Translations under genes and position numbers: made by a program | Notes under the pieces: generated by a model | Told to the model about the DNA's origin: nothing | Database searches by the model: none | The model's input: only the letters and a program-made list of their open reading frames with translations | Shown: positions 1 to 64,000 of the stretch, one piece after another | Layout of the letters: every line of letters starts with the position of its first letter | Numbering within the stretch: the first letter of the stretch is position 1 | Assembly (NCBI GenBank): GCA_035504215.1 | Contig: DATJSI010000112.1 | Coordinates: 7,461 to 71,460, forward strand | Reading direction: 5' to 3' | From: Mycobacteriales bacterium | Lineage (GTDB): Bacteria > Actinomycetota > Actinomycetes > JAFAQI01 | Length of the DNA: 64,000 bases

Positions 1-603
1 GACACGGTGATCCTCTATGGCGGCAACAACAACTGGTTCGCCGCGTACGCGTACTGGTACTTCAAGCTCTACGGGCACGACGCCGTGAAGCTGCTCGACG
101 GCGGACGCAAGAAGTGGGAGCTCGACAGCCGCGAGCTCGTCGACGAGGTGCCGCACCGCAAGGCGACGTCGTACACCGCGAAGGCGCCGAACAACGACAT
201 TCGCGCGTTCCGCGACGAGGTCATCGCGGCGATCGGTGTGAAGAACCTCGTCGACGTGCGCTCGCCGGATGAGTTCTCCGGCAAGCTGCTGGCCCCCGCG
301 CACCTGCCACAGGAGCAGTCCCAGCGGGCCGGTCACATCCCCACTGCGAGCAACATCCCGTGGAGTAAGGCGGCGAACGAGGACGGGACGTTCCGCGACG
401 ACGACGAGCTGAACCAGCTCTACACCGAAGCCGGCGTCGACCTGTCCAAGGACACGATCGCGTACTGCCGGATCGGTGAGCGCAGCGCGCACACGTGGTT
501 CGTCCTGCACGAGCTGCTCGGCCAGCCGAACGTCAAGAACTACGACGGTTCCTGGACGGAGTACGGCTCGCTGGTCGGCGTCCCGATCGAAAAGGACGTC
601 TGA
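1..603 (+). CDS. Thiosulfate sulfurtransferase (rhodanese, SseA/CysA-like), 5'-truncated by the window edge
   Basis: C-terminal rhodanese domain with the active-site 'CRIGERS' loop. The ORF runs to the window start. Confidence 0.8.
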   Translation, partial: DTVILYGGNNNWFAAYAYWYFKLYGHDAVKLLDGGRKKWELDSRELVDEVPHRKATSYTAKAPNNDIRAFRDEVIAAIGVKNLVDVRSPDEFSGKLLAPAHLPQEQSQRAGHIPTASNIPWSKAANEDGTFRDDDELNQLYTEAGVDLSKDTIAYCRIGERSAHTWFVLHELLGQPNVKNYDGSWTEYGSLVGVPIEKDV

Positions 604-605
604 GC

Positions 606-905
606 GTGTGCGGTTCACCGGACCAGGCGACCATCGACCGTGAGGGCATCCCTACCGGTGCGACCGTGATCCAGGGCCTGGTCTATGCCGGCGAGGCTCC
701 GGTCGCCGGGGGCTACGTCCGGCTGCTCGACTCGACCGGTGAGTTCACCGCCGAGGTCGTGACCTCGGCGACCGGTCAGTTCCGGTTCTTCGCACGCCCC
801 GGCGAGTGGACGGTGCGGGTCGTCCCCGGCGGCGGGCATGCGGCCGCGGATGAGACGGTCCAGGTCGCCGACGGGGAGATCAACGAGCTTCGCCTCGCGG
901 TGTAA
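606..905 (+). CDS. DUF1416 (SseC-like) protein
   Basis: ~99 aa with a GTG start 3 nt after the rhodanese stop. The rhodanese–DUF1416 pairing is conserved in actinobacteria (cysA2/sseC arrangement). Confidence 0.6.
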   Translation: MCGSPDQATIDREGIPTGATVIQGLVYAGEAPVAGGYVRLLDSTGEFTAEVVTSATGQFRFFARPGEWTVRVVPGGGHAAADETVQVADGEINELRLAV

Positions 906-1037
906 GTCAGGGTGCAATCGGAACGCCCAGACCCTTCGTGCCTCGTGCTGAGCGCCTTGGACCCCGGCGCCGGCATCGGTTTCCCACCGATGGCACGGAG
1001 GGTTTGGGTTGCCCTGTTCAACCCGCGCGCGGTTCGC

Positions 1038-1814
1038 TTACTTCGGTTGCATCCGGATGCCCGCGTCGAGGCGCACACACTCGGCGTTGAAGTAGTCGTT
1101 GCGCAGCATCTCGAGCGCGAGTGACGCGTACTCCTCGGCGTACCCGAGTCGCTTCGGGAACAGCACGCCGGCCCCGAGCCGTGCCTTGAACTCCTCGGCT
1201 GCCGGCCCTTCGCCGTAGATCGGCGTATCGATCAGCCCGGGCAGGATGGTGTTGACCCGGATGCCGACCACCGACAGGTCGCGGGCCACCGGCAGGGTCA
1301 TGCCGACCACTCCGCCCTTGGAGGAGGAGTACGCCGCCTGCCCGATCTGGCCGTCCTCGGCCGCAACCGACGCGGTCAGGACGATCGCCCCTCGCTGACC
1401 GTTTTCGTCGGCATCCGTCCGCCCGATCGCCGTCGCGGCGATCCGGACGCAGTCGAAGGTGCCGACCAGGTTGATCGCGATGACCTTCTTGTAGGTGTCG
1501 AGGTTGTGCGCCGTGGCGTACTCGCCGTCCTTGCCGATCGTGCGCTCCGGCCAGCCGATGCCCGCGCAGCACACCAGCGAGCGCAGCGGCGCCATGCCGG
1601 CGGCGGTGTCCACCGCGCGGATGATCGTGTCGGTGTCGGTGACGTCGGTGTGGACGAAGACACCACCGACCTCGGCGGCAAGCGCTTCGCCCTTGTCGTC
1701 CTGTACGTCGGCGACGAGGACGCCGGCGCCGTGGGACGCGAGCAACCGCGCGGTCGCGGCACCGAGACCGGAGGCCGCACCGGTCACGACGGCTGAGGTT
1801 CCCTGCAGGTCCAT
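1038..1814 (-). CDS. SDR family oxidoreductase (3-hydroxyacyl-CoA dehydrogenase type 2-like)
   Basis: N-terminal TGAASGLG Rossmann motif and a YxxxK catalytic signature (AAYSSSK). Confidence 0.85.
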   Translation of the reverse strand: MDLQGTSAVVTGAASGLGAATARLLASHGAGVLVADVQDDKGEALAAEVGGVFVHTDVTDTDTIIRAVDTAAGMAPLRSLVCCAGIGWPERTIGKDGEYATAHNLDTYKKVIAINLVGTFDCVRIAATAIGRTDADENGQRGAIVLTASVAAEDGQIGQAAYSSSKGGVVGMTLPVARDLSVVGIRVNTILPGLIDTPIYGEGPAAEEFKARLGAGVLFPKRLGYAEEYASLALEMLRNDYFNAECVRLDAGIRMQPK

Positions 1815-1983
1815 GCGGCGAACCTAGCGTCTGCGCCGAGTCCGCGCGGTGCCGGGCGAGCCGGCCGGTTCGTCCGTTGGGGCGAGCAGTGCGCGACCGA
1901 ATGGCGCAACCGGCGTCGTGAGCACCGATCCGGCCGCGGTTCGGCGGCACGTGGCCGCTGAGTCGATCTAGTCTGTAGGGCCT

Positions 1984-2895
1984 ATGACAGCGCCACAGAC
2001 GTACGAGCTCAGCTCGCTGCAGGCGCTCGAATCCGAGTCGATCCACATCTTTCGTGAGGTCGCGGCGGAGTTCGAGCGTCCCGTTCTTCTGTTCAGCGGC
2101 GGCAAGGACTCGGTCGTCATGCTGCACATCGCGTCGAAGGCGTTCTGGCCGGCGCCGATCCCGTTCCCGGTCATGCACGTCGACACCGGCCACAACTTCC
2201 CCGAGGTGCTCGAGTTCCGGGACAGCACGGTGGAGCGGCTCGGCCTGCGGCTCGTCGTCGCCAAGGTCGAGGACTCGATTGCCGCCGGGCGGGTCAAGGA
2301 GCGTCCGGACGGCATTCGCAACCCGCTGCAGACCGTGACATTGCTCGACGCGATCAACGACAACGAGTTCGACGCGGTGTTCGGCGGTGCGCGCCGCGAC
2401 GAGGAGAAGGCGCGGGCGAAGGAGCGGGTGTACAGCTTCCGCGACGAGTTCGGCCAGTGGGACCCGAAGAACCAGCGTCCCGAGCTGTGGTCGCTCTACA
2501 ACGGCCGCCATCACAAGGGCGAGCACATCCGGATCTTCCCGTTGTCGAACTGGACCGAGCTCGACATCTGGAGCTACCTGTCGGCGGAGAACGTCGAGCT
2601 GCCGAGCATCTACTTCGCGCACGAGCGCGAGGTCTTCATGCGCAACGGAATGTGGCTCCCTGTGAGCGAGTACACGATGCCGCGAGAGAGCGAAGAGATC
2701 GTGAGGTTGACGGTGCGCTACCGCACCGTCGGCGACATCCCGGTGACGGGTGCGGTCGAGTCGACTGCGGCGAACTACGACGACGTCATCGCGGAGGTGG
2801 CGGCAACCCGCATCACCGAGCGCGGCGCGACGCGCGCCGACGACCGGCTGAGCGAAGCCGCCATGGAGGATCGCAAGCGCGAGGGCTATTTCTGA
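1984..2895 (+). CDS. cysD: Sulfate adenylyltransferase subunit 2
   Basis: PAPS-reductase-like PP-loop 'LFSGGKDS'. Full-length similarity to CysD. Confidence 0.95.
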   Translation: MTAPQTYELSSLQALESESIHIFREVAAEFERPVLLFSGGKDSVVMLHIASKAFWPAPIPFPVMHVDTGHNFPEVLEFRDSTVERLGLRLVVAKVEDSIAAGRVKERPDGIRNPLQTVTLLDAINDNEFDAVFGGARRDEEKARAKERVYSFRDEFGQWDPKNQRPELWSLYNGRHHKGEHIRIFPLSNWTELDIWSYLSAENVELPSIYFAHEREVFMRNGMWLPVSEYTMPRESEEIVRLTVRYRTVGDIPVTGAVESTAANYDDVIAEVAATRITERGATRADDRLSEAAMEDRKREGYF

Positions 2896-2911
2896 TGGGG
2901 CTGCTGTTCTG

Positions 2912-4153
2912 ATGGAACTGCTGAGGTTCGCGACTGCCGGAAGTGTCGATGACGGGAAGTCGACGCTGATCGGCCGGTTGCTCTACGACACCAAGTCGAT
3001 CTTCGAGGACCAGCTCGAGGCGGTCGAGCGCACATCGCGCGACCGTGGCGACGAGCACGTCAACCTTGCGTTGCTCACCGACGGCCTGCGGGCCGAGCGC
3101 GAGCAGGGCATCACGATCGACGTCGCCTACCGCTACTTTGCAACACCCAAGCGTTCGTTCATCATCGCGGACACCCCGGGACACGTGCAGTACACCCGCA
3201 ACATGGTGACCGGCGCATCGACCGCAAGCCTGGCCCTGGTGCTCGTCGACGCTCGCAACGGCATCGTCGAGCAGTCGCGCCGGCACGCCTTTCTCGCTTC
3301 GCTGCTTCGCGTGCCGCACCTGGTGCTCTGCATCAACAAGATGGACCTCGTCGACTACGACGAGAGCGTCTTCAACCGGCTCAAGGACGAGTTCCGCTCG
3401 TTCGCCACCAAGCTCGATGTCAGCGATCTCTCGTTCATCCCGATCAGCGCGCTGCACGGCGACAACGTCGTCCACCGCTCCGAGAACATGCCGTGGTACT
3501 CCGGCTCCTCGCTGCTGCATCACCTCGAGGACGTCTACATCGCGAGCGACCGCAACCTGATCGACGTACGGTTCCCGGTCCAGTACGTGATCCGCCCGCA
3601 GTCCTCGGCGTACCCGGACTACCGCGGCTATGCCGGCCAGGTCGCCGGTGGTGTGCTCAAGCCCGGTGATGACGTCATCGTTCTGCCGAGCGGCCTGCGC
3701 TCGACCATCGAGGCCATCGACACGGCCGACGGACCGGTCGACGAGGCGTTCCCGCCGATGTCGGTGACGGTCCGCCTCACCGACAACATCGACGTCTCTC
3801 GTGGCGACATGATCTGCCGGCCGCACAACCAGCCTCGATCGACCCAGGACGTCGATGCCATGGTGTGCTGGCTCACCGACGAGCCGCTGCGACTGCGCGG
3901 CATGTACACCGTCAAGCACACGACGCGCACCGCCCGGGCTCAGATCCGCGAGGTCGACTACCGCATCGACGTCAACACGCTGCATCGCGACGAGTCGGCG
4001 GACTCCTTGTCGCTCAACGAGATCGGCCGGATCCGGCTGCGGACCACGCAGCCGCTGTTCGTCGATGAGTACCGCCGCAACCGCACCACCGGCTCGTTCC
4101 TCGTCATCGACGAAGGATCGGGTGCCACGGTCGGTGCAGCGATGGTGCTCTGA
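2912..4153 (+). CDS. cysN: Sulfate adenylyltransferase subunit 1 (GTPase), not fused to an APS kinase
   Basis: G1 'GSVDDGKST', 'DTPGH' and 'NKMD' GTPase motifs. 413 aa, so no fused CysC domain. Confidence 0.93.
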   Translation: MELLRFATAGSVDDGKSTLIGRLLYDTKSIFEDQLEAVERTSRDRGDEHVNLALLTDGLRAEREQGITIDVAYRYFATPKRSFIIADTPGHVQYTRNMVTGASTASLALVLVDARNGIVEQSRRHAFLASLLRVPHLVLCINKMDLVDYDESVFNRLKDEFRSFATKLDVSDLSFIPISALHGDNVVHRSENMPWYSGSSLLHHLEDVYIASDRNLIDVRFPVQYVIRPQSSAYPDYRGYAGQVAGGVLKPGDDVIVLPSGLRSTIEAIDTADGPVDEAFPPMSVTVRLTDNIDVSRGDMICRPHNQPRSTQDVDAMVCWLTDEPLRLRGMYTVKHTTRTARAQIREVDYRIDVNTLHRDESADSLSLNEIGRIRLRTTQPLFVDEYRRNRTTGSFLVIDEGSGATVGAAMVL

Positions 4154-4203
4154 GCCTTGCCCAAACACCCACGCCCGGTAGACGGCGCCGATCGGCGGTC
4201 AGC

Positions 4204-4968
4204 ATGAGCAGCCCGGACCAGCGATCGGACGCCGAGCTCGCTCGAGACCTCGCTATCGCATCGGGCCAGCTCCTGCTCGGCCTGCGGGACGAGCTCGGCT
4301 TCGACGATCCCTGGCGGCTTCGCGACGCGGGCGACCAACGGTCCAACGTGTTGCTGACCGAGGCCCTCGCCAAGGCCCGCCCCGATGACATCGTCCTGTC
4401 GGAGGAGTCCGCGGATGACCCCCGGCGGCTCGAGGCGGATCGGGTCTGGATCGTGGATCCGCTGGACGGCACCACCGAGTTCGGCGAGCCGGGCCGCACC
4501 GACTGGGCGGTGCACGTCGCGCTCTGGCAGCGCGGGGCCGGGCTGGTCGACGGAGCGGTGGCGCTGCCCGCCCGCGGGATGACGCTGTCGACCGCCGACC
4601 CACTGCCTGCGCTTCCCGTCCCTCACGACCCACCGCGGCTCGCGGTCAGCCGGACGCGGCGCCCGGCCTGGGTGGTCGAGGTCGCCGATCTCGTCGGTGG
4701 CGAGCTCACGCCGATCGGCAGTGCGGGCATGAAGGCGATGTCGATCCTGCTCGGCGAGGCCGATGCGTACCTGCACAGCGGGCCGATGAAGGAGTGGGAC
4801 TCCGCGGCGCCGGTCGTCGTGGCCACGCGGGCCGGACTCGACGTGAGCGATCTCGCCGGAACCCCGCTGGAGTTCAACAAGCCGTCCCGGCTGACCGACC
4901 GGTTGCTGATCTGCCAACCCGCGCTGAGGGGCCGCCTGCTCGACGCGGTCGGCGAGGTCGAGATCTAG
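4204..4968 (+). CDS. cysQ: 3'(2'),5'-bisphosphate nucleotidase (inositol monophosphatase family)
   Basis: 'WIVDPLDGT' metal-binding motif. It sits between cysN and cysC. Confidence 0.8.
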   Translation: MSSPDQRSDAELARDLAIASGQLLLGLRDELGFDDPWRLRDAGDQRSNVLLTEALAKARPDDIVLSEESADDPRRLEADRVWIVDPLDGTTEFGEPGRTDWAVHVALWQRGAGLVDGAVALPARGMTLSTADPLPALPVPHDPPRLAVSRTRRPAWVVEVADLVGGELTPIGSAGMKAMSILLGEADAYLHSGPMKEWDSAAPVVVATRAGLDVSDLAGTPLEFNKPSRLTDRLLICQPALRGRLLDAVGEVEI

Positions 4969-5957
4969 GCGCGTCGCTCCAACACCCCGAGGATCCGCTC
5001 GACCGCGTCGGCTACGGCCACCTCGGTCGTGTCGATGACGAGATCCGCGTCCTCAGGCGGCTCGTAGGGATCGTTGACCCCCGTGAAGGCCGTGATCTCG
5101 CCGGCTCGAGCCTTGGCGTACAGGCCCTTCACGTCCCGACGTTCGCACTCCTCGATCGGCGTCGAGATCCACACCAGGACGAACGAGCCGGGGCCGCCGG
5201 CGGCATCGACCGCCCGTCGTACCCATTGCCGGGTTTCGTCGTACGGCGCAATGGGCGCGCACACGGCGAGGCCGCCGTGCTTGGTCACCTCGGCAGCGAC
5301 CCAGCCGATCCGCCGGATGTTGATGTCGCGGTCCTCGCGCGAGAAGCCCAGCCCCCGGGACAGGTGCGTCCGCACGACATCTCCGTCGAGCAGCGTGACG
5401 GTGCGCGCCGTCCCGATGCGTTCGACCAGTGCACGGGCAATCGTCGACTTTCCGGAGCCGGAGAAACCGGTCAGCAGGATGGTGCGGCCATCGCCCGTGG
5501 GCTGGGGCACCGTCTCGATCTCGATCTGCGGGCCGCTGGAGTACGCCGCGGCCAGCTCGGCGGCGCGAGCCGCCGCTTCGGCCGGCTCGACGGGGATGGG
5601 GACGACCTCGCCCGCGTGCTCGGACCACGCGGTCGACCAGGCGATGTGCCGGGCATCGTCGGGGCGGACGCCGGCGGCGGGCAGGAGCAGCAGGCACTCC
5701 GCGGGGACGGAGCCGGCCGGGAGCCGGCCATCGACGGCGACAACCACCGGTTGCTCGCTCGCCACGTCCATCGGGTGCCGCCAGGCGGAGGCGGCCAGCG
5801 CGGCGATTCCGTTGTCCTCGCGCCGGGCGACCGGGGTGCCCTCCTCGTCCAGGTAGACGTCCCCGACGTCGCCGGGCAGCATCGCGCGCGGCGCCAGCCC
5901 GATCAGGATCTGGTCGAGCCGCGCCCGCTCGGCGACGCCGAGGGTGATCTGAGCCAT
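4965..5957 (-). CDS. cysC: Adenylyl-sulfate kinase with a ~150-aa N-terminal extension of unknown function
   Basis: The C-terminal 180 aa carry the P-loop 'GFSGSGKST' plus the 'LLDGD…LGF' and 'NIRR' APS-kinase motifs. The N-terminal 150 aa are unrecognised. There is a 4-nt overlap with cysQ in convergent orientation. Confidence 0.85.
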   Translation of the reverse strand: MAQITLGVAERARLDQILIGLAPRAMLPGDVGDVYLDEEGTPVARREDNGIAALAASAWRHPMDVASEQPVVVAVDGRLPAGSVPAECLLLLPAAGVRPDDARHIAWSTAWSEHAGEVVPIPVEPAEAAARAAELAAAYSSGPQIEIETVPQPTGDGRTILLTGFSGSGKSTIARALVERIGTARTVTLLDGDVVRTHLSRGLGFSREDRDINIRRIGWVAAEVTKHGGLAVCAPIAPYDETRQWVRRAVDAAGGPGSFVLVWISTPIEECERRDVKGLYAKARAGEITAFTGVNDPYEPPEDADLVIDTTEVAVADAVERILGVLERRA

Positions 5958-6007
5958 CGCCGCACAGTAGTCGGCCGGACCGGTCGACGAGCGGCGACCG
6001 CATCCCG

Positions 6008-7183
6008 GTGACCCGGACGCGCTCCTGGCAGACTGCCGTCGTGGACTTCTCCATCACCGACGAACAGCGGGCGTTTCGCGCGAGTGTCCGTGAATGGGCC
6101 GTGGCGACGGTCGCACCGGGTGCGGCCGAACGCGACCGCGAAGGCCGCTGGGATCCGGGCGTCTGGAAGTCCTTCGCCGCGCAGGGCCTCGCCGGGCTGC
6201 CGATCCCCGAGGAGTACGGCGGCGCCGGCGCGTCGATCGTGGACTGCCTGATCGCCAACGAGGCGATCGGCGAGGGCGGCCGCGACGGCGGGTTCAACCT
6301 GTCGCTCGGTGCGCACTGGGTGATCGGGTCGGTGCCGATCTGGCTGCACGGCACCGAGGAGCAGAAGCGCCGCTGGCTGCCCGGCCTCTGCGACGGCTCG
6401 CTGATCGGGGCCTGGGCGTCGACCGAGCCCGAGGCGGGTTCCGACTCGGCGGGGTTGCTGACGACCGCCGTACCGGATGGCGACAACTGGGTGCTCAACG
6501 GCAACAAGATGTTCATCACCAACGGCCCGATCGCGGACGTGTGCACCGTGCTGGCGAAGACCGGCGACAACGCGGCAAGTGCGTTCATCGTCGATACCGG
6601 TACGCCGGGCTTTCGCGTGGGACGCGAGCTGGACAAGATGGGCTGCCGATCCTCGCCGACCGCTGAGATCGCGCTGGTCGACTGCCGGGTGCCGGCGGAT
6701 GCGTTGCTCGGGACCGAAGGCACGGCGCTCTGGCAGATCGCGTTCGAGTGCTTCGACTGGGAACGCACCGTGATGATGGGCGGCGCTCTCGGCGGGATGC
6801 AGGCGACGCTCGACGCGTCGGTCGCCTATGCCAAGGAGCGCAACCAGTTCGGCCGGCCGATCGCGTCGTTCCAGGCGGTCGCGCACAAGCTCGCCGAGAT
6901 GAAGGTGCGGCTCGAGACCTGCCGAACGGCGGTCTACCGGGCGACGTACCTCAAACAAGCGGGCGCAGAGCATCAGATGGAGGCGTCGATCGCCAAGTAC
7001 CTGGTCGGGGAGCTGAGCGTGCAGAACGCCCTGGACGCGATCCAGATCCACGGCGGCTACGGCTACCTGCGTGACTTCGGCGTCGAGCGCGCGCTGCGCG
7101 ACGCGAAGCTCGGCTCGATCGGCGGCGGGACGGCCGAGATCCAGAAGCTCATCATCAGCCGGTTGCTGCTCGGTGAGCGATGA
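6008..7183 (+). CDS. Acyl-CoA dehydrogenase
   Basis: ACAD fold with the 'GGYGY' C-terminal signature. Confidence 0.9.
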   Translation: MTRTRSWQTAVVDFSITDEQRAFRASVREWAVATVAPGAAERDREGRWDPGVWKSFAAQGLAGLPIPEEYGGAGASIVDCLIANEAIGEGGRDGGFNLSLGAHWVIGSVPIWLHGTEEQKRRWLPGLCDGSLIGAWASTEPEAGSDSAGLLTTAVPDGDNWVLNGNKMFITNGPIADVCTVLAKTGDNAASAFIVDTGTPGFRVGRELDKMGCRSSPTAEIALVDCRVPADALLGTEGTALWQIAFECFDWERTVMMGGALGGMQATLDASVAYAKERNQFGRPIASFQAVAHKLAEMKVRLETCRTAVYRATYLKQAGAEHQMEASIAKYLVGELSVQNALDAIQIHGGYGYLRDFGVERALRDAKLGSIGGGTAEIQKLIISRLLLGER

Positions 7184-7686
7184 CGTACGCCGGCGACCCG
7201 ATCGGTCCGCTCAGCTTCCTGATCGGAACCTGGATGGGCGAGGGAGTGGGCGCGGTGCCGGGCGGCGGTGGCGCCGACTACCCGTACGCCGAGGTGCTGC
7301 GGATCGAGCCGGACGGCTCCTCGGTGCTCGCCTACCACTCGCAGCTCGCCTCGGTCGAGGACGGCAGCTGGCTGCACGCGGAGGCGGGCTGGCTGCGGGC
7401 GCAGGAGCCCGAGGACGGCGGGCCGGTGACCGTCGAGCTGGTGATCGCACGCCCGACCGGGGTGACGGAGGTCCTGATCGGCCACATCGTGGACGGTCCG
7501 GCCGGGTCCCATGTCGAGCTGGCGAGCGACGTGGTCGCACGGACACCCACCGCGCCCGCGATCACCGCGGACAAGCGGATGTATGCGGTGCGCGGCGGCA
7601 AGCTGCTCTACGCAATCGACCTGGCGGCCGGCGAGTCGGGACTCGCCCCGCACCTCGCGGCCGCTCTCGACCGCCACTCCGACTGA
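7180..7686 (+). CDS. FABP-family / nitrobindin-like heme-binding beta-barrel protein (DUF1794)
   Basis: N-terminal 'LSFLIGTWMGEG' motif typical of THAP4/nitrobindin-like proteins. 4-nt overlap with the upstream ACAD gene. Confidence 0.7.
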   Translation: MTYAGDPIGPLSFLIGTWMGEGVGAVPGGGGADYPYAEVLRIEPDGSSVLAYHSQLASVEDGSWLHAEAGWLRAQEPEDGGPVTVELVIARPTGVTEVLIGHIVDGPAGSHVELASDVVARTPTAPAITADKRMYAVRGGKLLYAIDLAAGESGLAPHLAAALDRHSD

Positions 7687-7713
7687 CTCGGCGCCGGCCG
7701 GCCTCGGATCCGG

Positions 7714-8709
7714 TCAGCTTCCGAGGACGTCCTTGCGTACGGCGAACCACTCGAGGGTGTCGCGGATGCCATCCTCGATCGATCGATCGGCCCGCCACTG
7801 CAGCAGCTCGTTGGCCCGACCGCTCCGGGTGTACGCACCCGCGCCGTCACCCGGACGTGGCCCGGTCTCTGCGCCCGCAACAGGGGTCGGCGACACGGTG
7901 TTGAACGCATCGAGGAGCTCGCGGACCGTCGTCCCTTGCCCGGTTCCGAGATTGATCGCCAACGACCCGTGCCGGCCCGGAAGGATGTCGTCGAAGTGGT
8001 TCAGTGCCGCGACGTGTGCGGCAGCGAGATCCCAGACGTGGATGTAGTCGCGGATGCCCGTGCCGTCCCGGGTCGGGTAGTCGGTCCCCGTGATCGGGAA
8101 CTCCTGACCGCTCTGCATCGCCTCGATCATCTTGCCGAGCGCATGGGTGGGTTTGGGCAGAGCGAGCCCGGTTCGAAGCTGCGGATCGGCGCCGATCGGG
8201 TTGAAGTAGCGCAGCGACAACACGCGGATCGGCTGCGTGGCGGCGATGTCCGCGAACATGCCTTCGCACACCGCCTTGGTCCGGGCGTACGGGCTGGTCG
8301 GGCCCAGCGCGGCATCCTCGTCGACGGTGAAGTCGTCGTTGACGGCGTAGATCGACGCCGACGAGCTGAAGATCACCCGGCCGCAGCCGTTGCGGAGCAG
8401 GGACGCGAACAGCCGCAGGCTCTTGCAGACGTTCGCCTGGTAGTACCCAATCGGGTCGGCGACGGAGTCGGGGACCACGATCAGCGCGGCGCAGTGGACG
8501 ACCGCGGCGATGTCGGGGTGTTCCGCGAACACCCGGTCGATCAGCGCGTCGTCGGCGATGTCGCCTTCGTAGAACGGGCGGTCGAGGGCGAACTCCCGCC
8601 GTCCGGTGACCAGGCTGTCCACGATCACCGGCTCGATGCCCGCATCCACACAGGCCGAGCCGATCGTGCTGCCGATGTAGCCCGCGCCCCCCGTGATCAA
8701 GACCTTCAT
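7714..8709 (-). CDS. galE: UDP-glucose 4-epimerase
   Basis: 'MKVLITGGAGYIGS' Rossmann motif and 'YxxxK' (SPYARTK). The start was moved to the internal ATG 30 codons into the ORF. Confidence 0.9.
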   Translation of the reverse strand: MKVLITGGAGYIGSTIGSACVDAGIEPVIVDSLVTGRREFALDRPFYEGDIADDALIDRVFAEHPDIAAVVHCAALIVVPDSVADPIGYYQANVCKSLRLFASLLRNGCGRVIFSSSASIYAVNDDFTVDEDAALGPTSPYARTKAVCEGMFADIAATQPIRVLSLRYFNPIGADPQLRTGLALPKPTHALGKMIEAMQSGQEFPITGTDYPTRDGTGIRDYIHVWDLAAAHVAALNHFDDILPGRHGSLAINLGTGQGTTVRELLDAFNTVSPTPVAGAETGPRPGDGAGAYTRSGRANELLQWRADRSIEDGIRDTLEWFAVRKDVLGS

Positions 8710-8812
8710 CGCCCGGACTCTAGTGCGTGCGCGGCGCCCGGATTGCCCGGATTGGCGGCGGTCGGGACGTAAGGCCGGGCTGGATCCCTGCCGACACACC
8801 TGGTAACAAGCG

Positions 8813-10105
8813 TTGACAACCGGTCAGGCCGAAGGAGCAGCGGTGCGATCCAGCGCGCGCGGGAAGTGGCGGTTTGCCGTCGCCGTCGCCGCACTCTGCT
8901 CGGTTGCCGCCCTCGGTGGCCCGGGTGTCGCGGCGGCGCAGGCTGCCGGCAGCTCGGCCAAGGTGACGACCTGCGCGGTGCTGTCGAAGGGCTCAACCGG
9001 CCCGGCGGTGCGCGCGATCCAGCAGGCCATCGGCAAGCGGGTCACCGGGAAGTTCGGCGCCGGCACGATCGAGAAGGTCAAGGCGTGGCAGCGCGCGCAC
9101 GAGCTTCCGGCGACCGGCCGGATCGACGCCGGCACCTGGGCGCACCTCCCGCCGTCCGGCCAGGCCGCCTGCGGTGACCGGGTGCTCGGCTCCGGAGTGG
9201 CGCTGAGCTGTGCGCTTCTTTCGAGCGGGTCGTCCGGACTCGCGGTCACGATCCTGCAGCAGATGGTCGGTACGGCGGTCAACGGGCGGTACGGCGGCCC
9301 GACGGTCGATGCCGTCGAGATGGTGCAGGCCGCCGCGGACCTGAAGGTGACCGGTACGACGAACCAGGCGACCTGGCGCGCGCTGACGCTGTTCGGCACG
9401 CCGGAGTGCTCGACCGCGACGTCGGTGCTGCCGCCGAGCGAGTCCGATGCCAAGGCACAGGCGCGAATCCGCAAGCTCGCGGCCGCGCGGCTGGCCGAGT
9501 TGGACAAGCGAGCAGGCACCTCCACGAACCCGGTCGCGCTGCAGGCGATGGCGTTCGCCAAGAGCCAGATCGGCCAGCCGTACGTCTGGGGTGGCACCGG
9601 ACCGAAGGGCTACGACTGCTCCGGGCTGCAGATGACGTCGTACCGCCATGCCGGGCTGACCATCCCGCGCACCGCGGCTGAGCAGTACGCCGGCGCCGGC
9701 CGCCGGATCCCGCTGAACGAGGCGAAGCAGGGCGACCTGTTGTTCTACGCGAGCGACGTGTCGCAGCCGTCGACGGTCTACCACGTCGCGATGTACGTCG
9801 GCGACGGGGACCTTCTCGACGCCCCGCAGACCGGCGAGAAGGTCAAGATCACGCCGATCTGGTCGACCGACCTGCTACCCGTCGTGGTCCGCCCGGTGGC
9901 TGAGCTGGCGCTCCCGGCGAAGGTCGGCGACTCCGGCTGGACGGTGAGCCAGCTTCAGCTCGACCTCAACCGGCACGGCGCCGGGCTTGCCGTCGATGGC
10001 GGTTTCGGTCCGGAGACCGAGGCGGCGGTGAAGTCGTGGCAGCAGGCGCACAAGCTGTCGGTTTCCGGGATCGTCGGCGTCACCACCTGGCTGTCGCTGA
10101 AGTAG
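8813..10105 (+). CDS. Secreted NlpC/P60 peptidoglycan endopeptidase with three PG_binding_1 domains
   Basis: Signal peptide. Three 'G…G..V…Q' peptidoglycan-binding repeats. A coiled-coil linker. An NlpC/P60 core ('PYVWGGTGPKGYDCSGL', 'GDLLFY…YHVAMYVG'). Confidence 0.85.
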   Translation: MTTGQAEGAAVRSSARGKWRFAVAVAALCSVAALGGPGVAAAQAAGSSAKVTTCAVLSKGSTGPAVRAIQQAIGKRVTGKFGAGTIEKVKAWQRAHELPATGRIDAGTWAHLPPSGQAACGDRVLGSGVALSCALLSSGSSGLAVTILQQMVGTAVNGRYGGPTVDAVEMVQAAADLKVTGTTNQATWRALTLFGTPECSTATSVLPPSESDAKAQARIRKLAAARLAELDKRAGTSTNPVALQAMAFAKSQIGQPYVWGGTGPKGYDCSGLQMTSYRHAGLTIPRTAAEQYAGAGRRIPLNEAKQGDLLFYASDVSQPSTVYHVAMYVGDGDLLDAPQTGEKVKITPIWSTDLLPVVVRPVAELALPAKVGDSGWTVSQLQLDLNRHGAGLAVDGGFGPETEAAVKSWQQAHKLSVSGIVGVTTWLSLK

Positions 10106-10483
10106 CCACGGCCTCGGCCGGGACAGGAAAGGCCCCCGGGCAGTAACCGGTCGCTCGCGGCGCGAGCGCGGTTGCCGGCTGGACGGGCCGGCTGCCCGGG
10201 GGCACGGTGACGGTCGGGGATTCGCCGGACGCTATGCGTCTCGGCTGGTCTCACACCGAGTCCGAAGACGGCGCCTAGCTGACGGTCACCTCACGTGTCC
10301 TGTAGGTACTCAACCGCGGACCACCTCCTTTCTCGTGTCCTGCCAGCCTAAGCCTTGCGGGCCCTGCTGCCGATGTTTTTTCTGTCGGCGCTGCGCCGGG
10401 TCAACCCCGCGCTGACCTGCACCGTCGGTGTTGGAGATGGGCTGACAAGGCGACGACGTGCGCCCTAATCTGGAGCGGCTTTC

Positions 10484-12004
10484 TTGCGAACCTGGGGAGA
10501 ACGAGTGACGCTGGCGGCCGAGGGTCGGTCAGCGGCGCCCGACCTGGCTCCGGCGGTGCGCAACCTGCTCGAGCGCGAGCGGCGTGAGCGCCAGCGGCCG
10601 GTCGACGTCTGGGGGCGCCGCTACCTCGGCATGGTTGTGGCACTCGACTTTCTGATCATCCTCATCAGTAGCTTGCTGGCGCTCTATGTCCGCTTCGGCA
10701 ACACCGACCAGCACGTGAGCGGACTGTCGTACTCGACCCTGAGCGTCGTACTGGTCCCGGTGTGGGTGTGCTCGCTCGTGGTCGCCCGGGCCTACGAGGT
10801 GCCCTTCCTCGGCACCGGTGCGGAGGAGTTCAAGCGGGTCAGCACCGCTTCCCTGCGGCTGATGGCCGTGCTCGCCGTGATCGCCTACACCTTCAAGATC
10901 GACCTCGCGCGCGGATACGTCGCGGTCGCACTGCCGGTCGGCACGGTCATGCTGCTGCTCGGTCGCTACGCCCAGCGCCGCTGGCTGCATCACCGGCGGC
11001 GGCAAGGGGCGTACATGCGCCGGGTGCTCGTGATCGGCGGTGTCGACGGCATCCGAGACATCGCCGACCAGTTCAAGCGCGAGCCGTACGTCGGGTACTC
11101 ACTGGTCGGTGCGTGCACGCCGACGTCGAGCGAGGCGCACGTGCTGCCGGACCTCCCGGTGCTCGGCTCGCTCACCCAGGTGCTCAGTGCCGTGGCCGAG
11201 GTCGGAGCGGACACGGTCGCGGTCGCGTCGGGGCCGGGCATGTCACCTGCCGTGCTGCGCCGGCTGTCCTGGGACCTCGAGGGCACGGGGGTGTCCCTCG
11301 TCGTGGCGCCCGAGCTGCTCGACGTGGCCGGGCCGCGGATCAGCGTGCGACCGGTCGAGGGCCTGCACCTGCTGCACGTCGAGGAGCCGGAGCTGTCGGG
11401 CGTGCGCCAGCTGCTCAAGGCGAGCGTCGAGTGGCTCTGCGCGACGGCCGCCTTCCTGCTCGTGCTCCCGCTGCTCGTCGTACTGGCGCTCGTGGTTCGG
11501 CTGGACAGCCAGGGTTGGCCGCTGTTCCGCCAAACCCGGATCGGCAAGAACGGGCGCGAGTTCACCGTCTACAAGATCCGCACGATGCGGGCCGACGCCG
11601 AGTCGCTGCTCGACTCGCTGCGCGAGCAGAACGAGTCCTCCGACGGCTTGCTGTTCAAGATCCGCCAGGACCCGCGCGTGACGCGGGTCGGTTCATGGTT
11701 GCGCAAGTGGTCGCTGGACGAGCTGCCGCAGCTGTGGAACGTCGTCCGGGGCGACATGGCGCTCGTGGGTCCGCGCCCGCCGCTGCCGCGTGAGGTGGCC
11801 AACTACGGCACCGAGGTCGCGCGCCGGCTGCTCGTGAAGCCCGGTATCACCGGGCTCTGGCAGGTGTCCGGCCGGGCGAACCTGAGCTGGGAGGACAGCG
11901 TCCGCCTCGACCTTTACTACGTCGAGAACTGGTCGTTCGCGCTCGACGCCATGATCGTCTGGAAGACGATCTTCGCGGTGCTTCGCCGCGACGGCGCCTA
12001 CTAG
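10484..12004 (+). CDS. Polyprenyl glycosylphosphotransferase (WbaP/CpsE-type exopolysaccharide initiating sugar transferase)
   Basis: N-terminal TM segments plus the C-terminal bacterial sugar-transferase domain ('[10 protein letters not shown]', '[21 protein letters not shown]'). The true start is possibly the GTG at 10505, preceded by GGGGAGA. Confidence 0.9.
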
Positions 12005-12032
12005 CCTCGCCGCAGCGCGCGTCGTCGTCGCG

Positions 12033-12932
12033 CTACTCCCCACCCGCAAGTTCGGGATGCCGGTCGACCGCGGCGTGCAGCGCCTCCTGCCACGGCCGCG
12101 GCGGGGGCAGCCCAGCGGCTTCCCATTTCGCGGTCGAGAGCACGGAGTACGCCGGCCGCGGCGCGGGCCGCGGGTAGGCCGCGGTGGTGGTGGGGTGGAC
12201 CATCGCCGGATCGAGCCCGATCTCCCCGACGATTGCGGCGGCGAAGCCACACCATGTCGTCTCGCCCTGACCGGTGTAGTGCCAGATGCCGGGACGAACC
12301 GATGCCGCGCCGAGCGCGGACAGCGCGACCGCCAGGTCGTGCGACCAGGTCGGTGAGCCGTGCTGGTCGTCGACGACGTCGAGCGCGTCGCGGTCGCGAG
12401 CCAGCCGCGCGATCGACTTCACGAAGTTGGGCCCGGTCGCGCCGTACACCCATGCGGTCCGCACGATGTGGACGTCGCCGCCCGCACTAAGGACGGCCCG
12501 CTCGCCGGCTGCCTTCGAGCGGCCGTAGGCCGACTGCGGAGCGAGCGGGGCGTCGACGTCGTACGGGGTGGACGCGTCGCCGGCGAAGACGTAGTCCGTG
12601 GACAGGTGCAGTAGCCGGGCCCCGTGCGCGGCGCACCAGCGGGCCAGGTGGCCGGGCGCGTCGCCGTTGACGGCGGTCGCGGTTGCCTCGTCGGTCTCTG
12701 CCGCGTCGACCGTGGTGTAGGCGGCGCAGTTGACGACCACCGCGGGCCGGGCGTCGTCGAGCGCCCTGGTGACTGCATCGGGATCGGTGATGTCGAGGTC
12801 GTCGCGACCGAGCCCGACGACTTCGTCGTCGCCGGCTTGAAGGACCGCCATGAGATCCGTGCCGACCTGACCGGTTGCGCCGGTGACCAGCCAGCGGGTC
12901 ACGATGCGACGTGCTTCAGCGGGCGCCACCAC
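12033..12932 (-). CDS. rfbD: dTDP-4-dehydrorhamnose reductase
   Basis: RmlD family ('LVTGATGQVG', 'STDYVF', 'YGRSK'). The likely true start is the GTG at 12902, overlapping the rmlB stop (GTGA). Confidence 0.9.
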   Translation of the reverse strand: MVAPAEARRIVTRWLVTGATGQVGTDLMAVLQAGDDEVVGLGRDDLDITDPDAVTRALDDARPAVVVNCAAYTTVDAAETDEATATAVNGDAPGHLARWCAAHGARLLHLSTDYVFAGDASTPYDVDAPLAPQSAYGRSKAAGERAVLSAGGDVHIVRTAWVYGATGPNFVKSIARLARDRDALDVVDDQHGSPTWSHDLAVALSALGAASVRPGIWHYTGQGETTWCGFAAAIVGEIGLDPAMVHPTTTAAYPRPAPRPAYSVLSTAKWEAAGLPPPRPWQEALHAAVDRHPELAGGE

Positions 12933-13879
12933 TGCTCGTTGTCGCGGTACCAGCGGATCGTGTCCTGCAGGCCCGCTTCGAACTCGACGGCCGGCTGGTA
13001 GCCGAGCTCGGCGCGGAGCTTGGCGTCATCGAGGGAGTACCTCCGGTCATGGCCCTTGCGGTCCTCGACCGGCTCGACGAACGACCAGTCACGACCGCAC
13101 GCGTCGACCAGCCGCTCGGTGAGCTCGCGGTTGGTCAGCTCGGTGCCGCCGGCGATGTTGTAGGTCTCCCCGGTGCGACCGCCCTCGAGGACGAGCGCGA
13201 TGGCGCGGCAGTGGTCATCCACGTGCAGCCAGTCACGGATGTTCAGCCCGTCGCCGTACAACGGCACCGGGAGGCCGTCGATCAGGTTGGTGACGAACAG
13301 CGGGATGACCTTCTCGGGGAACTGGTAGGGCCCGTAGTTGTTCGTGCACCTCGTGATGACGACGTCGAGGCCGTGCGTTACGACATACGAACGCGCGATC
13401 AGGTCGCCACCCGCCTTGGCCGCGGAGTACGGGGAGTTGGGGTCCAGCCGGTCGACCTCCTGGAAGGCGCCGTCGGCGATCGACCCGTAGACCTCGTCGG
13501 TCGACACCTGGAGCACGCGCGGAATGCCGGTGCGCAGGCAGGCGTCGAGCAGGGTCTGGACGCCAACCACGTTGGTCGTCACGAAGTCGGCCGCCCCCGC
13601 GATGGAGCGGTCCACGTGGGACTCGGCCGCGAAGTTGAGAACGGCGTCGTGCCCGGGCAGCACGGTGTCGAGCAGATCCGAGTCGAGGATGTCGCCCTTG
13701 ACGAACGTGTAGCGCGGATCGTCCGCCACCGCGGCGAGGTTCTCCAGGTTGCCTGCGTAGGTCAGCTTGTCGTAGACGGTCACCTCGGCGCCGGCGTACG
13801 ACGGATAACCGTCGGCGAGGAGTGTCCGGACGAAGTGCGAGCCGATGAAACCAGCGCCGCCGGTGACCAGAAGTCGCAC
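12899..13879 (-). CDS. rfbB: dTDP-glucose 4,6-dehydratase
   Basis: 'MRLLVTGGAGFIGS' and 'YSAAKAG' motifs. Full-length RmlB similarity. Confidence 0.95.
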   Translation of the reverse strand: MRLLVTGGAGFIGSHFVRTLLADGYPSYAGAEVTVYDKLTYAGNLENLAAVADDPRYTFVKGDILDSDLLDTVLPGHDAVLNFAAESHVDRSIAGAADFVTTNVVGVQTLLDACLRTGIPRVLQVSTDEVYGSIADGAFQEVDRLDPNSPYSAAKAGGDLIARSYVVTHGLDVVITRCTNNYGPYQFPEKVIPLFVTNLIDGLPVPLYGDGLNIRDWLHVDDHCRAIALVLEGGRTGETYNIAGGTELTNRELTERLVDACGRDWSFVEPVEDRKGHDRRYSLDDAKLRAELGYQPAVEFEAGLQDTIRWYRDNEQWWRPLKHVAS

Positions 13880-13925
13880 GTCGACGAGGCTACGTGACCC
13901 TCGGTTTGGGTAGCGTCATGTTCCG

Positions 13926-14807
13926 ATGAAGGGGATTGTGCTCGCCGGCGGCACGGGATCTCGGCTCTGGCCGATCACGCGCGCGCTGTCCAAGCAGCTG
14001 CTGCCCGTCTACGACAAGCCGATGATCTTCTACCCGCTCACGACGCTGATGATGGCGGGGATCCGGGAAGTCCTGGTCATCACGACCGCCGAGGATGCCG
14101 AGGCCTTTCGCCGGCTGCTGGGCGACGGCTCGGGGTTCGGCATCGACGTCGACTATGCGGTGCAGCCCGAACCGAGAGGGCTGGCCCAGGCGTTCACGAT
14201 CGGCGCGGACTTCATCGGCTCCGACTCGGTCGCCCTGGTGCTCGGCGACAACATCTTCTACGGCTCGGGGCTCGGCACCCAGCTGGCCAGGCTCGCCGAC
14301 GTCGACGGCGGCCACATCTTCGCCTACCAGGTCGCCAACCCGTCCGACTACGGCGTCGTGGAGTTCGATGCGAGCGGTCAGGTCGTCTCGATCGAGGAGA
14401 AGCCGGACCGCCCACGCAGCGCTTACGCCGTACCCGGCCTGTACTTCTACTCCTCCGACGTGGTCGGGATCGCGCGCGGCCTCACGCCGAGCGCGCGCGG
14501 TGAGCTCGAGATCACGGCCGTGAACGACGCGTACCTGCGTGAGGGCCGGCTGACGGTCAGCGTTCTCCCGCGCGGCACGGCCTGGCTCGACACCGGAACC
14601 TTCGGCAGCCTGGTCCAGGCTTCGGAGTTCGTGCGCGTGGTCGAGGAGCGGCAGGGTCTCAAGATCGGCTGCCCGGAAGAGATCGCCTGGCGCAGCGGCT
14701 GGCTCTCCGACGACGAGCTCGCTGCGGCCGGTCACGCTCTGGCGAAGAGCGGGTACGGCGAGTACTTGCTGTCGCTGCTTGCCAACCGGGCCCCGCGGCG
14801 GGCATGA
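13926..14807 (+). CDS. rfbA: Glucose-1-phosphate thymidylyltransferase
   Basis: '[16 protein letters not shown]' and '[13 protein letters not shown]' motifs. Confidence 0.95.
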
Positions 14808-15403
14808 AGATCGAGCCGCTCGCGGTCCCGGGCGCCTGGGTCTGCTCGCCGCAGGTGTACGGCGACGACCGCGGCTCGTTCGCGGAGTGGTACCGCGACG
14901 ACCTGTTGCGCGCCGCCACCGGACGGCGGTTCGAGGTCGTGCAGGCCAACCACTCGGTGTCGCGTCGTGGGGTGGTGCGGGGAGTGCACTTCGCCGACGT
15001 TCCTCCGGGACAGGCGAAGTACGTGTACTGCCCCGTCGGCGCCTTCGTCGACATCGTGGTCGACCTTCGGGTCGGGTCTCCGACCTTCGGCGCGGTCGAC
15101 TCGGTACGCCTCGACGACGCGGACCAGCGGGCGGTCTTCATCGCCGAGGGCATCGGCCACGTGCTGTGTGCCTTGGCGGACGGCAGCTCGGCGAACTATC
15201 TGGTGTCGACGCCGTACAACCCGGCGGTGGAGCGGACGATCTCACCGCTCGATCCCGCACTGGGCTTGCCACTGCCCGAGGACCTCGGTGACCTGGTGCT
15301 TTCGGAGAAGGACGCCGCCGCGCCGACCCTCGAACAGGCCATCAATTCAGGCATTCTGCCGACCTACGAAAACTGTTTAGCCCGTTACGGCGAACTCGCC
15401 TGA
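14804..15403 (+). CDS. rfbC: dTDP-4-dehydrorhamnose 3,5-epimerase
   Basis: RmlC cupin ('[10 protein letters not shown]', 'RGVHF'). 4-nt overlap with rfbA. Confidence 0.95.
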
Positions 15404-15683
15404 TTGCCGGCTGATCAACGTCACTCGCTCGCTACACCGCCGTTGCGCCGTCCGGCCGTCTCGTTCCTCCGAATGCCCTTCGATACCTACATCGTGAGTG
15501 AGTCGGGAGTGCCGCAAGCCGGTTCCAACGTCGCGATGCGGCTGCTCGCCGCCGGCGTCCCGTTGTCCTTGTTGATCGACCTCACCTCGCCCGACGGTCC
15601 GGACAGCCGCTTCATTCACGCGACCGAACAGCCGGACCCGATTCGTTGGTGCGCCGGCTGAACGACGGCTCGGTGCCGTGGTC

Positions 15684-16937
15684 TCAGCAGGTGAGCGGGC
15701 CGCCTTGGCGTACCTCGTCGTTGACGGGCAGCAGGTTGGCTTTGACGTAGGCGATGTCGGCAGCCTCGTGGATCGGCGATGGGTAGTACGTCATCAGGTG
15801 GCTGATCTGCCAGCGCGAGGTGAGCGCCGGAATGGTCCTACGCAGTCGCTCCTGCGTGAGATACATGAAGCTGTTCTCGTTGTAGAACGCGACCAGGCTC
15901 GGGTCCTGGAATGCGCCCCGGCCATCCGTGCTCGGCGTATCGGTCAGCAGGAGTCCGGCGGGATCGAGCGCCCGGTGCGCCTCGTTGAGGAACGACGCGC
16001 GGTCGCGCACCCGCGACAATATGTCGACTGCATTCACGACGCCGAGCGCGCCGTCGGGCACGCCGAGCCGCACCTGATCCGGATCGATCATGAGACGCGT
16101 GAAGCGCTCGTCGATGTCGGCGTCGTTGACATTGGCAGGCGCGTCGAGAGCGACGCAGCCGAGCCCGTTGCGGCTCGCCCAGGCAAGCGTCATCGACTCG
16201 ATGTGCTCGCGGTAGAGAGCGATCGTGCCGTCCTGGATCGCGGCATTGAGGGCCGGATCCGCCTGAGTGTTGCGGCGATGAACGCGCTGGAAGTAGAGGC
16301 AGCGCGGGATATGGACGAACTCGCCGAGCTGGAACAGCCGGATCATGAGGTCCTGGTCGTCGAGAACCACCAGGCTCGCGTCGTACCCACCCGCGTCGTC
16401 GTACGCGGTTCGACGGAACGCGCGGACGTGGTTGGGCGCGTACCAGATGTAGCCGACGTTGTGCGGCGTTGCCGCGAGCGACGTGCAACGCAGGTATGTC
16501 GTGCCGTCGATGACCTCGTCGTTGTAGACCCAGCCGTTCGTGGCGTCCCAACGTTCGAGGTTGGGCGAGCCGTCATCGTTGATCTGGGTGAAGTCCGAAT
16601 ATGCGAGGGATGCTGTCGGGTTGCTCGCGAACGCCCGGGCGATCTCGTCGAGAGCGGTGTTGTGCAGGCGGTCGTCGTGGTCGAGCTCGACCAGGATCGC
16701 GCCGGTCGCGAGCTCGCACGCGGCTCGCTTCGCGGAACCGACGCCGCGGATCCGCGAGCTCGCGCGGTGGGTCCGGACCCTGGGATCGGTGGACGGAGGT
16801 CGCCAGTTGGTTGCCTTGCCGTTGAGCAGGACGATCCACTCCCAGTCGGTGAAGGTCTGCGCGAGCAGGCTGTCGAAGGCGTCGTCGAGAAAGCGCGGAT
16901 CGTGGGTCGGCGTGAACACGGAGACGTGCGGCATCAC
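15684..16937 (-). CDS. Family-2 glycosyltransferase fused to a C-terminal class-I SAM-methyltransferase-like domain
   Basis: N-terminal GT2 signature ('VSVFTPTHD…LLAQTF.DWEWIV'). The C-terminal ~170 aa carry MTase post-I/II motifs ('VDILSRVRDRASFLNEAHRALDPAGLLLTDTP'). Confidence 0.75.
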   Translation of the reverse strand: MMPHVSVFTPTHDPRFLDDAFDSLLAQTFTDWEWIVLLNGKATNWRPPSTDPRVRTHRASSRIRGVGSAKRAACELATGAILVELDHDDRLHNTALDEIARAFASNPTASLAYSDFTQINDDGSPNLERWDATNGWVYNDEVIDGTTYLRCTSLAATPHNVGYIWYAPNHVRAFRRTAYDDAGGYDASLVVLDDQDLMIRLFQLGEFVHIPRCLYFQRVHRRNTQADPALNAAIQDGTIALYREHIESMTLAWASRNGLGCVALDAPANVNDADIDERFTRLMIDPDQVRLGVPDGALGVVNAVDILSRVRDRASFLNEAHRALDPAGLLLTDTPSTDGRGAFQDPSLVAFYNENSFMYLTQERLRRTIPALTSRWQISHLMTYYPSPIHEAADIAYVKANLLPVNDEVRQGGPLTC

Positions 16938-16945
16938 CGGGCTCC

Positions 16946-17554
16946 TCAGGGTGCGGCGGACGGATCCGCGCTCGCTGACGGGCCGGCCTTGGAGCGCACC
17001 GACCGCGCGACCGACCGGACGAGCGACCGCAGGTGGCCGGGCACCCGCGTGAGGAGCGCGGGTTCCTCGTTGACGGCAACCGCGAGGTGTTGGATCCCTG
17101 CGTGCGGTGCACCCTGCCTGATCTCGAGCAGGCCGAGGTTCAGCTCCGCCGTCGGGGCAACCGGTTGGAGCGCAATGACCCGCTGATAGGTGCGCATGGC
17201 GAGTCTCGAGTCCGACTTCGCGTAGATCGTCGCCTCGTTGTAGAGCGCGGGGACGTACGCCGGGTTGGCGGTCAGCGCGGCCCGGTAGTCCGCCAGTGCA
17301 CCGGTGTCATCGCCCGCGCTCTGCGCCATCACACCGAGGTCGTAGTGCGCATAGACGTTGTTGGGCTGCGCCTTGATCACCTGGAGGTAGAGCTGGCGGG
17401 CTTGGTCGAGGTTGCCCTGTTGTTGGAGCTGGAGCGCCGCAGCGAGGGTCGCCGCCGTCGTGTTGGTGCGTCCGGCGGGGCTTGAGCCGCTGCAACTCGC
17501 CACGGTGAGACCGAGCGCCACGATCAGAGCGGCGTAGAGCGGATGGCCTGGCAC
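16946..17554 (-). CDS. TPR-repeat lipoprotein
   Basis: Lipobox 'LTVASC'. At least three TPR motifs ('AHYDLGVMAQSAGD…YRAAL…NPAYVPALYNEA'). Confidence 0.7.
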   Translation of the reverse strand: MPGHPLYAALIVALGLTVASCSGSSPAGRTNTTAATLAAALQLQQQGNLDQARQLYLQVIKAQPNNVYAHYDLGVMAQSAGDDTGALADYRAALTANPAYVPALYNEATIYAKSDSRLAMRTYQRVIALQPVAPTAELNLGLLEIRQGAPHAGIQHLAVAVNEEPALLTRVPGHLRSLVRSVARSVRSKAGPSASADPSAAP

Positions 17555-17823
17555 CGTCGATCTCCCGTCGCTTCACGACGGCCGCTGCGGCGACCGGACA
17601 GCTGCCGTCAGGGTCGGGTTGATCCGGCAAGACTTTATCGCTGCGACTGCTCGGCTCGGCGTAGCTCGCAACGGTCGGTCGATCGCCCCACCGCACCCCC
17701 TGTGCGCCTGCTGGCCGACTGCTCGATCGGCGGATTTCTCTCGCGCACGCGCTGTGCTTACATGAGCGCGCGACGCGCCTGGTCCCGCGGGTCGGTGCCT
17801 TCGGCTGTTCCCTCCTACACCGG

Positions 17824-18492
17824 GTGTTCTTCGTGTCCATGCCTGCGCGGTCTCCTCGTCGCGCGCTTGCGTGCGCTGCCGGCGCAGTCGCGATCGCCGC
17901 CCCTGCGCTCACGACCGGCTGGGCCGGTACGGCGAACGCGGCGATCCCATCGGCGAACGGGAAGATCTACGCCTGCTACAACCCCAAGCACGGCAACCTG
18001 CGCGTGTACGCGAAGGGGCACCGGGCGGCGCACTGCCCGGCCGGGTACAAGTCGGTGAGCTGGAAGGTCAAGGGAGCCAAAGGCGCGACCGGCAAGCGGG
18101 GTGCACCCGGGAAACGCGGCGCGACCGGGAAGCGCGGCGCGAAGGGTGCCCGCGGCGCGCAAGGTGCGCAGGGCCCACAGGGCGCGCAGGGCGCGCAGGG
18201 CCCGCAAGGCGCGCAGGGCCCGCAAGGTCCGCAAGGAGCCCAAGGTCCCCAGGGTGCTTCGGGGAGTGGTATTGCGACGATCGTTGAGAACGGCGCAAGC
18301 GCGGGGACCTCGACGGCCAACTGTCCGACGGGAGACGTTGCCACCGGCGGCGGATTTAACAATGGTGCCGTGACAGCGTCGTTCCCCGTCAACGGAACTA
18401 CGTCATCGCCACCGACGGGATGGGAGGCAATCGCCGTCTCCGGCAGTGTGGTTGCGTTTGTGATCTGCGCACCGGGGGTCCCATCCGGCTAG
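17824..18492 (+). CDS. Secreted collagen-like (Gly-X-Y) triple-helix repeat protein
   Basis: Signal peptide. About 23 uninterrupted GXY triplets ([14 protein letters not shown]…GAQGPQGAQ…). A ~70-aa Gly/Thr-rich C-terminal domain. Confidence 0.7.
18070..18280 (+). repeat. Coding GXY triplet repeat (9-bp periodicity) inside the collagen-like gene
   Basis: Reiterated 'ggcgcgcagggcccgcaaggt…' units seen directly in the sequence. Confidence 0.8.
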
Positions 18493-18540
18493 ACAAGGCT
18501 GAAAACGCGGTTGCTGCTCCGGCGCTCCTAGCATGGACGG

Positions 18541-19452
18541 GTGGGTAGCCCTCTGCTCGATCGTCCTGGCGCGGTGGCGGGCCGCGGGGTCGACGCATCG
18601 GTCGCCGCGCACTACGGCGACTCGTTCGGCGAGCAACGCCGGCTGATCGAGGCCGGCGCAGTCGTGGACCGGTCGCATCGCGGGGTGCTGCGCATCGACG
18701 GCGCGGACCGCTTGTCCTGGCTGCATTCGCTCACGACGCAGCACCTCGAGTCGTTGCCCGCCGGCGAGCCACGCCAGGCGCTGATCCTGTCGCCGCACGG
18801 TCATGTCGAGCATCACCTCACTCTCACCGACGACGGCGCCTCGACATGGATCACGGTCGAGCCGGAGACCGTGGCGGCGCTCACGGCGTACCTCGAGTCG
18901 ATGCGGTTCATGCTTCGGGTCGAGGTCCACGACGTCACCGTGGAGCATGCTGTGGTGTCGGTCCGCGCCGATGAGCAGTGGAAGGACCTGCTCGTGCCGC
19001 GGCCGGAGCTCGCTGCCCGGGTGGACGCGCTCGGCCTGCCGCTGGTCGGGCTCGGCGCCTACGAGGCGCTGCGGGTCGAGGCACGGGTGCCCAGGCTCGG
19101 GTTCGAGACCGACCATCGCACGATCCCGCACGAGCTCGGGTGGATCGGCGACGCCGTACATCTCGACAAAGGCTGCTACCGCGGTCAGGAGACGGTGGCG
19201 AGGGTCCACAACCTCGGCCGCCCGCCGCGGCGGCTGGTGTTCGGTCATCTCGACGGGACGAAGGACGAGCTTCCGCCACCGCATACGCCGATCGAGCTCG
19301 ACGGGCGGGTGGTCGGCTTTCTCGGTACGGCGGTCCAGCACGCCGAGCTCGGCCCGGTCGCGTTGGCCGTGATCAAGCGGCAGACGGCGGACGACGCGAT
19401 GCTCTCGGTCGCGGGAATGGCGATGAAGGCCGAACGAGTGGTCGACGCTTAG
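18541..19452 (+). CDS. ygfZ: Folate-binding YgfZ/GcvT-like protein (Fe-S cluster repair / tRNA modification)
   Basis: GcvT-like N-terminal domain and the diagnostic 'KGCYRGQE' motif. Confidence 0.85.
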   Translation: MGSPLLDRPGAVAGRGVDASVAAHYGDSFGEQRRLIEAGAVVDRSHRGVLRIDGADRLSWLHSLTTQHLESLPAGEPRQALILSPHGHVEHHLTLTDDGASTWITVEPETVAALTAYLESMRFMLRVEVHDVTVEHAVVSVRADEQWKDLLVPRPELAARVDALGLPLVGLGAYEALRVEARVPRLGFETDHRTIPHELGWIGDAVHLDKGCYRGQETVARVHNLGRPPRRLVFGHLDGTKDELPPPHTPIELDGRVVGFLGTAVQHAELGPVALAVIKRQTADDAMLSVAGMAMKAERVVDA

Positions 19453-19479
19453 GCGACGGTCGCAGATGGCGGCCGGTTC

Positions 19480-22305
19480 TTAGAGGCCGAACAGCCCGAT
19501 CTTCTTCTTCTGCTTCTTCTCGGGTGCAGGCGCCGGGCGTGGCTTGTGCGCCGGCGCCGTTGCCGCCGGAACCGGCGCGGGACCGTCATCGAGGCCGAGC
19601 GAGGACAGCTCACGCAGCAACGCCGCGGTGTCGGCCTGCGCTGCTTCGTTCCACTCCTCGACGTCGTCGTCGGTGTCGTCCTCGCCCGGTGCGGGCTCAT
19701 CCTCCGCAGTGGCAGCGGCACTGTCCGTGTCGGTCTCGGGGTCGGCGTCAGCCGGTTCCTCTACTGCCTCGGGCTCAGCCTCTGCGTCGGGGGTCAGCGC
19801 AGAGGACAGCTCGACCAGCAGCGCGGTCGCCGCCGCAGCCTCGTCCGCTTGGCGCGCGGCTTCTTCGGCGGCCTGCTTCTCGGCCTTGCGGCGCGCGTTG
19901 CGCTCGGCGCGCGTCTCCGATGCCGGCGCCTCCGGCTCGGCGTCTTCGCTCGATTCGAGGTCCTCGCCGCTCGCGGCAGCAAGCTCGGCGAGGTGTTCGG
20001 CCGTGAGCTCTTCGGCGGCTTCGGCTTCGCTGCGCACGGCCTCTGCCTGCTCGGCGGCGAGCCGATCGGCTTCGGCCCGAGCCGCAGCCTCCTCGAATGC
20101 CACGCGCTCGGCGCGTACCTGCTCGGACAGCCGCTCGGCCTCGGCCTCCGCCTCCGCCAGCCGCTCGGCTTCCTCGGCGGCGAGCCGGGCCGCTTCGGCG
20201 GCCTCGGCCGCCTCCTGGGCGATCCGCTCGGCCTCGGCCAGCTCGGCGGCCAGCCGGTCAGCTTCGGCCTGCTCGGCGGCGAGCCGGGCGGCTTCCTCGC
20301 GTTCCCAGTATTCGGCCCAGGCCAGTTCTTCGAGGGCGGCGCGTTCGGCGAGTTCGGCGGCGACCCGCTCGGCTTCGGCCTGTTCGGCGGCGAGCCGGGC
20401 GGCTTCCTCGCGTTCCCAGTATTCGGCCCAGGCTTGCTCTTCGAGCGCAGCGCGCTCGGCGAGCTCGGCGGCGACCCGCTCGGCCTCGGCTTGCTCGGCG
20501 GCGAGGCGGGCGGCTTCCTCGCGCTCCCAGTATTCGGCCCAGGCTTGCTCTTCGAGGGCGGCGCGTTCGGCGAGTTCGGCGGCGATCCGCTCGGCCTCGG
20601 CTTGTTCGGCCGCGAGTCGCTCGGCCTCGGCTTGTTCGGCCGCGATCCGCTCGGCCTCAGCGGCTTCCTCGGCGGCGATCCGCTCGGCTTCGGCTTGTTC
20701 GGCCGCGATCCGCTCGGCTTCGGCTTGTTCGGCCGCGATCCGCTCGGCTTCGGCTTGTTCGGCGGCGAGTCGCTCGGCTTCGGCTTGTTCGGCGGCGAGT
20801 CGCTCGGCTTCGGCGGCTTCCTCGGCGGCGAGCCGCTCGGCTTCGGCTTGTTCGGCGGCGAGCCGCTCGGCTTCGGCCGCTTCCTCGGCGGCGATCCGCT
20901 CGGCTTCCGCCTGCTCGGCGGCCTGGCGCTCGATCTCTGCCGCCTCGTCGGCGGCCGCCTGGGCTGCCTCGGCTTCGGCCTGGTCGGCAGCGAAGTGCTC
21001 GGCGATCAACTCGGCCGGCGGCAGCCCGTCCGCCACCCGGTCGTCGACGTCCAGGTCCGCGTCGGACTCGATGACCTCGGCCGCGGCGGCCTGCTCGGCA
21101 CGCAGGGTCTCCACCATTGCCTGCGCACTGGCGAGCTCTGCGGCGGCCGCCGAACGCAGCCGCTTGCGACGCTGCCACTCGGGGTCGCTGGTCGAGCTCT
21201 TGGAGCGCTTCAGCGCAACCGCACGGTTGGCGGCGCTGTCGAGCTCCGAGGCGTCGGGGGTCTCGCCGAGAACGTCGGAAAGCGCATTCGACACCCGCGC
21301 GATCGACGCCGCGAACGACTCGCTCGTGCTGCGGTGCAGCGGCACGATCATCGGGTTGTCGAACGTCGAGGGTCCCGCGGTCTCCGGCGGCGCCAGCCCG
21401 ATCCTGGGCAGGTCGCCGTTCCCGTCGCCATTGCCGCTGTGGTCGCCGGCGACTTCGTTCACCAGCCGCGCCAGCCGGCTGAGCACGTCTTCATCCGACC
21501 CGCCGGACGCGTCGTTGTCGGACTCCTCGTCGAGCTCGCCGGACAGGGCCGAGCTCAGCGTGGTTGCGCCGTACAACGCGTCGCCGGACAGGTCCAGGTC
21601 CTCGTCGATGTCGACCAGGCCGGCCTGCACGAGCTGGACGATGACCAGACCGGCTTCGAACAGCGTGTAGCCGCAGTCGCGGGCGAGATCGGCCACCGAC
21701 CGCTCACCGTCGATCTTGCACAGCATCGACCACGCGTCGTTGTCCAGTGTCGTCTCGGAGCTGCCGGCGCCCCGGGTCGACAGCTTCGGGACCGCTGCCG
21801 GCCCGTGGACGACGGCGGAGATGTTCTCCCACTCGTAGCCACGGTTCCGCAGCGTCTCGAGCAGCTCGACCACGACCATCGGCGGGCCGACGTCTTCGCG
21901 GGCACGGATGTTCTTGCGGAACTTCCAGGTTCCTTCGGTCCAGCGCAGGAGGTCCCAGAGCGCCTCGGTGACCTGCTCGGCGACGAAAGCCTCGACCACC
22001 GGCTGGTCGACGTACCCGAGGTGGACCAGCAGCTCGCCGAGCCGCCAGCCCTGCAGCTCGCTGCGCTGGGCCTCCAGTGCCTCGGCCAGCGCCTCGGGCG
22101 CGAGCGCGCCGGAGGAGACCAGCTTGGCGCCGAGCTGCGGCCGGGTGCCCGGGACGAAGACGGAGTAGATCAGCCCGCTCTTGAAGTAGATCTGCGCTTC
22201 ATCGTTGTCCGGATTCGTCACGTGCAGGCAACCGGTGACCGAGTCGGCGGCCAGATCGCGCAGCAGGGGGGCCAGCGGCGTAGACGTCAGGTCGCCTTTG
22301 AGCAT
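19480..22305 (-). CDS. DUF4388-domain protein with a long Ala/Glu-rich tandem-repeat (coiled-coil) region and a Pro-rich, Lys-tailed C-terminus
   Basis: N-terminal 'GDLTSTPLAPLLRDLAADSVTGCLHV' matches the DUF4388 pattern. About 315 aa consist of 10-aa 'AEQAEAERIA' and ~35-aa 'ELAERAALEEQAWAEYWEREEAARLAAEQAEAERVA' tandem repeats. The protein ends '…KKQKKKIGLFGL'. Confidence 0.75.
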   Translation of the reverse strand: MLKGDLTSTPLAPLLRDLAADSVTGCLHVTNPDNDEAQIYFKSGLIYSVFVPGTRPQLGAKLVSSGALAPEALAEALEAQRSELQGWRLGELLVHLGYVDQPVVEAFVAEQVTEALWDLLRWTEGTWKFRKNIRAREDVGPPMVVVELLETLRNRGYEWENISAVVHGPAAVPKLSTRGAGSSETTLDNDAWSMLCKIDGERSVADLARDCGYTLFEAGLVIVQLVQAGLVDIDEDLDLSGDALYGATTLSSALSGELDEESDNDASGGSDEDVLSRLARLVNEVAGDHSGNGDGNGDLPRIGLAPPETAGPSTFDNPMIVPLHRSTSESFAASIARVSNALSDVLGETPDASELDSAANRAVALKRSKSSTSDPEWQRRKRLRSAAAAELASAQAMVETLRAEQAAAAEVIESDADLDVDDRVADGLPPAELIAEHFAADQAEAEAAQAAADEAAEIERQAAEQAEAERIAAEEAAEAERLAAEQAEAERLAAEEAAEAERLAAEQAEAERLAAEQAEAERIAAEQAEAERIAAEQAEAERIAAEEAAEAERIAAEQAEAERLAAEQAEAERIAAELAERAALEEQAWAEYWEREEAARLAAEQAEAERVAAELAERAALEEQAWAEYWEREEAARLAAEQAEAERVAAELAERAALEELAWAEYWEREEAARLAAEQAEADRLAAELAEAERIAQEAAEAAEAARLAAEEAERLAEAEAEAERLSEQVRAERVAFEEAAARAEADRLAAEQAEAVRSEAEAAEELTAEHLAELAAASGEDLESSEDAEPEAPASETRAERNARRKAEKQAAEEAARQADEAAAATALLVELSSALTPDAEAEPEAVEEPADADPETDTDSAAATAEDEPAPGEDDTDDDVEEWNEAAQADTAALLRELSSLGLDDGPAPVPAATAPAHKPRPAPAPEKKQKKKIGLFGL
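20090..20960. repeat. Near-perfect tandem DNA repeats (30-bp units and ~105-bp units) inside the DUF4388 gene
   Basis: Example: 'gatccgctcggcttcggcttgttcggccgc' is iterated many times between 20640 and 20900. Three ~105-bp units lie between 20280 and 20600. Confidence 0.9.
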
Positions 22306-22430
22306 GGACGACCTCCTCTACGGCCGGGCAGTGACGCTTCGGGCTACCTTCACTCCTTCGGCAGTTCAGGCGGGTGTGTTGAGCCAATTGGCGCAATCGA
22401 CCCCGCACGACTGCGCTCGGTCGTGGCACC

Positions 22431-23054
22431 ATGGCGCGGTGGCGACGCCACGGGCCAGAATTGGTGACTAAGGTCCCTCCACATTCAGACGAAGGCGCAG
22501 GCATGACACATCCGGGTGGAAACCGCCGCATCGACCGGCTCCTGGCCCCGGGATTTCTGGACGGGCTGTCCAGCGCCTCGCTCGAAGACCTGCGCACCAT
22601 GCGGGCGGACGCCGAGCAGGAGGAGACCGACCTGTCCTACCTGCGCCGGCTGCTGCAGGGCCGGCTCGACATCCTGCGGGCGGAGGCCGCGCGGCGCGCG
22701 GGCGGTGAGGAATCGGCGTCGTGGGTGGACCTGCTGCCGGGCATCCTCGCCGACGACGGGCCGCACGAGGCGCACGGCCTCGGGCACTACACCGCGGCCG
22801 AGCCCTCGCGTGCCGACCAGCACCGGCGCTACGTCGAGGCGCTCGCCGCCGACGTCTCGATGTCCGACCCCGGCGGGCTCACCGACGAGTCTCTGTCGCG
22901 CGCGATCGAGCTGTTCGAGCACGAGGAGGCCACGGTCTCGGCCAACCGCCGGGCCGTCCAGCACGTCATGGACCAGTGCACCGCGGAGATCGCTCGCCGC
23001 TACCGCGAAGGCGACGCCGATGTCGCGGACCTGCTGCCCAGCGAGTCGAGCTGA
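22431..23054 (+). CDS. rsiG: RsiG-like c-di-GMP-binding anti-sigma factor homolog (likely true start at the ATG at 22503)
   Basis: Two copies of the E(X)3S(X)2R(X)3Q(X)3D motif ('EETDLSYLRRLLQGRLD' and 'EATVSANRRAVQHVMD') in predicted helices. ~185 aa, consistent with the Streptomyces RsiG architecture. Confidence 0.65.
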   Translation: MARWRRHGPELVTKVPPHSDEGAGMTHPGGNRRIDRLLAPGFLDGLSSASLEDLRTMRADAEQEETDLSYLRRLLQGRLDILRAEAARRAGGEESASWVDLLPGILADDGPHEAHGLGHYTAAEPSRADQHRRYVEALAADVSMSDPGGLTDESLSRAIELFEHEEATVSANRRAVQHVMDQCTAEIARRYREGDADVADLLPSESS

Positions 23055-23198
23055 GCTGCGCTGAGCCACCCGACTGAGCTGCCGGTCGTCGCTGAGGTCG
23101 TCCGGGGTGGGTTCGCCGAGTCCAGGCACACCGGAAGCGTCGTTGCGCTCGCGGCGGACGGCACGGTTGCGGTCTCTCTCGGGCGGCCGGACGCCCCG

Positions 23199-24014
23199 AT
23201 GCTCCCGCGCAGCAGCCTCAAGCCGCTGCAGGCGGTCGGCATGCTTCGGGCCGGCCTCGTGGCCAGTGAGGAGCAGCTGGCGGTCGTGTGCGCCAGCCAC
23301 TCCGGCGAACCACGACACCTAGAGGTGGTTCGCGGCCTGCTCGCGTCGGTCGGGCTCGACGAGTCCGACCTGGACAACACTCCCGGCATGCCGCTCGACG
23401 CCTCGGCTCGCCGGGACCGGATCCGCGCGGGCGAAGGCCCGGCTCGGATCACCCAGAACTGCTCGGGCAAGCACGCAGGCATGCTGGCGACCTGCGTCGC
23501 CGCGGGCTGGCCGACGTCGGGTTACCGCGATCCCGACCATCCGTTGCAGATCGCGTTGCGGGCGGCGATCGAGGAGCTAGCCGGCGACGCGGTGACCGCG
23601 ACCGTCGTCGACGGTTGCGGTGCCGCGCTGTTCGCCATCACCCTGACCGGGCTCGCCCGTGCGTTCGCTCGGATCGCCACCGCCCCCGAGGCAACGCCGG
23701 AGCAGCGCTGCTTCGCGGCGATGCGTGCTCACCCGGAGTTGGTCGGTGGCACCGGACGCGACGTTTCGCGGCTGATTGCCGGCGTTCCCGGGCTGTTCGC
23801 CAAGGACGGCGCGGAGGCGGTCTACGCCGTAGGGCGCTCGGACGGCTGCGCGGTCGCGGTGAAGATCGATGACGGCGGCGAGCGCGCCCGGGTGCCGGTG
23901 CTCGTCGCCGCGCTCCGCCAGGTCGATGTCGACGCGCCCGTGCTCGCCGAGCTCGCGACCCATCCGGTTCTCGGTCACGGCCAACCGGTCGGCGAGGTGC
24001 GCGCGACCTTCTAG
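23199..24014 (+). CDS. Asparaginase_II-family (L-asparaginase II-like) protein. The annotated start is the first ATG, but the conserved N-terminus lies upstream (see findings)
   Basis: Family motifs 'RSSLKPLQA', 'CSGKHAGML' and 'DGCG'. The in-frame upstream translation 'VVAEVVRGGFAESRHTGSVVALAADG…' matches the family N-terminus. Confidence 0.75.
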   Translation: MLPRSSLKPLQAVGMLRAGLVASEEQLAVVCASHSGEPRHLEVVRGLLASVGLDESDLDNTPGMPLDASARRDRIRAGEGPARITQNCSGKHAGMLATCVAAGWPTSGYRDPDHPLQIALRAAIEELAGDAVTATVVDGCGAALFAITLTGLARAFARIATAPEATPEQRCFAAMRAHPELVGGTGRDVSRLIAGVPGLFAKDGAEAVYAVGRSDGCAVAVKIDDGGERARVPVLVAALRQVDVDAPVLAELATHPVLGHGQPVGEVRATF

Positions 24015-24079
24015 GTGGCGACGCGCGGGTGCTTGCTGGGTGCTTGCAATAGTTAGCGCAACCGCGTACGATCGGGTTC

Positions 24080-24598
24080 GTGGCAAGAATCGACGTCCGC
24101 AACCTGGGTGACTACATCCGGGAGCAGCGTTCGTCGGCGCAGATCTCGTTGCGCCAGCTGGCCACCCTCGCCGGTGTGTCGAACCCGTATCTCAGCCAGA
24201 TCGAGCGTGGCCTTCGCAAGCCGAGTGCCGAGATCCTCCAGCAGATCGCCAAGGCGCTGCGGATCTCCGCGGAAGCGCTGTACGTGCAGGCCGGGATTCT
24301 CGAGGAGCGGTACGACGACAGCGATGTACCGGCGGCGATCCTGTCCGACCGTCATCTCGCCGAGCGGCAGAAGCAGGTCCTGCTCGAGCTGTACGAGGCG
24401 TACCGCCGGGAAAGCGACGCAGCCAACACCCAGTCGGCCCGGACCCCGCCGCCTCGCGCCGGCGACGGCGAACTGCCGTCGTCCGGCGCCGGCACCCGGA
24501 CCCGGACTGCGCGGCGAGTCGGCCACTCAACCAAGACGTCGGATGCTGCGACGTCGACGAAGAAGGCGCGTACCCCAAAACCCGACGCCCGTCCCTAG
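24080..24598 (+). CDS. XRE-family HTH transcriptional regulator (Rv0474-like) with a basic, low-complexity C-terminal tail
   Basis: HTH_3 motif ('LRQLATLAGVSNPYLSQIERG'). Conserved position upstream of an hbhA-like gene. Confidence 0.8.
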   Translation: MARIDVRNLGDYIREQRSSAQISLRQLATLAGVSNPYLSQIERGLRKPSAEILQQIAKALRISAEALYVQAGILEERYDDSDVPAAILSDRHLAERQKQVLLELYEAYRRESDAANTQSARTPPPRAGDGELPSSGAGTRTRTARRVGHSTKTSDAATSTKKARTPKPDARP

Positions 24599-24697
24599 AG
24601 TCCCGACGCGTGCGGCCGCCGCTGCTCCCGCCCGCGTGACAACAACTTCATCCGCGACTGCGTGCCGACCGGCACGCTACCGATCCAGGAGGATCAG

Positions 24698-25600
24698 ATG
24701 CCTACCAAGACCACAGTCGATCCGAAGCCTCTCTACGCGATTGCCGGGGTCGGTGACCTCGCGGTCGAGCGGCTGCGCAGCCGACTCACGACGAACCCGC
24801 TGCAAATCAAGGACATCTCGGCACTCAGCACCGCCCGCCGGGCCGAGCTGCGCAAGCAGGCAAAGAGCCAGGCCGCGATGCTGCGCAAGCAGGCCGAGAC
24901 CCTTCCGGCCGACGTGCGCAAGCAGGCCGAGGAGCTGACCCACACCCTGCGCAAGCACGTCGCCACCCTGCCGGCCGACCTTCGCAAGCAGGCCGGCTCG
25001 CTGCCGACCGACTGGCGCAAGCAGCTCGACGAGCTGCCGACCGAGTGGCGCCGCCAGGTTGACGCCCTTCCGAGCGACCTGCGCAAGCAGGCCGAGGAGT
25101 TCGGCGCAGCGGTGCGCAAGCACACCGAAGACCTGACCGCCAAGGCGATCGCGGCGTACTCCGAGTTCGCCGCACGTGGCGAGAAGGTCGTCGCCGAGCT
25201 TCGTGGTGACGCTGCCGCCGCCGAGCCCGCGAGCAAGCACTCCGCGAAGTCCGCACCGAAGCCCGTGACCCGCAAGCCGGCCGAGAAGCGCGCCGCCGCG
25301 AAGAAGTCGACACCCAGCAAGACGACCGTGAAGAAGTCGACTGCGAAGAAGTCCGCCGCGAAGACCTCGTCCGCGAAGACCTCGTCCGCGAAGCACACGA
25401 CGAAGGCGAGTGCGGCGAAGGCGACAGCTACGGCGGCGGAGCACACCGGTCCGGTGCCGACGACCACCTCGGCCGTCACTCCTGAGCCTGCGACGCCGAC
25501 GGTCGTCGCCGACCTCCCGACCGTGACCGCGGCGGCGCCGGTGACCGAGCCGCACACCGCTCACCCCTCGAGCACGAACGGCCAGCACCCGACGAGCTGA
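24698..25600 (+). CDS. HbhA-like (heparin-binding hemagglutinin family) protein with a coiled-coil core and a Lys/Ala/Ser/Thr-rich C-terminal repeat tail
   Basis: N-terminal 'KPLYAIAGVGDLAVERLRSRL' resembles the HbhA N-terminus. There are 'LP.D.RKQA' heptad-like repeats and a KKS/AKKS-rich tail. A perfect AGGAGG sits 5 nt upstream of the ATG at 24698. Confidence 0.7.
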   Translation: MPTKTTVDPKPLYAIAGVGDLAVERLRSRLTTNPLQIKDISALSTARRAELRKQAKSQAAMLRKQAETLPADVRKQAEELTHTLRKHVATLPADLRKQAGSLPTDWRKQLDELPTEWRRQVDALPSDLRKQAEEFGAAVRKHTEDLTAKAIAAYSEFAARGEKVVAELRGDAAAAEPASKHSAKSAPKPVTRKPAEKRAAAKKSTPSKTTVKKSTAKKSAAKTSSAKTSSAKHTTKASAAKATATAAEHTGPVPTTTSAVTPEPATPTVVADLPTVTAAAPVTEPHTAHPSSTNGQHPTS

Positions 25601-25751
25601 CTCGTCCGGCCGACTGCCGACGACGCCTCGACCAGCCCCGCGCGGTCGGGGCGTCGTCTTGTCCGGCCCGTTATTTCAGCAATCCCGTGCACCATGGACG
25701 GGTGAGCACGTTCGGTGACAGCGCCGCGCGCGGCCCGGAAGCGGTACGCCG

Positions 25752-26627
25752 ATGAGTGACGAGCCGCTTCAGCCGCAGCCACCGATCGACCCGTGGACCG
25801 CACACTTCACGGAGCCGTCGGAGGCGTGGGCGGCGACCGCGCCGCCTCGACGCACCACACCGCCCGATCCGAACAGCTGGCGCGGCCGCGTCAAGCGCGC
25901 GCTCGCGCCCTTGGCGGCAGTGGGAGCGGCGCTGGCGAAGTTCGGCGCCGTGCTCATCAAGCTCAAGGTGCTGGTGGTCATCGGCTCGATGGCCGTGTCG
26001 ATCGCGGCGTACGCCTGGTTGTGGGGCTGGAAGTTCGCGGTCGGCTTCGTCGCACTGATCCTCGTGCACGAGCTCGGGCACATGGTGGTCCTGCGGGCTC
26101 GGGGGATCAGGTCCGGGTGGCCGGTCTTCCTGCCGTTCCTCGGTGCCTTTGTCTCGATGCAGTCGGCGCCACAGTCGGTCTACCAGGAGGCGGAGTCGGC
26201 GCTTGCCGGCCCGCTCGCCGGCACCGCGGCCTCACTCGCGGTCGGATACCTGGCGCACGTCGACGGCTCGAGCCTGTTGCGCAGCCTGGCCTTCGTGGGG
26301 CTGTTCCTGAACCTGTTCAACCTGCTTCCCGCGCTGCCGCTCGACGGTGGCCGGGTGGCGGGCGCGCTGCACCCCGCGATCTGGCTGGTCGGCCTGCTCG
26401 GGCTGCTCGGAGTGGAGATCTACCGGCCCAGCCCGGTGATCCCCATCCTGCTCGTCCTCGGTGGCTTCGAGCTCTACAACCGCTGGCGCGGCCGAGGATC
26501 GATGGCGTCGAAGGACTACCTGTCGCTCCGACCCGGTCAGCGCGCAAAGATCGGTACGGCGTACCTATCGCTGGTCGTGGTGATCCTGATCGGCATGCAC
26601 CTGACCTACTCGGCGCGGCACTTCTAG
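25752..26627 (+). CDS. M50-family (site-2 protease-like) membrane zinc metalloprotease
   Basis: 'HELGH' zinc motif within a TM helix and a downstream 'LDGG' motif. Multiple TM segments. Confidence 0.8.
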   Translation: MSDEPLQPQPPIDPWTAHFTEPSEAWAATAPPRRTTPPDPNSWRGRVKRALAPLAAVGAALAKFGAVLIKLKVLVVIGSMAVSIAAYAWLWGWKFAVGFVALILVHELGHMVVLRARGIRSGWPVFLPFLGAFVSMQSAPQSVYQEAESALAGPLAGTAASLAVGYLAHVDGSSLLRSLAFVGLFLNLFNLLPALPLDGGRVAGALHPAIWLVGLLGLLGVEIYRPSPVIPILLVLGGFELYNRWRGRGSMASKDYLSLRPGQRAKIGTAYLSLVVVILIGMHLTYSARHF

Positions 26628-26637
26628 CTCGCCCGCG

Positions 26638-27159
26638 TCACTCCCTGCCGTCGAGCCACTGGCCGCCGAACCACATCAGCTCGTCGGAGAGCAGCTCGAT
26701 CCCGATCCCGTCCGGGTCACGCAGGTAGAGCGACTCCGGGATGCCGCGCTGCGGCCCGTCGTACGGGATGCCCTGCTCATCGAGCTTCGCCCGCAGCTTC
26801 GCGTGCGCGTCGGGTGGGACGGAGATCGCGATGTGCTGCACTCCGCCGAAGCCTTCCGGCGACGGTTCGAGCCCGAGACCGGGGAAGTCGAAGAAGCCGA
26901 GCAGCGTGTCGTTTCCGAGATCGAAGAAGAAATGGGTCGAGCCCGGATAGTCACGGTTCTCGACCAGCTCGACAAGCGGGAACCCGAGCAGCCCTTGGTA
27001 GAACTCGATGGTCTGCTCGACGTCGCTGCAGATCAGGGCGGCGTGGTGGATGCCGCGCCCGTTGGTCTGCCGATCGGCCGGTGGTCGCACGTGGGCGGCT
27101 CGCAGGTCTGCCCGCTTCTGCTCCAGCCGGGCCAGCTCTTCCGCATCGGGAGGGGTCAT
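26638..27159 (-). CDS. VOC-family (glyoxalase/bleomycin-resistance/dioxygenase) protein
   Basis: Glyoxalase-fold motifs ('IHHAALICSDVEQTIEFYQGLLGF', 'HIAISV…'). Start set at the ATG at 27159, preceded by AGGGAAA. Confidence 0.8.
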   Translation of the reverse strand: MTPPDAEELARLEQKRADLRAAHVRPPADRQTNGRGIHHAALICSDVEQTIEFYQGLLGFPLVELVENRDYPGSTHFFFDLGNDTLLGFFDFPGLGLEPSPEGFGGVQHIAISVPPDAHAKLRAKLDEQGIPYDGPQRGIPESLYLRDPDGIGIELLSDELMWFGGQWLDGRE

Positions 27160-27178
27160 GCCGCTAGTTTCCCTCAGC

Positions 27179-27949
27179 ATGTGCGTCGTCGATCTGCGCG
27201 GTGTCGATCTGTGGTTCGCGAACGGTCCGCAGGTGCTCCATGACGTCTCCCTGCGGGTCGGCGCCGGCGAGCACTGGGCGCTGTTGGGCCCGAACGGCGC
27301 CGGCAAGTCCAGCCTGTTGTCGGTTGCGGGAGCTCAGCGGTTCCCCTCGCGCGGAACCGTGGATCTGCTCGGCCGGAGGCTCGGGTCGGTTGACGTCCGC
27401 GAGCTTCGGGCGCAGCTGGGCGTCGTCGACCAGCGGCTGCGGCTGCCACGCGAGCTGTCGGTCGCCGACTACGTCGCGACCGGCTTCACGCAGACAGTGC
27501 AGTCGATACGGACGGCGACTCCTGATCAGGAGGCTCGGGTCGGGGAGCTGGTCGACCAGATGGACCTGGGTGGGGTTGCTCGGCGTTCGATCGCGCTGTG
27601 CTCACAGGGTGAGCAGGCCCGTGCGCGACTCGCTCGGGCACTTGTCGCCGAGCCGCGACTGCTGCTGCTGGACGAGCCGGCCGCCGGGCTCGATCTCCCG
27701 GGCCGGGCGGATCTGCTCGACGCGATGGCGCGCGCGACGGTCCGCAACGACCACGCGTCGATCACCGTCGCGCATCACCTCGAGGAGCTACCGAGCACCA
27801 CGACACACGTCGCCTTGCTGCGCGGGGGACGGCTGGTGGCGGTCGGCGACACCGGACTGCTGGGTGACGAAGAAGCGCTCAGCCGGTGCTTCGGCCGGCG
27901 GGTGCGCACGGTGGCGATCGACGGACGGTGGTTCGCCGTCGCCGGCTGA
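27179..27949 (+). CDS. ABC transporter ATP-binding protein (orphan, no adjacent permease). Alternative start at 27158
   Basis: Walker A 'GPNGAGKSS', ABC signature 'CSQGEQAR', Walker B 'LLLLDEP' and an H-loop. Confidence 0.85.
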   Translation: MCVVDLRGVDLWFANGPQVLHDVSLRVGAGEHWALLGPNGAGKSSLLSVAGAQRFPSRGTVDLLGRRLGSVDVRELRAQLGVVDQRLRLPRELSVADYVATGFTQTVQSIRTATPDQEARVGELVDQMDLGGVARRSIALCSQGEQARARLARALVAEPRLLLLDEPAAGLDLPGRADLLDAMARATVRNDHASITVAHHLEELPSTTTHVALLRGGRLVAVGDTGLLGDEEALSRCFGRRVRTVAIDGRWFAVAG

Positions 27950-27950
27950 G

Positions 27951-28361
27951 TCAGCCATTGGAAAGGACGAGCCCGAGAAACATCGCAGCGAGTGCGAAGA
28001 TCGCCGTCGCTGCTCCCCAGATGGCGAGCCCGGCGCGTGTCTTGGCGTGGATATGCAGGTACGCCGCGAGCCCGGACAGCGTGACGACGATGAGCTTGAC
28101 GATCAATGTGTTGCGAAAGTGGGCGTCGTGATCGACCTGCGCGTGGTCGGCAGCCACGTTCCAGATGCCGGTGAGGATGAGCACGGCGAAGGCCGGCCAG
28201 GCGATCCGGTTGAACTGTCGCGCAACCGCCTTCGGTACGTCGGCTCCGGCCTTGCGGGCGACTGGCACAAGGCCGGCGACGGTGATCTGCCCCCCGACCC
28301 AAACGGTCGCCGCGAGGACGTGCAGGAACAGGCGGAAGTCCTCGAGAGTGAACGTGAGCAT
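27951..28361 (-). CDS. Small 4-TM membrane protein (hypothetical)
   Basis: Four hydrophobic segments. No recognised family. Confidence 0.5.
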   Translation of the reverse strand: MLTFTLEDFRLFLHVLAATVWVGGQITVAGLVPVARKAGADVPKAVARQFNRIAWPAFAVLILTGIWNVAADHAQVDHDAHFRNTLIVKLIVVTLSGLAAYLHIHAKTRAGLAIWGAATAIFALAAMFLGLVLSNG

Positions 28362-28876
28362 GCGTCAGTCTTCCAGGGCGATCCTCTCCGGCGATGTCGC
28401 ACGGCACTCATTGCGATGTAGAACCAGCGAAGGCCTAAATACTGGGCGCGCACCGCCAACACGACCCCGCCGACACAGAGCAGCGCCGAGGCAACGCCTA
28501 GGGCAAGCCAGGTAGTCACGCTGTCACTCGTCAGAGTGTCGAGCGACAGATGAGTGCCCTGCAGGAGATCGTCCAGGCCGTTCTTTCCGGTCGCGCGGTG
28601 GTGCGCGTTGGGCATCTCGGCCATCCGCGAATCGTCCTGAGCGGCGTCGACTCCGATCGGTCTCGCTCTGCGGTTGAGGTCGGTGCGCGCCTCGAAGACC
28701 ACCGCGGCGGCGTGGTGCCGTTGAGGGCGTGGTACTGACCGAGCTGTTAGGGCCTTCCTTTGCTCACCGGTCCAGGCGACGCTGCTACGACGCAGGCTGG
28801 CGTCAGGGCTTGCAATGACAGCAGGCTCCGCCGGTCGCGCGCGTCTCGCGGGGGCTGTCAACGGGCCGCCGGCATG

Positions 28877-28912
28877 CTGTGGACAGCGGTGAACTGGTCC
28901 ACAGCTGTGGAT
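28877..28912. promoter_or_regulatory. Perfect 8-bp inverted repeat CTGTGGAC-N12-GTCCACAG followed by a third direct half-site (CTGTGGAT), immediately before an AT-rich promoter-like stretch
   Basis: Seen directly in the sequence. Candidate operator upstream of the DUF222-HNH gene. Confidence 0.5.
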
Positions 28913-28934
28913 AAGAAAAACTTGAGTTTCCATT

Positions 28935-30191
28935 GTGTACCAACGGTTCTTGGGCCGGAGAGTGTCACACCTGACCTCTACCGTTACTGGCATGTACACG
29001 CCGGGCCCGGAAGTCGAGCAGCTGCGCGTCGCGGTGACCGCGTTGCTCGACCGCGACCCGCATGTCCTGCCGGACGTTGAGCTGGTCAACTCCACCGAGC
29101 TGCTCATGCAGTTACGTCACCAGCTCGACGCGGTCCTCACCCGGCAGCTGCAGGTGATCGACGTTCGAGACGCGACCATCGAGGACTGCGGGCGAGCCAC
29201 CCGCGGCTGGCTGGTCGAGGAGCTCCTGCTCGCCCCAGCCGAGGCGAACCGGTACGTCAGTGTCGCCCGAGGCCTGCCGACCCATACGGCGGTTGCGGAC
29301 GGGCTCGCGCAGGGCCGGTTGACCCTCGAGCACGCCCGGGTGATCACCACAGCGGTGCAGAAAGCACCCGCCGAGCTTCGCGACGTGATCGAAAAGGAGC
29401 TCGTCACCGCATCCGAGGTCTGCGACCCGGCCCGGCTCGGCTCGTTCACCCGCGAGCTCATCGCCCGGCTGACCGACGAGGATGCGGAAGCCGCCGCCCA
29501 GCGCAAGTACGAGTCCCGGTGGGTCCGGATCAGCCAGACCTTCGACGGGATGCACGCGATCGACGGGATGCTCGACCCGGCCAGCGCCGCCACGCTGCAG
29601 GCCGCCCTCACGCCGTTGCTGTCCCGCAGCGGCCCGGACGACGAACGGACCGGCGCCCAACGCACCGCCGACGCGCTGGTCACGATCGCGCAGCACGCGC
29701 TCGCCGCCGGCGGGCTGCCCGAGACCGGCGGGGAGAAACCCCAGGTCATCGTCACGATCAGCTACGACCAGCTCAAGGCCGAGCTGGATGCGTACGCCGA
29801 TCGGCTCACCGCCGACCTGACCGGCCCGGTCACGATCAACGGCACCCCGATCACCCCGGCGACCGCCCGGATGATCGCCTGTGACGCGCAGATCATTCCG
29901 GCCGTGCTCGGCGGGAACAGAGAAGTGCTCGACCTCGGCCGCAAAACTCCGACCTGGAGCCCCGCCCAACGCCGCGCGCTCCGATTGGAGGACCAAGGCT
30001 GTCGATGGCCGCGCTGCCAAGCCGCGCTGTTCCGCTGCCGGATCCACCACCAGATCTTCTGGTCCCGCGGCGGATCCACAGACAAGCGCGACGGCATCCA
30101 CCTTTGCGAGCTGCACCACTGGGTCGTCCACCACACGCGATGGCGAATCCGCAAAGACCACCACAACAAGGTCCACATCTGGCGCGAGTGA
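28935..30191 (+). CDS. DUF222-domain HNH endonuclease (REP13E12-family-like, possibly mobile)
   Basis: DUF222 N-terminal region and a C-terminal HNH/zinc-finger region ('CRWPRC…HHQIFWSRGGSTDKRDGIHLCELHHWVVHH'). Low-GC AT-rich leader upstream. Confidence 0.8.
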   Translation: MYQRFLGRRVSHLTSTVTGMYTPGPEVEQLRVAVTALLDRDPHVLPDVELVNSTELLMQLRHQLDAVLTRQLQVIDVRDATIEDCGRATRGWLVEELLLAPAEANRYVSVARGLPTHTAVADGLAQGRLTLEHARVITTAVQKAPAELRDVIEKELVTASEVCDPARLGSFTRELIARLTDEDAEAAAQRKYESRWVRISQTFDGMHAIDGMLDPASAATLQAALTPLLSRSGPDDERTGAQRTADALVTIAQHALAAGGLPETGGEKPQVIVTISYDQLKAELDAYADRLTADLTGPVTINGTPITPATARMIACDAQIIPAVLGGNREVLDLGRKTPTWSPAQRRALRLEDQGCRWPRCQAALFRCRIHHQIFWSRGGSTDKRDGIHLCELHHWVVHHTRWRIRKDHHNKVHIWRE

Positions 30192-30336
30192 CGGCGCGCT
30201 GATACGAGGGACGCGGCCGATGTCGATGACCGGGTCGGCCAGGCACGGGCCAGTCGGGTGTGGCAGCCGGTCAGGTGTGGCAGCGCAGCCGGAACTCGGT
30301 CGACGAGCGCAAGCTGCGACCGGCGATTCGCAGCCG

Positions 30337-31569
30337 TCAGCCCGTGCTGCGGACAGCTGCTTCAGCGCGCATGGGCGCGCGGCCGAGGAGGTGCTTCACG
30401 ACCCGTTCCCAGGTCGCGCTCGGCAGCAGGGTGGGAAGCCGCTTGCCGTCTCGGTGTACGACGACGTTCGTGCATGCGCCTTCGCGCGCCACCCACTTGT
30501 GTTGCGTCGTACGGAAGGTCACCGCGGTCTGCGGGCCGCCGGCGACATTGCAGTGGACGGTGTCGAGCGGTTGGGTCCGCAAGCGGTCGAAGATCTTCGC
30601 GAGCCGGCTTGCCTGCTTCGCACCGAGCCGAACGGTGACCGGCTTGGCGCCATCAGTGGGGTCACTGCGGACGATCGTGGCGTGCTGCGCGGCTGCCGGG
30701 ACGAACTCGGTCGCCGGTCGCTTGTGATTGTCACTTCCCGGTCGGGGTCCGAGGTCGGCAGCGACATCGTTGGCAAAGGCGCCACTCGACCACAGTGCGG
30801 GCAGCTGGTGGCCGTTGCGCGTGACCTCGACCAGTCCGCAGAAGCCGAGCGTCGCGGTGATCCGAGCCTTGCCGACGGTGAAGCGGACCACTTCGCGCCG
30901 GCCGCTGTCCAACGGGCAAGCCATGATCTCGGACGGGGCCACCTGCAACGCATCAAAGTCCTGGGCGAGCAGGCGGGCGGCTGCACCGTGCACGGTGTTG
31001 ACGCGGATTCTGCGTCCGGATGGAGTCCGCACCCAGACGCGCGCGTGGCCTTGCGAAGTCGGCACGATTTCGGATGCGGGTCGCTTCGGCTGTGGTGCGG
31101 CCTGTGCGAACACGCCGATCGCAGCCTTGCCGTGTCCGTCGGGTGCGACAGCGATCACGAGCTCGGCATCGGCCAGACCGCTCGGCAAGGTGTTCGGCTC
31201 GTCGTCCGTGAACTTCAGGTCATCGCGCAGCTTGGGTCCGTGGACCGCACCGCTGCCGGCGTTGGTCAGGCCGGCGGGCACGGTGGCGGCGAGCTGCTTG
31301 TACGCCGTCTTCCATGACTCGTCGATCGTCCAGTACCGCTCGCGTTGAACGATCTGGGTGTAGAGCGGTTGCTCGGGCGCGTGCCGGAGAATCCGTACGG
31401 GCGCAGTCGAGGACTGTGCCGAGCCGGTGAGCACCGGTGCTTCGGCGAGCAGCGCGCGCACCTCCGCGAGCGCGGTCGGGTTCGCTGCGTGCGCGGATGC
31501 TGCGGATGCGGTGACGCCGGAGCCGACCGCCATGAGGGCGGCGGCACCGAGGGCGAGCGGGCGGATCAT
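30337..31569 (-). CDS. Secreted hypothetical protein with an internally duplicated Cys-containing domain (paralog A)
   Basis: Signal peptide. Two internal repeats ('FDALQVAPSEIMACPLD…VTRNGHQLPALWSS' and 'FDRLRTQPLDTVHCNVAGG…VHRDGKRLPTLLPS'). Confidence 0.6.
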   Translation of the reverse strand: MIRPLALGAAALMAVGSGVTASAASAHAANPTALAEVRALLAEAPVLTGSAQSSTAPVRILRHAPEQPLYTQIVQRERYWTIDESWKTAYKQLAATVPAGLTNAGSGAVHGPKLRDDLKFTDDEPNTLPSGLADAELVIAVAPDGHGKAAIGVFAQAAPQPKRPASEIVPTSQGHARVWVRTPSGRRIRVNTVHGAAARLLAQDFDALQVAPSEIMACPLDSGRREVVRFTVGKARITATLGFCGLVEVTRNGHQLPALWSSGAFANDVAADLGPRPGSDNHKRPATEFVPAAAQHATIVRSDPTDGAKPVTVRLGAKQASRLAKIFDRLRTQPLDTVHCNVAGGPQTAVTFRTTQHKWVAREGACTNVVVHRDGKRLPTLLPSATWERVVKHLLGRAPMRAEAAVRSTG

Positions 31570-31584
31570 CGAGTGGCTCCTTCG

Positions 31585-32544
31585 CTAGCGGGACGTGGTG
31601 GTCGATGAGCGCACCGCCGTAGGCGAAGCCGTGCGATTCGTCATGGGTTGAGGCAGGTTCGGTTCCGGGAACCGGTGGCCATAGGCGGCGCGCAGGTCGC
31701 GGCCGAACGCAGCGCTCTGGTCGAGAGTGGGCAGGTGATGACCGTTCAGCGTCACCTGCACGCCGATGCAGACACCGGCCGTCGCGACCCAGATCCGGTT
31801 CCCTGAGCGGAAGATCGCGGTCTGGGTGACGAGCGCGAGCGGGCAAGGAGTGACTTGGCCGGGTGGCTGGACGGTCAGCGAGTCGAAGTCGCGGACCAGA
31901 CGCGCAGCGGCAGCCCCGGTGAGTGTTTTGCGGCCCAGCACCGAACCATCCCCGTCGCCTCCGGTGTTGCGGCGGGTGATGACCGTCACGGTGTCGACCG
32001 AGAGCGGAACGTCCTCGACCGCCTGCCGCGACGGCTGCGGTACGACGGTCACGAACGCGCCGATCGCGGTCGCGTCCGGCCCGAGCGGCGCCACCGCAAC
32101 CGAAAGCTCGGCCGAGTTGACCGTCTTCGGCATCGTGCGTGGCCTGAAGTCGGCGGCCTGCTCGAAGTCATTGGGGCCCGGGCCGCCGGACGAGCCGCTG
32201 CCGGTCGCCGTGAGCGTGCGCGACTGATGGTGGTCGAGCCAGGCGTAGGTCGAACGCCAGGAACGGTCGATGCGCCACCAGCGCATCCTGATGATCCGGT
32301 CGGTTGATGAGACGCCGTCCGGTGGGCTCGACAGCAGATGGCTGGGCGCGTGTGCGGACGGGACCGCTCCGTCGGGAACCACGGCCAGGGCGAGTAGGGA
32401 GTCGGCGAGCCCACGGGGGGACGCCGACGCGGACCCGGACCCGCCGGAGCGGTTGCCGCTTACTGACGTCCCTGGTGATGCCGCGCAGCCGGCCGCCGCC
32501 AGCGCAACGGCCAACACCACCAGGCGTTTCGGCGTACCGGTCAC
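31585..32544 (-). CDS. Lipoprotein, paralog B of the upstream secreted protein (start set at the GTG at 32544)
   Basis: Lipobox 'LAAAGCAAS'. Shared motifs with paralog A ('W.TY…L', 'SAEL.VAVAP.G…IG.F…PQP', 'DFD.L.VQPP…PCPL', 'VTLNGHHLPTL'). The 5' part of the listed ORF overlaps the DUF2516 gene and was trimmed. Confidence 0.55.
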   Translation of the reverse strand: MTGTPKRLVVLAVALAAAGCAASPGTSVSGNRSGGSGSASASPRGLADSLLALAVVPDGAVPSAHAPSHLLSSPPDGVSSTDRIIRMRWWRIDRSWRSTYAWLDHHQSRTLTATGSGSSGGPGPNDFEQAADFRPRTMPKTVNSAELSVAVAPLGPDATAIGAFVTVVPQPSRQAVEDVPLSVDTVTVITRRNTGGDGDGSVLGRKTLTGAAAARLVRDFDSLTVQPPGQVTPCPLALVTQTAIFRSGNRIWVATAGVCIGVQVTLNGHHLPTLDQSAAFGRDLRAAYGHRFPEPNLPQPMTNRTASPTAVRSSTTTSR

Positions 32545-32595
32545 ACTGCTTGGACGGGCCGGTTGCGAGGCCGGTTCCCGCGTACCCTGGTGATC

Positions 32596-32904
32596 ATGTC
32601 CTCGGTGCTGCTCTTTCCGCTGCACGGCGCGTTCTTTCTCATCTATCTGGTCGTGCACGTCGTCGTGCTGGTCGCGCTGATCGACGCCGTGATCCGCCGC
32701 GACGCCGCCTATGTCGCCGCGGGGAAGCAGACCAAGATCTTCTGGGTGCTGATCCTGCTGGTCGGCTTCTTCATCTCGATCGTCGGCATCATCGCCGCGC
32801 TGATCTACTTCATCGACGTTCGGCCGGCGATCCGCGGCATGGGCGGCAGTCGACCGCCCTCGGGGTCGTCCTCGGACGGCCCGTACGGCCCCTACCGGCG
32901 CTGA
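32596..32904 (+). CDS. DUF2516-family small membrane protein
   Basis: 'FFLIYLVVHVVVLVALIDAVIRRDAAYVAAGKQTKIFW' pattern with two TM helices. Confidence 0.6.
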   Translation: MSSVLLFPLHGAFFLIYLVVHVVVLVALIDAVIRRDAAYVAAGKQTKIFWVLILLVGFFISIVGIIAALIYFIDVRPAIRGMGGSRPPSGSSSDGPYGPYRR

Positions 32905-32950
32905 TCGACGCCGGGCCTGCTGCGGCGGGTCCGGCCACTAATCTGCAGCG

Positions 32951-33670
32951 ATGACAACCCATCGCCTCGAGCTCGCCGACTCGACCCTGCGCGACTGGGA
33001 GGCGACCGTGCTCTCGGTCGGGGACGACGGGATCGTGCTCGACCGGTCGGCCTTCTACCCCGGCGGCGGCGGGCAGCCTCCCGACACCGGAGTTCTGCTG
33101 TGGGGTGGCGTGCAGACCCGGATCGTGGGCGCCCGCAAGGGACACGACGACGTCTACCTGATCCCGGCGGAGGGCGACCCGGTGCCGACGGCAGGCACCG
33201 CGGTCCGAGGCGCGCTCGACGATGAACGGCGCTCGGCGCTGATGCGTACGCACTCCGGGCTGCACCTGTTGTCCGGCGTCGTCTACCGCGACTTCGGTGC
33301 GCTGGTGACCGGCGGCAACATGGAGCCGCTCGAGGCGCGGATGGATTTCAACCTGCCCGAGGTCCCGGAAGGCTTCAGGGACGCGGTCGCGGCGGCGTGC
33401 GCCGCGGAGATCGCCGCGGACCGGCGGATCGACGTCAAGGTCCTGCCGCGGGACGAGGCGTTCGCGATCCCCGACATCATCCGGACCGCAACCAACCTGT
33501 TGCCGCCCGACCTCACCGAGGTCCGGATCGTCGACATCGTTGGTCTCGACACTCAGGCCGACGGCGGCACCCATGTCGCTTCGACCAAGCAGATCGGCGG
33601 GATGGAGATCGTCAAGATCGAGAACAAGGGCAAGGGCTTCCGTCGGCTGCGCGTGCGACTGCCGCAATGA
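32951..33670 (+). CDS. AlaX-like alanyl-tRNA editing protein (threonyl/alanyl-tRNA synthetase editing-domain homolog)
   Basis: 'HSGLHLL' (HxxxH) and 'DGGTHV' zinc-binding editing-domain motifs. Confidence 0.8.
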   Translation: MTTHRLELADSTLRDWEATVLSVGDDGIVLDRSAFYPGGGGQPPDTGVLLWGGVQTRIVGARKGHDDVYLIPAEGDPVPTAGTAVRGALDDERRSALMRTHSGLHLLSGVVYRDFGALVTGGNMEPLEARMDFNLPEVPEGFRDAVAAACAAEIAADRRIDVKVLPRDEAFAIPDIIRTATNLLPPDLTEVRIVDIVGLDTQADGGTHVASTKQIGGMEIVKIENKGKGFRRLRVRLPQ

Positions 33671-34812
33671 CGTTCGCGGTCCCGCGGTACGGCGAGGCGT
33701 CCCTCGCCGACGTGATGCCATCGGTGCTCGCTGCGCTCGAGGTCGGCACCGACAACCGGCTCGGCTTCGCGCCCGCGCAGCGGGTCGTCGTGATGCTCGT
33801 GGACGGCATGGGTCTGCTGGGCCTGCGCACCCACGCCGACGCTGCGCCGTACCTGTCGTCGATGAGCTGCCGTGAGCTCACTGCCGGCTTCCCGTCCACC
33901 ACGGTCACGTCGCTCGCGTCGTTGTCGACGGGCGTGCCGGCCGGCCAGCACGCACTGACCGGGTACTCGACGTACGTCGAAGAAGTCGCAGAGCCGGTCA
34001 ACTGGCTCACCTGGCGGCCGATCGGCTCGCGCGACGACCTTCGTGACCGGTTGGTGCCGGAGGTCGTGCAACCCGAGCCGACGATGTGGCAACGTGCCGA
34101 CGCGGCCGGCGTGTCGGTCACGATCGTCAGCTCGCGCGACTTCGAGGGCTCCGGGCTCACCCGCGCCGTCTTCCGCGGCGGTGCGTACCGCGGCGTGACG
34201 ACCGTCGGCGACGCGGTCGCGTCTGCCGCAGACGCCGCCGACCACGGCCACCGCTCGTTGGTCTACGCCTACACCCCGGAGCTCGACTTCATCGGGCACG
34301 TCCGCGGGCCGGACAGCGACGCGTGGACGGCGCAGCTGTCGATCGTGGACCGGCAGGTCGAGCTGCTGTCCGCGCGGCTGCCGAGCGGCACGATGCTGCT
34401 GGTCACGGCCGACCATGGCATGACCGCGTTGTCGCCGGAGGAAGTCGTCGACGCCGACGCGGAGGGGTCGCCGCTGCGCGACGGTGTCCTCGCGCTCGCC
34501 GGCGAGCCGCGCATGCGCCACGTTCATGCCCTGCCGGGCGCCGCGCGGGACGTGCGCGAGACCTGGCGTTCGGTGCTCGGCGAGCGGGCCTGGGTGCTCA
34601 GCCGCGACGAGGCGGTAGCCGCCGGGCTGTTCGGACCGGTCGTCACCCCGCTCGCCCTTGCGCGGATCGGCGACGTGCTCGCCATCGCCCGCGATGGGCT
34701 CGGCGTCGTGCAGCGGCGTCGCGAGTCCCTGGCGTCGTCCCTGATCGGTCATCACGGCGCGCTCACCGACCGGGAGCTGCTCGTTCCGCTGCTCTCGGTC
34801 CGGATCCCGTGA
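33667..34812 (+). CDS. Alkaline phosphatase / nucleotide pyrophosphatase superfamily protein
   Basis: 'VVMLVDGMG' metal-binding N-terminus. ATGA overlap with the AlaX stop. The listed ORF's 5' part overlaps alaX in another frame. Confidence 0.75.
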   Translation: MTFAVPRYGEASLADVMPSVLAALEVGTDNRLGFAPAQRVVVMLVDGMGLLGLRTHADAAPYLSSMSCRELTAGFPSTTVTSLASLSTGVPAGQHALTGYSTYVEEVAEPVNWLTWRPIGSRDDLRDRLVPEVVQPEPTMWQRADAAGVSVTIVSSRDFEGSGLTRAVFRGGAYRGVTTVGDAVASAADAADHGHRSLVYAYTPELDFIGHVRGPDSDAWTAQLSIVDRQVELLSARLPSGTMLLVTADHGMTALSPEEVVDADAEGSPLRDGVLALAGEPRMRHVHALPGAARDVRETWRSVLGERAWVLSRDEAVAAGLFGPVVTPLALARIGDVLAIARDGLGVVQRRRESLASSLIGHHGALTDRELLVPLLSVRIP

Positions 34813-34833
34813 CGGCGGCTTTGGGTCGAGCGG

Positions 34834-35562
34834 TTAGAAGTTGAGCGCAGCGGTCCAGGCCGCGAGCAACGTGGCGTCGCCGGCGACCTCGAGGGACTGC
34901 CAGGGCACTCGTGCATAAGCCGCGAGCAACAAGGCGCTCGACGTCCCGGACGCGGTGACATCTGCCGCCCGCGATCCATCGCTGCGGCGGATCCCGTCGG
35001 GCAGCAGATCGACCGACCACGGATCGTTGTCGGTCGCGACCAGGCGCACCGTGCCGGTCGGTCCGTCGACGTCGTCCCGCGCATAGACGCGGTTGGCGAT
35101 CACGTCGATGAGCTCGTCGATCCCGTCACCGGCCAGGTCTGCGTCGACCGGCTGCAGCACGCCGTGCGCGGACTGCGCATCGAAGCGGTGAACGGCCGAC
35201 TCGTGGGCCATGCGGCGGGCCCAGAACCTCGCGACCTTCGGCGAACCCTCGGACCAGTTCCACATCGGCGTGTCCGGATCGCAGTCGGCGAGCTCGGCGA
35301 CGAGGTCGTCGAGCAGAACGTTCAGTACGGCGACCGGTTCGCCGTCCGGCAACGGGATCCGCTCCGGCGACTCGGTCGCGCGGCTCGATACCAGGTTGGC
35401 AATCCGGTTGTAGATGCCGGCAACATGCCCGACCAGGTCACGCACGGCCCAGCCCTCGCAGGCCGGCACCGCGGCGTCGAGCCCCATCCCCGCCGCGGCG
35501 ACGAGGCCCTCGCCCTCCCGGCGTACCGCTGCCACGAGCTCGGTGTACGACGGCTCGGTCAT
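34834..35562 (-). CDS. Maleylpyruvate-isomerase-N-terminal-domain (DinB_2/TIGR03083) family protein, possibly mycothiol-dependent
   Basis: 'DLVGHV' HxxxE-like N-terminal motif of the MDMPI/DinB_2 family. Start set at the internal ATG (MTEPSYTEL). Confidence 0.65.
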   Translation of the reverse strand: MTEPSYTELVAAVRREGEGLVAAAGMGLDAAVPACEGWAVRDLVGHVAGIYNRIANLVSSRATESPERIPLPDGEPVAVLNVLLDDLVAELADCDPDTPMWNWSEGSPKVARFWARRMAHESAVHRFDAQSAHGVLQPVDADLAGDGIDELIDVIANRVYARDDVDGPTGTVRLVATDNDPWSVDLLPDGIRRSDGSRAADVTASGTSSALLLAAYARVPWQSLEVAGDATLLAAWTAALNF

Positions 35563-35993
35563 TCCTCGATTCCCGCCTTGAGGTCGAGGTCCTCCGGCGG
35601 GGTCGCGGGCGTGACCCAGTGCAGCCACTGCTTCTTCCAGACGTCGTGGTAGTGGTTCGCCCGGTCGATGAAGGCGTCGTATGCCCGCTCGAACTCCGCG
35701 TGGTCCCGGTTGCGCAGAGCCTCACGCACGGGAATGCAGTCCTCGTCGATGAACGCGGCCATGTCGGTCGCGTACTTGGGCCGGCTCGTGGCGCAGAGCT
35801 TGAGCTGCTTCACCGTCGAGTTGTAGAAGTACTCCGCCAGCTTCCAGTTGCCGGCCTGTGCGGCGTAGAACAGCCGGTGCACGCGCTGGCCGATCTCCGC
35901 CATCAACCGGTCCATGCCCGGCTGCATCATGGCGAGCTCTTCGATGGTCAGATCGCGCTTGCCGTTGTTGACGGTGTGAGTGTGCTCGTTCAA
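35559..35993 (-). CDS. Conserved hypothetical protein (144 aa), in an operon between an SDR gene and the MDMPI-like gene
   Basis: Good codon bias. 4-nt overlaps with both neighbours. No recognised family. Confidence 0.5.
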   Translation of the reverse strand: MNEHTHTVNNGKRDLTIEELAMMQPGMDRLMAEIGQRVHRLFYAAQAGNWKLAEYFYNSTVKQLKLCATSRPKYATDMAAFIDEDCIPVREALRNRDHAEFERAYDAFIDRANHYHDVWKKQWLHWVTPATPPEDLDLKAGIEE

Positions 35994-36736
35994 TGAACGT
36001 TCTCCCGGTGGACTTTGTGTGCTGCCGCCTGGGCTCTGGGCCGGACGACGAGCAGATCGATATTGACGTTCCAGGGACGGGTGGCCGCCCAGACGATGCA
36101 GTCGGCGACGTCGTCGGCGCTGAGTGGTCCGGGGACGCCCGAGTACACGGCGTCGGCCGCCGCCCGGTCGCCGCCCAGGCGGTTGAGTGAGAACTCCTCG
36201 GTTCGCACCATGCCCGGCGCGACCTCGACGACGCGAACCGGCTTGCCGCAGAGCTCGAGCCGCAGGGTCTCGCTGACCCCGCGTTCGGCGAACTTCGCCG
36301 CGATGTAGCCGCCGCCGTTCTCATAAGCGCCGTGTCCGGCCGTCGACGTCACCGTGACGATCACGCCGTCCCCGCTTGCTTCGAGCTTCGGCAGCAATGC
36401 GCGAGTCATCCGCATCGTCCCCATGACGTTGACCTGCCACATTTGCTGCCAATCGTCGTCGGTGGCGGCGGCGACCGGTGCGAGACCGAATGCGCCGCCC
36501 GCGTTGTTGACCAGCAGGTGGCAGGTGTCGATGGTCGCGGCGAGGGCCTGCACCGAGCTCTCATCGGTGACGTCGAGCGCAACCGGGCGGACACCTGACT
36601 CGCGCGCCAGCGCCTCGAGCCGGTCGACCCGACGGGCGGCGGCAACGACGTCGTACCCCTCCGCGGCGAGCCGGCGCGAGGTGGCCGCACCGATCCCGCT
36701 GCTTGCACCGGTGACGACGGCGGTTCTACGGCTCAC
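35990..36736 (-). CDS. SDR family oxidoreductase
   Basis: 'TGASSGIG' and 'YIAAK' motifs. Confidence 0.85.
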
Positions 36737-36817
36737 GGGACGAGACTACGGAGTGAACGATCAGTGACCGTACGGCGGGGATTTCGGTGTCGTCGCCGGA
36801 TCGGGCAGGATGGAAGC

Positions 36818-38050
36818 ATGGCGCTGCCGCGGCGGGTCGCGATGCTGTCGGTGCACACGTCGCCGCTCGACCAGCCCGGATGCGGTGACGCCGGCGGCCT
36901 GAACGTCTATGTCACCGAAGTGGCTCGCCGGCTTGCGGATCGCGACATCTCGATGGACATCTTCACGCGCTCGACGAGCAGCGACCTGCCGCCGGTCGTC
37001 GAGATGGTGCCGGGCGTCACCGTGCGGCACATCACCGCCGGTCCGTACGAGGGCCTGGACAAGAACGACCTTCCCGCTCAGCTCTGCGCGTTCACCAGCG
37101 GCGTGATGCGTGAAGAGGCGCTGCACGAACCCGGTTGGTACGACGTCATCCACTCGCACTACTGGCTGTCCGGGCAGGTCGGCTGGCTGGCCAAGGAGCG
37201 CTGGGGGGTCCCGCTCGTGCACTCGATGCACACGATGGCGAAGGTCAAGAACGCCTCGCTCGCCGAGGGTGATGATCCGGAGCCGGCACTGCGTGCGATC
37301 GGCGAGCTGCAGGTCGTCGCGGCGGCCGATCGGTTGCTCGCATCGACCGCCGAGGAGGCCGATCAGCTGGTCGAGCTCTACAACGCCGACCCGGCCCGCG
37401 TGGTCACGGTCGCTCCGGGCGTCGACCTTCGGGTCTTCACGCCGGGGGATCGCTACGACGCGCGGGCCCGGCTGGGCCTGCCGCTCGGCGCGGTCGTCCT
37501 GTTGTTCGTCGGCCGGATCCAGCCTTTGAAAGCGCCGGACGTGGTGCTGCGCGCCGCCGCCGAGCTGCTCGCGGTCGACCCGGACCTGCGGGATCGGCTG
37601 GTCGTTGCCGTCGTCGGCGGCCCGTCCGGCAGCGGGCTCACCGCGCCGGAGCACTTGAGCAAGCTCGCCGGAGCGCTCGGCATCGCGGACCTGGTCCGGT
37701 TCGAGCGACCGGTGCCACAGACCGTGCTCGCCGACTACTACCGCGCGGCGGACGTGACCGTCGTGCCGTCCTACACCGAGTCCTTCGGCTTGGTGGCGGT
37801 TGAGTCGCAGGCCTGCGGCACCCCGGTCGTCGCTGCGAAAGTCGGTGGGCTGCGGACCGCCGTCGCCGACGGCCTGTCCGGCGAGCTGATCGACGGCCAC
37901 AATCCGGCGGACTACGCGCGAGCGGTCGGCCGGCTGGTCCGGGAGCACGGCTACCGGTCGGTGCTGTCCGAAGGCGCGGTCGAGCATGCCGCGCGGTTCG
38001 GCTGGTCGGCGACCGTCGACCAGGTGCTCGGGGTCTACTCCGCCTTATGA
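36818..38050 (+). CDS. mshA: D-inositol-3-phosphate glycosyltransferase (mycothiol biosynthesis)
   Basis: GT4 fold with the MshA-typical N-terminus '[23 protein letters not shown]'. Start moved to the internal ATG. Confidence 0.9.
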
Positions 38051-38604
38051 CCGCACCCGACGCGTCGGCGCGGGCCGACGTCATCCGGGCCACCTTGCGG
38101 GAACGTGACCTGCAGTTCGAAGAGCCGGAGCCGGGCGCGTTCGTCGTACGGCTTCCCGGCACTCACAAGCTTGCGACCGTCACCTGGCTCGTCGTCGGCG
38201 ACCACTCGCTGCACGTCGAGGCGTTCTTCTGCCGGCGGCCGGACGAGGCGCAGGAGCGCTTCTACCGCTGGCTGCTGGAGCGCAACGCGAAGATGTACGC
38301 CGTCGCCTTCTCGGTCGACCACCACGGCGACGTCTACATCGTCGGACGGTTGCCGTTGTCGGCGATCGACCCGGACGAGCTCGACCGCGTGCTCGGCTCG
38401 GTGATGACGTACTCCGACGAGTGGTTCGACGCCGCTCTCGAGATCGGCTTCCGATCGTCGATCGAGCGGGAGTGGGACTGGCGGGTCAAGCGCGGCGAGT
38501 CGCTCGCGAACCTTGCCGCCTTCGCCCGGTTCGCCGATCCGTCACGTGGCCGACGACTCACCGACCCGGCTGCGGACGAGGTGCGCGAGGATGTGCAGCC
38601 ATGA
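38047..38604 (+). CDS. YbjN-domain protein (Rv0487-like)
   Basis: Conserved position after mshA. YbjN-like sequence. 4-nt overlap with mshA. Confidence 0.65.
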
Positions 38605-39347
38605 CGGGAACCCTCGTGCTGCTGCGGCACGGCGAGAGTGTGTGGAACGCGGAGAACCGCTTCACCGGCTGGGTCGATGTCGCGCTGTCCGACCGAGGGC
38701 GTGCGGAGTCGCTGCGCGCCGGCGAGCTGCTGCGCGAGCACAACCTGCTGCCCGACCTGCTGCACACCTCGTTGCTGCGCCGCGCGATCATCACCGCCCA
38801 GGACGCGCTGGACGGCTGTGATCGTGGGTGGATTCCCGTCCGGCGCAGCTGGCGGCTGAACGAGCGCCACTACGGCGACCTGCAGGGCAAGAACAAGGCG
38901 GAGATCCGCGACCAGTACGGCGACGAGCAGTTCATGATCTGGCGGCGCTCCTACGACACGCCCCCGCCGCCGATCGAGGCCGGTGCCGAGTACTCGCAGA
39001 GCGGCGACCCGCGCTACGCCGATCTGCCGCCCGAGGTCGTACCGCGCAGCGAGTGCCTCAAGGACGTCGTGGCGCGGTTGCTTCCGTACTGGGACGACGC
39101 GATCGTGCCGGATCTGCACTCTGGCGCGACCGTGCTGGTGGCGGCGCACGGAAACTCGTTGCGGGCGCTGGTGAAGCACCTCGACGGGATCAGTGACGAG
39201 GAGATCCCTGCGCTCAACATCCCCACCGGCGTGCCGCTTCGCTACGACCTCGACGAACAGCTGCGCCCGCTGCACGGCGGCGGGACCTACCTCGACCCGG
39301 AGGCCGCGCAGTCCGGCATGGCCGCCGTGGCCAACCAGGGCCGCTGA
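38601..39347 (+). CDS. gpmA: 2,3-bisphosphoglycerate-dependent phosphoglycerate mutase
   Basis: '[12 protein letters not shown]' phosphohistidine motif and 'ERHYG'. ATGA overlap with the upstream gene. Confidence 0.95.
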
Positions 39348-39369
39348 AGCAGCTCGCTGACGCTGCGCG

Positions 39370-40032
39370 CTAGCTGATCGCGGGCGGCACCGACGCAGTG
39401 CCGGTGGGCAGCGGCTGGGTGGGGTTCGTGGTCTCGCCGGCCGGGATGAGCGGCACCTGGATCCGGGCGGAGGTGCCGGCCTGCGCGAAGGTCAGGACGA
39501 CCGTGACGTAGTCCCCGACCTGCGGCGGGGGCGAGAGCGCCGCGCTGACCGATGGTCCGGTGGCGCCGGGCACCGGGCTGCCGATCTCGACCGGAATCCC
39601 CGGCGGCAGGACCACGCCGGCGGCCGGTGGTTGGCTCGCTCCCGTGCTTCCCGCGGTCGCCGCCGGGTTGATCGTCATCGTGCCGCTGGTGGTCGTGACC
39701 CGAGTGAGCGTGTCCGACGTACGTCCGTTGTTCACGAAGGTGGCCTGCAGCCAGTAGTGCGGAACGCCGTTGACCGTGGTCGTGGTGATCGCCGTGTCAT
39801 CGACGTCGACCGCGGCCACCTTCACGTCGACCGCCTGGATCGACGGCTTCTCCGTGGTCTCGATGGCGGGTGCCTCGAACCCGCACGCGGAAAGCGTCGC
39901 GGCGCTCACGACGAACACGGTGGCAACCACCGCGCGGCGCACAATCAACTCTCTCTCCTTGAGCGCAAGCCCGCCTGGCACCACGTGGTGCGGCGTCGAC
40001 GGCTCGGTCAGCGTACTGACCTTCCGGGCCAT
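39370..40032 (-). CDS. Lipoprotein, hypothetical
   Basis: Lipobox 'LSACG'. Thr/Pro-rich. Confidence 0.5.
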   Translation of the reverse strand: MARKVSTLTEPSTPHHVVPGGLALKERELIVRRAVVATVFVVSAATLSACGFEAPAIETTEKPSIQAVDVKVAAVDVDDTAITTTTVNGVPHYWLQATFVNNGRTSDTLTRVTTTSGTMTINPAATAGSTGASQPPAAGVVLPPGIPVEIGSPVPGATGPSVSAALSPPPQVGDYVTVVLTFAQAGTSARIQVPLIPAGETTNPTQPLPTGTASVPPAIS

Positions 40033-40064
40033 CGAGCCGAGGCACCCCCGGCGGACCTGCCCGG

Positions 40065-40835
40065 TCAGCGGGCCAGGTGGGAGCCGCCGCTCACGACGAA
40101 GGCGAGCACGAGTACGGCGACCGCTGCGATTACCGAGTGGAAGGCGAGCCGGCGCGAGCGCGGGAAGCGGATCGCGAGCGGCAGGGCGGCCGCGACGGCG
40201 ATGTCGATGGCGGCCGCGGTGATCGTGAGCGGTCCAGGTCCCGCGGCGACCAGAATCGCGACGACTGCCACGGCGACGAAACCGCCGGAGACCACCGTCG
40301 AGGCGACCGGTCCGATCCGTTGCGGCAGCCCGCGCACGCCCGTGAGGGCGTCGTCGGACGCGTCTCCGATCGTGTTCGCGAAATGCGCGGCCGCACCGCA
40401 GCCGGCCCCCGCGACCACGAGCGCGACGTGCGGGAACGGCGTACCGGGAAGCATCGAGGCGACCACGACCGGGACCAGCCCGAACGCGACCGCGTAGGGC
40501 AGGACGCTGAGCACGGTGCGCTTCAGCCCGAGGTTGTAGCTCCAGGCCAGCGCGACGGCGCCGAGATGAGCGATCCCGGCGCGGCGCCCTAGCGCCAACG
40601 ACAGTGGTACGTCGACCGCAAGGGCGCTCACCGCGCAGGCCGCCACCAGGCGGCGGGACAGCTCACCGGCCGCGATCGGCTTGTCCGGCCGGGCGGCTTG
40701 CCGGTCGAGCGGGGCATCGATGGCGTCGTTGGACCAGCCCACCGACACCTGGCCGCAGAGCACCGCGACGGCGAGCAGCGCACTGCGGGCATGGATGCCG
40801 GCAGCGATCGCCATCGCCGTCGCCAGCACGGTCAC
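40065..40835 (-). CDS. UbiA-family prenyltransferase
   Basis: 'NDAIDAPLDRQ' Asp-rich motif. Multiple TM helices. Confidence 0.7.
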   Translation of the reverse strand: MTVLATAMAIAAGIHARSALLAVAVLCGQVSVGWSNDAIDAPLDRQAARPDKPIAAGELSRRLVAACAVSALAVDVPLSLALGRRAGIAHLGAVALAWSYNLGLKRTVLSVLPYAVAFGLVPVVVASMLPGTPFPHVALVVAGAGCGAAAHFANTIGDASDDALTGVRGLPQRIGPVASTVVSGGFVAVAVVAILVAAGPGPLTITAAAIDIAVAAALPLAIRFPRSRRLAFHSVIAAVAVLVLAFVVSGGSHLAR

Positions 40836-40906
40836 GGCGACGCACGGGAGCGGGTGGGTCGCGCGGATCAGCGCGAGCGGGCGGGAAAGCGCCGAAGGCG
40901 CGGTGC

Positions 40907-41683
40907 TCAGCCGGAGGCTCGCTGGTCGGCCAGCATGCTCGTGAGCTCACCGCTCACCTGCGGCGGGCGAGCTGGCGGAATCTTGCGGAGAATCGTGTAG
41001 ATCGTGCCGTCCCGGGCCAGGGTGACCACGGAGATTCCCTGCGCCCCGACCGCCGTGGCGAGCCGGCCGGAGCTGTCGTAGAGGACCGTGGGCATGCCCT
41101 GATCGATCTGGCCGGCCAGCGCTCCGGCCTCGGCGTCCGACGGGGCGATCACGACGAGCGGGAGGTTCTTGCTCCCGGCCTGCCCGGCGAGGTCGTCCAG
41201 CAGCGGCACGCAATGGCAGTTGAGGGGGACCAAAGCGAGCAGCGCCGGGCGAAGCGACCGTGCGGACACCGACGGCCCGGTGCTGTCCTGGAGCGCGACG
41301 TCCGGGAGCAGCCCGCCCGCCTGGCCGGTGGCGATCGTGGGGTGCGCGAGCGGGAGCGCGGCGGGCGGCCGGCTGTCGCGGTGCGGCTCCATCGCGTTGA
41401 TCAGCGTTGCGACCAGGACGGCGACCGCGACCGCGGCGAGCACCAGCGGGATCGAGGCGAAGGCCGGGCGGGCGGCGAGCCGGCGCAGCTGCGCCCGCCG
41501 CCGGGCCAGCCAGAGTTCCCGGTGATAGGCGCTGATGTCCTTGGTCAGCGAGCTGATGTCATCGGGGGCGATGAGGTTCGCCCACTCCTCGACGTCGAGC
41601 GCCGGGTCGCGGTCGTCCGGGTCCGGCCAGCCGTGGTCGGAGGCGCTCGAGAAGTCGAGCGGACGGTCGTCGTCGTCCCCCAT
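40907..41683 (-). CDS. Hypothetical single-pass membrane protein with an acidic N-terminus and an extracytoplasmic domain
   Basis: One TM segment ('IPLVLAAVAVAVLVATLI'). Unrecognised C-terminal domain containing 'CHC'. Confidence 0.45.
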   Translation of the reverse strand: MGDDDDRPLDFSSASDHGWPDPDDRDPALDVEEWANLIAPDDISSLTKDISAYHRELWLARRRAQLRRLAARPAFASIPLVLAAVAVAVLVATLINAMEPHRDSRPPAALPLAHPTIATGQAGGLLPDVALQDSTGPSVSARSLRPALLALVPLNCHCVPLLDDLAGQAGSKNLPLVVIAPSDAEAGALAGQIDQGMPTVLYDSSGRLATAVGAQGISVVTLARDGTIYTILRKIPPARPPQVSGELTSMLADQRASG

Positions 41684-41880
41684 GTGGCTCAGTATCCGCC
41701 GTTGTGCGCGCGTGCGAAAGAGGACTGCGAGATATTCCGAACAAGCACGTCAAGGGGCCTTCTGTCAAGCCCTGAGACAACCGCGATCATGGCTCTGACC
41801 TGCGGTTTCACCGGTTTCCGGCCGGTCGTGGGAGGGGTCGCGCATGCTATCCTCGACCCAGCGGAAGGGGAACAGCGCGT

Positions 41881-42363
41881 ATGACGTTCACGGTCGGTGA
41901 GACGGTTGTCTACCCCCATCACGGGGCCGCCCTCATTGAAGCGATCGAGACCCGGACCATCAAAGGTGAGGACAAGATCTACCTGGTCCTGAAGGTCGCC
42001 CAGGGCGATCTGACCGTTCGGGTCCCCGCGGAGAACGCCGAGTACGTCGGCGTGCGCGACGTCGTCGGCGCCGACGGCCTCGAGCGCGTGTTCGAGATCC
42101 TCAAGGCGCCGCACACCGAGGAGCCGACCAACTGGTCCCGGCGGTACAAGGCGAACGTCGAGAAGATCGCCTCCGGCGACGTCAACAAGGTGGCCGAGGT
42201 GGTGCGCGACCTGTGGCGGCGCGATCGCGAGCGCGGGCTGTCGGCCGGTGAGAAGCGGATGCTGGCCAAGGCCCGCCAGATCCTGGTGAGCGAGCTGGCG
42301 CTCGCGGAGCACACCAACGAGGACAAGGCAGAAGCCCTGCTCGACGAGGTCCTCAGCGGCTGA
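41881..42363 (+). CDS. carD: CarD-family RNA-polymerase-binding transcriptional regulator
   Basis: Near-identical N-terminus to mycobacterial CarD ('[25 protein letters not shown]'). Confidence 0.95.
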
Positions 42364-42419
42364 TTCGTCCGGGTTCGGACCCTCCTGATACCGGTCCGCC
42401 GAATGGGTGAAGTCTCCCG

Positions 42420-43577
42420 GTGGTCCGGTCGAGACAAACAGGTGTGAAGCCAGGTTGGTCCCCGCGTGCCCGAGGACGGGCACCGTCGGGCTTGATCGAG
42501 ATCCTTCGGTTGCTCACCGTCGTGTTCTTCGCCGGCCTGGGCTATGAGGCCGGGCACCTGCTGACCAGCCACGGTCACGGCGCCGTCCTCGGGCCCTTCG
42601 GCGAGGTCGGTGTCGGGCTCATCGTCGGCTCCGGGGTCGGCTACGTCGTGGGTGGTGTCTTCGGGCGAAGCGCCGCGCAGACCGCGCACCGGACCGAGGC
42701 CGCCCTGCGCGACGTCTCGGCCGACACCCTCATCGCCGGCGGCTTCGGCGCGCTCGGCGGCGCAGCGCTCGGCGCCGCGTTCGGCTGGCCGCTGTTCTTC
42801 ATCCCGCAGACGCTGGTCGCGATCGCGCTGTTCGGCATCGTCATCGTCCTGGTCAGCTACACCGGCTTCCGCATCGGTGCCGGCAAGCGCGACGAGGTCC
42901 TCGCGGTGATCGGGCCGCGTACCGGCGTCGCGCCGCGACGGCAGGCCGCGAGCGCCTCCGACAAGGTGATCGACACCTCGGTGGCGATCGACGCGCGGAT
43001 CCTCGACGTGGTCCGGGCCGGCTTCCTGCACGGCCGCATGATCGTGATCCAGCCCGTGCTCGACGAGCTCCAGCGGCTGGCCGACTCGGCCGATCCGCTG
43101 CGTCGCGCCCGCGGTCGCCGCGGCCTCGACGTGCTCGAGTCGCTACGCCGCGAGTCGCACGTCGATCTCGTGGTCGCGGATGACAGCCAGCCGGACGTCG
43201 ACGAGGTGGATGCGAAGCTCGTGCGCACCTGCCTCGACAACGACCAGGCGTTGCTGACCCTCGACAGCAACCTCGCGAAGGTGGCCACGCTCACCGGTGT
43301 GCAGGTGCTCAACCTGCACGCGCTCTCGCTGGCGCTACGCCCGCCGGTCATCGTCGGCGAGGACGTCGTGGTGCAGCTGATCAAGCCGGGCCGCGAGCCG
43401 GGGCAGGCAGTGGGATACCTCGACGACGGCACGATGGTCGTGGTCGAACGCGCCAAGGCGCTGGTAGGTAAAGATGTCACCGTGCGAGTGACCAGCGTGG
43501 TGATCACGGCCAACGGCCGCTTGGTCTTCGCGCACGTCAGCAGTTCGCGCGCTGCGTCTGCCCCCGCCACCGCATGA
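42420..43577 (+). CDS. PIN/TRAM-domain membrane protein (YacL-like)
   Basis: N-terminal TM helices, a PIN domain and a C-terminal TRAM. The carD…yacL…ispF arrangement is conserved. Confidence 0.75.
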
Positions 43578-44089
43578 CGGCCGCCGACGGCGTCGTACCG
43601 CTGAGCAGTGCGCTGCCCGCGATCCCGCGGATCGGGGTGGGTGTCGACGTGCATCCCTTCTCGCCCGGCCGCACCCTGATGCTGGCCTGCCTGCTCTGGC
43701 CCGGCGAGCACGGCCTGACCGGGCACTCGGACGGCGATGTCGTGGCGCACGCGGTCTGCGACAGCCTGTTCTCCGCGGCCGGGCTCGGAGATCTCGGCGC
43801 GCAGTTCGGGACCGGCGATCCACGTTGGGCGAACGCCTCCGGCGCCGACCTGTTGGCCGAGACCGCACGTCGCCTCGGTGCCGAGGGCTGGGCGATCGGG
43901 AACGTCGCCGTACAGCTGATCGGCGAGCGACCCCGGGTCGGCGAACGCCGGGTCGAGGCGGAGACCGCGCTCTCGCGTGCGGTCGGTGCTTCGGTCTCGC
44001 TCGCTGCCACCACAACCGACGGGCTGGGCCTGACCGGCCGCGGTGAAGGGCTGGCCGCCGTCGCGACCGCGCTCGTCATGACCCGCTGA
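43574..44089 (+). CDS. ispF: 2-C-methyl-D-erythritol 2,4-cyclodiphosphate synthase
   Basis: '[10 protein letters not shown]' and '[11 protein letters not shown]' motifs. ATGA overlap with the upstream gene. Confidence 0.95.
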
Positions 44090-44103
44090 GCAACACTGGA
44101 GCG

Positions 44104-45300
44104 ATGAACGAGACTGCGGCCTATCTCGTCGGCGGGGTGCGGACGCCGATCGGGCGGTACGGCGGAGTGCTTGCGAGCGTCCGCCCCGACGACCTCGCGG
44201 CGCTGGTCGTGAGGGCCGCACTGACCCGGGCCGGCGTCCCGGATGACGCCGTCGACGAGGTCGTGCTGGGCGCGGCGAACCAGGCCGGCGAGGACAACCG
44301 CAACGTGGCGAGGATGGCTGTGCTGCTCGCCGGCCTGCCGGACTCGACGCCCGGATACACCGTCAACCGGCTGTGCGCGAGCGGGCTGCAGGCCATCGTC
44401 GCGGCGGCGCAGGCAATCCGGTCCGGCGAGGCGGATGTCGTTGTCGCCGGCGGTGTGGAGTCGATGACCCGCGCACCGTGGGTCATGGCGAAGCCCGGCA
44501 CCCCGTGGGCGCGACCGGGCGAGGTGTTCGACAGCTCGCTCGGGTGGCGGTTCGTCAATCCGCGGATGCGCGAGCTCGACGGCGGCAAGGCAACGATCTC
44601 GATGGGCGAGACCGCGGAGGAGGTTGCCGCGCTGGACGGCATCACCCGCGAGGACTCCGATGCGTTTGCGCTGCAATCGCACGAACGTGCAGTGGCTGCC
44701 GCCAAGGACGGCCGGTTCGACGCCGAGCTCTGCGCGGTCGAGACCAAGGCGGGGACGATCGCCGTCGACGAGGGGCCGCGCGCCGACACCAGCCTGGAGC
44801 AGCTCGCCAAGCTCAAGCCCGCGTTCCGCGAGGGCGGGATCGTCACGGCCGGCTCGTCCTCGCCGCTGTCCGACGGCGCTGCCGCGGTCGTCGTTGCGAG
44901 CGAAGCCGCCGTCCGCCGGCACAACCTCACGCCTCGGGCGCGAGTGGTCGCTACCGCTTCGGGCGCGGTGCCGCCGTCGACCATGGGCCTCGGTCCGGTG
45001 GTGGCGACGACGAAGGCGTTGGACCGGGCGGGGTGGTCGGCATCGGATCTCGGTGCGGTCGAGCTCAACGAGGCATTCGCCGTACAGGTGCTTGCCTGCG
45101 TCCGGCGGCTGAGCCTCGATCCCGGCACCGTGAACCTCGACGGCGGTGCGATCGCGCTCGGCCACCCGCTCGGCTGCTCGGGCGCCCGGGTCACGGTGAC
45201 GCTGCTCGGCCGGATGGAGCGTGAGCAGGCCGCTCGCGGTCTTGCCACCTTGTGCGTCGGCGTCGGGCAGGGCCTGGCGATGCTCGTCGAACGACCGTAG
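44104..45300 (+). CDS. Acetyl-CoA C-acyltransferase (thiolase)
   Basis: Thiolase active-site Cys region '[11 protein letters not shown]' and the C-terminal '[12 protein letters not shown]'. Confidence 0.9.
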
Positions 45301-45334
45301 GTCTGTTCTTCCTGCCGTCATTAGGCTGCTCGGC

Positions 45335-46711
45335 GTGACGCTGCGGCTTTATGACACGAGACGGCGGGCGACCGCCGATTTCGAACCGCTGCTGCCCGGC
45401 GTCGTCACGATGTACGTCTGCGGCCCGACCGTTCAGTCGCCGCCGCACATCGGCCACATGCGTTCCGCGGTCGCCTCCGACATCGCCCGCCGCTGGCTGC
45501 TGGCGAGCGGGTACGACGTCATCCACCTGCGCAACATCACCGACATCGACGACAAGGTGCTCGTCAACGCCGAGGCGCTCGGCGTGCCGTGGTGGGCGCT
45601 CGGCACCGAGATGACCAGGCAGTTCCAAGCGGCGTACCGCGCGATGAACTGCCTCGAGCCGACCGGTGAGCCACGAGCGACCGGGCACGTGCCGGAGATC
45701 GTCGCCTTGATCGAGCGGCTGATCGAAGCAGGGCACGCCTACCCGTCCGGCGGCGACGTGTACTTCGACGTCGCGTCGGACCCGAGGTACGGCGAGCTGT
45801 CCGGGCAGAAGCCGGACGCGATGCTTCCGTCGGAGGACCCCGGTGCGAAACGCGATCCGCGCGACTTCGCGTTGTGGAAGGGCATGAAGCCCGGCGAGCC
45901 GTTCTGGGAGACACCGTGGGGCCCGGGCCGACCCGGCTGGCACATCGAGTGCTCGGCGATGGCGACGAAGTACCTCGGCCCGGTCTTCGACATCCACGGC
46001 GGCGGCCTCGACCTGGTCTTCCCGCACCACGAGAACGAGCTCGCGCAGTCGAATGCCGCCGGTGACGGCTTCGCGCGGTTCTGGCTGCACAACGGCATGC
46101 TCAACACCGCCGGCGCGAAGATGAGCAAGTCGCTCGGAAACTCGCTGTTCGTGCCGGACCTGCTGGCGATGTCCCGGCCGGCCGCGCTGCGCTACGCGTT
46201 GGCCGCTCCGCACTACCGCTCGGACACCGAGTGGAGCGACGCAGTTCTGGCCGAGGCGGATGCTGCGTACTCCCGGATCCAAGGCTTCCTGGAGCGCGCG
46301 GCCGAGCGCTTCGGCGAGCCGCCCGCGGGCGCCACCGTTCCGGCCGCGTTCGCGGCTGCGATGGACGACGACCTCGGGGTGCCCGCGGCGCTGGGCGTGC
46401 TGCACGAGCGCGTGCGGGACGGCAACACCGCGTTGGCGGAGGGCGAGGAGCAAGCCGCCCGTGCGGCACTCGCCGACGTCGCCGCGATGACCCGGGTGCT
46501 CGGGCTGTGGCCGGGTGACTTCATCGACTCCTCGAGCGACGCGGCCCTGCGGCGGGCGGTCGAGGGCATCGTGCCCGCGCTGCTCGATGCGCGCCAGGCC
46601 GCGCGCGACCGCAAGGACTTCGCGGAGAGCGACCGGATCCGTGACGCCCTCACGGCGGCCGGGGTCGCGGTGGAGGACACGCCGCAGGGTCCTCGCTGGC
46701 GCGTCGGCTGA
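45335..46711 (+). CDS. cysS: Cysteine--tRNA ligase
   Basis: 'HIGH' ('PHIGHMRS') and 'KMSKS' motifs. GTG start chosen at 45335. Confidence 0.95.
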
Positions 46712-47646
46712 TGGCCTCGAAGAAGGGTCCGAGCAAGGGCACCGGCGGGCACGGCCGGCGGCGGCTCGAGGGCCGCGGCCCGACTCCACCGGCCCGTGAG
46801 CGGACCGGCCATCCGGCCGCACGCAGGGCGCGGGCGGCCGCCAAGCGTGCCGACGCCGCGCGCGCGACAAGCGCCGGTCCGAAGGCGCGGCGCCGGCCGG
46901 GCGCCGAGGACCTCGTCGCCGGCCGGAACGCTGTGGTCGAGGCCCTTCGAGCGTCCGTTCCCGCGACCACGCTCTACGTCGCCACCGGCCTGGCGCGCGA
47001 CGACCGCGTCACGGAGTCGAAGAAGCTCGCGGCAGATCGCGGCGTCGCGTTGCTCGAAGTCACCCGCACCGACCTCGATCGGCTGACCGCCGGGGCGCCG
47101 CATCAGGGTGTCGCCCTGGCCGTGCGCCCGTATGACTACGCCGATCCCGACGACCTGCTGCGGCGCGTGCTCGAGGAACCCGAGCCGCCGCTCGTGGTCG
47201 CGCTCGACGGCGTGACCGACCCGCACAACCTGGGCGCGATCGCCCGCTCCGCGGCGGCGTTCGGCGCGCAGGGGATCCTGCTGCCCGAGCGTCGCGCGGT
47301 GGGTGTCACGCCGGCCGCGTGGCGCGCCAGCGCCGGGACGCTCGCCCACGTGCCGGTCGCTCGCGTGACCAACCTGGTGCGGACGCTCAAGTCGTACGCC
47401 GACGCGGGGCTGATGCTCGCCGGGCTGGACGGGCGTGGGGAGATCGACTTCGACGACCTCGAGCTCGCGACCAGCCCGCTGGTTCTGGTCGTCGGTGCCG
47501 AGGGCCGCGGGTTGTCGCGCCTCGTCGGGCAGACCTGCGACCTGACGGTGCGGATCCCGCTGCGCCGCGCCGTCGAGTCCCTGAACGCCTCGGTCGCGAC
47601 CGGCATCGCGCTCGCGGAGATCGCTCGCCGCCGTCGCGCCGACTGA
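46711..47646 (+). CDS. rlmB: 23S rRNA (guanosine-2'-O)-methyltransferase, SpoU/TrmH family
   Basis: SpoU motifs ('LDGVTDPHNLGAI', 'LVVGAEGRGLS', 'IPLRRAVESLNASVA'). TGATG overlap with cysS. Confidence 0.9.
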   Translation: MASKKGPSKGTGGHGRRRLEGRGPTPPARERTGHPAARRARAAAKRADAARATSAGPKARRRPGAEDLVAGRNAVVEALRASVPATTLYVATGLARDDRVTESKKLAADRGVALLEVTRTDLDRLTAGAPHQGVALAVRPYDYADPDDLLRRVLEEPEPPLVVALDGVTDPHNLGAIARSAAAFGAQGILLPERRAVGVTPAAWRASAGTLAHVPVARVTNLVRTLKSYADAGLMLAGLDGRGEIDFDDLELATSPLVLVVGAEGRGLSRLVGQTCDLTVRIPLRRAVESLNASVATGIALAEIARRRRAD

Positions 47647-47660
47647 TCCGGCTCGAGCGA

Positions 47661-49229
47661 TCAGCGCAGCGGCACGCCCTGCGGCTGGTTGAACACCCCG
47701 TCCGGGTCGTAGCGCCGGCGTACGTCGATCAGGCGCGCGAGGTTCGCGCCGTAGTAGGCCTGCTGCGGATCCGGCAGCGAGTCGTCGGCGTAGTTCTGGT
47801 AGGCCTGGCCGGAGGCGTAACGGCGTACCGCGTTGTGAATCGTCGCGAGCGAGTGCTGGTTGCGGGCGAGCGGACCGTTGCCCGGCAGGTCCTGCCACGA
47901 GGCGGTGTATTGAGCGCTGAACAGCGCCTCACGATGCACCCACGCGGTCGCGTCCGGCGCGACGGCCGAAACCGCGCCGCCGAGGACGTCGAACGACGCC
48001 CCGCCCGCGCCGAGCCGAGGGTCGCGTTGCCGGGCTGCGACCGCCGCGACCAGCGCCGCGATGCCGCTTCCCGGGATCGGGCTCGTGAAGAAGTCCGAGC
48101 CGGCGACGAAGGCATCGCGCGGGAGCGTTCCGCCGGGAGTCTCCGCGGCGATGTGGCAGGCCTCGACGGTCAGGCTGCTGCACCCTGCCTCGAGCATCAT
48201 CGTCGCCGCGTAGCTCTCGCTCGCGACCACGTTCGCCTGCGGAGCGACCGGCACGGACTGGGTCAGCGCGCCGATGTGTTGTTGGAGTGCCGGCTGGCTG
48301 CCGACCATGACGGCGGCGACGGCAACCGTCGGGCCACCAGCCGCTCCGGTGGCGAGGACGTGGGCGGTCGACCACAACGAGCGCGGCGCGGCCACCGCCC
48401 AGGACTGCCAGGCCGCGATGACCTCTGCGGCGGCGGACCACGGCCACGACACGTAGGCGTGGGCGAGCGAGTCGGCCGGGTGGGTCGCGAACGTCAACGA
48501 GGTGACGACGCCGAAGCTGCCGCCCCCTCCGCGCAGTGCCCAGAACAGGTCCGGGTCATGGGAACCGTCGCAGGTCAGCGAGCGGCCGTCCGCCGTCACG
48601 ATCGTCGCCTCGACCAGGCGGTCGCAGGTCAGGCCGTAGCGCCGGGCGACGACGCCGATGCCGCCACCGAGGGTCAACCCCGAGATGCCGACCGACGGGC
48701 ATGACCCAGCCGGGATCGACACCCCTCGCTGGGCGAGCTGCGCATAGACGTCGACCAGCGCCGCGCCGGCGCCGATCGTTGCCGTACTTTCGGCGGAGTC
48801 GACCGCGACCGCGCTGAGCCGGCGTACGTCGATCACCAGGCCGGTTCCGGTCGAGGCGCCGATGTAGGAGTGGCCGCCGGAACGGATCCGCAGGGGGAGC
48901 CGGAACCGCCGGGCGAACGCGATCGCCGCCGCGACGTCCGCGGCCGAGGCGACCTGCGCGATCGCCGTGGGCTTGACGGGGTCGAACCGGCGGTCGAACA
49001 ACAGCCTGGCGCGCTCGAAGCCGGTGCTCGACGGCCGGAGCAGGTCACCGGCCAGGCTTCGGCGCAGGGCTCGCCAATCCGCGGCCGCCGGGCCGGTTGA
49101 GGTGCGGGTTGCGCTCGGCGATCCGCTGGGCGGCGGCGACGCCGCGGTGCGCTTCGAGCCGGAGTGGCAGCCGGCCAGCGTCGTTGCGGTCGCGCCGGTG
49201 ATCAGGCCGAGCACGCTGCGACGGGTCAT
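47661..49229 (-). CDS. FAD-binding (PCMH/BBE-like) oxidoreductase with a Tat signal and lipobox
   Basis: 'MTRRSVLGLITGATATTLAGC' Tat signal plus lipobox. FAD-binding 'RSGGHSY' and 'GGGGSFG' motifs. The 857-aa ORF was trimmed to the 522-aa gene. Confidence 0.8.
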   Translation of the reverse strand: MTRRSVLGLITGATATTLAGCHSGSKRTAASPPPSGSPSATRTSTGPAAADWRALRRSLAGDLLRPSSTGFERARLLFDRRFDPVKPTAIAQVASAADVAAAIAFARRFRLPLRIRSGGHSYIGASTGTGLVIDVRRLSAVAVDSAESTATIGAGAALVDVYAQLAQRGVSIPAGSCPSVGISGLTLGGGIGVVARRYGLTCDRLVEATIVTADGRSLTCDGSHDPDLFWALRGGGGSFGVVTSLTFATHPADSLAHAYVSWPWSAAAEVIAAWQSWAVAAPRSLWSTAHVLATGAAGGPTVAVAAVMVGSQPALQQHIGALTQSVPVAPQANVVASESYAATMMLEAGCSSLTVEACHIAAETPGGTLPRDAFVAGSDFFTSPIPGSGIAALVAAVAARQRDPRLGAGGASFDVLGGAVSAVAPDATAWVHREALFSAQYTASWQDLPGNGPLARNQHSLATIHNAVRRYASGQAYQNYADDSLPDPQQAYYGANLARLIDVRRRYDPDGVFNQPQGVPLR

Positions 49230-49328
49230 CCGGGTCGGCGTACGCACACCGTTCAGTGTCCCGGTTCGACGCGGTCGGTGGTTATGGTCTGCCGTAGGCG
49301 GTTCTGGCGTCCGACTTGGGGAGTGGGC

Positions 49329-50135
49329 ATGGACGTGCGCAAACTGGTGGCGGAGTTCCTGGGCACGGCATTGCTGGTGATCTTCGCGGTCGGTGTCGCA
49401 ACGCTGAGCTTCGGTTTCGGTCTCACCGGCGCGAGCGTGTCGGCGGGGGTCGTCGCGACCGCGTTGGCCTTCGGCCTCACGGTCCTCGCGCTTGCCTACG
49501 CGATCGGCCCGATCTCCGGCTGCCACGTGAATCCCGCGGTCACGATGGGCTTCCTCGTGTCCGGCCGGATGGATCTCGAGGAGGCGGTCGGCTACTGGCT
49601 CGCGCAGTTCCTCGGCGGCATCGTCGGCGCGCTGGTGCTGTGGGGGATCTTCGAAACCTCGCCCGCATACTCGCGCGCGACCACCGGCCTCGGTGCCGAC
49701 GGCTTCGGCAAGGCCTCGATGATCCACATCGACGCGGGCGGTGCATTCCTCGCCGAGGTCGTCCTGACCTTCCTGTTCGTCTTCGTCGTCCTCGGGGCGA
49801 CCAGCCGGCTCGCCTCGATCGGCTTCGGCGGGCTGGCAATCGGCCTCGCGCTCACCGTCGTGCACCTGGTCGGGATTCCGCTGACCGGTACGTCGGTCAA
49901 CCCGGCGCGCAGCCTCGGCCCGGCGCTGATCGTCGGCCATACCGCGCTCACTCAGATCTGGGTCTTCATCCTCGCGCCGCTCGTGGGAGGTGCGCTCGCC
50001 GCGCTCGCCTACCACTATTTCTTCGGTGCCGACGAGGGAGTCACCACCCCGGTGGCCGGTGACACGGTCGGAACCGGCGAGGCCGCGGTGGCAACCGGCG
50101 ACGACCTCGGGGACGCCGGTCCCGCGATCGCCTGA
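49329..50135 (+). CDS. MIP-family aquaporin/glycerol channel
   Basis: Two NPA boxes ('HVNPAVT' and 'SVNPARS') and six TM helices. Confidence 0.9.
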   Translation: MDVRKLVAEFLGTALLVIFAVGVATLSFGFGLTGASVSAGVVATALAFGLTVLALAYAIGPISGCHVNPAVTMGFLVSGRMDLEEAVGYWLAQFLGGIVGALVLWGIFETSPAYSRATTGLGADGFGKASMIHIDAGGAFLAEVVLTFLFVFVVLGATSRLASIGFGGLAIGLALTVVHLVGIPLTGTSVNPARSLGPALIVGHTALTQIWVFILAPLVGGALAALAYHYFFGADEGVTTPVAGDTVGTGEAAVATGDDLGDAGPAIA

Positions 50136-50168
50136 GGGAACGGGTCGCGCGGCTACCCTTGATCCTCT

Positions 50169-50241
50169 GCCCCGTTGGCTCAGTGGTAGAGCAGCCGCCT
50201 TGTAAGCGGCAGGTCGTCCGTTCGATCCGGACACGGGGCTC
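50169..50241 (+). tRNA. tRNA-Thr (anticodon UGU)
   Basis: Hand-folded cloverleaf: acceptor GCCCCGT/ACGGGGC, D-arm GCTC/GAGC, anticodon arm GCCGC-cuUGUaa-GCGGC, T-arm GTCCG-TTCGATC-CGGAC. CCA is not encoded. Confidence 0.85.
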
Positions 50242-50361
50242 TTTCCCGCACGGGAACCGGCGGATCAGGTCACCAACCGCCCGATCCGCGGATCCGCCGT
50301 ACATCCGGGAATGGCAGGATGATCTGTCGTACACCCGCGCGGTCAACGGAGATCGTGCGGG

Positions 50362-51633
50362 GTGGAGGTGGAACAGCAAGTGGGTGCACGCCAGTCGGCA
50401 TGGGAGTCCGCGCGGACACAGCTCGCCGAGGCGGTGAAGCAGCTCGGTCTCGACGATGGCATGCACCAGCTGCTCGCCACGCCGCGGCGCGAGATGACGG
50501 TCAGCATTCCGCTGCGCCGCGACGACGGGAGCACGGAGGTGCTGCGCGGCTACCGCGTGCAGCACAACCTCTCGCGCGGACCCGCCAAGGGCGGGATTCG
50601 CTACCACCCGTCGACCGACATCGACGAGGTGCGCGCGCTCGCGATGTGGATGACGTGGAAGTGCTCGCTGATCGGGATCCCGTACGGCGGGGCCAAGGGC
50701 GGGGTGACGATCGACCCGCGGCTCTACAGCCAGACCGAGCTCGAACGCGTGACCCGTCGCTACGCGAGCGAGATCGGCCCGATCGTGGGGCCGGAGAAGG
50801 ACATCCCGGCCCCGGACGTCGGCACCGACGAGCAGACCATGGCGTGGTTCATGGACACCTACTCGGTCAACAAGGGCTACACGGTGACCGGCGTCGTGAC
50901 CGGCAAGCCGGTGAGCGTGGGCGGGTCCGAGGGCCGGGCCGGCGCGACCAGCCGCGGCGTCATGATCACGGCGTTCTCGGCGTTGCAGGCGGCCGGCGTA
51001 GACCCCACCGAGGTCTCTGTCGCGGTGCAGGGTTTCGGTAAGGTCGGCGGGCTCGCTGCGCAGTACCTGCATGACGCCGGCTGCAAGATCGTCGCGGTCT
51101 CGGACGTGAAGGGCGGCGCCTACAACGCGCGCGGGATGAACCCCGCGAAGATGCTGCGCGACATCCGCGGGGGCATGGAGTCGGTCGTCGGCTATCCGGG
51201 CACGGACTCGATCTCCAACGAGGAGCTGCTCGAGCTCGATGTCGACGTGCTGGTGCCCGCGGCGCTGGAGAGCGTCATCCACGACGGCAACGCCGACCGG
51301 GTGAAGGCCCGCTTCATCGTCGAGGGCGCCAACGGGCCGACCACGCCGGACGCGGACGCCATCCTGGAGAGCAAGGGCGTGGTCGTCGTACCCGACATCC
51401 TGGCCAACTCCGGCGGCGTCGCGGTGTCCTACTTCGAGTGGGTCCAGGACCTGCAGGCGTACTGGTGGACCGAGCACGAGGTGTCCGACCGCATGCGGGC
51501 GATCCTCGAGAACTCCTACGCCGAGGTCGCCGCGCTCGCCGAGGAACGCGGGACCTCGCTGCGCACCGCCGCGCAGATGATCGGCGTCGGCCGGGTTGCC
51601 GAGGCGCACCGGACCCGCGGGCTGTATCCCTGA
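50362..51633 (+). CDS. gdhA: NAD(P)-dependent glutamate dehydrogenase
   Basis: Glu/Leu/Phe/Val dehydrogenase signature 'GPAKGGIRYHP'. The Lys active-site region and Rossmann 'GFGKVGG'. Confidence 0.9.
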   Translation: MEVEQQVGARQSAWESARTQLAEAVKQLGLDDGMHQLLATPRREMTVSIPLRRDDGSTEVLRGYRVQHNLSRGPAKGGIRYHPSTDIDEVRALAMWMTWKCSLIGIPYGGAKGGVTIDPRLYSQTELERVTRRYASEIGPIVGPEKDIPAPDVGTDEQTMAWFMDTYSVNKGYTVTGVVTGKPVSVGGSEGRAGATSRGVMITAFSALQAAGVDPTEVSVAVQGFGKVGGLAAQYLHDAGCKIVAVSDVKGGAYNARGMNPAKMLRDIRGGMESVVGYPGTDSISNEELLELDVDVLVPAALESVIHDGNADRVKARFIVEGANGPTTPDADAILESKGVVVVPDILANSGGVAVSYFEWVQDLQAYWWTEHEVSDRMRAILENSYAEVAALAEERGTSLRTAAQMIGVGRVAEAHRTRGLYP

Positions 51634-51776
51634 CCTGCGCGGCCCGGGTGACCGGCAGAGGGCTGCGTGACCTCGCGCGGTCGCCGTGCCAGAATGACAG
51701 CGTTGTAGTTCAGGTGCGCGGCTGAAGTCAGGTCCGCCGGGTTCGGTGTACGCCGAGCGACCGCGAGGAGTGCGTC

Positions 51777-52070
51777 ATGAGCGCTGAGGGAGCGGTTACC
51801 GGCCGCGATGCGGCCGACGGTGAGCTCTCGGAGCGCGACCGCCAGATCCTGGAGTTCGAGCGGCACTGGTGGAAGTACGCCGGCGCCAAGGAGCAGGCGG
51901 TGCGCGACCTGTTCGACATGTCCGCAACCCGCTACTACCAGGTCCTCAACGCGCTTCTCGACCGGCCGGAGGCGCTCGCCGCCGATCCGATGCTCGTGAA
52001 GCGGCTGCGTCGGCTGCGGGCCGCGCGGCAGCGGGCGCGATCGGCCCGCCGCCTGGGATTCGAGGCCTGA
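51777..52070 (+). CDS. DUF3263-family protein
   Basis: 'ILEFERHWWKYAGAKEQAVRDLF.MSATRYYQVLNALLD' pattern. Confidence 0.6.
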   Translation: MSAEGAVTGRDAADGELSERDRQILEFERHWWKYAGAKEQAVRDLFDMSATRYYQVLNALLDRPEALAADPMLVKRLRRLRAARQRARSARRLGFEA

Positions 52071-52134
52071 CCGGGCACTTCCGCCCGCGCCCGCAATCCC
52101 GGGTAACCCCCGTTGTCCGCACTACGGTCGTCCT

Positions 52135-53013
52135 GTGAGCGAGTTCGGGCCCACGGGCGGTGAGGGGCGGCCCGGCGACGAACCGCTGTGGGAGCCGAAC
52201 TGGGATCCCGAGCCGGAGCCCACACCCCCGCCCAGCGCGGAGTCCGGCCACGGGACCGCGGAAGGGCACGCCGCGGTGCCGGAGCCGGGAACGCCTGCCC
52301 CGGCGTCGGACCCTCCGTCGGGCCCGGTGTCGGGCCCGACGTCGGATGCCGCGCCGGATGCGGTCGACTCCGACACCGCGCCGCTGGCTACCCGCCCGCG
52401 CAGCCATCGGGCGCCGCCACCGGGCGCGCAGTTCGGACGTGTCCTCGGTCCGGTCGTCGCGCTCGTGGTCGTCGGTGCGGTCGTCGCGCTGCTGATCTGG
52501 ATCAACGGCAAGCCGAACGGCAGCACCGCTGCGGCGGCCGGCGGGTCGCACAGCGCCATACCGAGCACTCCGGCGAGCTCGCCGTCCACCACCGCGCCGG
52601 CCTCGCCGAGCCCGAGCACGTCGGTCCCGGTCGCCGGCGGCCCGAGCCCGGGCGCCTCCAGCCCGGTGGCATCGGGCGGCTCACCCTCCGCGAGCAGTGC
52701 GACGACCCATACCGGCAAGCCGGCCGACCGTACGGCGAAGGCCCCGGTGCAGGTGCTCAACAACTCCCGGCTGACCGGGCTCGCCCACCAGGTGGCCGGT
52801 GAGATCGAGTCAAAGGGTTGGCACGTGGGCGTGATCGGGAACCTTCAAGGCGTGATCTCCGAGACGACCGTCTACTACTCGGCCGGCAACAAGGCCGCCG
52901 CCAAGCACCTGGCCCGCGAGTTCGCGGAGGTCCGCAGGGTCGAACCGAACTCCGACGTCGGCCTCACTCAGACCGGCATCACGCTGGTCATCACCGCGGA
53001 CTGGGTCAGCTGA
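52135..53013 (+). CDS. LytR_C-domain protein with a Pro/Ser-rich N-terminal region and a TM anchor
   Basis: C-terminal LytR_C ('VQVLNNSRLTGLAHQVAGEIESKGWHV…VYYSAGNKAAAKHLAREF'). Confidence 0.7.
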   Translation: MSEFGPTGGEGRPGDEPLWEPNWDPEPEPTPPPSAESGHGTAEGHAAVPEPGTPAPASDPPSGPVSGPTSDAAPDAVDSDTAPLATRPRSHRAPPPGAQFGRVLGPVVALVVVGAVVALLIWINGKPNGSTAAAAGGSHSAIPSTPASSPSTTAPASPSPSTSVPVAGGPSPGASSPVASGGSPSASSATTHTGKPADRTAKAPVQVLNNSRLTGLAHQVAGEIESKGWHVGVIGNLQGVISETTVYYSAGNKAAAKHLAREFAEVRRVEPNSDVGLTQTGITLVITADWVS

Positions 53014-53016
53014 GTA

Positions 53017-53820
53017 GTGACTGACGCGGTCGCTGCGCTGCTGGCCGATCCCCGAAGCGCGTTGGTCGCTCTGGACTTCGACGGCACCCTCGCGCCGATC
53101 GTGGCTCGCCCCGAGGACGCGAGCCCGGTCGCGGGCGCGCACGAGGTGTTGCGATCGCTCGCGGAACAGATCGGCATGCTCGCGGTGATCAGCGGACGAG
53201 CCGCCCAGGAGGTGGTCGACCTCAGCGGCTTCGGCGACATCCCCGGGTTGCGGGTGCTCGGGCACTACGGGCTGCAGCGCTGGCAGGGCGGTCGGGTCGA
53301 CTCGCCTCCACCGGATCCGGCGATCGACCGCGTCCGGCTGCGACTCCCCGCGATTCTCGAGGCTGCCCCCGACGGGGTCTACGTCGAGGACAAGGAGCAC
53401 TCGGTCGCGGTCCACACCCGACCCGCCGCCGACCCGCAACGCGCACTGGACGAGCTCGGGCCGGTGCTGCGCCGCCTCGCCGCTGACATGGGGCTGGAAG
53501 CGGTCGGCGGTCGGTACGTGATCGAGCTCCGCCCGTCCGGCATCGACAAGGGCGCAGCGTTGCGTGCGCTCGTCGAGGAGACCGGTGCCGCCACCGTGAT
53601 GTACGTGGGTGACGATGTCGGCGACCTGCCCGCGTTCCGGACGGTGAGGGCGCTGCGGGACTCGGGCGCCGTCAACGGCCTGGCCGTGGTGGCGTTCAAA
53701 GCAGCCCGTCCCGGCGAGACCGCCGAGGTGCCGCCGGGCTTGCGGGAGGCGGCCGACCTGGTGCTCCCGGGACCGGACGCGGTCGTCGGCTGGCTGGCCG
53801 GCCTGCTCGCGATGCTGTAG
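53017..53820 (+). CDS. otsB: Trehalose-6-phosphate phosphatase
   Basis: HAD motif I 'ALDFDGTLAPI' and the C-terminal 'YVGDDVGD'. Confidence 0.9.
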   Translation: MTDAVAALLADPRSALVALDFDGTLAPIVARPEDASPVAGAHEVLRSLAEQIGMLAVISGRAAQEVVDLSGFGDIPGLRVLGHYGLQRWQGGRVDSPPPDPAIDRVRLRLPAILEAAPDGVYVEDKEHSVAVHTRPAADPQRALDELGPVLRRLAADMGLEAVGGRYVIELRPSGIDKGAALRALVEETGAATVMYVGDDVGDLPAFRTVRALRDSGAVNGLAVVAFKAARPGETAEVPPGLREAADLVLPGPDAVVGWLAGLLAML

Positions 53821-53919
53821 CCGCCGCCTCCGCACGCATGGCCCATCGGTGGGGCTATGCCCCCACCCATGGCCCATCCGTGGCGCTGGGGCACCACTCA
53901 TGGGCCATGCGAATTCGGG

Positions 53920-55353
53920 TTAGAGGTCGGCGAGCTGCGCTGCCAGCCACTCGTGCGGCGGCATGGCGATCGCAGCCTTGCGCAGCTCCGCATGTCGCCG
54001 GGTCCGCTCCGCCTCGGGCATCACGAGTGCGTCGTGCAGCGCCTGCGCGGTCGCGGCGACGTCGTACGGATCGACCAGGAGCGCGGCGCCTCCGAGCTCG
54101 TCGGCGGCTCCTGCTTCTCGCGAGAGCACGAGCACCGCGTCGTCGGTCAGCACGATCGCTTCCTTCGCGACCAGGTTCATCCCGTCGCGCACCGGGTTGA
54201 CCAGTACGACGTCTCCCGCGCCCAGAACCGCGAGTGACTCGGCGTAGTCGTTGCGAACCTGGAGCTCGACGGGGGTCCAGCCGGCCGTGCCGAGCTCAGC
54301 GTTGATCAGCTTCGCGAGATCCTCGACGTACGCCGTGTAGTCCCGGTAGTCGGCGATGTCCTGGCGACTCGGGTAGGCCATCGCCACGTGCACGACGTGC
54401 TGCCGGTGCTCGGGATGGTCGTCGAGCAACCGGCGAAACGCTTCGAGGCCGCGGGCGAGGTTCTTCGACGGCTCGGTGCGGTCAACGCGGACGATCGCCT
54501 TCCGATCGGCCAGCTCGGCCTTGAGCGCATCCCGGTCGGCGGCGACGTCCGGTTGCGCCGCCCGCTCGAGCAGCGGCTCCGGATCGACCCCGAGCGGGTA
54601 GATCCGCACGGCCGTCGTTCGCCCACCGTGACGCACCGAGCTGTCGTCGTGGTCGACGTCGAGCAGCCGCGCGCAACAGGCGATGAAGTCCTTCGCCCAT
54701 CGCGGCGAGTGGAAGCCGAGCGTGTCGGCACCAAGCATCCCGGTGAGCAACGCGCGGGCTACGTCGTCGGGCAGCAGCGCGAAGTTCTCCGGAGTCGACC
54801 ACGGGGTGTGGGTGAACAGCCCGATGCGCACGTCCGGCCGTCGGCTGCGGAGCAGCTCGGGCAGCAGCGTGAGGTGGTAGTCCTGGGCGAGGACCCGCGC
54901 GCCGGGCGCGGCTTCCTCGGCGACCGCATCCGCAAACTCGGTGTTGTAGTCGACGTACCCGGTCCATGCCCGGCGCCACTCCGCGTTCTCGTAGTCCGGC
55001 GGGTTCGCGTTGTCGATCAACCCGTGGTGCAGGTACCACAAGGTGGTGTTGGAGACGACGTTGTACGCCGCTTCGTAGGTCGCGGGTTCGATCGGCAGCA
55101 TCCTGACCGCGCCGCCGGTGTCGTGCCCGGCGCGGTCGAGCCGCCCGGCGGGAGCCGACGCGGCGACTGCGCGGTCGTCATCGCTCAGCGCGGCACAGAC
55201 CCATACCGTCGCGCCCTCTGACCGCACGGCGGCCAGGCCGGAGACGAGGCCGCCGCCCCCGCGCGACTCGGTGACCCGGCCGTCGTCGTCGCGGTGGAAG
55301 GCGATCGGCCCGCGGTTGGACGCGATGACGATCTTGGCCATGCCGCTTGTCAT
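53920..55353 (-). CDS. otsA: Alpha,alpha-trehalose-phosphate synthase (UDP-forming)
   Basis: GT20 family ('IVIASNRGPI', 'YHLTLLPELLR'). Start set at MTSGMAKIV, which removes a spurious 90-aa extension of the ORF. Confidence 0.92.
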   Translation of the reverse strand: MTSGMAKIVIASNRGPIAFHRDDDGRVTESRGGGGLVSGLAAVRSEGATVWVCAALSDDDRAVAASAPAGRLDRAGHDTGGAVRMLPIEPATYEAAYNVVSNTTLWYLHHGLIDNANPPDYENAEWRRAWTGYVDYNTEFADAVAEEAAPGARVLAQDYHLTLLPELLRSRRPDVRIGLFTHTPWSTPENFALLPDDVARALLTGMLGADTLGFHSPRWAKDFIACCARLLDVDHDDSSVRHGGRTTAVRIYPLGVDPEPLLERAAQPDVAADRDALKAELADRKAIVRVDRTEPSKNLARGLEAFRRLLDDHPEHRQHVVHVAMAYPSRQDIADYRDYTAYVEDLAKLINAELGTAGWTPVELQVRNDYAESLAVLGAGDVVLVNPVRDGMNLVAKEAIVLTDDAVLVLSREAGAADELGGAALLVDPYDVAATAQALHDALVMPEAERTRRHAELRKAAIAMPPHEWLAAQLADL

Positions 55354-55419
55354 TGCACCATCGCCCCGACAGTAACCGAACCGCGTATGGCAGACTTGCC
55401 CTGCGCGACCTTCGGGTCG

Positions 55420-55535
55420 CGCACTCATCAAGAGGGGCAGAGGGACCGGCCCGGTGAAGCCCCGGCAACCACCCGATCGCGGGCAGGTGCCAACTCCGGC
55501 TCGGACGCGGATCGCGTCTCGGGAAAGATGAGGAC
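55420..55535 (+). promoter_or_regulatory. SAM-I (S-box) type riboswitch aptamer in the leader of the threonine-synthase-like gene
   Basis: Sequence 'CUCAUCAAGAGGGGCAGAGGGACCGGCCCGGUGAAGCCCCGGCAACC…GGUGCCAACUCCGGC…GAAAGAUGAG' matches the SAM-I consensus core. The P1 3' strand abuts the RBS GGAAGG and the ATG at 55547. Confidence 0.8.
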
Positions 55536-55546
55536 GGAAGGTTGCA

Positions 55547-56797
55547 ATGACCTCGTTGATCGACCGCCCGGCGGCGCAGTTCGGCTCCGCCGAAGCACTG
55601 GTATGCCGTGAGTGCGGTGCCACCTACCCGCTCGGGCCGACCCACGTGTGCGAGCTCTGCTTCGGTCCCCTCGAGATCGCCTACGACCCCGACGCACTGC
55701 GCGCCGTGACGCGCGCGAGTATCGAGGCCGGCCCGCAGTCAATGTGGCGCTATCGCGGTCTGCTACCGGTCGAACCACTCGTGGACCTTCGAGTCGGAAT
55801 GACCCGCCTGGTGCCGGCGCCCAACCTCGCGCGCGAGCTCGGCATGCGGTCGTTGTGGGTGAAGGACGACAGCGGCAACCCGACGCACTCGTTCAAGGAC
55901 CGAGTGGTCGCGGTGGCGGCGTCGGCCGCCCGGGCACTCGGCTACCGCGTGCTCGCCTGCGCCTCCACCGGCAACCTCGCGCACGCGGTCGCCGCCGCTG
56001 CGGCGAACGCCGGTCTGCGTTCGGTCGTCTTCATCCCCCATGACCTCGAGGCCGGCAAGTCGGTGACGACCGCGGTCTACGGCGGGACTCTGGTCGCGGT
56101 CGAAGGTTCGTACGACGAGGTCAACCGGCTGTCCGCCGAGATCGCCGGCGAGCTGCCGTGGGGCTTCGTCAACGTCAACGTCCGCCCGTTCTACGCCGAG
56201 GGCTCGAAGACGGTCGGCTTCGAGATCGCCGAACAGCTCGGTTGGCGGTTGCCCGAGCAGGTCGTCATCCCGATCGCGTCCGGCTCGTTGCTCACGAAGG
56301 TCGACAAGGCGTGGCGCGAGCTGAGCCGGCTCGGTCTCGTGGACCCGACGGCGTACCGGGTGTTCGGTGCGCAGTCGACCGGCTGCTCGCCGGTTGCGGC
56401 GGCGTTTCGTGCGGGACACGACGTGGTCGCGCCGGTGCGGCCGACCGGCATCGCGAAGTCACTCGCGATCGGCAACCCCGCCGATGGTCCCTATGCGCTG
56501 GACGTCGTGCGACGTACCGGTGGGGTGATCGAGGACGTCGGCGACACCGAAATCGTCGACGGCATCCGGCTGCTCGCGCGTACGACCGGAATATTCGGCG
56601 AGACGGCAGGTGGCGTCACGGTCGCCACTTTGCGCAAGCTGCTCGAGACCGGGCGGCTGGATCCCGAGGCCGAGACGGTCATCCTGAACACCGGTGACGG
56701 GCTGAAGACGCTGGACGCCGTTGTCGACGCCGTGGGCCCGACCGTCACGATCGCTCCGACATTGCAGGCGTTTCGAGAGGCGGGGTTGAGCGAATGA
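55547..56797 (+). CDS. Threonine-synthase-family PLP enzyme with an N-terminal Zn-ribbon (candidate MetM-type O-phosphohomoserine-dependent homocysteine synthase)
   Basis: 'CRECG…CELC' zinc ribbon. PLP-lysine motif 'HSFKDR'. ThrC fold. Preceded by a SAM riboswitch and followed by a sulfur-carrier gene. Confidence 0.8.
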   Translation: MTSLIDRPAAQFGSAEALVCRECGATYPLGPTHVCELCFGPLEIAYDPDALRAVTRASIEAGPQSMWRYRGLLPVEPLVDLRVGMTRLVPAPNLARELGMRSLWVKDDSGNPTHSFKDRVVAVAASAARALGYRVLACASTGNLAHAVAAAAANAGLRSVVFIPHDLEAGKSVTTAVYGGTLVAVEGSYDEVNRLSAEIAGELPWGFVNVNVRPFYAEGSKTVGFEIAEQLGWRLPEQVVIPIASGSLLTKVDKAWRELSRLGLVDPTAYRVFGAQSTGCSPVAAAFRAGHDVVAPVRPTGIAKSLAIGNPADGPYALDVVRRTGGVIEDVGDTEIVDGIRLLARTTGIFGETAGGVTVATLRKLLETGRLDPEAETVILNTGDGLKTLDAVVDAVGPTVTIAPTLQAFREAGLSE

Positions 56798-57069
56798 TCA
56801 CCGTGCGGGTTCCGACCATTTTGCGGTCGCTCACCGGCGGCGCGGCCGAGGTGTCCGTCGACGAGGCGTCGACCCTGGCCGACGTACTGGACCGGATGGA
56901 GGCCGAGCACCCCGGCTTCCGCACCCGCGTCCTCGACGACGACGGCAAGCTGCGCCGGTTCGTGAATGTCTATGTCGACGACGACGATGTGCGTTTCGCC
57001 GAGGGGTTGCAGACACCGACGCCCGCTGGAACTACCGTCTCGATCATCCCAGCGGTCGCCGGCGGCTGA
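56794..57069 (+). CDS. MoaD/ThiS-family sulfur-carrier protein (C-terminal Gly-Gly). Candidate MetO/CysO-like
   Basis: 91 aa ending '…IIPAVAGG'. 4-nt overlap with the upstream ThrC-like gene. Confidence 0.7.
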   Translation: MITVRVPTILRSLTGGAAEVSVDEASTLADVLDRMEAEHPGFRTRVLDDDGKLRRFVNVYVDDDDVRFAEGLQTPTPAGTTVSIIPAVAGG

Positions 57070-57085
57070 TTGCGGGACGGGCCGG

Positions 57086-57661
57086 CTACTTGCTGGACTT
57101 CTTCGACAGGCGGAACACCTGGGCGTAGACCAGATGCGCCTTGTAGATGTGCTGGCGCTGCACGTGGGTGCCGGTGTGCGGCGCCACCCACCAGTAGTCG
57201 TGCCCGTCATAGATGCCGACATGCGAGACGTAGCCGTTGTCGACGAAGACCAGGTCGCCCGGCTTGAGGTGGCGGCGGCGGATGTGGTGCAACGAGTGGT
57301 ACTGCTCCGCGGCGTTGTGCGGCAGCGAGATGTGGACTGCGTGCAGAAACACGAAGCGGACCAGGCCGGAGCAGTCGAAGGCATGCGGGCCGTCGGCGCC
57401 GTACTGGTAGGGCTTGCCCTTCTGGCGGGCGGCTTCGCGCAGCACCCGGCGTACGTCGTTGTGGAGCTGCGTGAGGGTCATCGCACCGGTCGCACGCGCC
57501 GGGGCGGCATGCGGCGCGGTAGCGGCCAGCGGGGTCGTGGTGCTGGAGCCGGGCTCGGCGTTCTGGGTCTGCGCGAACGCGGGGCTCGCGGCCAGGCCGA
57601 GGCAGAGGAACAGGGATGCGGCGAGGATGCCCAAGCGGGCAGACAGGGTCGCACGGAACAT
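57086..57661 (-). CDS. Secreted NlpC/P60-family peptidoglycan hydrolase
   Basis: Signal peptide. 'PYQYGADGPHAFDCSGL' and 'GDLVF…SHVGIY' catalytic Cys/His regions. Confidence 0.85.
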   Translation of the reverse strand: MFRATLSARLGILAASLFLCLGLAASPAFAQTQNAEPGSSTTTPLAATAPHAAPARATGAMTLTQLHNDVRRVLREAARQKGKPYQYGADGPHAFDCSGLVRFVFLHAVHISLPHNAAEQYHSLHHIRRRHLKPGDLVFVDNGYVSHVGIYDGHDYWWVAPHTGTHVQRQHIYKAHLVYAQVFRLSKKSSK

Positions 57662-57975
57662 GAAGGCGCTCTCCGACGCCGACCGGGTTAGCTGTCGGGT
57701 TCGGACCGTGGCTAGCCCGGCCGCCGGAGCGGCTTCACCCCAAGAGCGCGTGCCCCGCGCTCGTGTGCTGTTGGGTCCCCGATCCTGTCCGTGGGTTCGG
57801 TGTACGCACTCCGCGGACAGGTTTGGCGAACGGAGGCGACGGTCACCCGGCTGGGTGGCCCCGCATACCTTAGGTCGGCGTCCGGCCCGCCGTCCTTGAA
57901 TCCGGGATTTTTTCCGGGCGTGTCCGGTTTACCCGCCGGTCGCCCGCGGGAGCCGGCCTCGACGCCGGCGGCCGT

Positions 57976-59742
<1,767 letters not shown>

Positions 59743-59761
59743 GTCCACGCACAACGCGTCG

Positions 59762-59805
59762 AAGGGGCGGTCCCGATCGGGACCGCCCCTTCGTCATTCT
59801 TGTTC
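59762..59805 (+). terminator. Rho-independent terminator after groEL
   Basis: 13-bp GC-rich stem 'AAGGGGCGGTCCC…GGGACCGCCCCTT' followed by a T-rich tract. Confidence 0.6.
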
Positions 59806-59984
59806 GGCGGTGTGTCCGCCGTACTGGTTGCTCCGGCGCCGCGCCAGTCAAGCCGCGAGCGCACCCCTGCCGCGTAGTGCGCGTCCATGAATATGCGTAG
59901 TCGTGAAGCGTGACAGTTGGGGAGCAATAAAGTAAGGCTAAGGGTTGACCCTTACGAAAAGGGGTGACGCATCCCCGACTCCGC

Positions 59985-60166
59985 CATCGTGCGAGACAGC
60001 CTCGGCCTATCGGCAGTGGCCGCGAGGCAGGCGCTCAGCACGCTTGCCGCCGCCGGCGTGCTGACCGAGTACGCCCGCCAGCCTGGCACCAGCGCCGGCC
60101 GACCTCGCACTCTCTACGTCAGCACAGAGATGCTGGGACTCATCGGCTCCAGCCCATTGGGCTAGC
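59985..60166 (+). pseudogene. Possible gene remnant encoding only a C-terminal winged-helix segment ('…LSAVAARQALSTLAAAGVLTEYARQPGTSAGRPRTLYVSTEMLGL…')
   Basis: A short in-frame segment with a wHTH-like motif and no plausible N-terminal domain, preceded by unusually low-GC sequence. Not in the ORF track (<60 aa). Confidence 0.25.
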
Positions 60167-60342
60167 CCGACCGCCGGCCACGCGGGGCGTGCGGTTGCTG
60201 GCGCGACGGCACCCAAACCACCCGCCGCCGCAGACATCCACATGACGAATACGGACGCGAGCCCAATGACGTCTGGGGACTGTTCGGCACCTCTGTTCGC
60301 TCGGGCCTGCTGAAGCGACGGTGGTGTTGTTCCGATGCTCCA

Positions 60343-61635
60343 GTGGGGTTGGGTGATGGGCCGGTGGGAGGTCGAACGGTGTCCATGAAGGATCTGCTCG
60401 TGACCTGGGACGGGCTGGCACGGGCGGCGGCGGTGGAAGCATTTCCGCCGGTGGATGCCGTAGTGGAGCGCGGCACGGTGCTGTGCGATCCGGCGTCCGA
60501 GGCTGAGCTGGTCGCGGCAGAGGAGCGGCTGGGCCAGCGGCTTCCCCGTTCATACCGGCAGTTCCTGGCCTGTTCGAATGGCGCTCACGCCGGGGTCAAC
60601 GGTTTGGTGACACAGGCGGAGTCGGCTGCGTCTGACCGGCCGACGGCTAGTTACGGCTTGTACCCGGTCCAGCTCGTGCTGCCGTTCGCGCAGGCTCAGC
60701 CCGATCTGTTCGAACTGTGGGCTGATACGGACTTCGGCGATCCGATCACGGCCGACGGGGAGGAGGTCGCGGATTACACCGCCTTGGATGGACGGTCATT
60801 GCTGATCGGAAGCGATTCTGAGTGGCCGACGGTACTGGTCAAGGTCGGGCGCACCGGTGACTGGCAGTTGTGGCAGTTCGCTAAGGAGGGGGCAGTCGGG
60901 TACTTCTCGTTCGGTTCCTGGCTGCGATCGGAGACCGAGGCAGCTCGAGCATCGATGGTCTCAGAGCTGATCGAGCGGTGCAGCGCTGGCGACCTGAAGG
61001 CATTGGGTGAGCTGAAGAAGGTACGCGACTCAGACGCACTTCCCCAGCTGACTGCTGCGCTGCAAGTCGGCGGACAGGTGACCACCGCTGCCATCGAGGC
61101 GCTCGGGCGGATCGGTGGTGAGCCTGCCGCTCGGGCGCTCGCTCCGTTCCTTGATCCCGACGCCCTCTACGAATACAGCCAAGAGATCGGCCAAAGTTAT
61201 CGGAATCGCAAACGCCCCCCCGGTGTCGATCCGGATTGGCACAGGACAGCGCAGGATGCATTAGTCCGGATGCGACTGGCAGCAGCCGACGACGTCCTTG
61301 CCGCCTATGACTGCGCGCACGGCCTGGCGTTGCGCCGCGACCACCGGGCGGCGGAGATCGTGTTCCGACGGGAGTTCAAGCCACCGATGTTCATCGGCGC
61401 AAACGAACTTGGTCTGCTCGGCGATCCACGCTACGTCCCGCAACTACGCGCAGCCGTTCCACTCGCCGACAAACGCCGCGTCTACTACCTTCACCTCGCC
61501 CGGTGGTCGTGTGGGGACCCCGAAGTCATCGACGACCTCTGCAAGATCGCCGACGACCCCGCCGTCAGCCCTGGCCGCCGCCACCAGGCTGGATTCCTCG
61601 TCGAACGGGAAGCACGCGAACGCCGCTTCACCTAA
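60343..61635 (+). CDS. SMI1/KNR4 (SUKH-1) domain protein fused to HEAT-like repeats
   Basis: 'LPRSYRQFLACSNG' SMI1/KNR4 signature. Central 'ALGELKK…ALPQLTAALQ…AAIEALGRIGGEPAARALAPFLDPD' HEAT/PBS-lyase-like repeats. The start may be the ATG at 60385. Confidence 0.6.
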   Translation: MGLGDGPVGGRTVSMKDLLVTWDGLARAAAVEAFPPVDAVVERGTVLCDPASEAELVAAEERLGQRLPRSYRQFLACSNGAHAGVNGLVTQAESAASDRPTASYGLYPVQLVLPFAQAQPDLFELWADTDFGDPITADGEEVADYTALDGRSLLIGSDSEWPTVLVKVGRTGDWQLWQFAKEGAVGYFSFGSWLRSETEAARASMVSELIERCSAGDLKALGELKKVRDSDALPQLTAALQVGGQVTTAAIEALGRIGGEPAARALAPFLDPDALYEYSQEIGQSYRNRKRPPGVDPDWHRTAQDALVRMRLAAADDVLAAYDCAHGLALRRDHRAAEIVFRREFKPPMFIGANELGLLGDPRYVPQLRAAVPLADKRRVYYLHLARWSCGDPEVIDDLCKIADDPAVSPGRRHQAGFLVEREARERRFT

Positions 61636-61886
61636 CACGCGGCGTCAACACGTGGCCGGCCACAGCCGAACACCAGTCGCACAGCTCCGGGGCTGTTCGG
61701 GACGGCAATTCGGGTCGATGTCGTCGGGCGCCGGAGTTGTTGAACTCACCGGATCGCACGCTCGTCAGTGCCACAGCGCAAACATGACTCGCCGGTAACC
61801 AATCGCCTACCTCGATGGGCAAGTGCAACACCGTCATTCGTGGACGTACCAGGTTTACCTCGGTCGCGCGGAGTTAACGTGGGCTT

Positions 61887-62261
61887 ATGGCGATGACGAC
61901 CCGAATTGTCAACGTGTCGGTGCCAGTCCGCGACCAGGATGAGGCGATTCGGTTCTACGTCGACGTTCTCGGCTTCGAGGTTCGCCACGACGTCGAGGTC
62001 TGGCCAGGCGCTCGATTCGTGGAGGTCGTTCCACCCGGCTCGGACGTTGGTCTAGTTCTGCTGTCGCCGGACAGCGAGATCCCGATGGCCGTCCGGCTAG
62101 GGACGGACAGTGCCGACTCGGCGTACGAGAAGCTCCGCGCAGTTGGTGCGACGCTGCCCGATGACGCGGTCCTGCACATTGCCGGACAGCCGCCGATGTT
62201 CCGTTTCGAGGATCCGGATGGCAACGGTCTCGTCTACCTCGAAGAGGATCCCGACGCCTGA
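61887..62261 (+). CDS. VOC-family (glyoxalase-like) protein
   Basis: Glyoxalase fold ('VPVRDQDEAIRFYVDVLGFEV'). Confidence 0.8.
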   Translation: MAMTTRIVNVSVPVRDQDEAIRFYVDVLGFEVRHDVEVWPGARFVEVVPPGSDVGLVLLSPDSEIPMAVRLGTDSADSAYEKLRAVGATLPDDAVLHIAGQPPMFRFEDPDGNGLVYLEEDPDA

Positions 62262-62354
62262 ACCTTCACGGCGTCAGAGCGCATAACCACAAGCGAAATC
62301 GGCGCGACACGAAACGTCCGAGTGGCCGGTTCTGAGTGGACCGAGCCACGGCCG

Positions 62355-62648
62355 TCACATCGAGTTGAAGGAGCCGGCGATGGCGTGCTCGGCCTCGGCG
62401 TAGTGCGAGCCGGCTTGCGCGAGCAGCATGCTGATCCCGCTCAGCGCCTCGTGTAGCGCGCGGGCGCTGTGCTGCCACTCCAGCCAGAGCGCCTCGAAGC
62501 GCTGCTGCGCGACGCCGGCCCAGTCCGTGCCGAGTGGCGCGAGCGTGCCGGCGAGCCCGGACAGCTCGCCCTCGATCTGTGCCGCACCGCTGTTGACGCG
62601 CGCGGACATCGCCGCGAGTTGCTCGGGCGTGACGCGGATCCCTGCCAT
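62355..62648 (-). CDS. WXG100-family (Esx-like) protein, solitary
   Basis: 97 aa, helix-turn-helix with 'LGTDWAGVAQQ' (W-x-G) at the hairpin. Strong RBS GAGGGGGA 6 nt upstream. The rest of the 505-aa ORF is antisense to the neighbouring gene and was rejected. Confidence 0.75.
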   Translation of the reverse strand: MAGIRVTPEQLAAMSARVNSGAAQIEGELSGLAGTLAPLGTDWAGVAQQRFEALWLEWQHSARALHEALSGISMLLAQAGSHYAEAEHAIAGSFNSM

Positions 62649-62798
62649 GTGTCCCCCTCGATCGTTGGTCTTACGTCGTCGATGCCGCGCAACCGTACGG
62701 CGTTGCGATCCACGGCTTCCCCCGCTATCCACAACCCCACCCGCGAGCCGTTCGTCAAGATCAGCGAGGGCTTTGGGGGTGGTCGTAGGCTCGTCGCC

Positions 62799-63722
62799 AT
62801 GGCCGCCGCCTCGCCCGACTCCCTTGCGTCGGAGCTCGACCCGCAGCTCGATCCGCAGACCGACTCGCAGCTCGATCCGCAGACCGACTCGCAGCTCGCC
62901 ACGCGGCTGGGCGGCCTCGAGGCGGGGTTGCGGGAGCTCGGCAGCGTTCTGGTCGCGTTCAGTGGCGGCACCGACTCCGCTTTCCTGCTGGCGGCCGCCA
63001 CCCGAGCGCTCGGCGCCGACCACGTCGTTGCGGCCACCGCGGTTTCGCCGAGCCTGCCGCGCCATGAGCTGGATGCGGCGCGGGCATTCGCGGCCGAGCT
63101 GGGTGTCCGGCACATGAACCCGTCGACCGACGAGCTCGCCCGCGAGGGCTACCGGGCCAACGCCGGCGATCGTTGCGCCTTCTGCAAATCGGAGCTGCTC
63201 GACGTACTCGTTCCGCTCTCGCGGGTCCTCGGCCTCGACCACGTTGCCACCGGGACCAACGCCGACGACGCGCGGGCGGGATTCCGGCCCGGCATCAGGG
63301 CCGCCGCCGAGCGCGGCGCAGTGACGCCGCTGCTCGACGCCGGCCTGACCAAGGCGGAGGTGCGCAGCGCAAGCCGGCAGTGGGGGCTGCGCACCTGGGA
63401 CAAGCCGGCCGCGGCCTGCCTGTCCAGCCGGATCGCGTACGGCGTCGAAGTGACCGCCGCCCGCCTCGCGCGGGTCGAGCAGGCGGAGATCAGCCTGCGG
63501 CTCGCCCTGGACTCCGCCGGGATCCCGGTCCGTGACCTGCGCGTGCGCGACCTCGGCGAACGTGCCCTGATCGAGGTGGACCCGGCGATGGTCGGCGCGG
63601 TTGCGGCGCGGCCGGAGATCGTCGCCGCAATCAGCGGGTTCGAGCGGGTCGAGGTCGATCCGCGCGGGTTCCGCAGCGGCTCGATGAACGAGCGGCTGCC
63701 GGACCCGGAACGCTGGCGCTGA
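62799..63722 (+). CDS. LarE-family PP-loop ATP-dependent sulfur transferase (TIGR00268/COG1606) with a low-complexity N-terminal repeat (DPQLDPQTDSQL×2)
   Basis: 'LVAFSGGTDS' PP-loop. Conserved 'RPG', 'ACLSSRIAYG' (LarE Cys region) and 'GFRSGSMN' motifs. Start moved to the internal ATG at 62799. Confidence 0.75.
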   Translation: MAAASPDSLASELDPQLDPQTDSQLDPQTDSQLATRLGGLEAGLRELGSVLVAFSGGTDSAFLLAAATRALGADHVVAATAVSPSLPRHELDAARAFAAELGVRHMNPSTDELAREGYRANAGDRCAFCKSELLDVLVPLSRVLGLDHVATGTNADDARAGFRPGIRAAAERGAVTPLLDAGLTKAEVRSASRQWGLRTWDKPAAACLSSRIAYGVEVTAARLARVEQAEISLRLALDSAGIPVRDLRVRDLGERALIEVDPAMVGAVAARPEIVAAISGFERVEVDPRGFRSGSMNERLPDPERWR

Positions 63723-63834
63723 GCGGACCGACCGGCCCGCGGCAAATCGAGGCGCCGAATGATCCCCGATCCGGCTAGCCTGGCTTCGGCGCACGAAAGG
63801 TGCGCCGGAAATCATCGACGTAGAGAAGGTCATC

Positions 63835-64000
63835 GTGCCCACCGGCAAGGTCAAGTGGTTCGACGCGGACAAGGGCTTCGGCTTCTTGGCCCGCGACGAC
63901 GGCGGCGACGTTTACGTGCACGCCTCGTCGCTCCCGGCGGGTACGGCGCTCAAGCCCGGTGCTCGGGTGGAGTTCGGAGTTGCCGAGGGCCGGCGCGGCG
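63835..64000 (+). CDS. Cold-shock protein (CspA family), 3'-truncated by the window edge
   Basis: '[26 protein letters not shown]' RNP motifs. GTG start with GAGAAGG 6 nt upstream. Confidence 0.85.

Follow-up and report, generated by a model that had tools for sequence, protein, structure and literature searches.

A five-module DUF4388 protein encoded beside rsiG, a candidate WhiG-controlled c-di-GMP effector of Actinomycetota

We found that the minus-strand gene at positions 19480–22305 of the window (the whole 64,000-nucleotide stretch of DNA analysed here) encodes a cytoplasmic, strongly acidic protein of 941 residues and five modules. From its sequence, predicted structure and genomic neighbourhood, we put at roughly even odds (a probability of about 0.5) that this protein is a WhiG-controlled c-di-GMP effector, which may be tethered to the membrane. 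It belongs to a DUF4388-gene family in Actinomycetota that is uncharacterised and whose members so far come from Frankiaceae- and Mycobacteriales-type MAGs.

The open reading frame is real. Codon-position GC supports the minus-strand frame (GC1–3 = 0.81/0.50/0.85), a Shine–Dalgarno sequence precedes the start codon, and the MLKGDL start of the protein is kept in most orthologous loci. An earlier sequence-only reading had described this frame, the DUF4388 domain, the repeats, the tail and the RsiG neighbour correctly, with errors in the repeat details and the intergenic spacing. Its interpretation also held in part: a spacer function, repeat variation and a c-di-GMP output are supported, a recent expansion is partly so, and a coiled coil is not.

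19480..22305, minus strand: coding sequence of the PATAN/DUF4388 protein, 941 aa, stop codon at 19480–19482 (open-reading-frame list, codon-position GC, Pfam, 34 orthologous loci)
22312..22316, minus strand: Shine–Dalgarno GGAGG, 6 nt 5' of the ATG, invariant in the ortholog alignment

The divergent neighbour is indeed RsiG. Its product matches PF22802 with an E value of 3.8e-35, and both c-di-GMP-binding motifs are intact, as two copies of E-x3-S-x2-R-x3-Q-x3-D at aa 41 and 142 from the corrected start. This start (MTHPGGNRRIDR, 22503) is conserved. An ATG at 22431 was rejected as the rsiG start, being out of frame with, or separated by a stop from, the 22503 start in most orthologs. With rsiG starting at 22503, the divergent intergenic region measures 197 bp (22306–22502) and not the ~125 bp given before.

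22503..23054, plus strand: RsiG anti-sigma factor gene, corrected start (Pfam RsiG, E 3.8e-35; start codon analysis)
22423..22434, plus strand (rsiG-sense): conserved non-coding element GTGGCACCATGG with invariant CAT..TG.CAC columns
22355..22382, minus strand: predicted sigma-28/WhiG-type promoter TCAA-N16-GCCGAAGG (published-consensus match, ortholog conservation)

The promoter core, TCAA-N16-GCCGA at 22358–22382 on the minus strand, starts 77 nt 5' of the DUF4388-gene ATG. It matches exactly the published search consensus for WhiG promoters, T(A/C)AA-N16-GCCGA at most 200 bp upstream of the start codon (PMC12871210), a motif that does not distinguish WhiG1 from WhiG2 and may also fit the specificities of other sigma factors. 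Both boxes are invariant and the spacer is variable in the ortholog alignment; the TCAA-type promoter is exact in 26 of the 34 orthologous loci, TTAA is found in 7 more, and the position lies between −71 and −88 where the start is reliable. The GTGGCACCATGG element is possibly an extended −10 promoter for rsiG. In all 34 loci rsiG is the immediate or near neighbour of the DUF4388 gene, and where another gene parts the two, as it does in some orthologs, the promoter stays with the DUF4388 gene, so that a shared intergenic region is not needed. The locus thus has in common with the RsiG–WhiG switch of Streptomyces, Rubrobacter and other Actinomycetota both an rsiG neighbour and the published WhiG promoter consensus, which suggests that the DUF4388 gene is switched on via the c-di-GMP-controlled RsiG/WhiG pathway. 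No whiG was seen in the window, and the RsiG–WhiG papers, the supplementary target tables of PMC12871210 excepted, contain no description that we could find of the DUF4388 family as a WhiG target.

It is possible, at well below even odds, that the upstream boxes serve another sigma factor, for example one of ECF type acting on ..CTCAAC-N17-CGA.., and that the adjacency to rsiG is inherited synteny of no regulatory meaning. The conserved −35 region reaches GGCT[CT]AAC, whose AAC resembles ECF −35 elements, and the three final bases of the −10 box GCCGAAGG are not those of GCCGATAA. Synteny extends over the entire block (HbhA-like / XRE / asparaginase II / RsiG / DUF4388 / YgfZ), so that adjacency to rsiG alone is weak evidence. 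However, the sequence matches the WhiG query exactly, down to its CGA core and N16 spacing, and that query stops short of the three final −10 bases, which were dropped since confirmed targets vary there (PMC12871210). Furthermore, one ortholog locus (L031) has the canonical TAAA −35 box. The window as a whole contains five matches to the motif against 0.54 expected, which argues for WhiG, although two of the five lie inside genes.

The earlier suggestion that the gene could be an output of c-di-GMP signalling is not only supported but becomes more specific, because the gene has its own conserved WhiG-type promoter and its product carries an MshEN-type motif. That motif lies in the head of the protein.

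21901..22305, minus strand: PATAN (DUF4388) β-sheet domain, aa 1–135, with a four-helix insertion inside (Pfam PF14332, AlphaFold2)
21973..22137, minus strand: MshEN_N-like predicted c-di-GMP-binding insertion, aa 57–111 (motif I QLGAKLVSSGALAPEALAEALEAQ, 7-aa linker, motif II RLGELLVHLGYVDQPVVEAFVAEQ)

Residues 3–135 match PF14332 (DUF4388) with 62.3 bits against a Pfam gathering cut-off of 25, and all homologs listed carry this domain. In the AlphaFold2 model of the head (m00c595bddbcc; pLDDT 90.5, pTM 0.83), the PATAN strands are formed by aa 2–5, 25–30, 36–42, 45–50 and 126–131, and the insertion folds as a four-helix bundle (helices 58–65, 70–82, 89–95 and 101–120) with turns at the conserved glycines G66 and G97. 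An MshEN_N module is defined by two tandem 24-residue motifs, RLGxx(L/V/I)(L/V/I)xxG(L/V/I)(L/V/I)xxxxLxxxLxxQ, and judged by NCBIfam NF053729 and by family conservation, aa 57–111 contain both motifs, with departures. NF053729 scores 38.5–40 bits in the window protein, barely above its cut-off of 38, and matches 52 of 52 aligned family members. PDB sequence matches of the insertion are PilF GSPII-C and MshE (5htl, a c-di-GMP complex).

Conservation was counted over 138 family representatives at 50% identity. Motif I keeps L2 in 123/134, G3 in 129/134, G10 in 121/134, L17 in 131/133 and Q24 in 129/132, and motif II keeps R1 in 116/132, G3 in 120/132, G10 in 122/132 and Q24 in 120/138. The five-residue spacer expected between the motifs is absent; the linker is 7 aa long in 131 of 132 members, and the alignment shows the same 7-aa spacer in the c-di-GMP-binding PilF GSPII-C. 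Motif I departs from the pattern with Ala at position 11 and Gln at position 1, which varies in the family (Q 52, L 29, A 16, R 11; n = 134). Motif II has Tyr at position 11 and Val at positions 17 and 21, where MshE has the Leu of LxxxL.

Vibrio cholerae MshE and Thermus thermophilus PilF GSPII-B/C are likewise built of two 24-residue motifs that form a four-helix bundle, and the glycine turns, Leu positions and terminal Gln are conserved in the family described here. In contrast to those proteins, the window protein has only the MshEN_N half, with neither MshEN_C nor an ATPase: the modelled insertion is not a full MshEN domain, as it re-enters the PATAN sheet directly at aa 126, and neither Pfam T2SSE_N (PF05157) nor the T2SSE ATPase matched at E ≤ 0.01. 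The module also differs in sitting inside a PATAN β-sheet domain, an architecture absent from the list in Supplementary Table 4 of Wang et al. 2016. MshEN_N by itself suffices for c-di-GMP binding (PMC5013675), and we think that the 941-residue protein probably senses c-di-GMP via its head insertion.

The insertion might instead be a degenerate relic that does not bind c-di-GMP, like XpsE/GspE of Xanthomonas or PilF GSPII-A, leaving the protein purely an acidic spacer or hub. Such MshEN homologs exist (PMC5013675; for GSPII-A, PMC11731258), and the Gln at motif I position 1, the Val at motif II positions 17 and 21, the 7-aa linker and an NF053729 score just past the cut-off could each be read in this way. 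In the known non-binders, several substitutions disrupt Gly, Leu or Gln positions of the motifs (PMC5013675), whereas here the Gly, Gln and motif I Leu positions are kept in about 80–98% of the 138 diverse representatives and both motif II Leu positions are conservatively Val. A motif-initial Arg is also dispensable in two proven binders: PilF GSPII-B binds c-di-GMP at 6 nM despite replacement of both motif-initial arginines, and GSPII-C, which has the same 7-aa linker, binds with a KD of about 0.5 uM, an affinity like that of MshEN (PMC11731258). We consider loss of binding unlikely.

If the head is a c-di-GMP sensor, it is carried on a long acidic stalk, which comprises a linker and a predicted helix containing the tandem repeats.

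20986..21585, minus strand: acidic Ser/Asp-rich linker, aa 241–440 (composition, net charge −21, conservation profile)
19993..21012, minus strand: Ala/Glu-rich predicted continuous α-helix, aa 432–771, about 50 nm if straight (AlphaFold2)
20584..20922, minus strand: eleven short units in tandem, each 10 or 11 aa (30 or 33 bp) long, aa 462–574 (TRF, unit parsing)
20251..20583, minus strand: three 37-aa (111-bp) units, aa 575–685 (TRF, unit parsing)

The linker contains two moderately conserved islands, at about aa 329–345 and 378–402. The AlphaFold2 helix (md3c8157fd814) spans model residues 2–341 with pLDDT mostly 82–93 and a dip near aa 570–590. According to Tandem Repeats Finder, a 30-bp array extends over 20566–20922 (11.6 copies, 85% matches) and a 111-bp array over 20234–20616 (3.5 copies, 90% matches). 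The short units read AAEQAEAER[IL] (10 aa) or AAEEAAEAER[IL] (11 aa), and each 37-aa unit combines a 27-aa Trp-containing module, AAELAERAALEEQAWAEYWEREEAARL, with one 10-aa unit. The 10-aa unit reported earlier therefore stands, alongside the 11-aa form, and the supposed ~35-aa and ~105-bp units are in fact 37 aa and 111 bp. The repeats had been called near-perfect, but the 111-bp copies are 89–92% identical to one another at the nucleotide level, the short array has only the 85% matches given above, and the longest exact direct repeat within the gene is 59 bp. Nor does the protein consist mostly of repeats: strict repeats account for ~26% of it and the Ala/Glu-rich helix for ~36%, and the 200-aa acidic linker comes before them. 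Between copies 1 and 2 of the 37-aa unit there are nine nucleotide differences, nine of them synonymous and none non-synonymous, so the copies have existed long enough to diverge and are subject to selection on the protein sequence, which leaves the proposed recent expansion only partly upheld.

An acidic scaffold or spacer remains a good description of the Ala/Glu tract, with its continuous predicted helix, its net charge of −77 and a composition that orthologs keep while sequence and length are not kept. The coiled coil proposed before is not supported, since heptad (3.5-residue) hydrophobic periodicity is absent from the tract (power 0.03; shuffled sequences reach a mean maximum of 0.56). 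Each of the 33 basic residues is paired with an acidic residue at i±3 or 4, a pattern that fits a charge-stabilised single helix better than a coiled coil. Its 102 acidic residues far outnumber the 33 basic ones, and a balanced ER/K helix is much less acidic than this tract. HubP of Vibrio, FimV of Pseudomonas, TolA domain II and ER/K helices likewise have extended helical or repeat regions of high charge and low complexity, which serve as spacers or scaffolds and vary in length between strains; these regions have other flanking domains and no sequence homology to the tract. Selection here appears to act on the composition and length of the stalk, a pattern expected of a spacer or rod and not of a domain whose exact sequence matters.

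Every complete ortholog contains an Ala/Glu-rich repeat tract, and the number of repeats varies, as the sequence-only reading had thought possible. The closest relative, whose N-terminal domain is 92% identical, has a different repeat organisation; each of 23 tested orthologs has its own repeat unit and unit length; and three near-identical alleles, with lengths of 688, 790 and at least 879 aa, are set apart by whole 102-aa units. Partial sequences are frequent among the database homologs (N-terminal fragments of 230–440 aa and C-terminal ones of 46–105 aa), so contigs or gene calls often break within the tract. This breakage, and the whole-unit differences among the three alleles, which could reflect assembly collapse, would suit an array or copy number produced by assembly. 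We consider such an artefact improbable, as the exact repeats of the window gene are short, its 111-bp copies differ at 8–11%, the reading frame crosses the array into a conserved in-frame C-terminal module, and the tract is common to all complete orthologs.

19594..19632, minus strand: short amphipathic helix motif DTAALLRELSSLG, aa 892–904 (conservation; predicted helix aa 881–902, AlphaFold2)
19519..19593, minus strand: Pro-rich linker with conserved Arg-Pro, aa 905–929 (composition, family conservation)
19483..19518, minus strand: polybasic-hydrophobic tail KKQKKKIGLFGL, aa 930–941, candidate membrane-binding sequence (family pattern)

This C-terminal module includes the Pro-rich segment and basic tail noted before. 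Among the 93 tail-bearing sequences of the family, 55 conserve the helix motif, and the alignment shows invariant columns there. Of the 138 family representatives, 67 end in the pattern [KR]n-G-[LIF]-F-G and further ones in near variants of it; all 21 intact full-length orthologs end in the pattern. By their conservation, the helix motif and the polybasic-GLFG tail are hallmarks of the family. The E. coli MinD C-terminal membrane-targeting sequence, ...KKGFLKRLFGG, similarly has a short basic run followed by a hydrophobic L/F-F-G at the extreme C-terminus. The tail described here is shorter (about 10 residues), more strongly polybasic and attached to no ATPase; it is predicted by AlphaFold2 to be disordered, and its helical hydrophobic moment is low, 0.22, similar to the 0.27 of the MinD C-terminal peptide. 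We take the resemblance as a lead only.

Cyanobacterial PatA, PixG, PixE and LsiR and Myxococcus SgnC have the DUF4388/PATAN fold with an α-helical insertion in common with the window protein, and known PATAN proteins work by contacting other proteins at the membrane or the poles of the cell, as in PilB1 binding and heterocyst patterning. The window protein differs from them in being actinobacterial, in its long acidic repeat helix and polybasic tail, and in the absence of a REC (CheY-like receiver) domain, none being found by Pfam in the 941 residues, so that it is not a PatA-type response regulator. The annotated genes of the window include no type IV pilus genes. Beyond the PATAN domain, the model contains one further subdomain (helices 189–197, 204–211 and 215–227 and a strand at 231–234).

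21598..21753, minus strand: winged-helix-like subdomain, aa 185–236 (AlphaFold2; local Foldseek matches)

Although this fold resembles a winged helix, a DNA-binding regulator of the kind once proposed for PatA-type proteins is highly improbable, because the subdomain is acidic (net charge −16 over aa 1–240), its Foldseek matches to winged-helix folds are local and none is significant (e.g. 2yu3, probability 0.82), and studies of cyanobacterial PATAN regulators give evidence against DNA binding and show membrane and PilB association (bioRxiv 10.1101/2021.06.11.447907).

As a c-di-GMP effector under WhiG control, the protein might work as follows. The head, a PATAN domain with an MshEN_N-type insertion followed by the winged-helix-like subdomain, would bind one c-di-GMP molecule, as do MshE and PilF GSPII-B/C, and binding would alter its interaction with a partner. 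The 200-aa linker and the roughly 340-residue predicted helix form a stalk between head and C-terminus, and the tandem repeats of which the helix is made stay in frame while the array grows, shrinks and turns over rapidly. The amphipathic helix is probably a partner-binding peptide, and the polybasic-GLFG tail probably anchors the protein at the anionic cytoplasmic membrane in a MinD-like manner. Transcription would proceed from the sigma-28/WhiG-type promoter, whose function we infer from its conserved sequence. RsiG loaded with c-di-GMP sequesters WhiG, and hence a fall in c-di-GMP would lead to expression of the DUF4388 gene, whose product would in turn sense c-di-GMP directly, giving a two-level c-di-GMP output. 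It is somewhat paradoxical that a gene turned off by high c-di-GMP via RsiG should encode a c-di-GMP receptor.

More tentatively, and with the odds against it, the family may constitute a new class of Actinomycetota c-di-GMP effector, in which a PATAN-embedded MshEN_N module is kept at a distance of ~50 nm from the membrane by a rapidly evolving acidic helical stalk and is produced only when the RsiG–WhiG switch releases WhiG. If true, there would be a direct c-di-GMP sensor inside the WhiG regulon, one that could organise events at the envelope or the cell poles (for instance division, sporulation, pili or motility), and the helical insertions of other PATAN domains may possibly be MshEN-derived nucleotide sensors as well.

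In the best-supported model, the DUF4388/PATAN gene that diverges from rsiG encodes a c-di-GMP effector that is under two levels of control. Transcription would start from a WhiG-type promoter and would hence be governed by c-di-GMP-loaded RsiG, the anti-sigma factor that sequesters the sigma factor WhiG, and the PATAN head of the product would bind c-di-GMP directly via an MshEN_N module. This head would be connected, through a long acidic helix serving as spacer, to a C-terminal end with a helix that binds a partner and a tail that binds the membrane. The gene, its domains, the conservation of motif and promoter and the behaviour of the repeats are shown by the analysis; binding of the ligand, dependence on WhiG, attachment to the membrane and any role in the cell are inferred.

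Features of the DUF4388 gene, its product (aa numbering) and its upstream region
19480..22305, minus strand: DUF4388/PATAN gene, 941 aa, from the ORF listing
aa 462-574: eleven short units of 10 aa (AAEQAEAER[IL]) or 11 aa (AAEEAAEAER[IL]), from protein-level parsing
aa 575-685: three 37-aa units, each a Trp-containing 27-mer (AAELAERAALEEQAWAEYWEREEAARL) plus one 10-aa unit, from protein-level parsing
22358-22382, minus strand: WhiG-type promoter TCAA-N16-GCCGA, an exact match to the published query
22423-22434: non-coding element GTG[GA]CA..ATG, enclosing ATG 22431, from ortholog conservation

The window has a G+C content of ~70%, and the codon-position GC of the gene (0.81/0.50/0.85) is the coding pattern typical for it. 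A GGAGG Shine-Dalgarno sequence lies 6 nt 5' of the ATG, Pfam places DUF4388 at aa 3-135 (62.3 bits against a cut-off of 25), and relatives, most with an MLKGDL start, are encoded at 34 loci of other genomes. On these four grounds the gene is real, as the sequence-only reading had held. Long ORFs on the opposite strand, such as 19546..22467 (+; 973 aa), are artefacts of GC-rich, low-complexity sequence, since homologs, Pfam and codon-position GC all favour the minus-strand frame. A simple scan of 19300-22600 found no sigma-70 promoter or terminator.

The family is large. A profile search of 1.84 billion cluster representatives returned 452 proteins at E <= 1e-30 and 2,350 at E <= 1e-10, and at the stricter threshold the family comprises ~450 clusters at 50% identity. 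All named matches are a "DUF4388 domain-containing protein" or "hypothetical" and come from Frankiaceae, Mycobacteriales or Actinomycetes MAGs; cluster look-ups named no cultured organism among the members, and an exact-match look-up of the window protein in public assemblies returned none. We found nothing relevant in the literature on DUF4388/PATAN in actinobacteria, none of the papers found to mention DUF4388 being concerned with this group.

Within the PATAN head, aa 57-111 score just above the cut-off of NF053729, an NCBIfam model of 53 positions ("cyclic di-GMP-binding domain, MshE-related"), with 38.5-40 bits against 38; 52 of 52 aligned homologs match the model as well. Sequence and profile searches of the PDB returned MshEN-type domains only: GSPII-C of T. 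thermophilus PilF (E 4.5e-5), the V. cholerae MshE-c-di-GMP complex 5htl (E 6.5e-4) and PilB. Read against the MshEN consensus RLGxx(L/V/I)(L/V/I)xxG(L/V/I)(L/V/I)xxxxLxxxLxxQ (PMC5013675), the window protein has QLGAKLVSSGALAPEALAEALEAQ as motif I and RLGELLVHLGYVDQPVVEAFVAEQ as motif II. AlphaFold2 models aa 1-260 with confidence (pLDDT 90.5, pTM 0.83) as a beta-sheet into which four helices are inserted, with turns at G66 and G97; a winged-helix-like subdomain comes after it. Foldseek found no significant global match for the N-terminal model in the PDB (best E 0.2), only local winged-helix-like matches.

A main rival to ligand binding is that the motif is a relic of MshEN type that does not bind. 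On its side stand the departures from the consensus, including an inter-motif linker of 7 aa where MshEN usually has 5. These departures appear tolerable, because the same ones occur in proven binders. PilF GSPII-C aligns with the same 7-aa linker and has a c-di-GMP affinity similar to that of MshEN without the Arg of motif II, and in GSPII-B, which binds c-di-GMP at 6 nM, neither motif begins with its arginine (PMC11731258). Among 138 family representatives clustered at 50% identity, moreover, there is strong conservation of contact and turn residues, with variation confined to the first position of motif I, and the 7-aa linker is present in 131 of 132. MshEN_N alone suffices for c-di-GMP binding (PMC5013675), and the sequence of the PATAN head suggests that it would bind the ligand through this module. 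A PATAN domain with an embedded MshEN_N is absent from the architecture table of Wang et al. 2016; GspE_N annotations on some DUF4388 proteins were noted in a 2021 preprint (bioRxiv 10.1101/2021.06.11.447907).

The divergent neighbour is RsiG (Pfam E 3.8e-35), with both c-di-GMP-binding motifs intact. The longest-ORF start, ATG 22431, can be set aside, as in most orthologs it is out of frame with MTHPGGNRRIDR or separated from it by a stop; RsiG probably starts at the conserved ATG 22503 (MTHPGGNRRIDR). The intergenic region is therefore 197 bp and not ~125 bp as first estimated, and the GTG[GA]CA..ATG element inside it may be an extended -10 promoter for rsiG. In all 34 loci rsiG is adjacent or nearly so, but this alone is weak evidence of a regulatory link because the whole block is syntenic. 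An extra gene that looks like a BKACE/DUF849-type enzyme lies between the two in one orthologous locus (L005, 4986-5900, minus strand), and about a dozen other loci have a similar arrangement with a ~1-kb gap; rsiG and the DUF4388 gene thus do not always share an intergenic region. The RsiG/WhiG papers examined make no mention of a DUF4388 neighbour.

Alignment of the upstream regions of ten orthologs revealed two invariant boxes, TGGCTCAACA and TGCCGA[AT]GG, separated by a spacer of fixed length and varying sequence. A 2026 preprint searched for the WhiG regulon with T(A/C)AA-N16-GCCGA, in which the CGA core is required and from which the last three -10 bases were left out as variable among confirmed targets (PMC12871210). 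The window holds 5 matches to this query against 0.54 expected, a count that none of 100 shuffles reached. The match upstream of the DUF4388 gene is exact in 26 of the 34 orthologous loci, 71-88 nt upstream of the start where the start is reliable, and 7 further loci have TTAA as the -35 box. In the window, the predicted transcription start is at about 22347 on the minus strand, which would leave a 5' UTR of ~42 nt. That a different sigma factor reads the conserved boxes is another main rival; for WhiG speaks the exact match to the query. The promoter stays directly upstream of the DUF4388 gene even where the BKACE/DUF849-like gene separates it from rsiG, so the link to RsiG/WhiG likely runs through the promoter rather than through a shared intergenic region. 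The earlier suggestion of a c-di-GMP-signalling output co-regulated with rsiG thus gains a conserved WhiG-type promoter and loses the shared region, which is sometimes interrupted, as its basis.

The four other exact query matches lie at 27369-27393 (-), 56175-56199 (+), 57875-57899 (-) and 61645-61669 (+). Two are intragenic, in an ABC transporter ATPase gene and a PLP-dependent enzyme gene; another falls between the NlpC/P60 and GroEL genes, ~214 bp ahead of the gene for the NlpC/P60 hydrolase (57086-57661, -), and one is ~218 bp upstream of a glyoxalase-family gene (61887-62261, +).

Between the head and the C-terminus, Tandem Repeats Finder detected two arrays, one with a 30-bp period (11.6 copies, 85% matches) and one with a 111-bp period (3.5 copies, 90% matches), corresponding to the 30-bp and ~105-bp units of the sequence-only reading. 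The repeats are less perfect and less dominant than they had seemed: identity among the 111-bp copies is 89-92%, no exact repeat in the gene exceeds 59 bp, strictly repeated sequence accounts for about a quarter of the protein, and a 200-aa acidic linker separates the repeats from the N-terminal domain. The skewed composition of 20001-21000 (AT skew -0.56, G+C up to 0.75) arises because the tract is a minus-strand run of GAA/GAG/GCC codons. The first two 37-aa copies differ at 9 nucleotides, all of them synonymous; they are therefore under protein-level selection and not brand new, which tempers the proposal of recent expansion, although units do vary between relatives. All complete orthologs have an Ala/Glu-rich tract of ~200-440 aa, and in-frame tandem repeats occurred in 23 of 23 orthologs tested, the period being specific to each and ranging over 18-294 bp. 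In the closest relative (N-terminal domain 92% identical) the tract is built differently, of 8-aa and 10-aa units with a 55-aa higher-order repeat. Three proteins of one 90%-identity cluster (P0396, P0122 and P0395; 688, 790 and at least 879 aa) are identical outside the tract; relative to the shortest, the longer two have one and two additional 102-aa units. Ortholog comparison thus upholds the expected repeat-number variation. A further main rival is that copy number is uncertain owing to assembly: the 102-aa differences are either true polymorphism or assembly collapse, and many database entries end inside the tract, as N-terminal "partial" proteins or 46-105-aa C-terminal fragments. Against an artefact speak the short exact repeats of the window gene and the Ala/Glu-rich repeat tract of every complete ortholog.

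Distant members (L029, L030, P0143, P0145, P0169 and P0188) have a 19-aa Trp repeat (xAWxxHxxWLxxERxxxE) in many tandem copies, and a single protein can contain as many as 37 Trp. The AWAEYWERE module of the window protein appears to be related to this repeat, though shorter. Trp motifs are an old and optional element of the family.

For aa 431-941, AlphaFold2 predicts a single helix over aa 432-771 (pLDDT 82-93, with a dip near aa 570-590). A canonical coiled coil, as suggested at first, is not supported, since the hydrophobic residues of the Ala/Glu tract lack a 3.5-residue, heptad-type period. Acidic residues outnumber basic ones in the tract by 102 to 33, and each of the 33 is paired with an acidic residue at i+/-3 or 4. 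The modelled helix fits a charge-stabilised, strongly acidic rod or spacer better than a canonical coiled coil, a spacer role being supported by repeat turnover between orthologs with the Ala/Glu-rich composition retained. Predicted helix, acidic excess and tract evolution agree with the acidic scaffold or spacer proposed at the outset.

The C-terminal module has three hallmarks of the family: DTAALLRELSSLG, a motif predicted to be helical; some 25 aa of Pro-rich linker with a conserved Arg-Pro; and a terminal [KR]4-5-G-[LIF]-F-G. The tail resembles the MinD membrane-targeting sequence, and by this analogy it may bind the membrane. A profile search with the module found it in no other architecture, only in the 46-105-aa fragments of the same family.

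The surrounding genes include an XRE-family regulator gene followed by an HbhA/apolipoprotein-like gene with a Lys/Ala/Ser/Thr-rich C-terminal tail (24080-25600, +), a pair syntenic with rsiG in most loci examined. The MAG SMAG_U6086 has the HbhA-like/XRE/RsiG/DUF4388/YgfZ block twice, on different contigs (L014 and L016), with N-terminal-domain sequences ~65% identical to the window, which suggests a mixed bin or a large duplication. Just past ygfZ, a second repeat-rich gene (17824-18492, +) encodes a collagen-like protein with Gly-X-Y repeats (Pfam Collagen, E 3.3e-10) and a signal-peptide-like N-terminus; L001 and L003 have a relative at the same position. Upstream of the region, a dTDP-rhamnose biosynthesis set (RmlD-, RmlB-, RmlA- and RmlC-like) and a polyprenyl-phosphate sugar transferase gene (10484-15403), joined by a GT2 glycosyltransferase gene (15684-16937), form a neighbourhood for cell-envelope polysaccharides.

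The family is a variant on two known kinds of protein, PATAN proteins and receptors of MshEN type. In Actinomycetota, c-di-GMP receptors known so far are few, those named in the cited literature being BldD, RsiG and GlgX, and WhiG targets outside Streptomyces are mostly predictions. The DUF4388 family offers a concrete candidate on which both WhiG control and c-di-GMP binding can be tested, the predicted binding residues and the promoter coordinates being specified. More generally, its spacer repeats turn over in frame from one close relative to the next, and the functional modules on either side stay unchanged; these repeats systematically disrupt metagenome assemblies and gene calls for the family. 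We consider the family a testable lead for c-di-GMP signalling in Actinomycetota.

Follow-up and report, generated by a model that had tools for sequence, protein, structure and literature searches.

The window analysed here is a single stretch of DNA of 64,000 nucleotides (64 kb). On its forward strand it carries an rsiG gene, flanked by a divergently transcribed PATAN/DUF4388 gene and an asparaginase II gene (Table 1). The longest open reading frame (ORF) at the locus spans 22431–23054 (+) and would encode 207 aa. The real start of rsiG is most likely the ATG at 22503 rather than that at 22431, because a Shine–Dalgarno sequence (GAAGG) is located 7 nt upstream of this codon, the resulting 183-aa product is the exact gene call on three public metagenome contigs (ENA/Logan), and the consensus N-terminus of RsiG homologues (MTxPxGNRRIDR) aligns with MTHPGGNRR of the window protein. 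An exact-sequence look-up returned no record of the 207-aa form; as the 183-aa form is on record, this is evidence against a start at 22431. The length of ~185 aa given in the original prediction thus fits the shorter product, whereas the start that it placed at 22431 is less likely than ATG 22503. The GC3 value of the rsiG frame, 0.88, is usual for real genes in this window (~70% GC).

A short element, TGnCA(C/G)(C/G)AT, occurs 43–77 nt 5' of rsiG in the window and in eight to nine related loci. We regard the window copy, TGGCACCAT, as a putative rsiG promoter. Its overlap with the upstream ATG agrees with 22503 as the real start of the gene. A scan of 22200–24700 for sigma-70 promoters and terminators found none.

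Table 1. Features of the rsiG locus and its upstream landmarks (window coordinates; residue numbers refer to the 183-aa RsiG).
Feature	Position	Strand	Description
Rhodanese gene	1-603		Upstream landmark of rsiG
THAP4 haem-binding gene	7180-7686		Upstream landmark of rsiG
GCV_T gene	18541-19452		Upstream landmark, followed by the PATAN gene and rsiG
PATAN/DUF4388 gene	19480..22305	-	941 aa, divergent from rsiG; N-terminal domain matches Pfam PF14332 at 5.6e-17
Sigma-28/WhiG-type promoter, TCAA-N16-GCCGAAGG	about 22355-22382	-	-10 element ends 49 nt 5' of the PATAN ATG
Candidate rsiG promoter, extended -10-like, TGGCACCAT	22424..22432	+	70 nt 5' of ATG 22503; overlaps ATG 22431
rsiG CDS	22503..23054	+	183 aa plus stop; likely start ATG 22503
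Predicted long helix alpha1, first coiled-coil arm	22581..22700	+	Residues 27-66; AF2 pLDDT ~90; superposes on 6PFV/6PFJ chains
c-di-GMP motif 1, ETDLSYLRRLLQGRLD	22623..22670	+	E41 S45 R48 Q52 D56; in predicted helix alpha1; equivalent to RsiGSv residues 64-79
Flexible loop	22752..22811	+	Residues 84-103; equivalent to the c-di-GMP-wrapping loop of RsiGSv; pLDDT <50; carries H95-Y96
Predicted long helix alpha5, second coiled-coil arm	22884..23006	+	Residues 128-168; AF2 pLDDT 91-96
c-di-GMP motif 2, EATVSANRRAVQHVMD	22926..22973	+	E142 S146 R149 Q153 D157; in predicted helix alpha5; equivalent to RsiGSv residues 162-177
Asparaginase II gene	23055..24014	+	Directly 3' of rsiG; Pfam PF06089 at 1.4e-95

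The rsiG product matched the Pfam family PF22802 (RsiG) with an E-value of 3.8e-35 and a score of 119.8 bits, the cut-off being 27. The match comprised two stretches, one for each half. In the PDB, phmmer aligned residues 38–202 of the long ORF with residues 14–175 of chain 6pfj_T, the Streptomyces venezuelae RsiG, at an E-value of 1.1e-29. BLASTP gave 42% identity to the S. venezuelae protein (P0121) over 177 residues. The single-motif Rubrobacter RsiG structures (7LQ2–7LQ4) were also found (E ~1e-9), matching alpha1 of the window protein. Homologue searches at E <= 1e-3 returned 2888 sequences with the window protein as query and 3062 with the S. venezuelae sequence; their source names include 'RsiG family protein', 'aerial mycelium formation protein' and 'anti-sigma-K factor RsiG'. 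NCBIfam contained no match to the window protein, so the name RsiG rests on Pfam and the PDB. Judged by its sequence, the product of 22503–23054 is a clear member of the family and an orthologue of Streptomyces RsiG (formerly AmfC). Among the matches listed, many Streptomyces RsiG orthologues bear the NCBI label 'ABC transporter substrate-binding protein', which is a propagated misannotation.

Both c-di-GMP motifs are exact copies of E-x3-S-x2-R-x3-Q-x3-D (residues 41–56 and 142–157). A six-frame search with a regular expression found exactly two matches in the entire 64-kb window, both inside the rsiG ORF, where chance predicts 0.14 matches from the composition of the six frames and 0.0009 for each protein composed like this one. 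None of the ten motif residues varies among the 71 aligned homologues, a set made up of Frankiales-type and Streptomyces members. The two claims from which this work started, homology to RsiG and two perfect motif copies, are hence borne out. The transcription of motif 1 as 'E-ETDL-S' had one residue too many; read from the second Glu (E-TDL-S), the motif is exact.

An AlphaFold2 (AF2) model built on the 71-sequence alignment (mean pLDDT 77, pTM 0.70) consists of helices, two of 40 residues and some short bracing ones, and of a disordered loop (84–103). An antiparallel coiled coil is predicted in this model, with alpha1 and alpha5 as its arms. A Foldseek search of the PDB with the model returned four significant matches, all of them RsiG chains of 6PFV and 6PFJ (TM 0.67–0.80, probability 1.00); the next match had E=1. 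Aligned in motif register, alpha1 and alpha5 are identical at 15 of 40 positions (37.5%), within the 33–40% reported for the RsiG family (PMC8325347). The register alignment was used because the segments were too short for BLASTP, which produced no alignment of the two helices. This likeness beyond the motif agrees with the duplication within the gene that has been reported for this family.

Gallagher et al. identified 14 residues of S. venezuelae RsiG (RsiGSv) that contact WhiG (PMC7005675). Mapped via alignments, 11 of these 14 are identical in the window protein: RsiGSv R54, R57, Y69, I80, L99, V138, D142, I183, Y187, L197 and L198 correspond, in this order, to R31, R34, Y46, I57, L78, V118, D122, I163, Y167, L177 and L178. 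The changed positions are R58, V95 and L143, which are A35, W74 and P123 in the window protein. W74 stands at a position where Leu or Val is usual.

The loop that wraps c-di-GMP in RsiGSv is poorly conserved. It contains a near-universal Arg-His pair, present in 69 of the 71 sampled homologues, whereas the window protein has His-Tyr (H95-Y96, 22785–22790), shared with only one other sampled homologue, a metagenomic relative of 93% identity. H95-Y96 is the one conspicuous trait of the window RsiG.

The nearest genomes are metagenome-assembled genomes (MAGs), with identities not exceeding 79%, that carry the labels uncultured Frankiaceae, Frankiales, Mycobacteriales or Actinomycetota; more distant matches fall in the Acidothermaceae and Sporichthyaceae. 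Judging by these matches, the window comes from an uncultured actinobacterium of the Frankiaceae/Mycobacteriales type. Together with an identity of only 42% to S. venezuelae RsiG, this upholds the earlier statement that the organism is probably not a streptomycete. The window is a conserved core region of actinobacteria, with genes for sulfate activation, dTDP-rhamnose synthesis, an mshA-like glycosyltransferase (GT4), an MDMPI-domain protein and a SpoU-family methylase, and with carD, ispF, cysS and groEL; a DUF3263 gene is present too. Both the nearest genomes and the gene content of the window are actinobacterial, in agreement with the confinement of RsiG to the Actinobacteria (Actinomycetota).

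The position of rsiG was compared with that in S. venezuelae. There, the order is Rhodanese ... THAP4 haem-binding ... FUR, GCV_T, dtd and rsiG (locus L004), and in several related MAGs GCV_T lies immediately 5' of rsiG (L016, L017, L019). As the same upstream landmark genes precede rsiG in the window, the gene is at the orthologous chromosomal position and not in a new context. The original prediction had read the lack of an adjacent whiG as a sign of a different context. This reading does not hold, since rsiG and whiG are ~1.5 Mbp apart in the type organism itself (PMC7005675). Nor is the protein new in kind, as had been implied, because a Pfam family exists and twin-motif RsiGs were catalogued in 130 actinobacterial genomes in 2021.

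Downstream, the order rsiG–asparaginase II–HTH recurs in most related loci. With no terminator-like site between them, the asparaginase II gene is probably co-transcribed with rsiG. Its N-terminal homology (ELPVVAEVVRGGFAESRHTGSVVALAADG) begins straight from the rsiG TGA in the same frame (23055–23198, +), and the ORF itself spans 23199–24014. Before 23199 this reading frame contains no ATG, GTG or TTG, only CTG codons at 23061 and 23079. Relatives start the enzyme at the GTG of the PVV position, which is GTC in the window. The window gene could therefore have a CTG start, encode an N-terminally truncated enzyme or be expressed by stop-codon read-through.

The protein encoded on the other side of rsiG has a long Ala/Glu-rich coiled-coil repeat region after its N-terminal PATAN/DUF4388 domain. 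Orthologues adjoin rsiG or lie near it in 18 related loci. The protein ends in a conserved basic C-terminal tail (KKQKKKIGLFGL), and its gene contains tandem DNA repeats of 30 and 111 nt (AEQAEAERIAAE units) at 20234–20922. Even where relatives are nearly identical, the called lengths differ greatly, with 325 aa in L005 and 936 aa in L006, suggesting variation in repeat length or collapse during assembly.

In the 197 bp that separate rsiG from the PATAN gene lies a promoter motif of the sigma-28/WhiG type. The published WhiG consensus is T(A/C)AA-N16-GCCGA (PMC12871210). The window contains 5 matches to this consensus against 0.54 expected, and none of 100 shuffled sequences reached 5; the match between rsiG and the PATAN gene spans 22358–22382 (-). 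In the form GGCTCAAC-N15-TGCCGAAGG, with a variable spacer, the motif is kept upstream of PATAN orthologues: GGCTCAAC-N15-TGCCGA(A/T)G is located 37–70 nt 5' of the orthologue in related loci, and the loci with the promoter are L007, L009–L015, L018, L020, L025, L031, L032 and L034. In an alignment of these promoters (A2), GGCT.A and TGCCGA are invariant, while the spacer sequence varies. A search of both strands of 28 non-redundant related loci (321 kb) gave 15 exact matches, 12 of which precede a PATAN orthologue by <150 nt and share its strand; two more related loci carry one-mismatch TTAA variants.

Even at loci with rsiG at a distance of 1–2 kb (L011–L013, L018, L025), the motif accompanies the PATAN gene, and it is therefore a promoter of the PATAN gene and not an rsiG element. 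For the same reason, GGCTCAAC was dropped as a candidate -35 element of rsiG (TTGAGC on the other strand). The conserved promoter provides good indirect evidence for a FliA/WhiG-family sigma factor at work in the lineage and would thus also mark an active sigma factor of this type in these genomes.

This arrangement raises the possibility, which we put forward tentatively and consider rather doubtful, that in this Frankiales-type lineage rsiG stands head-to-head with a PATAN gene transcribed by the very sigma factor that RsiG controls. If true, the PATAN gene would be a new output of the RsiG switch, and its promoter a concrete candidate output in non-sporulating actinobacteria. In Synechocystis, PATAN domains bind to the motor of type IV pili (bioRxiv 10.1101/2021.06.11.447907), and for several families of actinobacteria such pili have been predicted as WhiG outputs. 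We found no mention of DUF4388 together with WhiG in the literature. However, the PATAN promoter also fits the consensus of WhiG1, CTCA-N17-GCCGAA, and WhiG1 is not controlled by RsiG (PMC12871210), so that a functional link between rsiG and the PATAN gene is only hypothetical.

Exact matches to TCAA-N16-GCCGA also occur elsewhere in the window. Those at 27369–27393 (-) and 56175–56199 (+) are within coding regions, and that at 61645–61669 (+) lies just after a SUKH-family gene (60343–61635). Another, at 57875–57899 (-), is located 63 nt upstream of a c-di-AMP (ydaO-type) riboswitch (57662–57812, -, 61.6 bits), which leads the gene of an NlpC/P60 peptidoglycan hydrolase (57086–57661, -). The sole informative relative of this locus from a metagenome scan, L035, has TTCAAGG-N-GTCGA at the same position. 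The two sequences suggest that a sigma-28-type promoter may drive a riboswitch-controlled cell-wall hydrolase.

Several further elements were observed in the window. A SAM riboswitch (55422–55534, +, 81 bits) is located directly 5' of the gene for a PLP-dependent enzyme (55547–56797), which is followed by a ThiS-family sulfur-carrier gene (56794–57069). The actinobacterial sRNA Ms_IGR-5 (Rfam RF02471) was detected at 10124–10338 (-, 90.9 bits), between NlpC/P60-PG_binding and sugar transferase genes. A 222-aa ORF at 17824–18492 (+) matches collagen triple-helix repeats with an E-value of 3e-10, and no ORF in this region passed the GC3 gene filter; it may encode a real Gly-X-Y repeat protein or be a GC-rich artefact.

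We consider it very likely that the window protein acts as RsiG does, sequestering, when loaded with c-di-GMP, a WhiG2-clade sigma factor whose gene would be located elsewhere on the genome. By homology, helices alpha1 and alpha5 of the monomer would pack into an antiparallel coiled coil, which would take up a c-di-GMP dimer via both motifs. Loaded RsiG would then grip a WhiG2-clade sigma factor of the FliA/sigma-28 family by its sigma2 and sigma4 domains and keep it from RNA polymerase, until a drop in c-di-GMP frees it. The ligand, the presence and identity of the sigma partner and the nature of the regulon are what we infer by analogy with characterised RsiGs. Pfam scans of ~60 ORFs across the 64-kb window detected no sigma-70-family genes, WhiG/FliA included, and no GGDEF, EAL or HD-GYP genes. 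According to Denis et al. (2026), a WhiG homologue invariably accompanies RsiG, and the clade with which RsiG pairs is WhiG2, as judged by a Mantel correlation across 673 genomes (r = 0.88) and by BACTH for Geodermatophilus obscurus (PMC12871210).

Three other explanations were weighed against this proposal. High-GC DNA gives rise to many long spurious ORFs, several of which overlap the rsiG locus, and the motifs might have arisen by chance in such an ORF or in an unrelated Arg/Glu-rich helical protein. The GC3 value of the rsiG frame argues against this, as do Pfam, PDB and fold matches that are specific to RsiG, a family of thousands of homologues whose motif residues do not vary and the minute number of motifs expected in a protein of this composition. 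The combined Pfam, PDB, alignment and fold evidence rules out a chance origin, whose probability we regard as practically nil. A genuine orthologue could instead have lost c-di-GMP control in whole or in part and act as a constitutive or insensitive anti-sigma factor. The change from Arg-His to His-Tyr in the loop affects the equivalent of Arg115, which stacks on c-di-GMP in RsiGSv (PMC7005675), and is what speaks for such a loss. Against it, all ten primary motif residues, the source of base specificity and of most contacts, are intact; His can also stack on guanine, and a Q-to-H exchange in the motif has been accepted on the same reasoning (PMC8325347); and single-motif RsiGs bind c-di-GMP without any loop (PMC8325347). 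We therefore judge a loss of control to be highly unlikely. Because His can stack on guanine and the loop-less single-motif proteins work, H95-Y96 is possibly a modifier of affinity rather than a loss of function. If the exchange matters, the c-di-GMP sensitivity of RsiG could be retuned.

It is also conceivable, if very improbable, that the protein is a repurposed RsiG-family c-di-GMP receptor that holds a different partner, be it a sigma factor of another kind or a protein that is not a sigma factor, for instance the neighbouring PATAN protein. This reading corresponds to the different context suggested in the original prediction. The absence of whiG from the window, the altered loop together with the three changed sigma-contact residues, and the head-to-head linkage to the PATAN gene in many related loci are all compatible with such a role. 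However, a distant whiG is the norm, as the S. venezuelae chromosome illustrates, and the WhiG contacts retained in the window protein are for the most part invariant family-wide. The correlated presence of RsiG and WhiG2 across genomes likewise favours the canonical partner. Moreover, rsiG is kept at loci where the PATAN gene is absent or separated from it (L016, L017, L019, L021–L024), and the PATAN protein is therefore not an obligate partner of RsiG.

The best-studied counterpart is the S. venezuelae RsiG (Vnz19430, formerly AmfC; 6PFJ/6PFV), with which the window protein can be aligned over its full length (42% identity, E 1e-29). Both motifs are at equivalent positions, the predicted fold is alike (TM 0.67–0.80) and 11 of the 14 WhiG contacts are identical. 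In both organisms, Rhodanese, THAP4 haem-binding and GCV_T genes are found upstream; rsiG is unlinked to whiG in S. venezuelae, and no whiG lies within the window either. The immediate neighbours differ, being the PATAN and asparaginase II genes in the window and dtd and an acetyltransferase gene in S. venezuelae. The N-terminal tail of the window protein is shorter (183 aa in total, compared with about 199–215 aa), its loop has His-Tyr in place of Arg115-His116, and A, W and P stand where RsiGSv has R58, V95 and L143. Unlike S. venezuelae, the host is not a sporulating streptomycete, and its RsiG regulon is probably different.

Another counterpart, from among the twin-motif homologues of other actinobacteria, is the WhiG2-paired RsiG of Geodermatophilus obscurus, which is, like that of the window, a monomeric two-motif protein from outside Streptomyces; a WhiG2-clade partner would be expected in both cases (PMC8325347; PMC12871210). 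In non-Streptomyces taxa with twin-motif RsiGs, the predicted regulons include motility, type IV pili and c-di-GMP enzymes, and not whiH or whiI (PMC8325347; PMC12871210). The single-motif RsiGs of Rubrobacter and the Thermoleophilia (7LQ2–7LQ4) contain the same motif and helix as alpha1 of the window protein. However, they are only about 85–118 aa long, lack the loop and dimerise into a coiled coil, whereas in the window protein a single chain bears both motifs. FlgM, the classical anti-sigma-28 factor, shares with RsiG the FliA/sigma-28 target family but is unrelated to it in fold and sequence and independent of c-di-GMP (PMC7005675); the window protein is not a FlgM.

Schumacher et al. (2021) recorded 135 RsiG homologues in 673 actinobacterial reference genomes, 130 of them with twin motifs (PMC8325347). 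RsiG was present in 62 of 62 Streptomycetaceae, 16 of 16 Geodermatophilaceae and 39 of 46 Pseudonocardiaceae, with a scattered distribution in other families (PMC8325347). The genomes listed in their Table S1 include Acidothermaceae and Cryptosporangiaceae and no Frankia (PMC8325347), and the lineage of uncultured Frankiaceae/Mycobacteriales MAGs to which the window belongs falls outside that survey of reference genomes. The rsiG gene of the window is a further member, from an unsurveyed uncultured lineage, of the well-described RsiG family.

Follow-up and report, generated by a model that had tools for sequence, protein, structure and literature searches.

What does a gene publicly labeled threonine synthase do when it lies directly behind a SAM riboswitch and directly ahead of a gene for a small sulfur-carrier protein? 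The locus that raises this question lies in an uncultured Mycobacteriales MAG, in a 64-kb stretch of DNA that was analyzed as a whole and is called the window here. Judged from its sequence, it is a SAM-I riboswitch followed by a two-gene metM/metO-like operon, with three main features:

55422..55534, + strand: SAM-I riboswitch aptamer (RF00162), P1-P4 around a four-way junction, P3 short (cmscan)
55547..56797, + strand: metM-like gene, encoding a 416-aa ThrC-family PLP enzyme (PF00291, TIGR00260, clade placement)
56794..57069, + strand: metO-like gene, encoding a 91-aa sulfur carrier of the ThiS/MoaD/CysO type (PF02597, NF041918)

The MetM/MetO route and its SAM riboswitch are already published for Streptomyces albulus, and the window locus is a further member of that system, not a new one. 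Streptomyces albulus has MetM, a ThrC homologue, and MetO, a sulfur carrier, with a SAM riboswitch upstream (Hasebe et al. 2024, cited via PMC12172450 and the GapMind 2026 preprint), and the pair makes homocysteine from O-phospho-L-homoserine (Hasebe, Adachi, Maruyama, Hamano 2024, Appl Environ Microbiol 90:e01247-24). The order of SAM riboswitch, ThrC-homologous PLP enzyme, and ThiS-like carrier is the same in both organisms. The earlier note on this DNA had proposed a candidate homocysteine pathway of the MetM/MetO type, and the proposal is supported both by an enzyme clade that stands apart from ThrC and by the same trio in Streptomyces albulus. The value of the assignment lies mainly in annotation. 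Without exception, public records of the window protein and of thousands of its relatives say threonine synthase, and placement in the MetM clade alters the reconstruction of methionine and sulfur metabolism for the window MAG and for much of Actinomycetota.

The SAM-I Aptamer and Its Conservation

A SAM-I aptamer had been claimed for the leader, and the covariance search bears this out by a wide margin. In cmscan, RF00162 matched positions 55422-55534 (+) over the full model (1-108 of 108) with 81.1 bits (E = 1.6e-17) against a gathering score of 44.4, and a family-specific covariance model, R1, gives the aptamer 117.3 bits. RF00162 is also the best cmscan model of clan CL00012 for this leader and P4 is present, which sets the leader apart from SAM-IV (RF00634). 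The cmscan alignment contains each of the four helices together with the conserved bases of the junction. The P2 loop CCGG (55446-55449), read from the sequence, is complementary to the CCGG of J3/4 (55496-55499), as the SAM-I pseudoknot requires. The closing helix P1 consists of two strands, of which the 5' strand does not vary among the 10 closest leaders or among a set of 13 diverse ones:

55424..55429, + strand: P1 5' strand CUCAUC (cmscan alignment)
55527..55532, + strand: P1 3' strand GAUGAG, 3 nt 5' of the Shine-Dalgarno sequence (sequence, cmscan alignment)

The same aptamer precedes the metM homologue in 81/81 sequences (the window plus 80 genome loci) and likewise in each metagenome locus whose upstream DNA reaches far enough, which brings the number of loci to about 155. 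Throughout these roughly 155 leaders, the spacing between aptamer and start codon is always 6-19 nt. A carrier gene lies next to the metM homologue in 112 of the 153 scorable loci (73%), with a 4-nt overlap in 37. The link between riboswitch and metM is thus constant while that to metO holds in 73% of loci, which raises the question of the sulfur donor where metO is missing. The arrangement otsB-otsA <> riboswitch-metM-metO ... groEL recurs across many genera.

The recurrent ORF families of the 81 loci showed no conserved neighbor of the MoeZ, Mec, thrB, or hom type, the most frequent unidentified families having been judged by eye alone. A Pfam scan that covered the majority of GC3-supported ORFs in the 64-kb window gave no ThiF/MoeZ or JAMM protein, a result that tells little about the organism as a whole. 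A truncated rhodanese ORF at window positions 1-603 might have been the C-terminus of a MoeZ, but NCBIfam assigns it to 3-mercaptopyruvate sulfurtransferase (SseA-type), and this reading was rejected. Sulfate-activation genes lie at 1972-6053 of the window.

Proposed Mechanism

We consider it probable that the SAM-I riboswitch represses translation of an operon for a MetM-type homocysteine synthase and a MetO-type carrier when SAM is plentiful. An E1-like enzyme of the MoeZ type, encoded elsewhere, would adenylate the C-terminal Gly-Gly of MetO on the way to a thiocarboxylate, and the ThrC-like PLP enzyme would combine O-phosphohomoserine with MetO-COSH to give homocysteine, from which methionine and SAM are made. 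A role in the methionine pathway had been argued from its fit with SAM-dependent regulation, and control by a SAM riboswitch does point to the methionine/SAM branch. The regulatory part of the scheme draws on two more elements of the leader:

55402..55423, + strand: 5' leader hairpin P0, UGCGCGACC-UUCG-GGUCGCGCA, abutting the P1 5' strand (MFE fold)
55536..55541, + strand: Shine-Dalgarno sequence GGAAGG, 5 nt 5' of the ATG (sequence)

The predicted binding of SAM would lock P1 (55424-29 with 55527-32), which in the window's clade would stack end to end on P0. The compact liganded fold would then keep the 30S subunit off the ribosome-binding site (RBS), because only 3 nt lie between the end of P1 and the Shine-Dalgarno sequence and 14 nt between it and the ATG, and because P1 would be stacked on P0. 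The start of metO overlaps the metM-like stop codon (ATGA), and this overlap would couple translation of metO to that of metM.

Mode of Control

The P1 3' strand had been described as lying beside the RBS, and the sequence confirms it: only the trinucleotide GAC lies between the last P1 pair and the Shine-Dalgarno sequence, the strand ends 14 nt before the ATG at 55547, and the end of the aptamer model lies 12 nt from that codon. The closest leaders keep GGAAGG or GAAAGG at the Shine-Dalgarno position, and no terminator-like site was found in 55200-57300. From this geometry, translational control by the riboswitch, as the earlier note had claimed, is strongly implied, but the search of the window's clade found no conserved sequestering hairpin to go with it. 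Our best guess is therefore that the RBS is blocked sterically. Translational control of this steric kind, in which the Shine-Dalgarno sequence is not paired, has an experimental precedent in the preQ1-I riboswitch of Carnobacterium antarcticum (PMC10018353). Both that riboswitch and the translational SAM-I of Xanthomonas campestris (PMC7270179) resemble the window leader in an aptamer directly 5' of the RBS, the lack of a terminator, and a presumed control of initiation; set against these two systems, the search of the window found no anti-SD element that pairs with the Shine-Dalgarno sequence.

Several candidates for such an element were tried and rejected. An MFE hairpin at 55536-55569 covers the Shine-Dalgarno sequence and the ATG, but the closest leaders do not keep it. 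Pairing of GAUGAGG in the P1 3' strand with CCUCGUU (55551-57) as a switch was found in the window alone. A complementarity between the P3 loop and the tail (CGAUCG, 6 bp) is at chance level in the window (p = 0.43), and CCUUC in the P0 loop was discarded as an anti-SD since relatives have CCCUC while the Shine-Dalgarno sequence stays unchanged. When the window and nine close relatives were folded with P1 either forced or blocked, RBS accessibility changed inconsistently. Together with the unconserved hairpin over the ATG, this makes any route from P1 to the RBS a tentative one.

Untranslated leaders are common targets of Rho and of RNases. It is conceivable, though unlikely, that the riboswitch works mainly through Rho-dependent termination or mRNA decay and not through a direct block of initiation. 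This general susceptibility would favor such a reading, as would the fact that a conserved helix sequestering the Shine-Dalgarno sequence was not demonstrated in the window's clade. Against it, there is no intrinsic terminator and the 12 nt after the aptamer leave no room for one, about 155 leaders consistently place the start codon 6-19 nt after the aptamer, and the covarying helix of relatives covers part of the Shine-Dalgarno sequence and the spacer. The simplest account of any effect of Rho or decay, moreover, is that it follows from blocked translation, and occlusion of the RBS remains the preferred reading.

Leader Architecture

The P0 helix that abuts P1 is an extra element of the window's clade relative to the SAM-I consensus. 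It is kept in nine of the ten closest leaders, with two pairs changed on both sides, and it is specific to this clade, being absent from most other lineages. In most lineages, P3 is extended and its distal 3' side (GCGAGGCC) pairs instead with the segment between the Shine-Dalgarno sequence and the start codon (GGCCUCGC), and P4 is kept. The topology of this covarying pseudoknot between P3 and the RBS, seen in many relatives, is that of SAM-IV PK-2 (RF00634, PMC6890682), a helix between distal P3 and the tail that follows P1; unlike SAM-IV, the leaders of these relatives retain P4 and are classed by score as SAM-I. No such helix exists in the window leader, whereas the Streptomyces leaders have it, and compared with these the window leader combines a short P3 with the 5' P0.

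These differences make the leader family a compact natural set in which to study the various connections between a single aptamer class and the RBS. We suggest tentatively, and with more doubt than assurance, that the metM leaders of Actinomycetota form an undescribed architectural series of SAM-I in which coupling to the RBS is tertiary or steric and does not use a classical sequestor hairpin. The P3-tail helix could then connect SAM-I with SAM-IV in evolution, and the window's clade might have lost the helix and placed P0 on P1, arriving at a pure steric block.

The metO-like Sulfur Carrier

The second gene had been described as encoding a MoaD/ThiS-like protein that ends in Gly-Gly, and the product agrees with this in both family and terminus. 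It matches ThiS (PF02597) with 57.6 bits and NF041918 with 66.4 bits against a cut-off of 60, and its last two residues are followed directly by the stop codon:

57061..57066, + strand: codons of the C-terminal Gly90-Gly91, stop directly after (sequence; protein ends ...PAVAGG*)

The Gly-Gly of the window carrier is thus exposed, with no residue to trim. Among the 112 adjacent carrier homologues, 96 share this terminus and most of the others carry one additional residue (GGC, GGS, GGQ, or GGT). The window carrier is 64-70% identical to carriers of the Streptomyces group, several of which, in contrast to its bare GG, end in GGC and would have to be trimmed by a hydrolase of the Mec type. Its best solved relatives are 4n6e_B and the Mycobacterium tuberculosis CysO 3dwg_C (E = 5.4e-21 to 3dwg_C), and CysO, a proven thiocarboxylate carrier, is the closest to it. 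The window pair resembles the CysM/CysO/Mec system of M. tuberculosis (PDB 3DWG) in that a CysO-like carrier with Gly-Gly would feed a fold-type II PLP enzyme acting on an O-phospho amino acid. It differs in that the partner belongs to the ThrC family and not to the CysM family, the predicted substrate is O-phosphohomoserine and not O-phosphoserine, and regulation is by SAM.

This resemblance bears on a second alternative, namely that the pair makes another sulfur compound through a thiocarboxylate, either cysteine from O-phosphoserine in the manner of CysM/CysO or a thio-metabolite. The carrier's closest structures agree with it, 3dwg_C as CysO of M. tuberculosis and 4n6e as what we take to be the BexX-CysO complex of 2-thiosugar biosynthesis, and so does the presence of sulfate-activation genes in the same window (1972-6053). 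We nevertheless hold it to be quite improbable: the PLP partner is of the ThrC and not the CysK/CysM family, the cysteate synthase model scores 53.7 on it against a cut-off of 324.9, the SAM riboswitch points to the methionine/SAM branch, and the locus is a syntenic two-gene unit of the core genome with no biosynthetic cluster around it. Homocysteine remains the product that we favor.

The metM-like Enzyme

The metM-like product is inferred to be a homocysteine synthase that would depend on the MetO thiocarboxylate. The ORF matches PALP (PF00291) with 217.8 bits and TIGR00260 (thrC) with 248.8 bits, above the cut-off of 167.1, and the latter match explains the public annotation as threonine synthase; the remaining threonine synthase models listed fall below their own cut-offs, the best of them being NF006050 (267.9 vs 303). 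Two motifs were located in the gene:

55604..55660, + strand: four-cysteine motif CRECG-x11-CELC, codons C20-C38 (alignment A1)
55895..55897, + strand: codon K117 in the SFKDR motif, position of the PLP Schiff-base lysine (alignment with 1uim, 2zsj, 6cgq, and 2d1f)

The N-terminal zinc ribbon that had been assigned to the enzyme has its counterpart in the first motif, the support being a sequence motif only: C20, C23, C35, and C38 (CxxC-x11-CxxC) are invariant in 15 close homologues (alignment A1), and the pattern is also visible in 24 diverse homologues. An AlphaFold2 model built on the 15-sequence alignment A1 had a mean pLDDT of 37.8 and was unusable.

The enzyme is 33-39% identical to four solved bacterial threonine synthases (33.8% to that of M. 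tuberculosis, to which the other three are about 60% identical) and 63-80% identical to the riboswitch-linked actinobacterial homologues, Streptomyces included. For the Streptomyces-group homologues that have both riboswitch and carrier the range is 63-67%, and two of them belong to a 1810-member Streptomyces cluster at 90% identity; the putative orthology to MetM of Streptomyces albulus is drawn from these homologues, which share the riboswitch/carrier architecture. The riboswitch-linked clade is monophyletic and is split from the solved ThrCs by a long branch with 100/100 bootstrap support. The phylogeny thus places the protein outside the genuine threonine synthases, in keeping with the claim that it is not a canonical ThrC.

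It is highly improbable that we are dealing with a true threonine synthase, incidentally regulated by SAM and next to a small protein unrelated to its chemistry. In favor of this reading, the protein scores above the cut-off of the thrC model TIGR00260, its homologues all bear the name threonine synthase, and a cyanobacterial homologue (Microcystis, 51.6% identical, riboswitch-free) acted in vitro as a threonine synthase/deaminase and not as a full MetM (PMC12172450). Against it stand the low identity and long branch, the coupling to a Gly-Gly carrier gene in 73% of loci, the replacement of the ThrC loop NSVNPxR[IL]EGQKT, the report of the Streptomyces orthologue as a homocysteine synthase (PMC12172450, GapMind 2026 preprint), and the direction of control, since a SAM-OFF switch on thrC would send O-phosphohomoserine the wrong way, to methionine at high SAM.

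Compared with canonical ThrC (PDB 1UIM, 2ZSJ, 6CGQ, and 2D1F), the MetM-type enzyme of the window shares the fold family, the SFKDR PLP-lysine motif, and, in all likelihood, the substrate O-phosphohomoserine. It differs in the loop N-V-N-V-R-P-F-Y-A-E-G-S-K-T, which replaces N-S-V-N-P-x-R-[IL]-E-G-Q-K-T, in an extra 60-residue N-terminus that carries the four cysteines, and in an insertion near residues 282-296, and its gene lies in an otsA/groEL context instead of hom-thrC-thrB.

Architecture of the operon

The window most probably carries the published MetM/MetO pathway together with its SAM riboswitch, in a new lineage and under the wrong public name, and only the leader architecture across the family may be new. 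The earlier note had read the locus as a SAM-I riboswitch over MetM/MetO-type homocysteine genes, and both its observation and its interpretation were judged right.

Features of the operon and its flanks (window positions, strand)
53920-55344, minus: otsA, divergent from the operon
55402-55423, plus: P0, an extra 5' hairpin of 9 bp with a UUCG loop, abutting P1 with zero unpaired nucleotides between
55422-55534, plus: SAM-I aptamer (RF00162), 81.1 bits, gathering score 44.4, E = 1.6e-17, model positions 1-108 of 108
55424-55429, plus: P1 5' strand CUCAUC, pairing with GAUGAG
55527-55532, plus: P1 3' strand GAUGAG, pairing with CUCAUC
55536-55541, plus: Shine-Dalgarno (SD) sequence GGAAGG
55547-56797, plus: metM-like ORF, 416 aa; PF00291 217.8 bits; TIGR00260 (thrC) 248.8 bits, cut-off 167.1
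56794-57069, plus: metO-like ORF, 91 aa; ThiS (PF02597) match; Gly-Gly C-terminus
57086-57661, minus: NlpC/P60 peptidase gene, converging on metO
57662-57812, minus: c-di-AMP (ydaO-type) riboswitch RF00379, 61.6 bits, upstream of the NlpC/P60 peptidase gene

The Rfam scan covered the whole window with overlapping matches of the same clan removed, and since this removal left RF00162, SAM-I outranks SAM-IV and SAM-I/IV at 55422-55534. The full-length, above-threshold match confirms the proposed SAM-I leader, and on a reading of the sequence the SAM-I pseudoknot can form between CCGG in the P2 loop (55446-49) and CCGG in J3/4 (55496-99). The last pair of P1 lies 3 nt from the SD, as expected from the claim that its 3' strand sits beside the ribosome-binding site (RBS), and the aptamer model ends 12 nt before the ATG (55547). 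No terminator-like site was found throughout 55200-57300.

The domain matches and the Gly-Gly end likewise uphold the pairing of a ThrC-like enzyme with a sulfur carrier. The metM-like protein scores under the cut-offs of the remaining listed threonine synthase models and carries the cysteine motif C20-x2-C23-x11-C35-x2-C38; the public record of the identical protein reads 'threonine synthase'. The metO-like ORF overlaps it at ATGA, and the top solved relatives of its product are the ThiS/MoaD protein of 4N6E and M. tuberculosis CysO (3DWG chain C, E = 5.4e-21).

Relationship to MetM and to threonine synthases

Across the shared catalytic core, the metM-like protein is 33.8% identical to the ThrC of M. 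tuberculosis (2D1F), 39.2% to that of Thermus, 35.1% to that of Aquifex, and 32.7% to that of Bacillus; the last three themselves share ~60% identity with the M. tuberculosis protein. Streptomyces-group homologues are 63-67% identical to the metM-like protein, and the homologue in another Mycobacteriales MAG is 80% identical. In a neighbour-joining tree, all riboswitch-linked proteins form one clade on a long branch from the four ThrCs (bootstraps 100/100), which agrees with the suggestion that this is not a canonical threonine synthase. HMMER alignments show the ThrC loop N-S-V-N-P-x-R-[IL]-E-G-Q-K-T, whose arginine in Thermus ThrC holds the phosphate of the substrate, replaced by N-V-N-V-R-P-F-Y-A-E-G-S-K-T, and an insertion near residues 282-296 relative to ThrCs; these are observed differences that may, but need not, bear on function.

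The GapMind 2026 preprint describes the S. albulus pathway as MetO, Mec, MoeZ, and MetM, and PMC12172450 places a SAM riboswitch upstream of metM in that species and reports a Microcystis homologue with 51.6% identity. A 2026 preprint puts B. subtilis ThrC and MetM at 33% identity; the Streptomyces homologue analyzed here gives 33.9%. Because of the architecture and the identity within Streptomyces, we infer that the metM-like gene is probably orthologous to the gene of the characterized S. albulus enzyme. Two Streptomyces homologues fall in a 90%-identity cluster of 1810 members, in which every listed member is named threonine synthase. The passages seen of an M. tuberculosis PLP-enzyme census contain one ThrC and CysM, and no MetM-type enzyme.

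Conservation across related loci

The comparison comprised 167 related loci (designated by L numbers): 80 from a genome scan in which each species had one genome, these being the top-ranking among at least 592 (63-80% identity), 80 further loci from a metagenome scan, and the 7 closest relatives from an exact protein look-up. The genome loci span Frankia, Kribbella, Actinomadura, Streptosporangium, Streptomyces, Micromonospora, Blastococcus, Nakamurella, Lentzea, and many MAGs. RF00162 lies directly upstream of the gene in 12/12 diverse loci (Rfam). With a covariance model derived from these 12, each of the 81 loci formed by the window and the genome set showed a single aptamer ahead of the gene, and so did each metagenome locus whose upstream sequence was long enough to show one. 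The aptamer ends 6-19 nt before the start codon wherever the start could be placed.

A ThiS-like gene directly follows the metM-like gene in 112 of 153 scorable loci (4-nt overlap in 37), and 96 of the 112 carriers end in GG, the rest mostly in GG plus a single further residue. The other 41 loci, among them L003, L006, L064, L069, L063, and L053, include Frankia, Geodermatophilaceae, Micromonospora, Lentzea, and Jatrophihabitans. Tails beyond Gly-Gly are GGC (L055, L056, L057, L074, L075, L108, L117, L119, L128, L145), GGS (L081), GGQ (L066), GGT (L150), and GGCR (L050); carriers with one or two such residues would need a Mec-type hydrolase for exposure. The window carrier has a bare GG end, whereas the carrier of L081, 88% identical to it, has GGS.

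The order otsB-otsA, divergent metM(-metO), then groEL recurs across genera (GroEL in 48/81 loci, OtsA in 45/81), which points to an old, vertically inherited locus. The metagenome contig L153 has a segment in two copies (257-405 and 743-891), each made up of the promoter box, the aptamer, and 27 nt from the start of metM. The upstream copy is fused to a fragment that by eye resembles the C-terminus of a cyclophilin-type isomerase; the duplication reflects either rearrangement or faulty assembly.

Wiring of the leader to the ribosome-binding site

About 70 of the 155 leaders have GCGAGGCC on the distal 3' side of a lengthened P3 and GGCCUCGC between SD and start codon, and the two pair.

Examples of the P3-tail helix
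L022: GCGGGGGCC with GGCCCUCGC
L077: CGCGGGGUC with GACCUCGCG
L057: UGCGAGGCG with CGCCUCGCA
L133: UCACGAGGCCU with AGGCCUCGUGA, GUG start codon included

The helix, seen in L001, L016, L021, L022, L047, L055, L057, L059, L060, L077, L133, and ~60 others, occurs in Streptomyces and allies, Streptosporangiales, Nakamurella, Jatrophihabitans, and Pseudonocardiales and Nanopelagicales MAGs. The distance from its P3 strand to the P3 3' end is always 11-16 nt, and its tail strand follows the aptamer by 2-5 nt. The helix takes in the final two G of the SD, the 8-9 nt spacer and, at certain loci, the start codon too. In a shuffle test, 45/155 leaders beat 95% of their own shuffles (~8 expected). Among 55 distinct leaders, its nine pairs are 90% paired and four have changed in both partners (for example GC 40, AU 6, GU 5). 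Presence of the helix was the criterion for choosing these leaders, so the paired percentage is biased upward, whereas the compensatory changes are not. Covariation scores 0.169, compared with 0.135 in shuffles (0/500 reach 0.169) and 0.04-0.06 in slid registers. The topology matches that of SAM-IV PK-2, formed between the P3 loop and the tail on the 3' side of P1 (PMC6890682); unlike SAM-IV, the helix-bearing relatives keep P4 and have SAM-I scores.

In Kribbella and Nocardioidaceae loci such as L012, L014, L008, and L031, CCUCC and then the start codon come straight after the SD GGAGG; the arrangement is either a GGAGG-GAA-CCUCC hairpin or the palindrome GGAGGCCUCC. Because this platform type differs, the family has at least three RBS wirings.

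The P3-tail helix is absent in the window (55470-55546), and P3 is short throughout its clade (10 aligned leaders). P0 is mostly restricted to this clade and is kept in 9/10 leaders, where two of its pairs have changed in both partners; besides the window, the leaders with this hairpin and its UUCG/CUCG loop are L081, L082, L084, L086-L088, L161-L165, and L167. Other lineages have, in place of P0, a conserved box ACAACU(G/U)(A/C)AUAC a few nucleotides 5' of P1. A similar box, GGCAGACUUG, precedes P0 in the window clade and may be a -10/TSS region.

Translational control, as proposed in the earlier note, is strongly implied by the leader geometry and its conservation, but P1-dependent RBS accessibility did not emerge consistently, as forcing or forbidding P1 in ViennaRNA changed the predicted accessibility in no consistent direction. 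A hairpin predicted over the window ATG was rejected as the switch element, not being conserved in the 10 aligned leaders. Since P0 abuts P1 and neither of these predictions held, the working model is steric: the liganded, P0-extended aptamer, ending 3 nt from the SD, would exclude the 30S subunit. Steric control of translation has been shown for a preQ1-I riboswitch, spacers up to 10 nt included (PMC10018353).

Genomic context

The operon neighbourhood is core actinobacterial chromosome, with cysS, an rRNA methylase gene, gdh, a DUF3263 gene, otsB, and the divergent otsA on the 5' side, and the convergent NlpC/P60 gene, headed by a separate c-di-AMP riboswitch, then groEL, on the 3' side. The stop codons of metO and the NlpC/P60 gene are 16 nt apart, with no predicted terminator. 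A Pfam scan of most GC3-supported ORFs within the 64-kb window found no ThiF/MoeZ-type or JAMM protein. A sulfur-assimilation cluster occupies 1-6053, 50 kb away from the operon: an SseA-type two-domain rhodanese sulfurtransferase ORF (1-603, incomplete at the window start), then cysD, cysN, a cysQ-like phosphatase gene, and, on the opposite strand, cysC. A second NlpC/P60 peptidoglycan-binding protein gene (8807-10105) adjoins an actinobacterial sRNA.

10124-10338, minus: sRNA Ms_IGR-5 (RF02471), 90.9 bits
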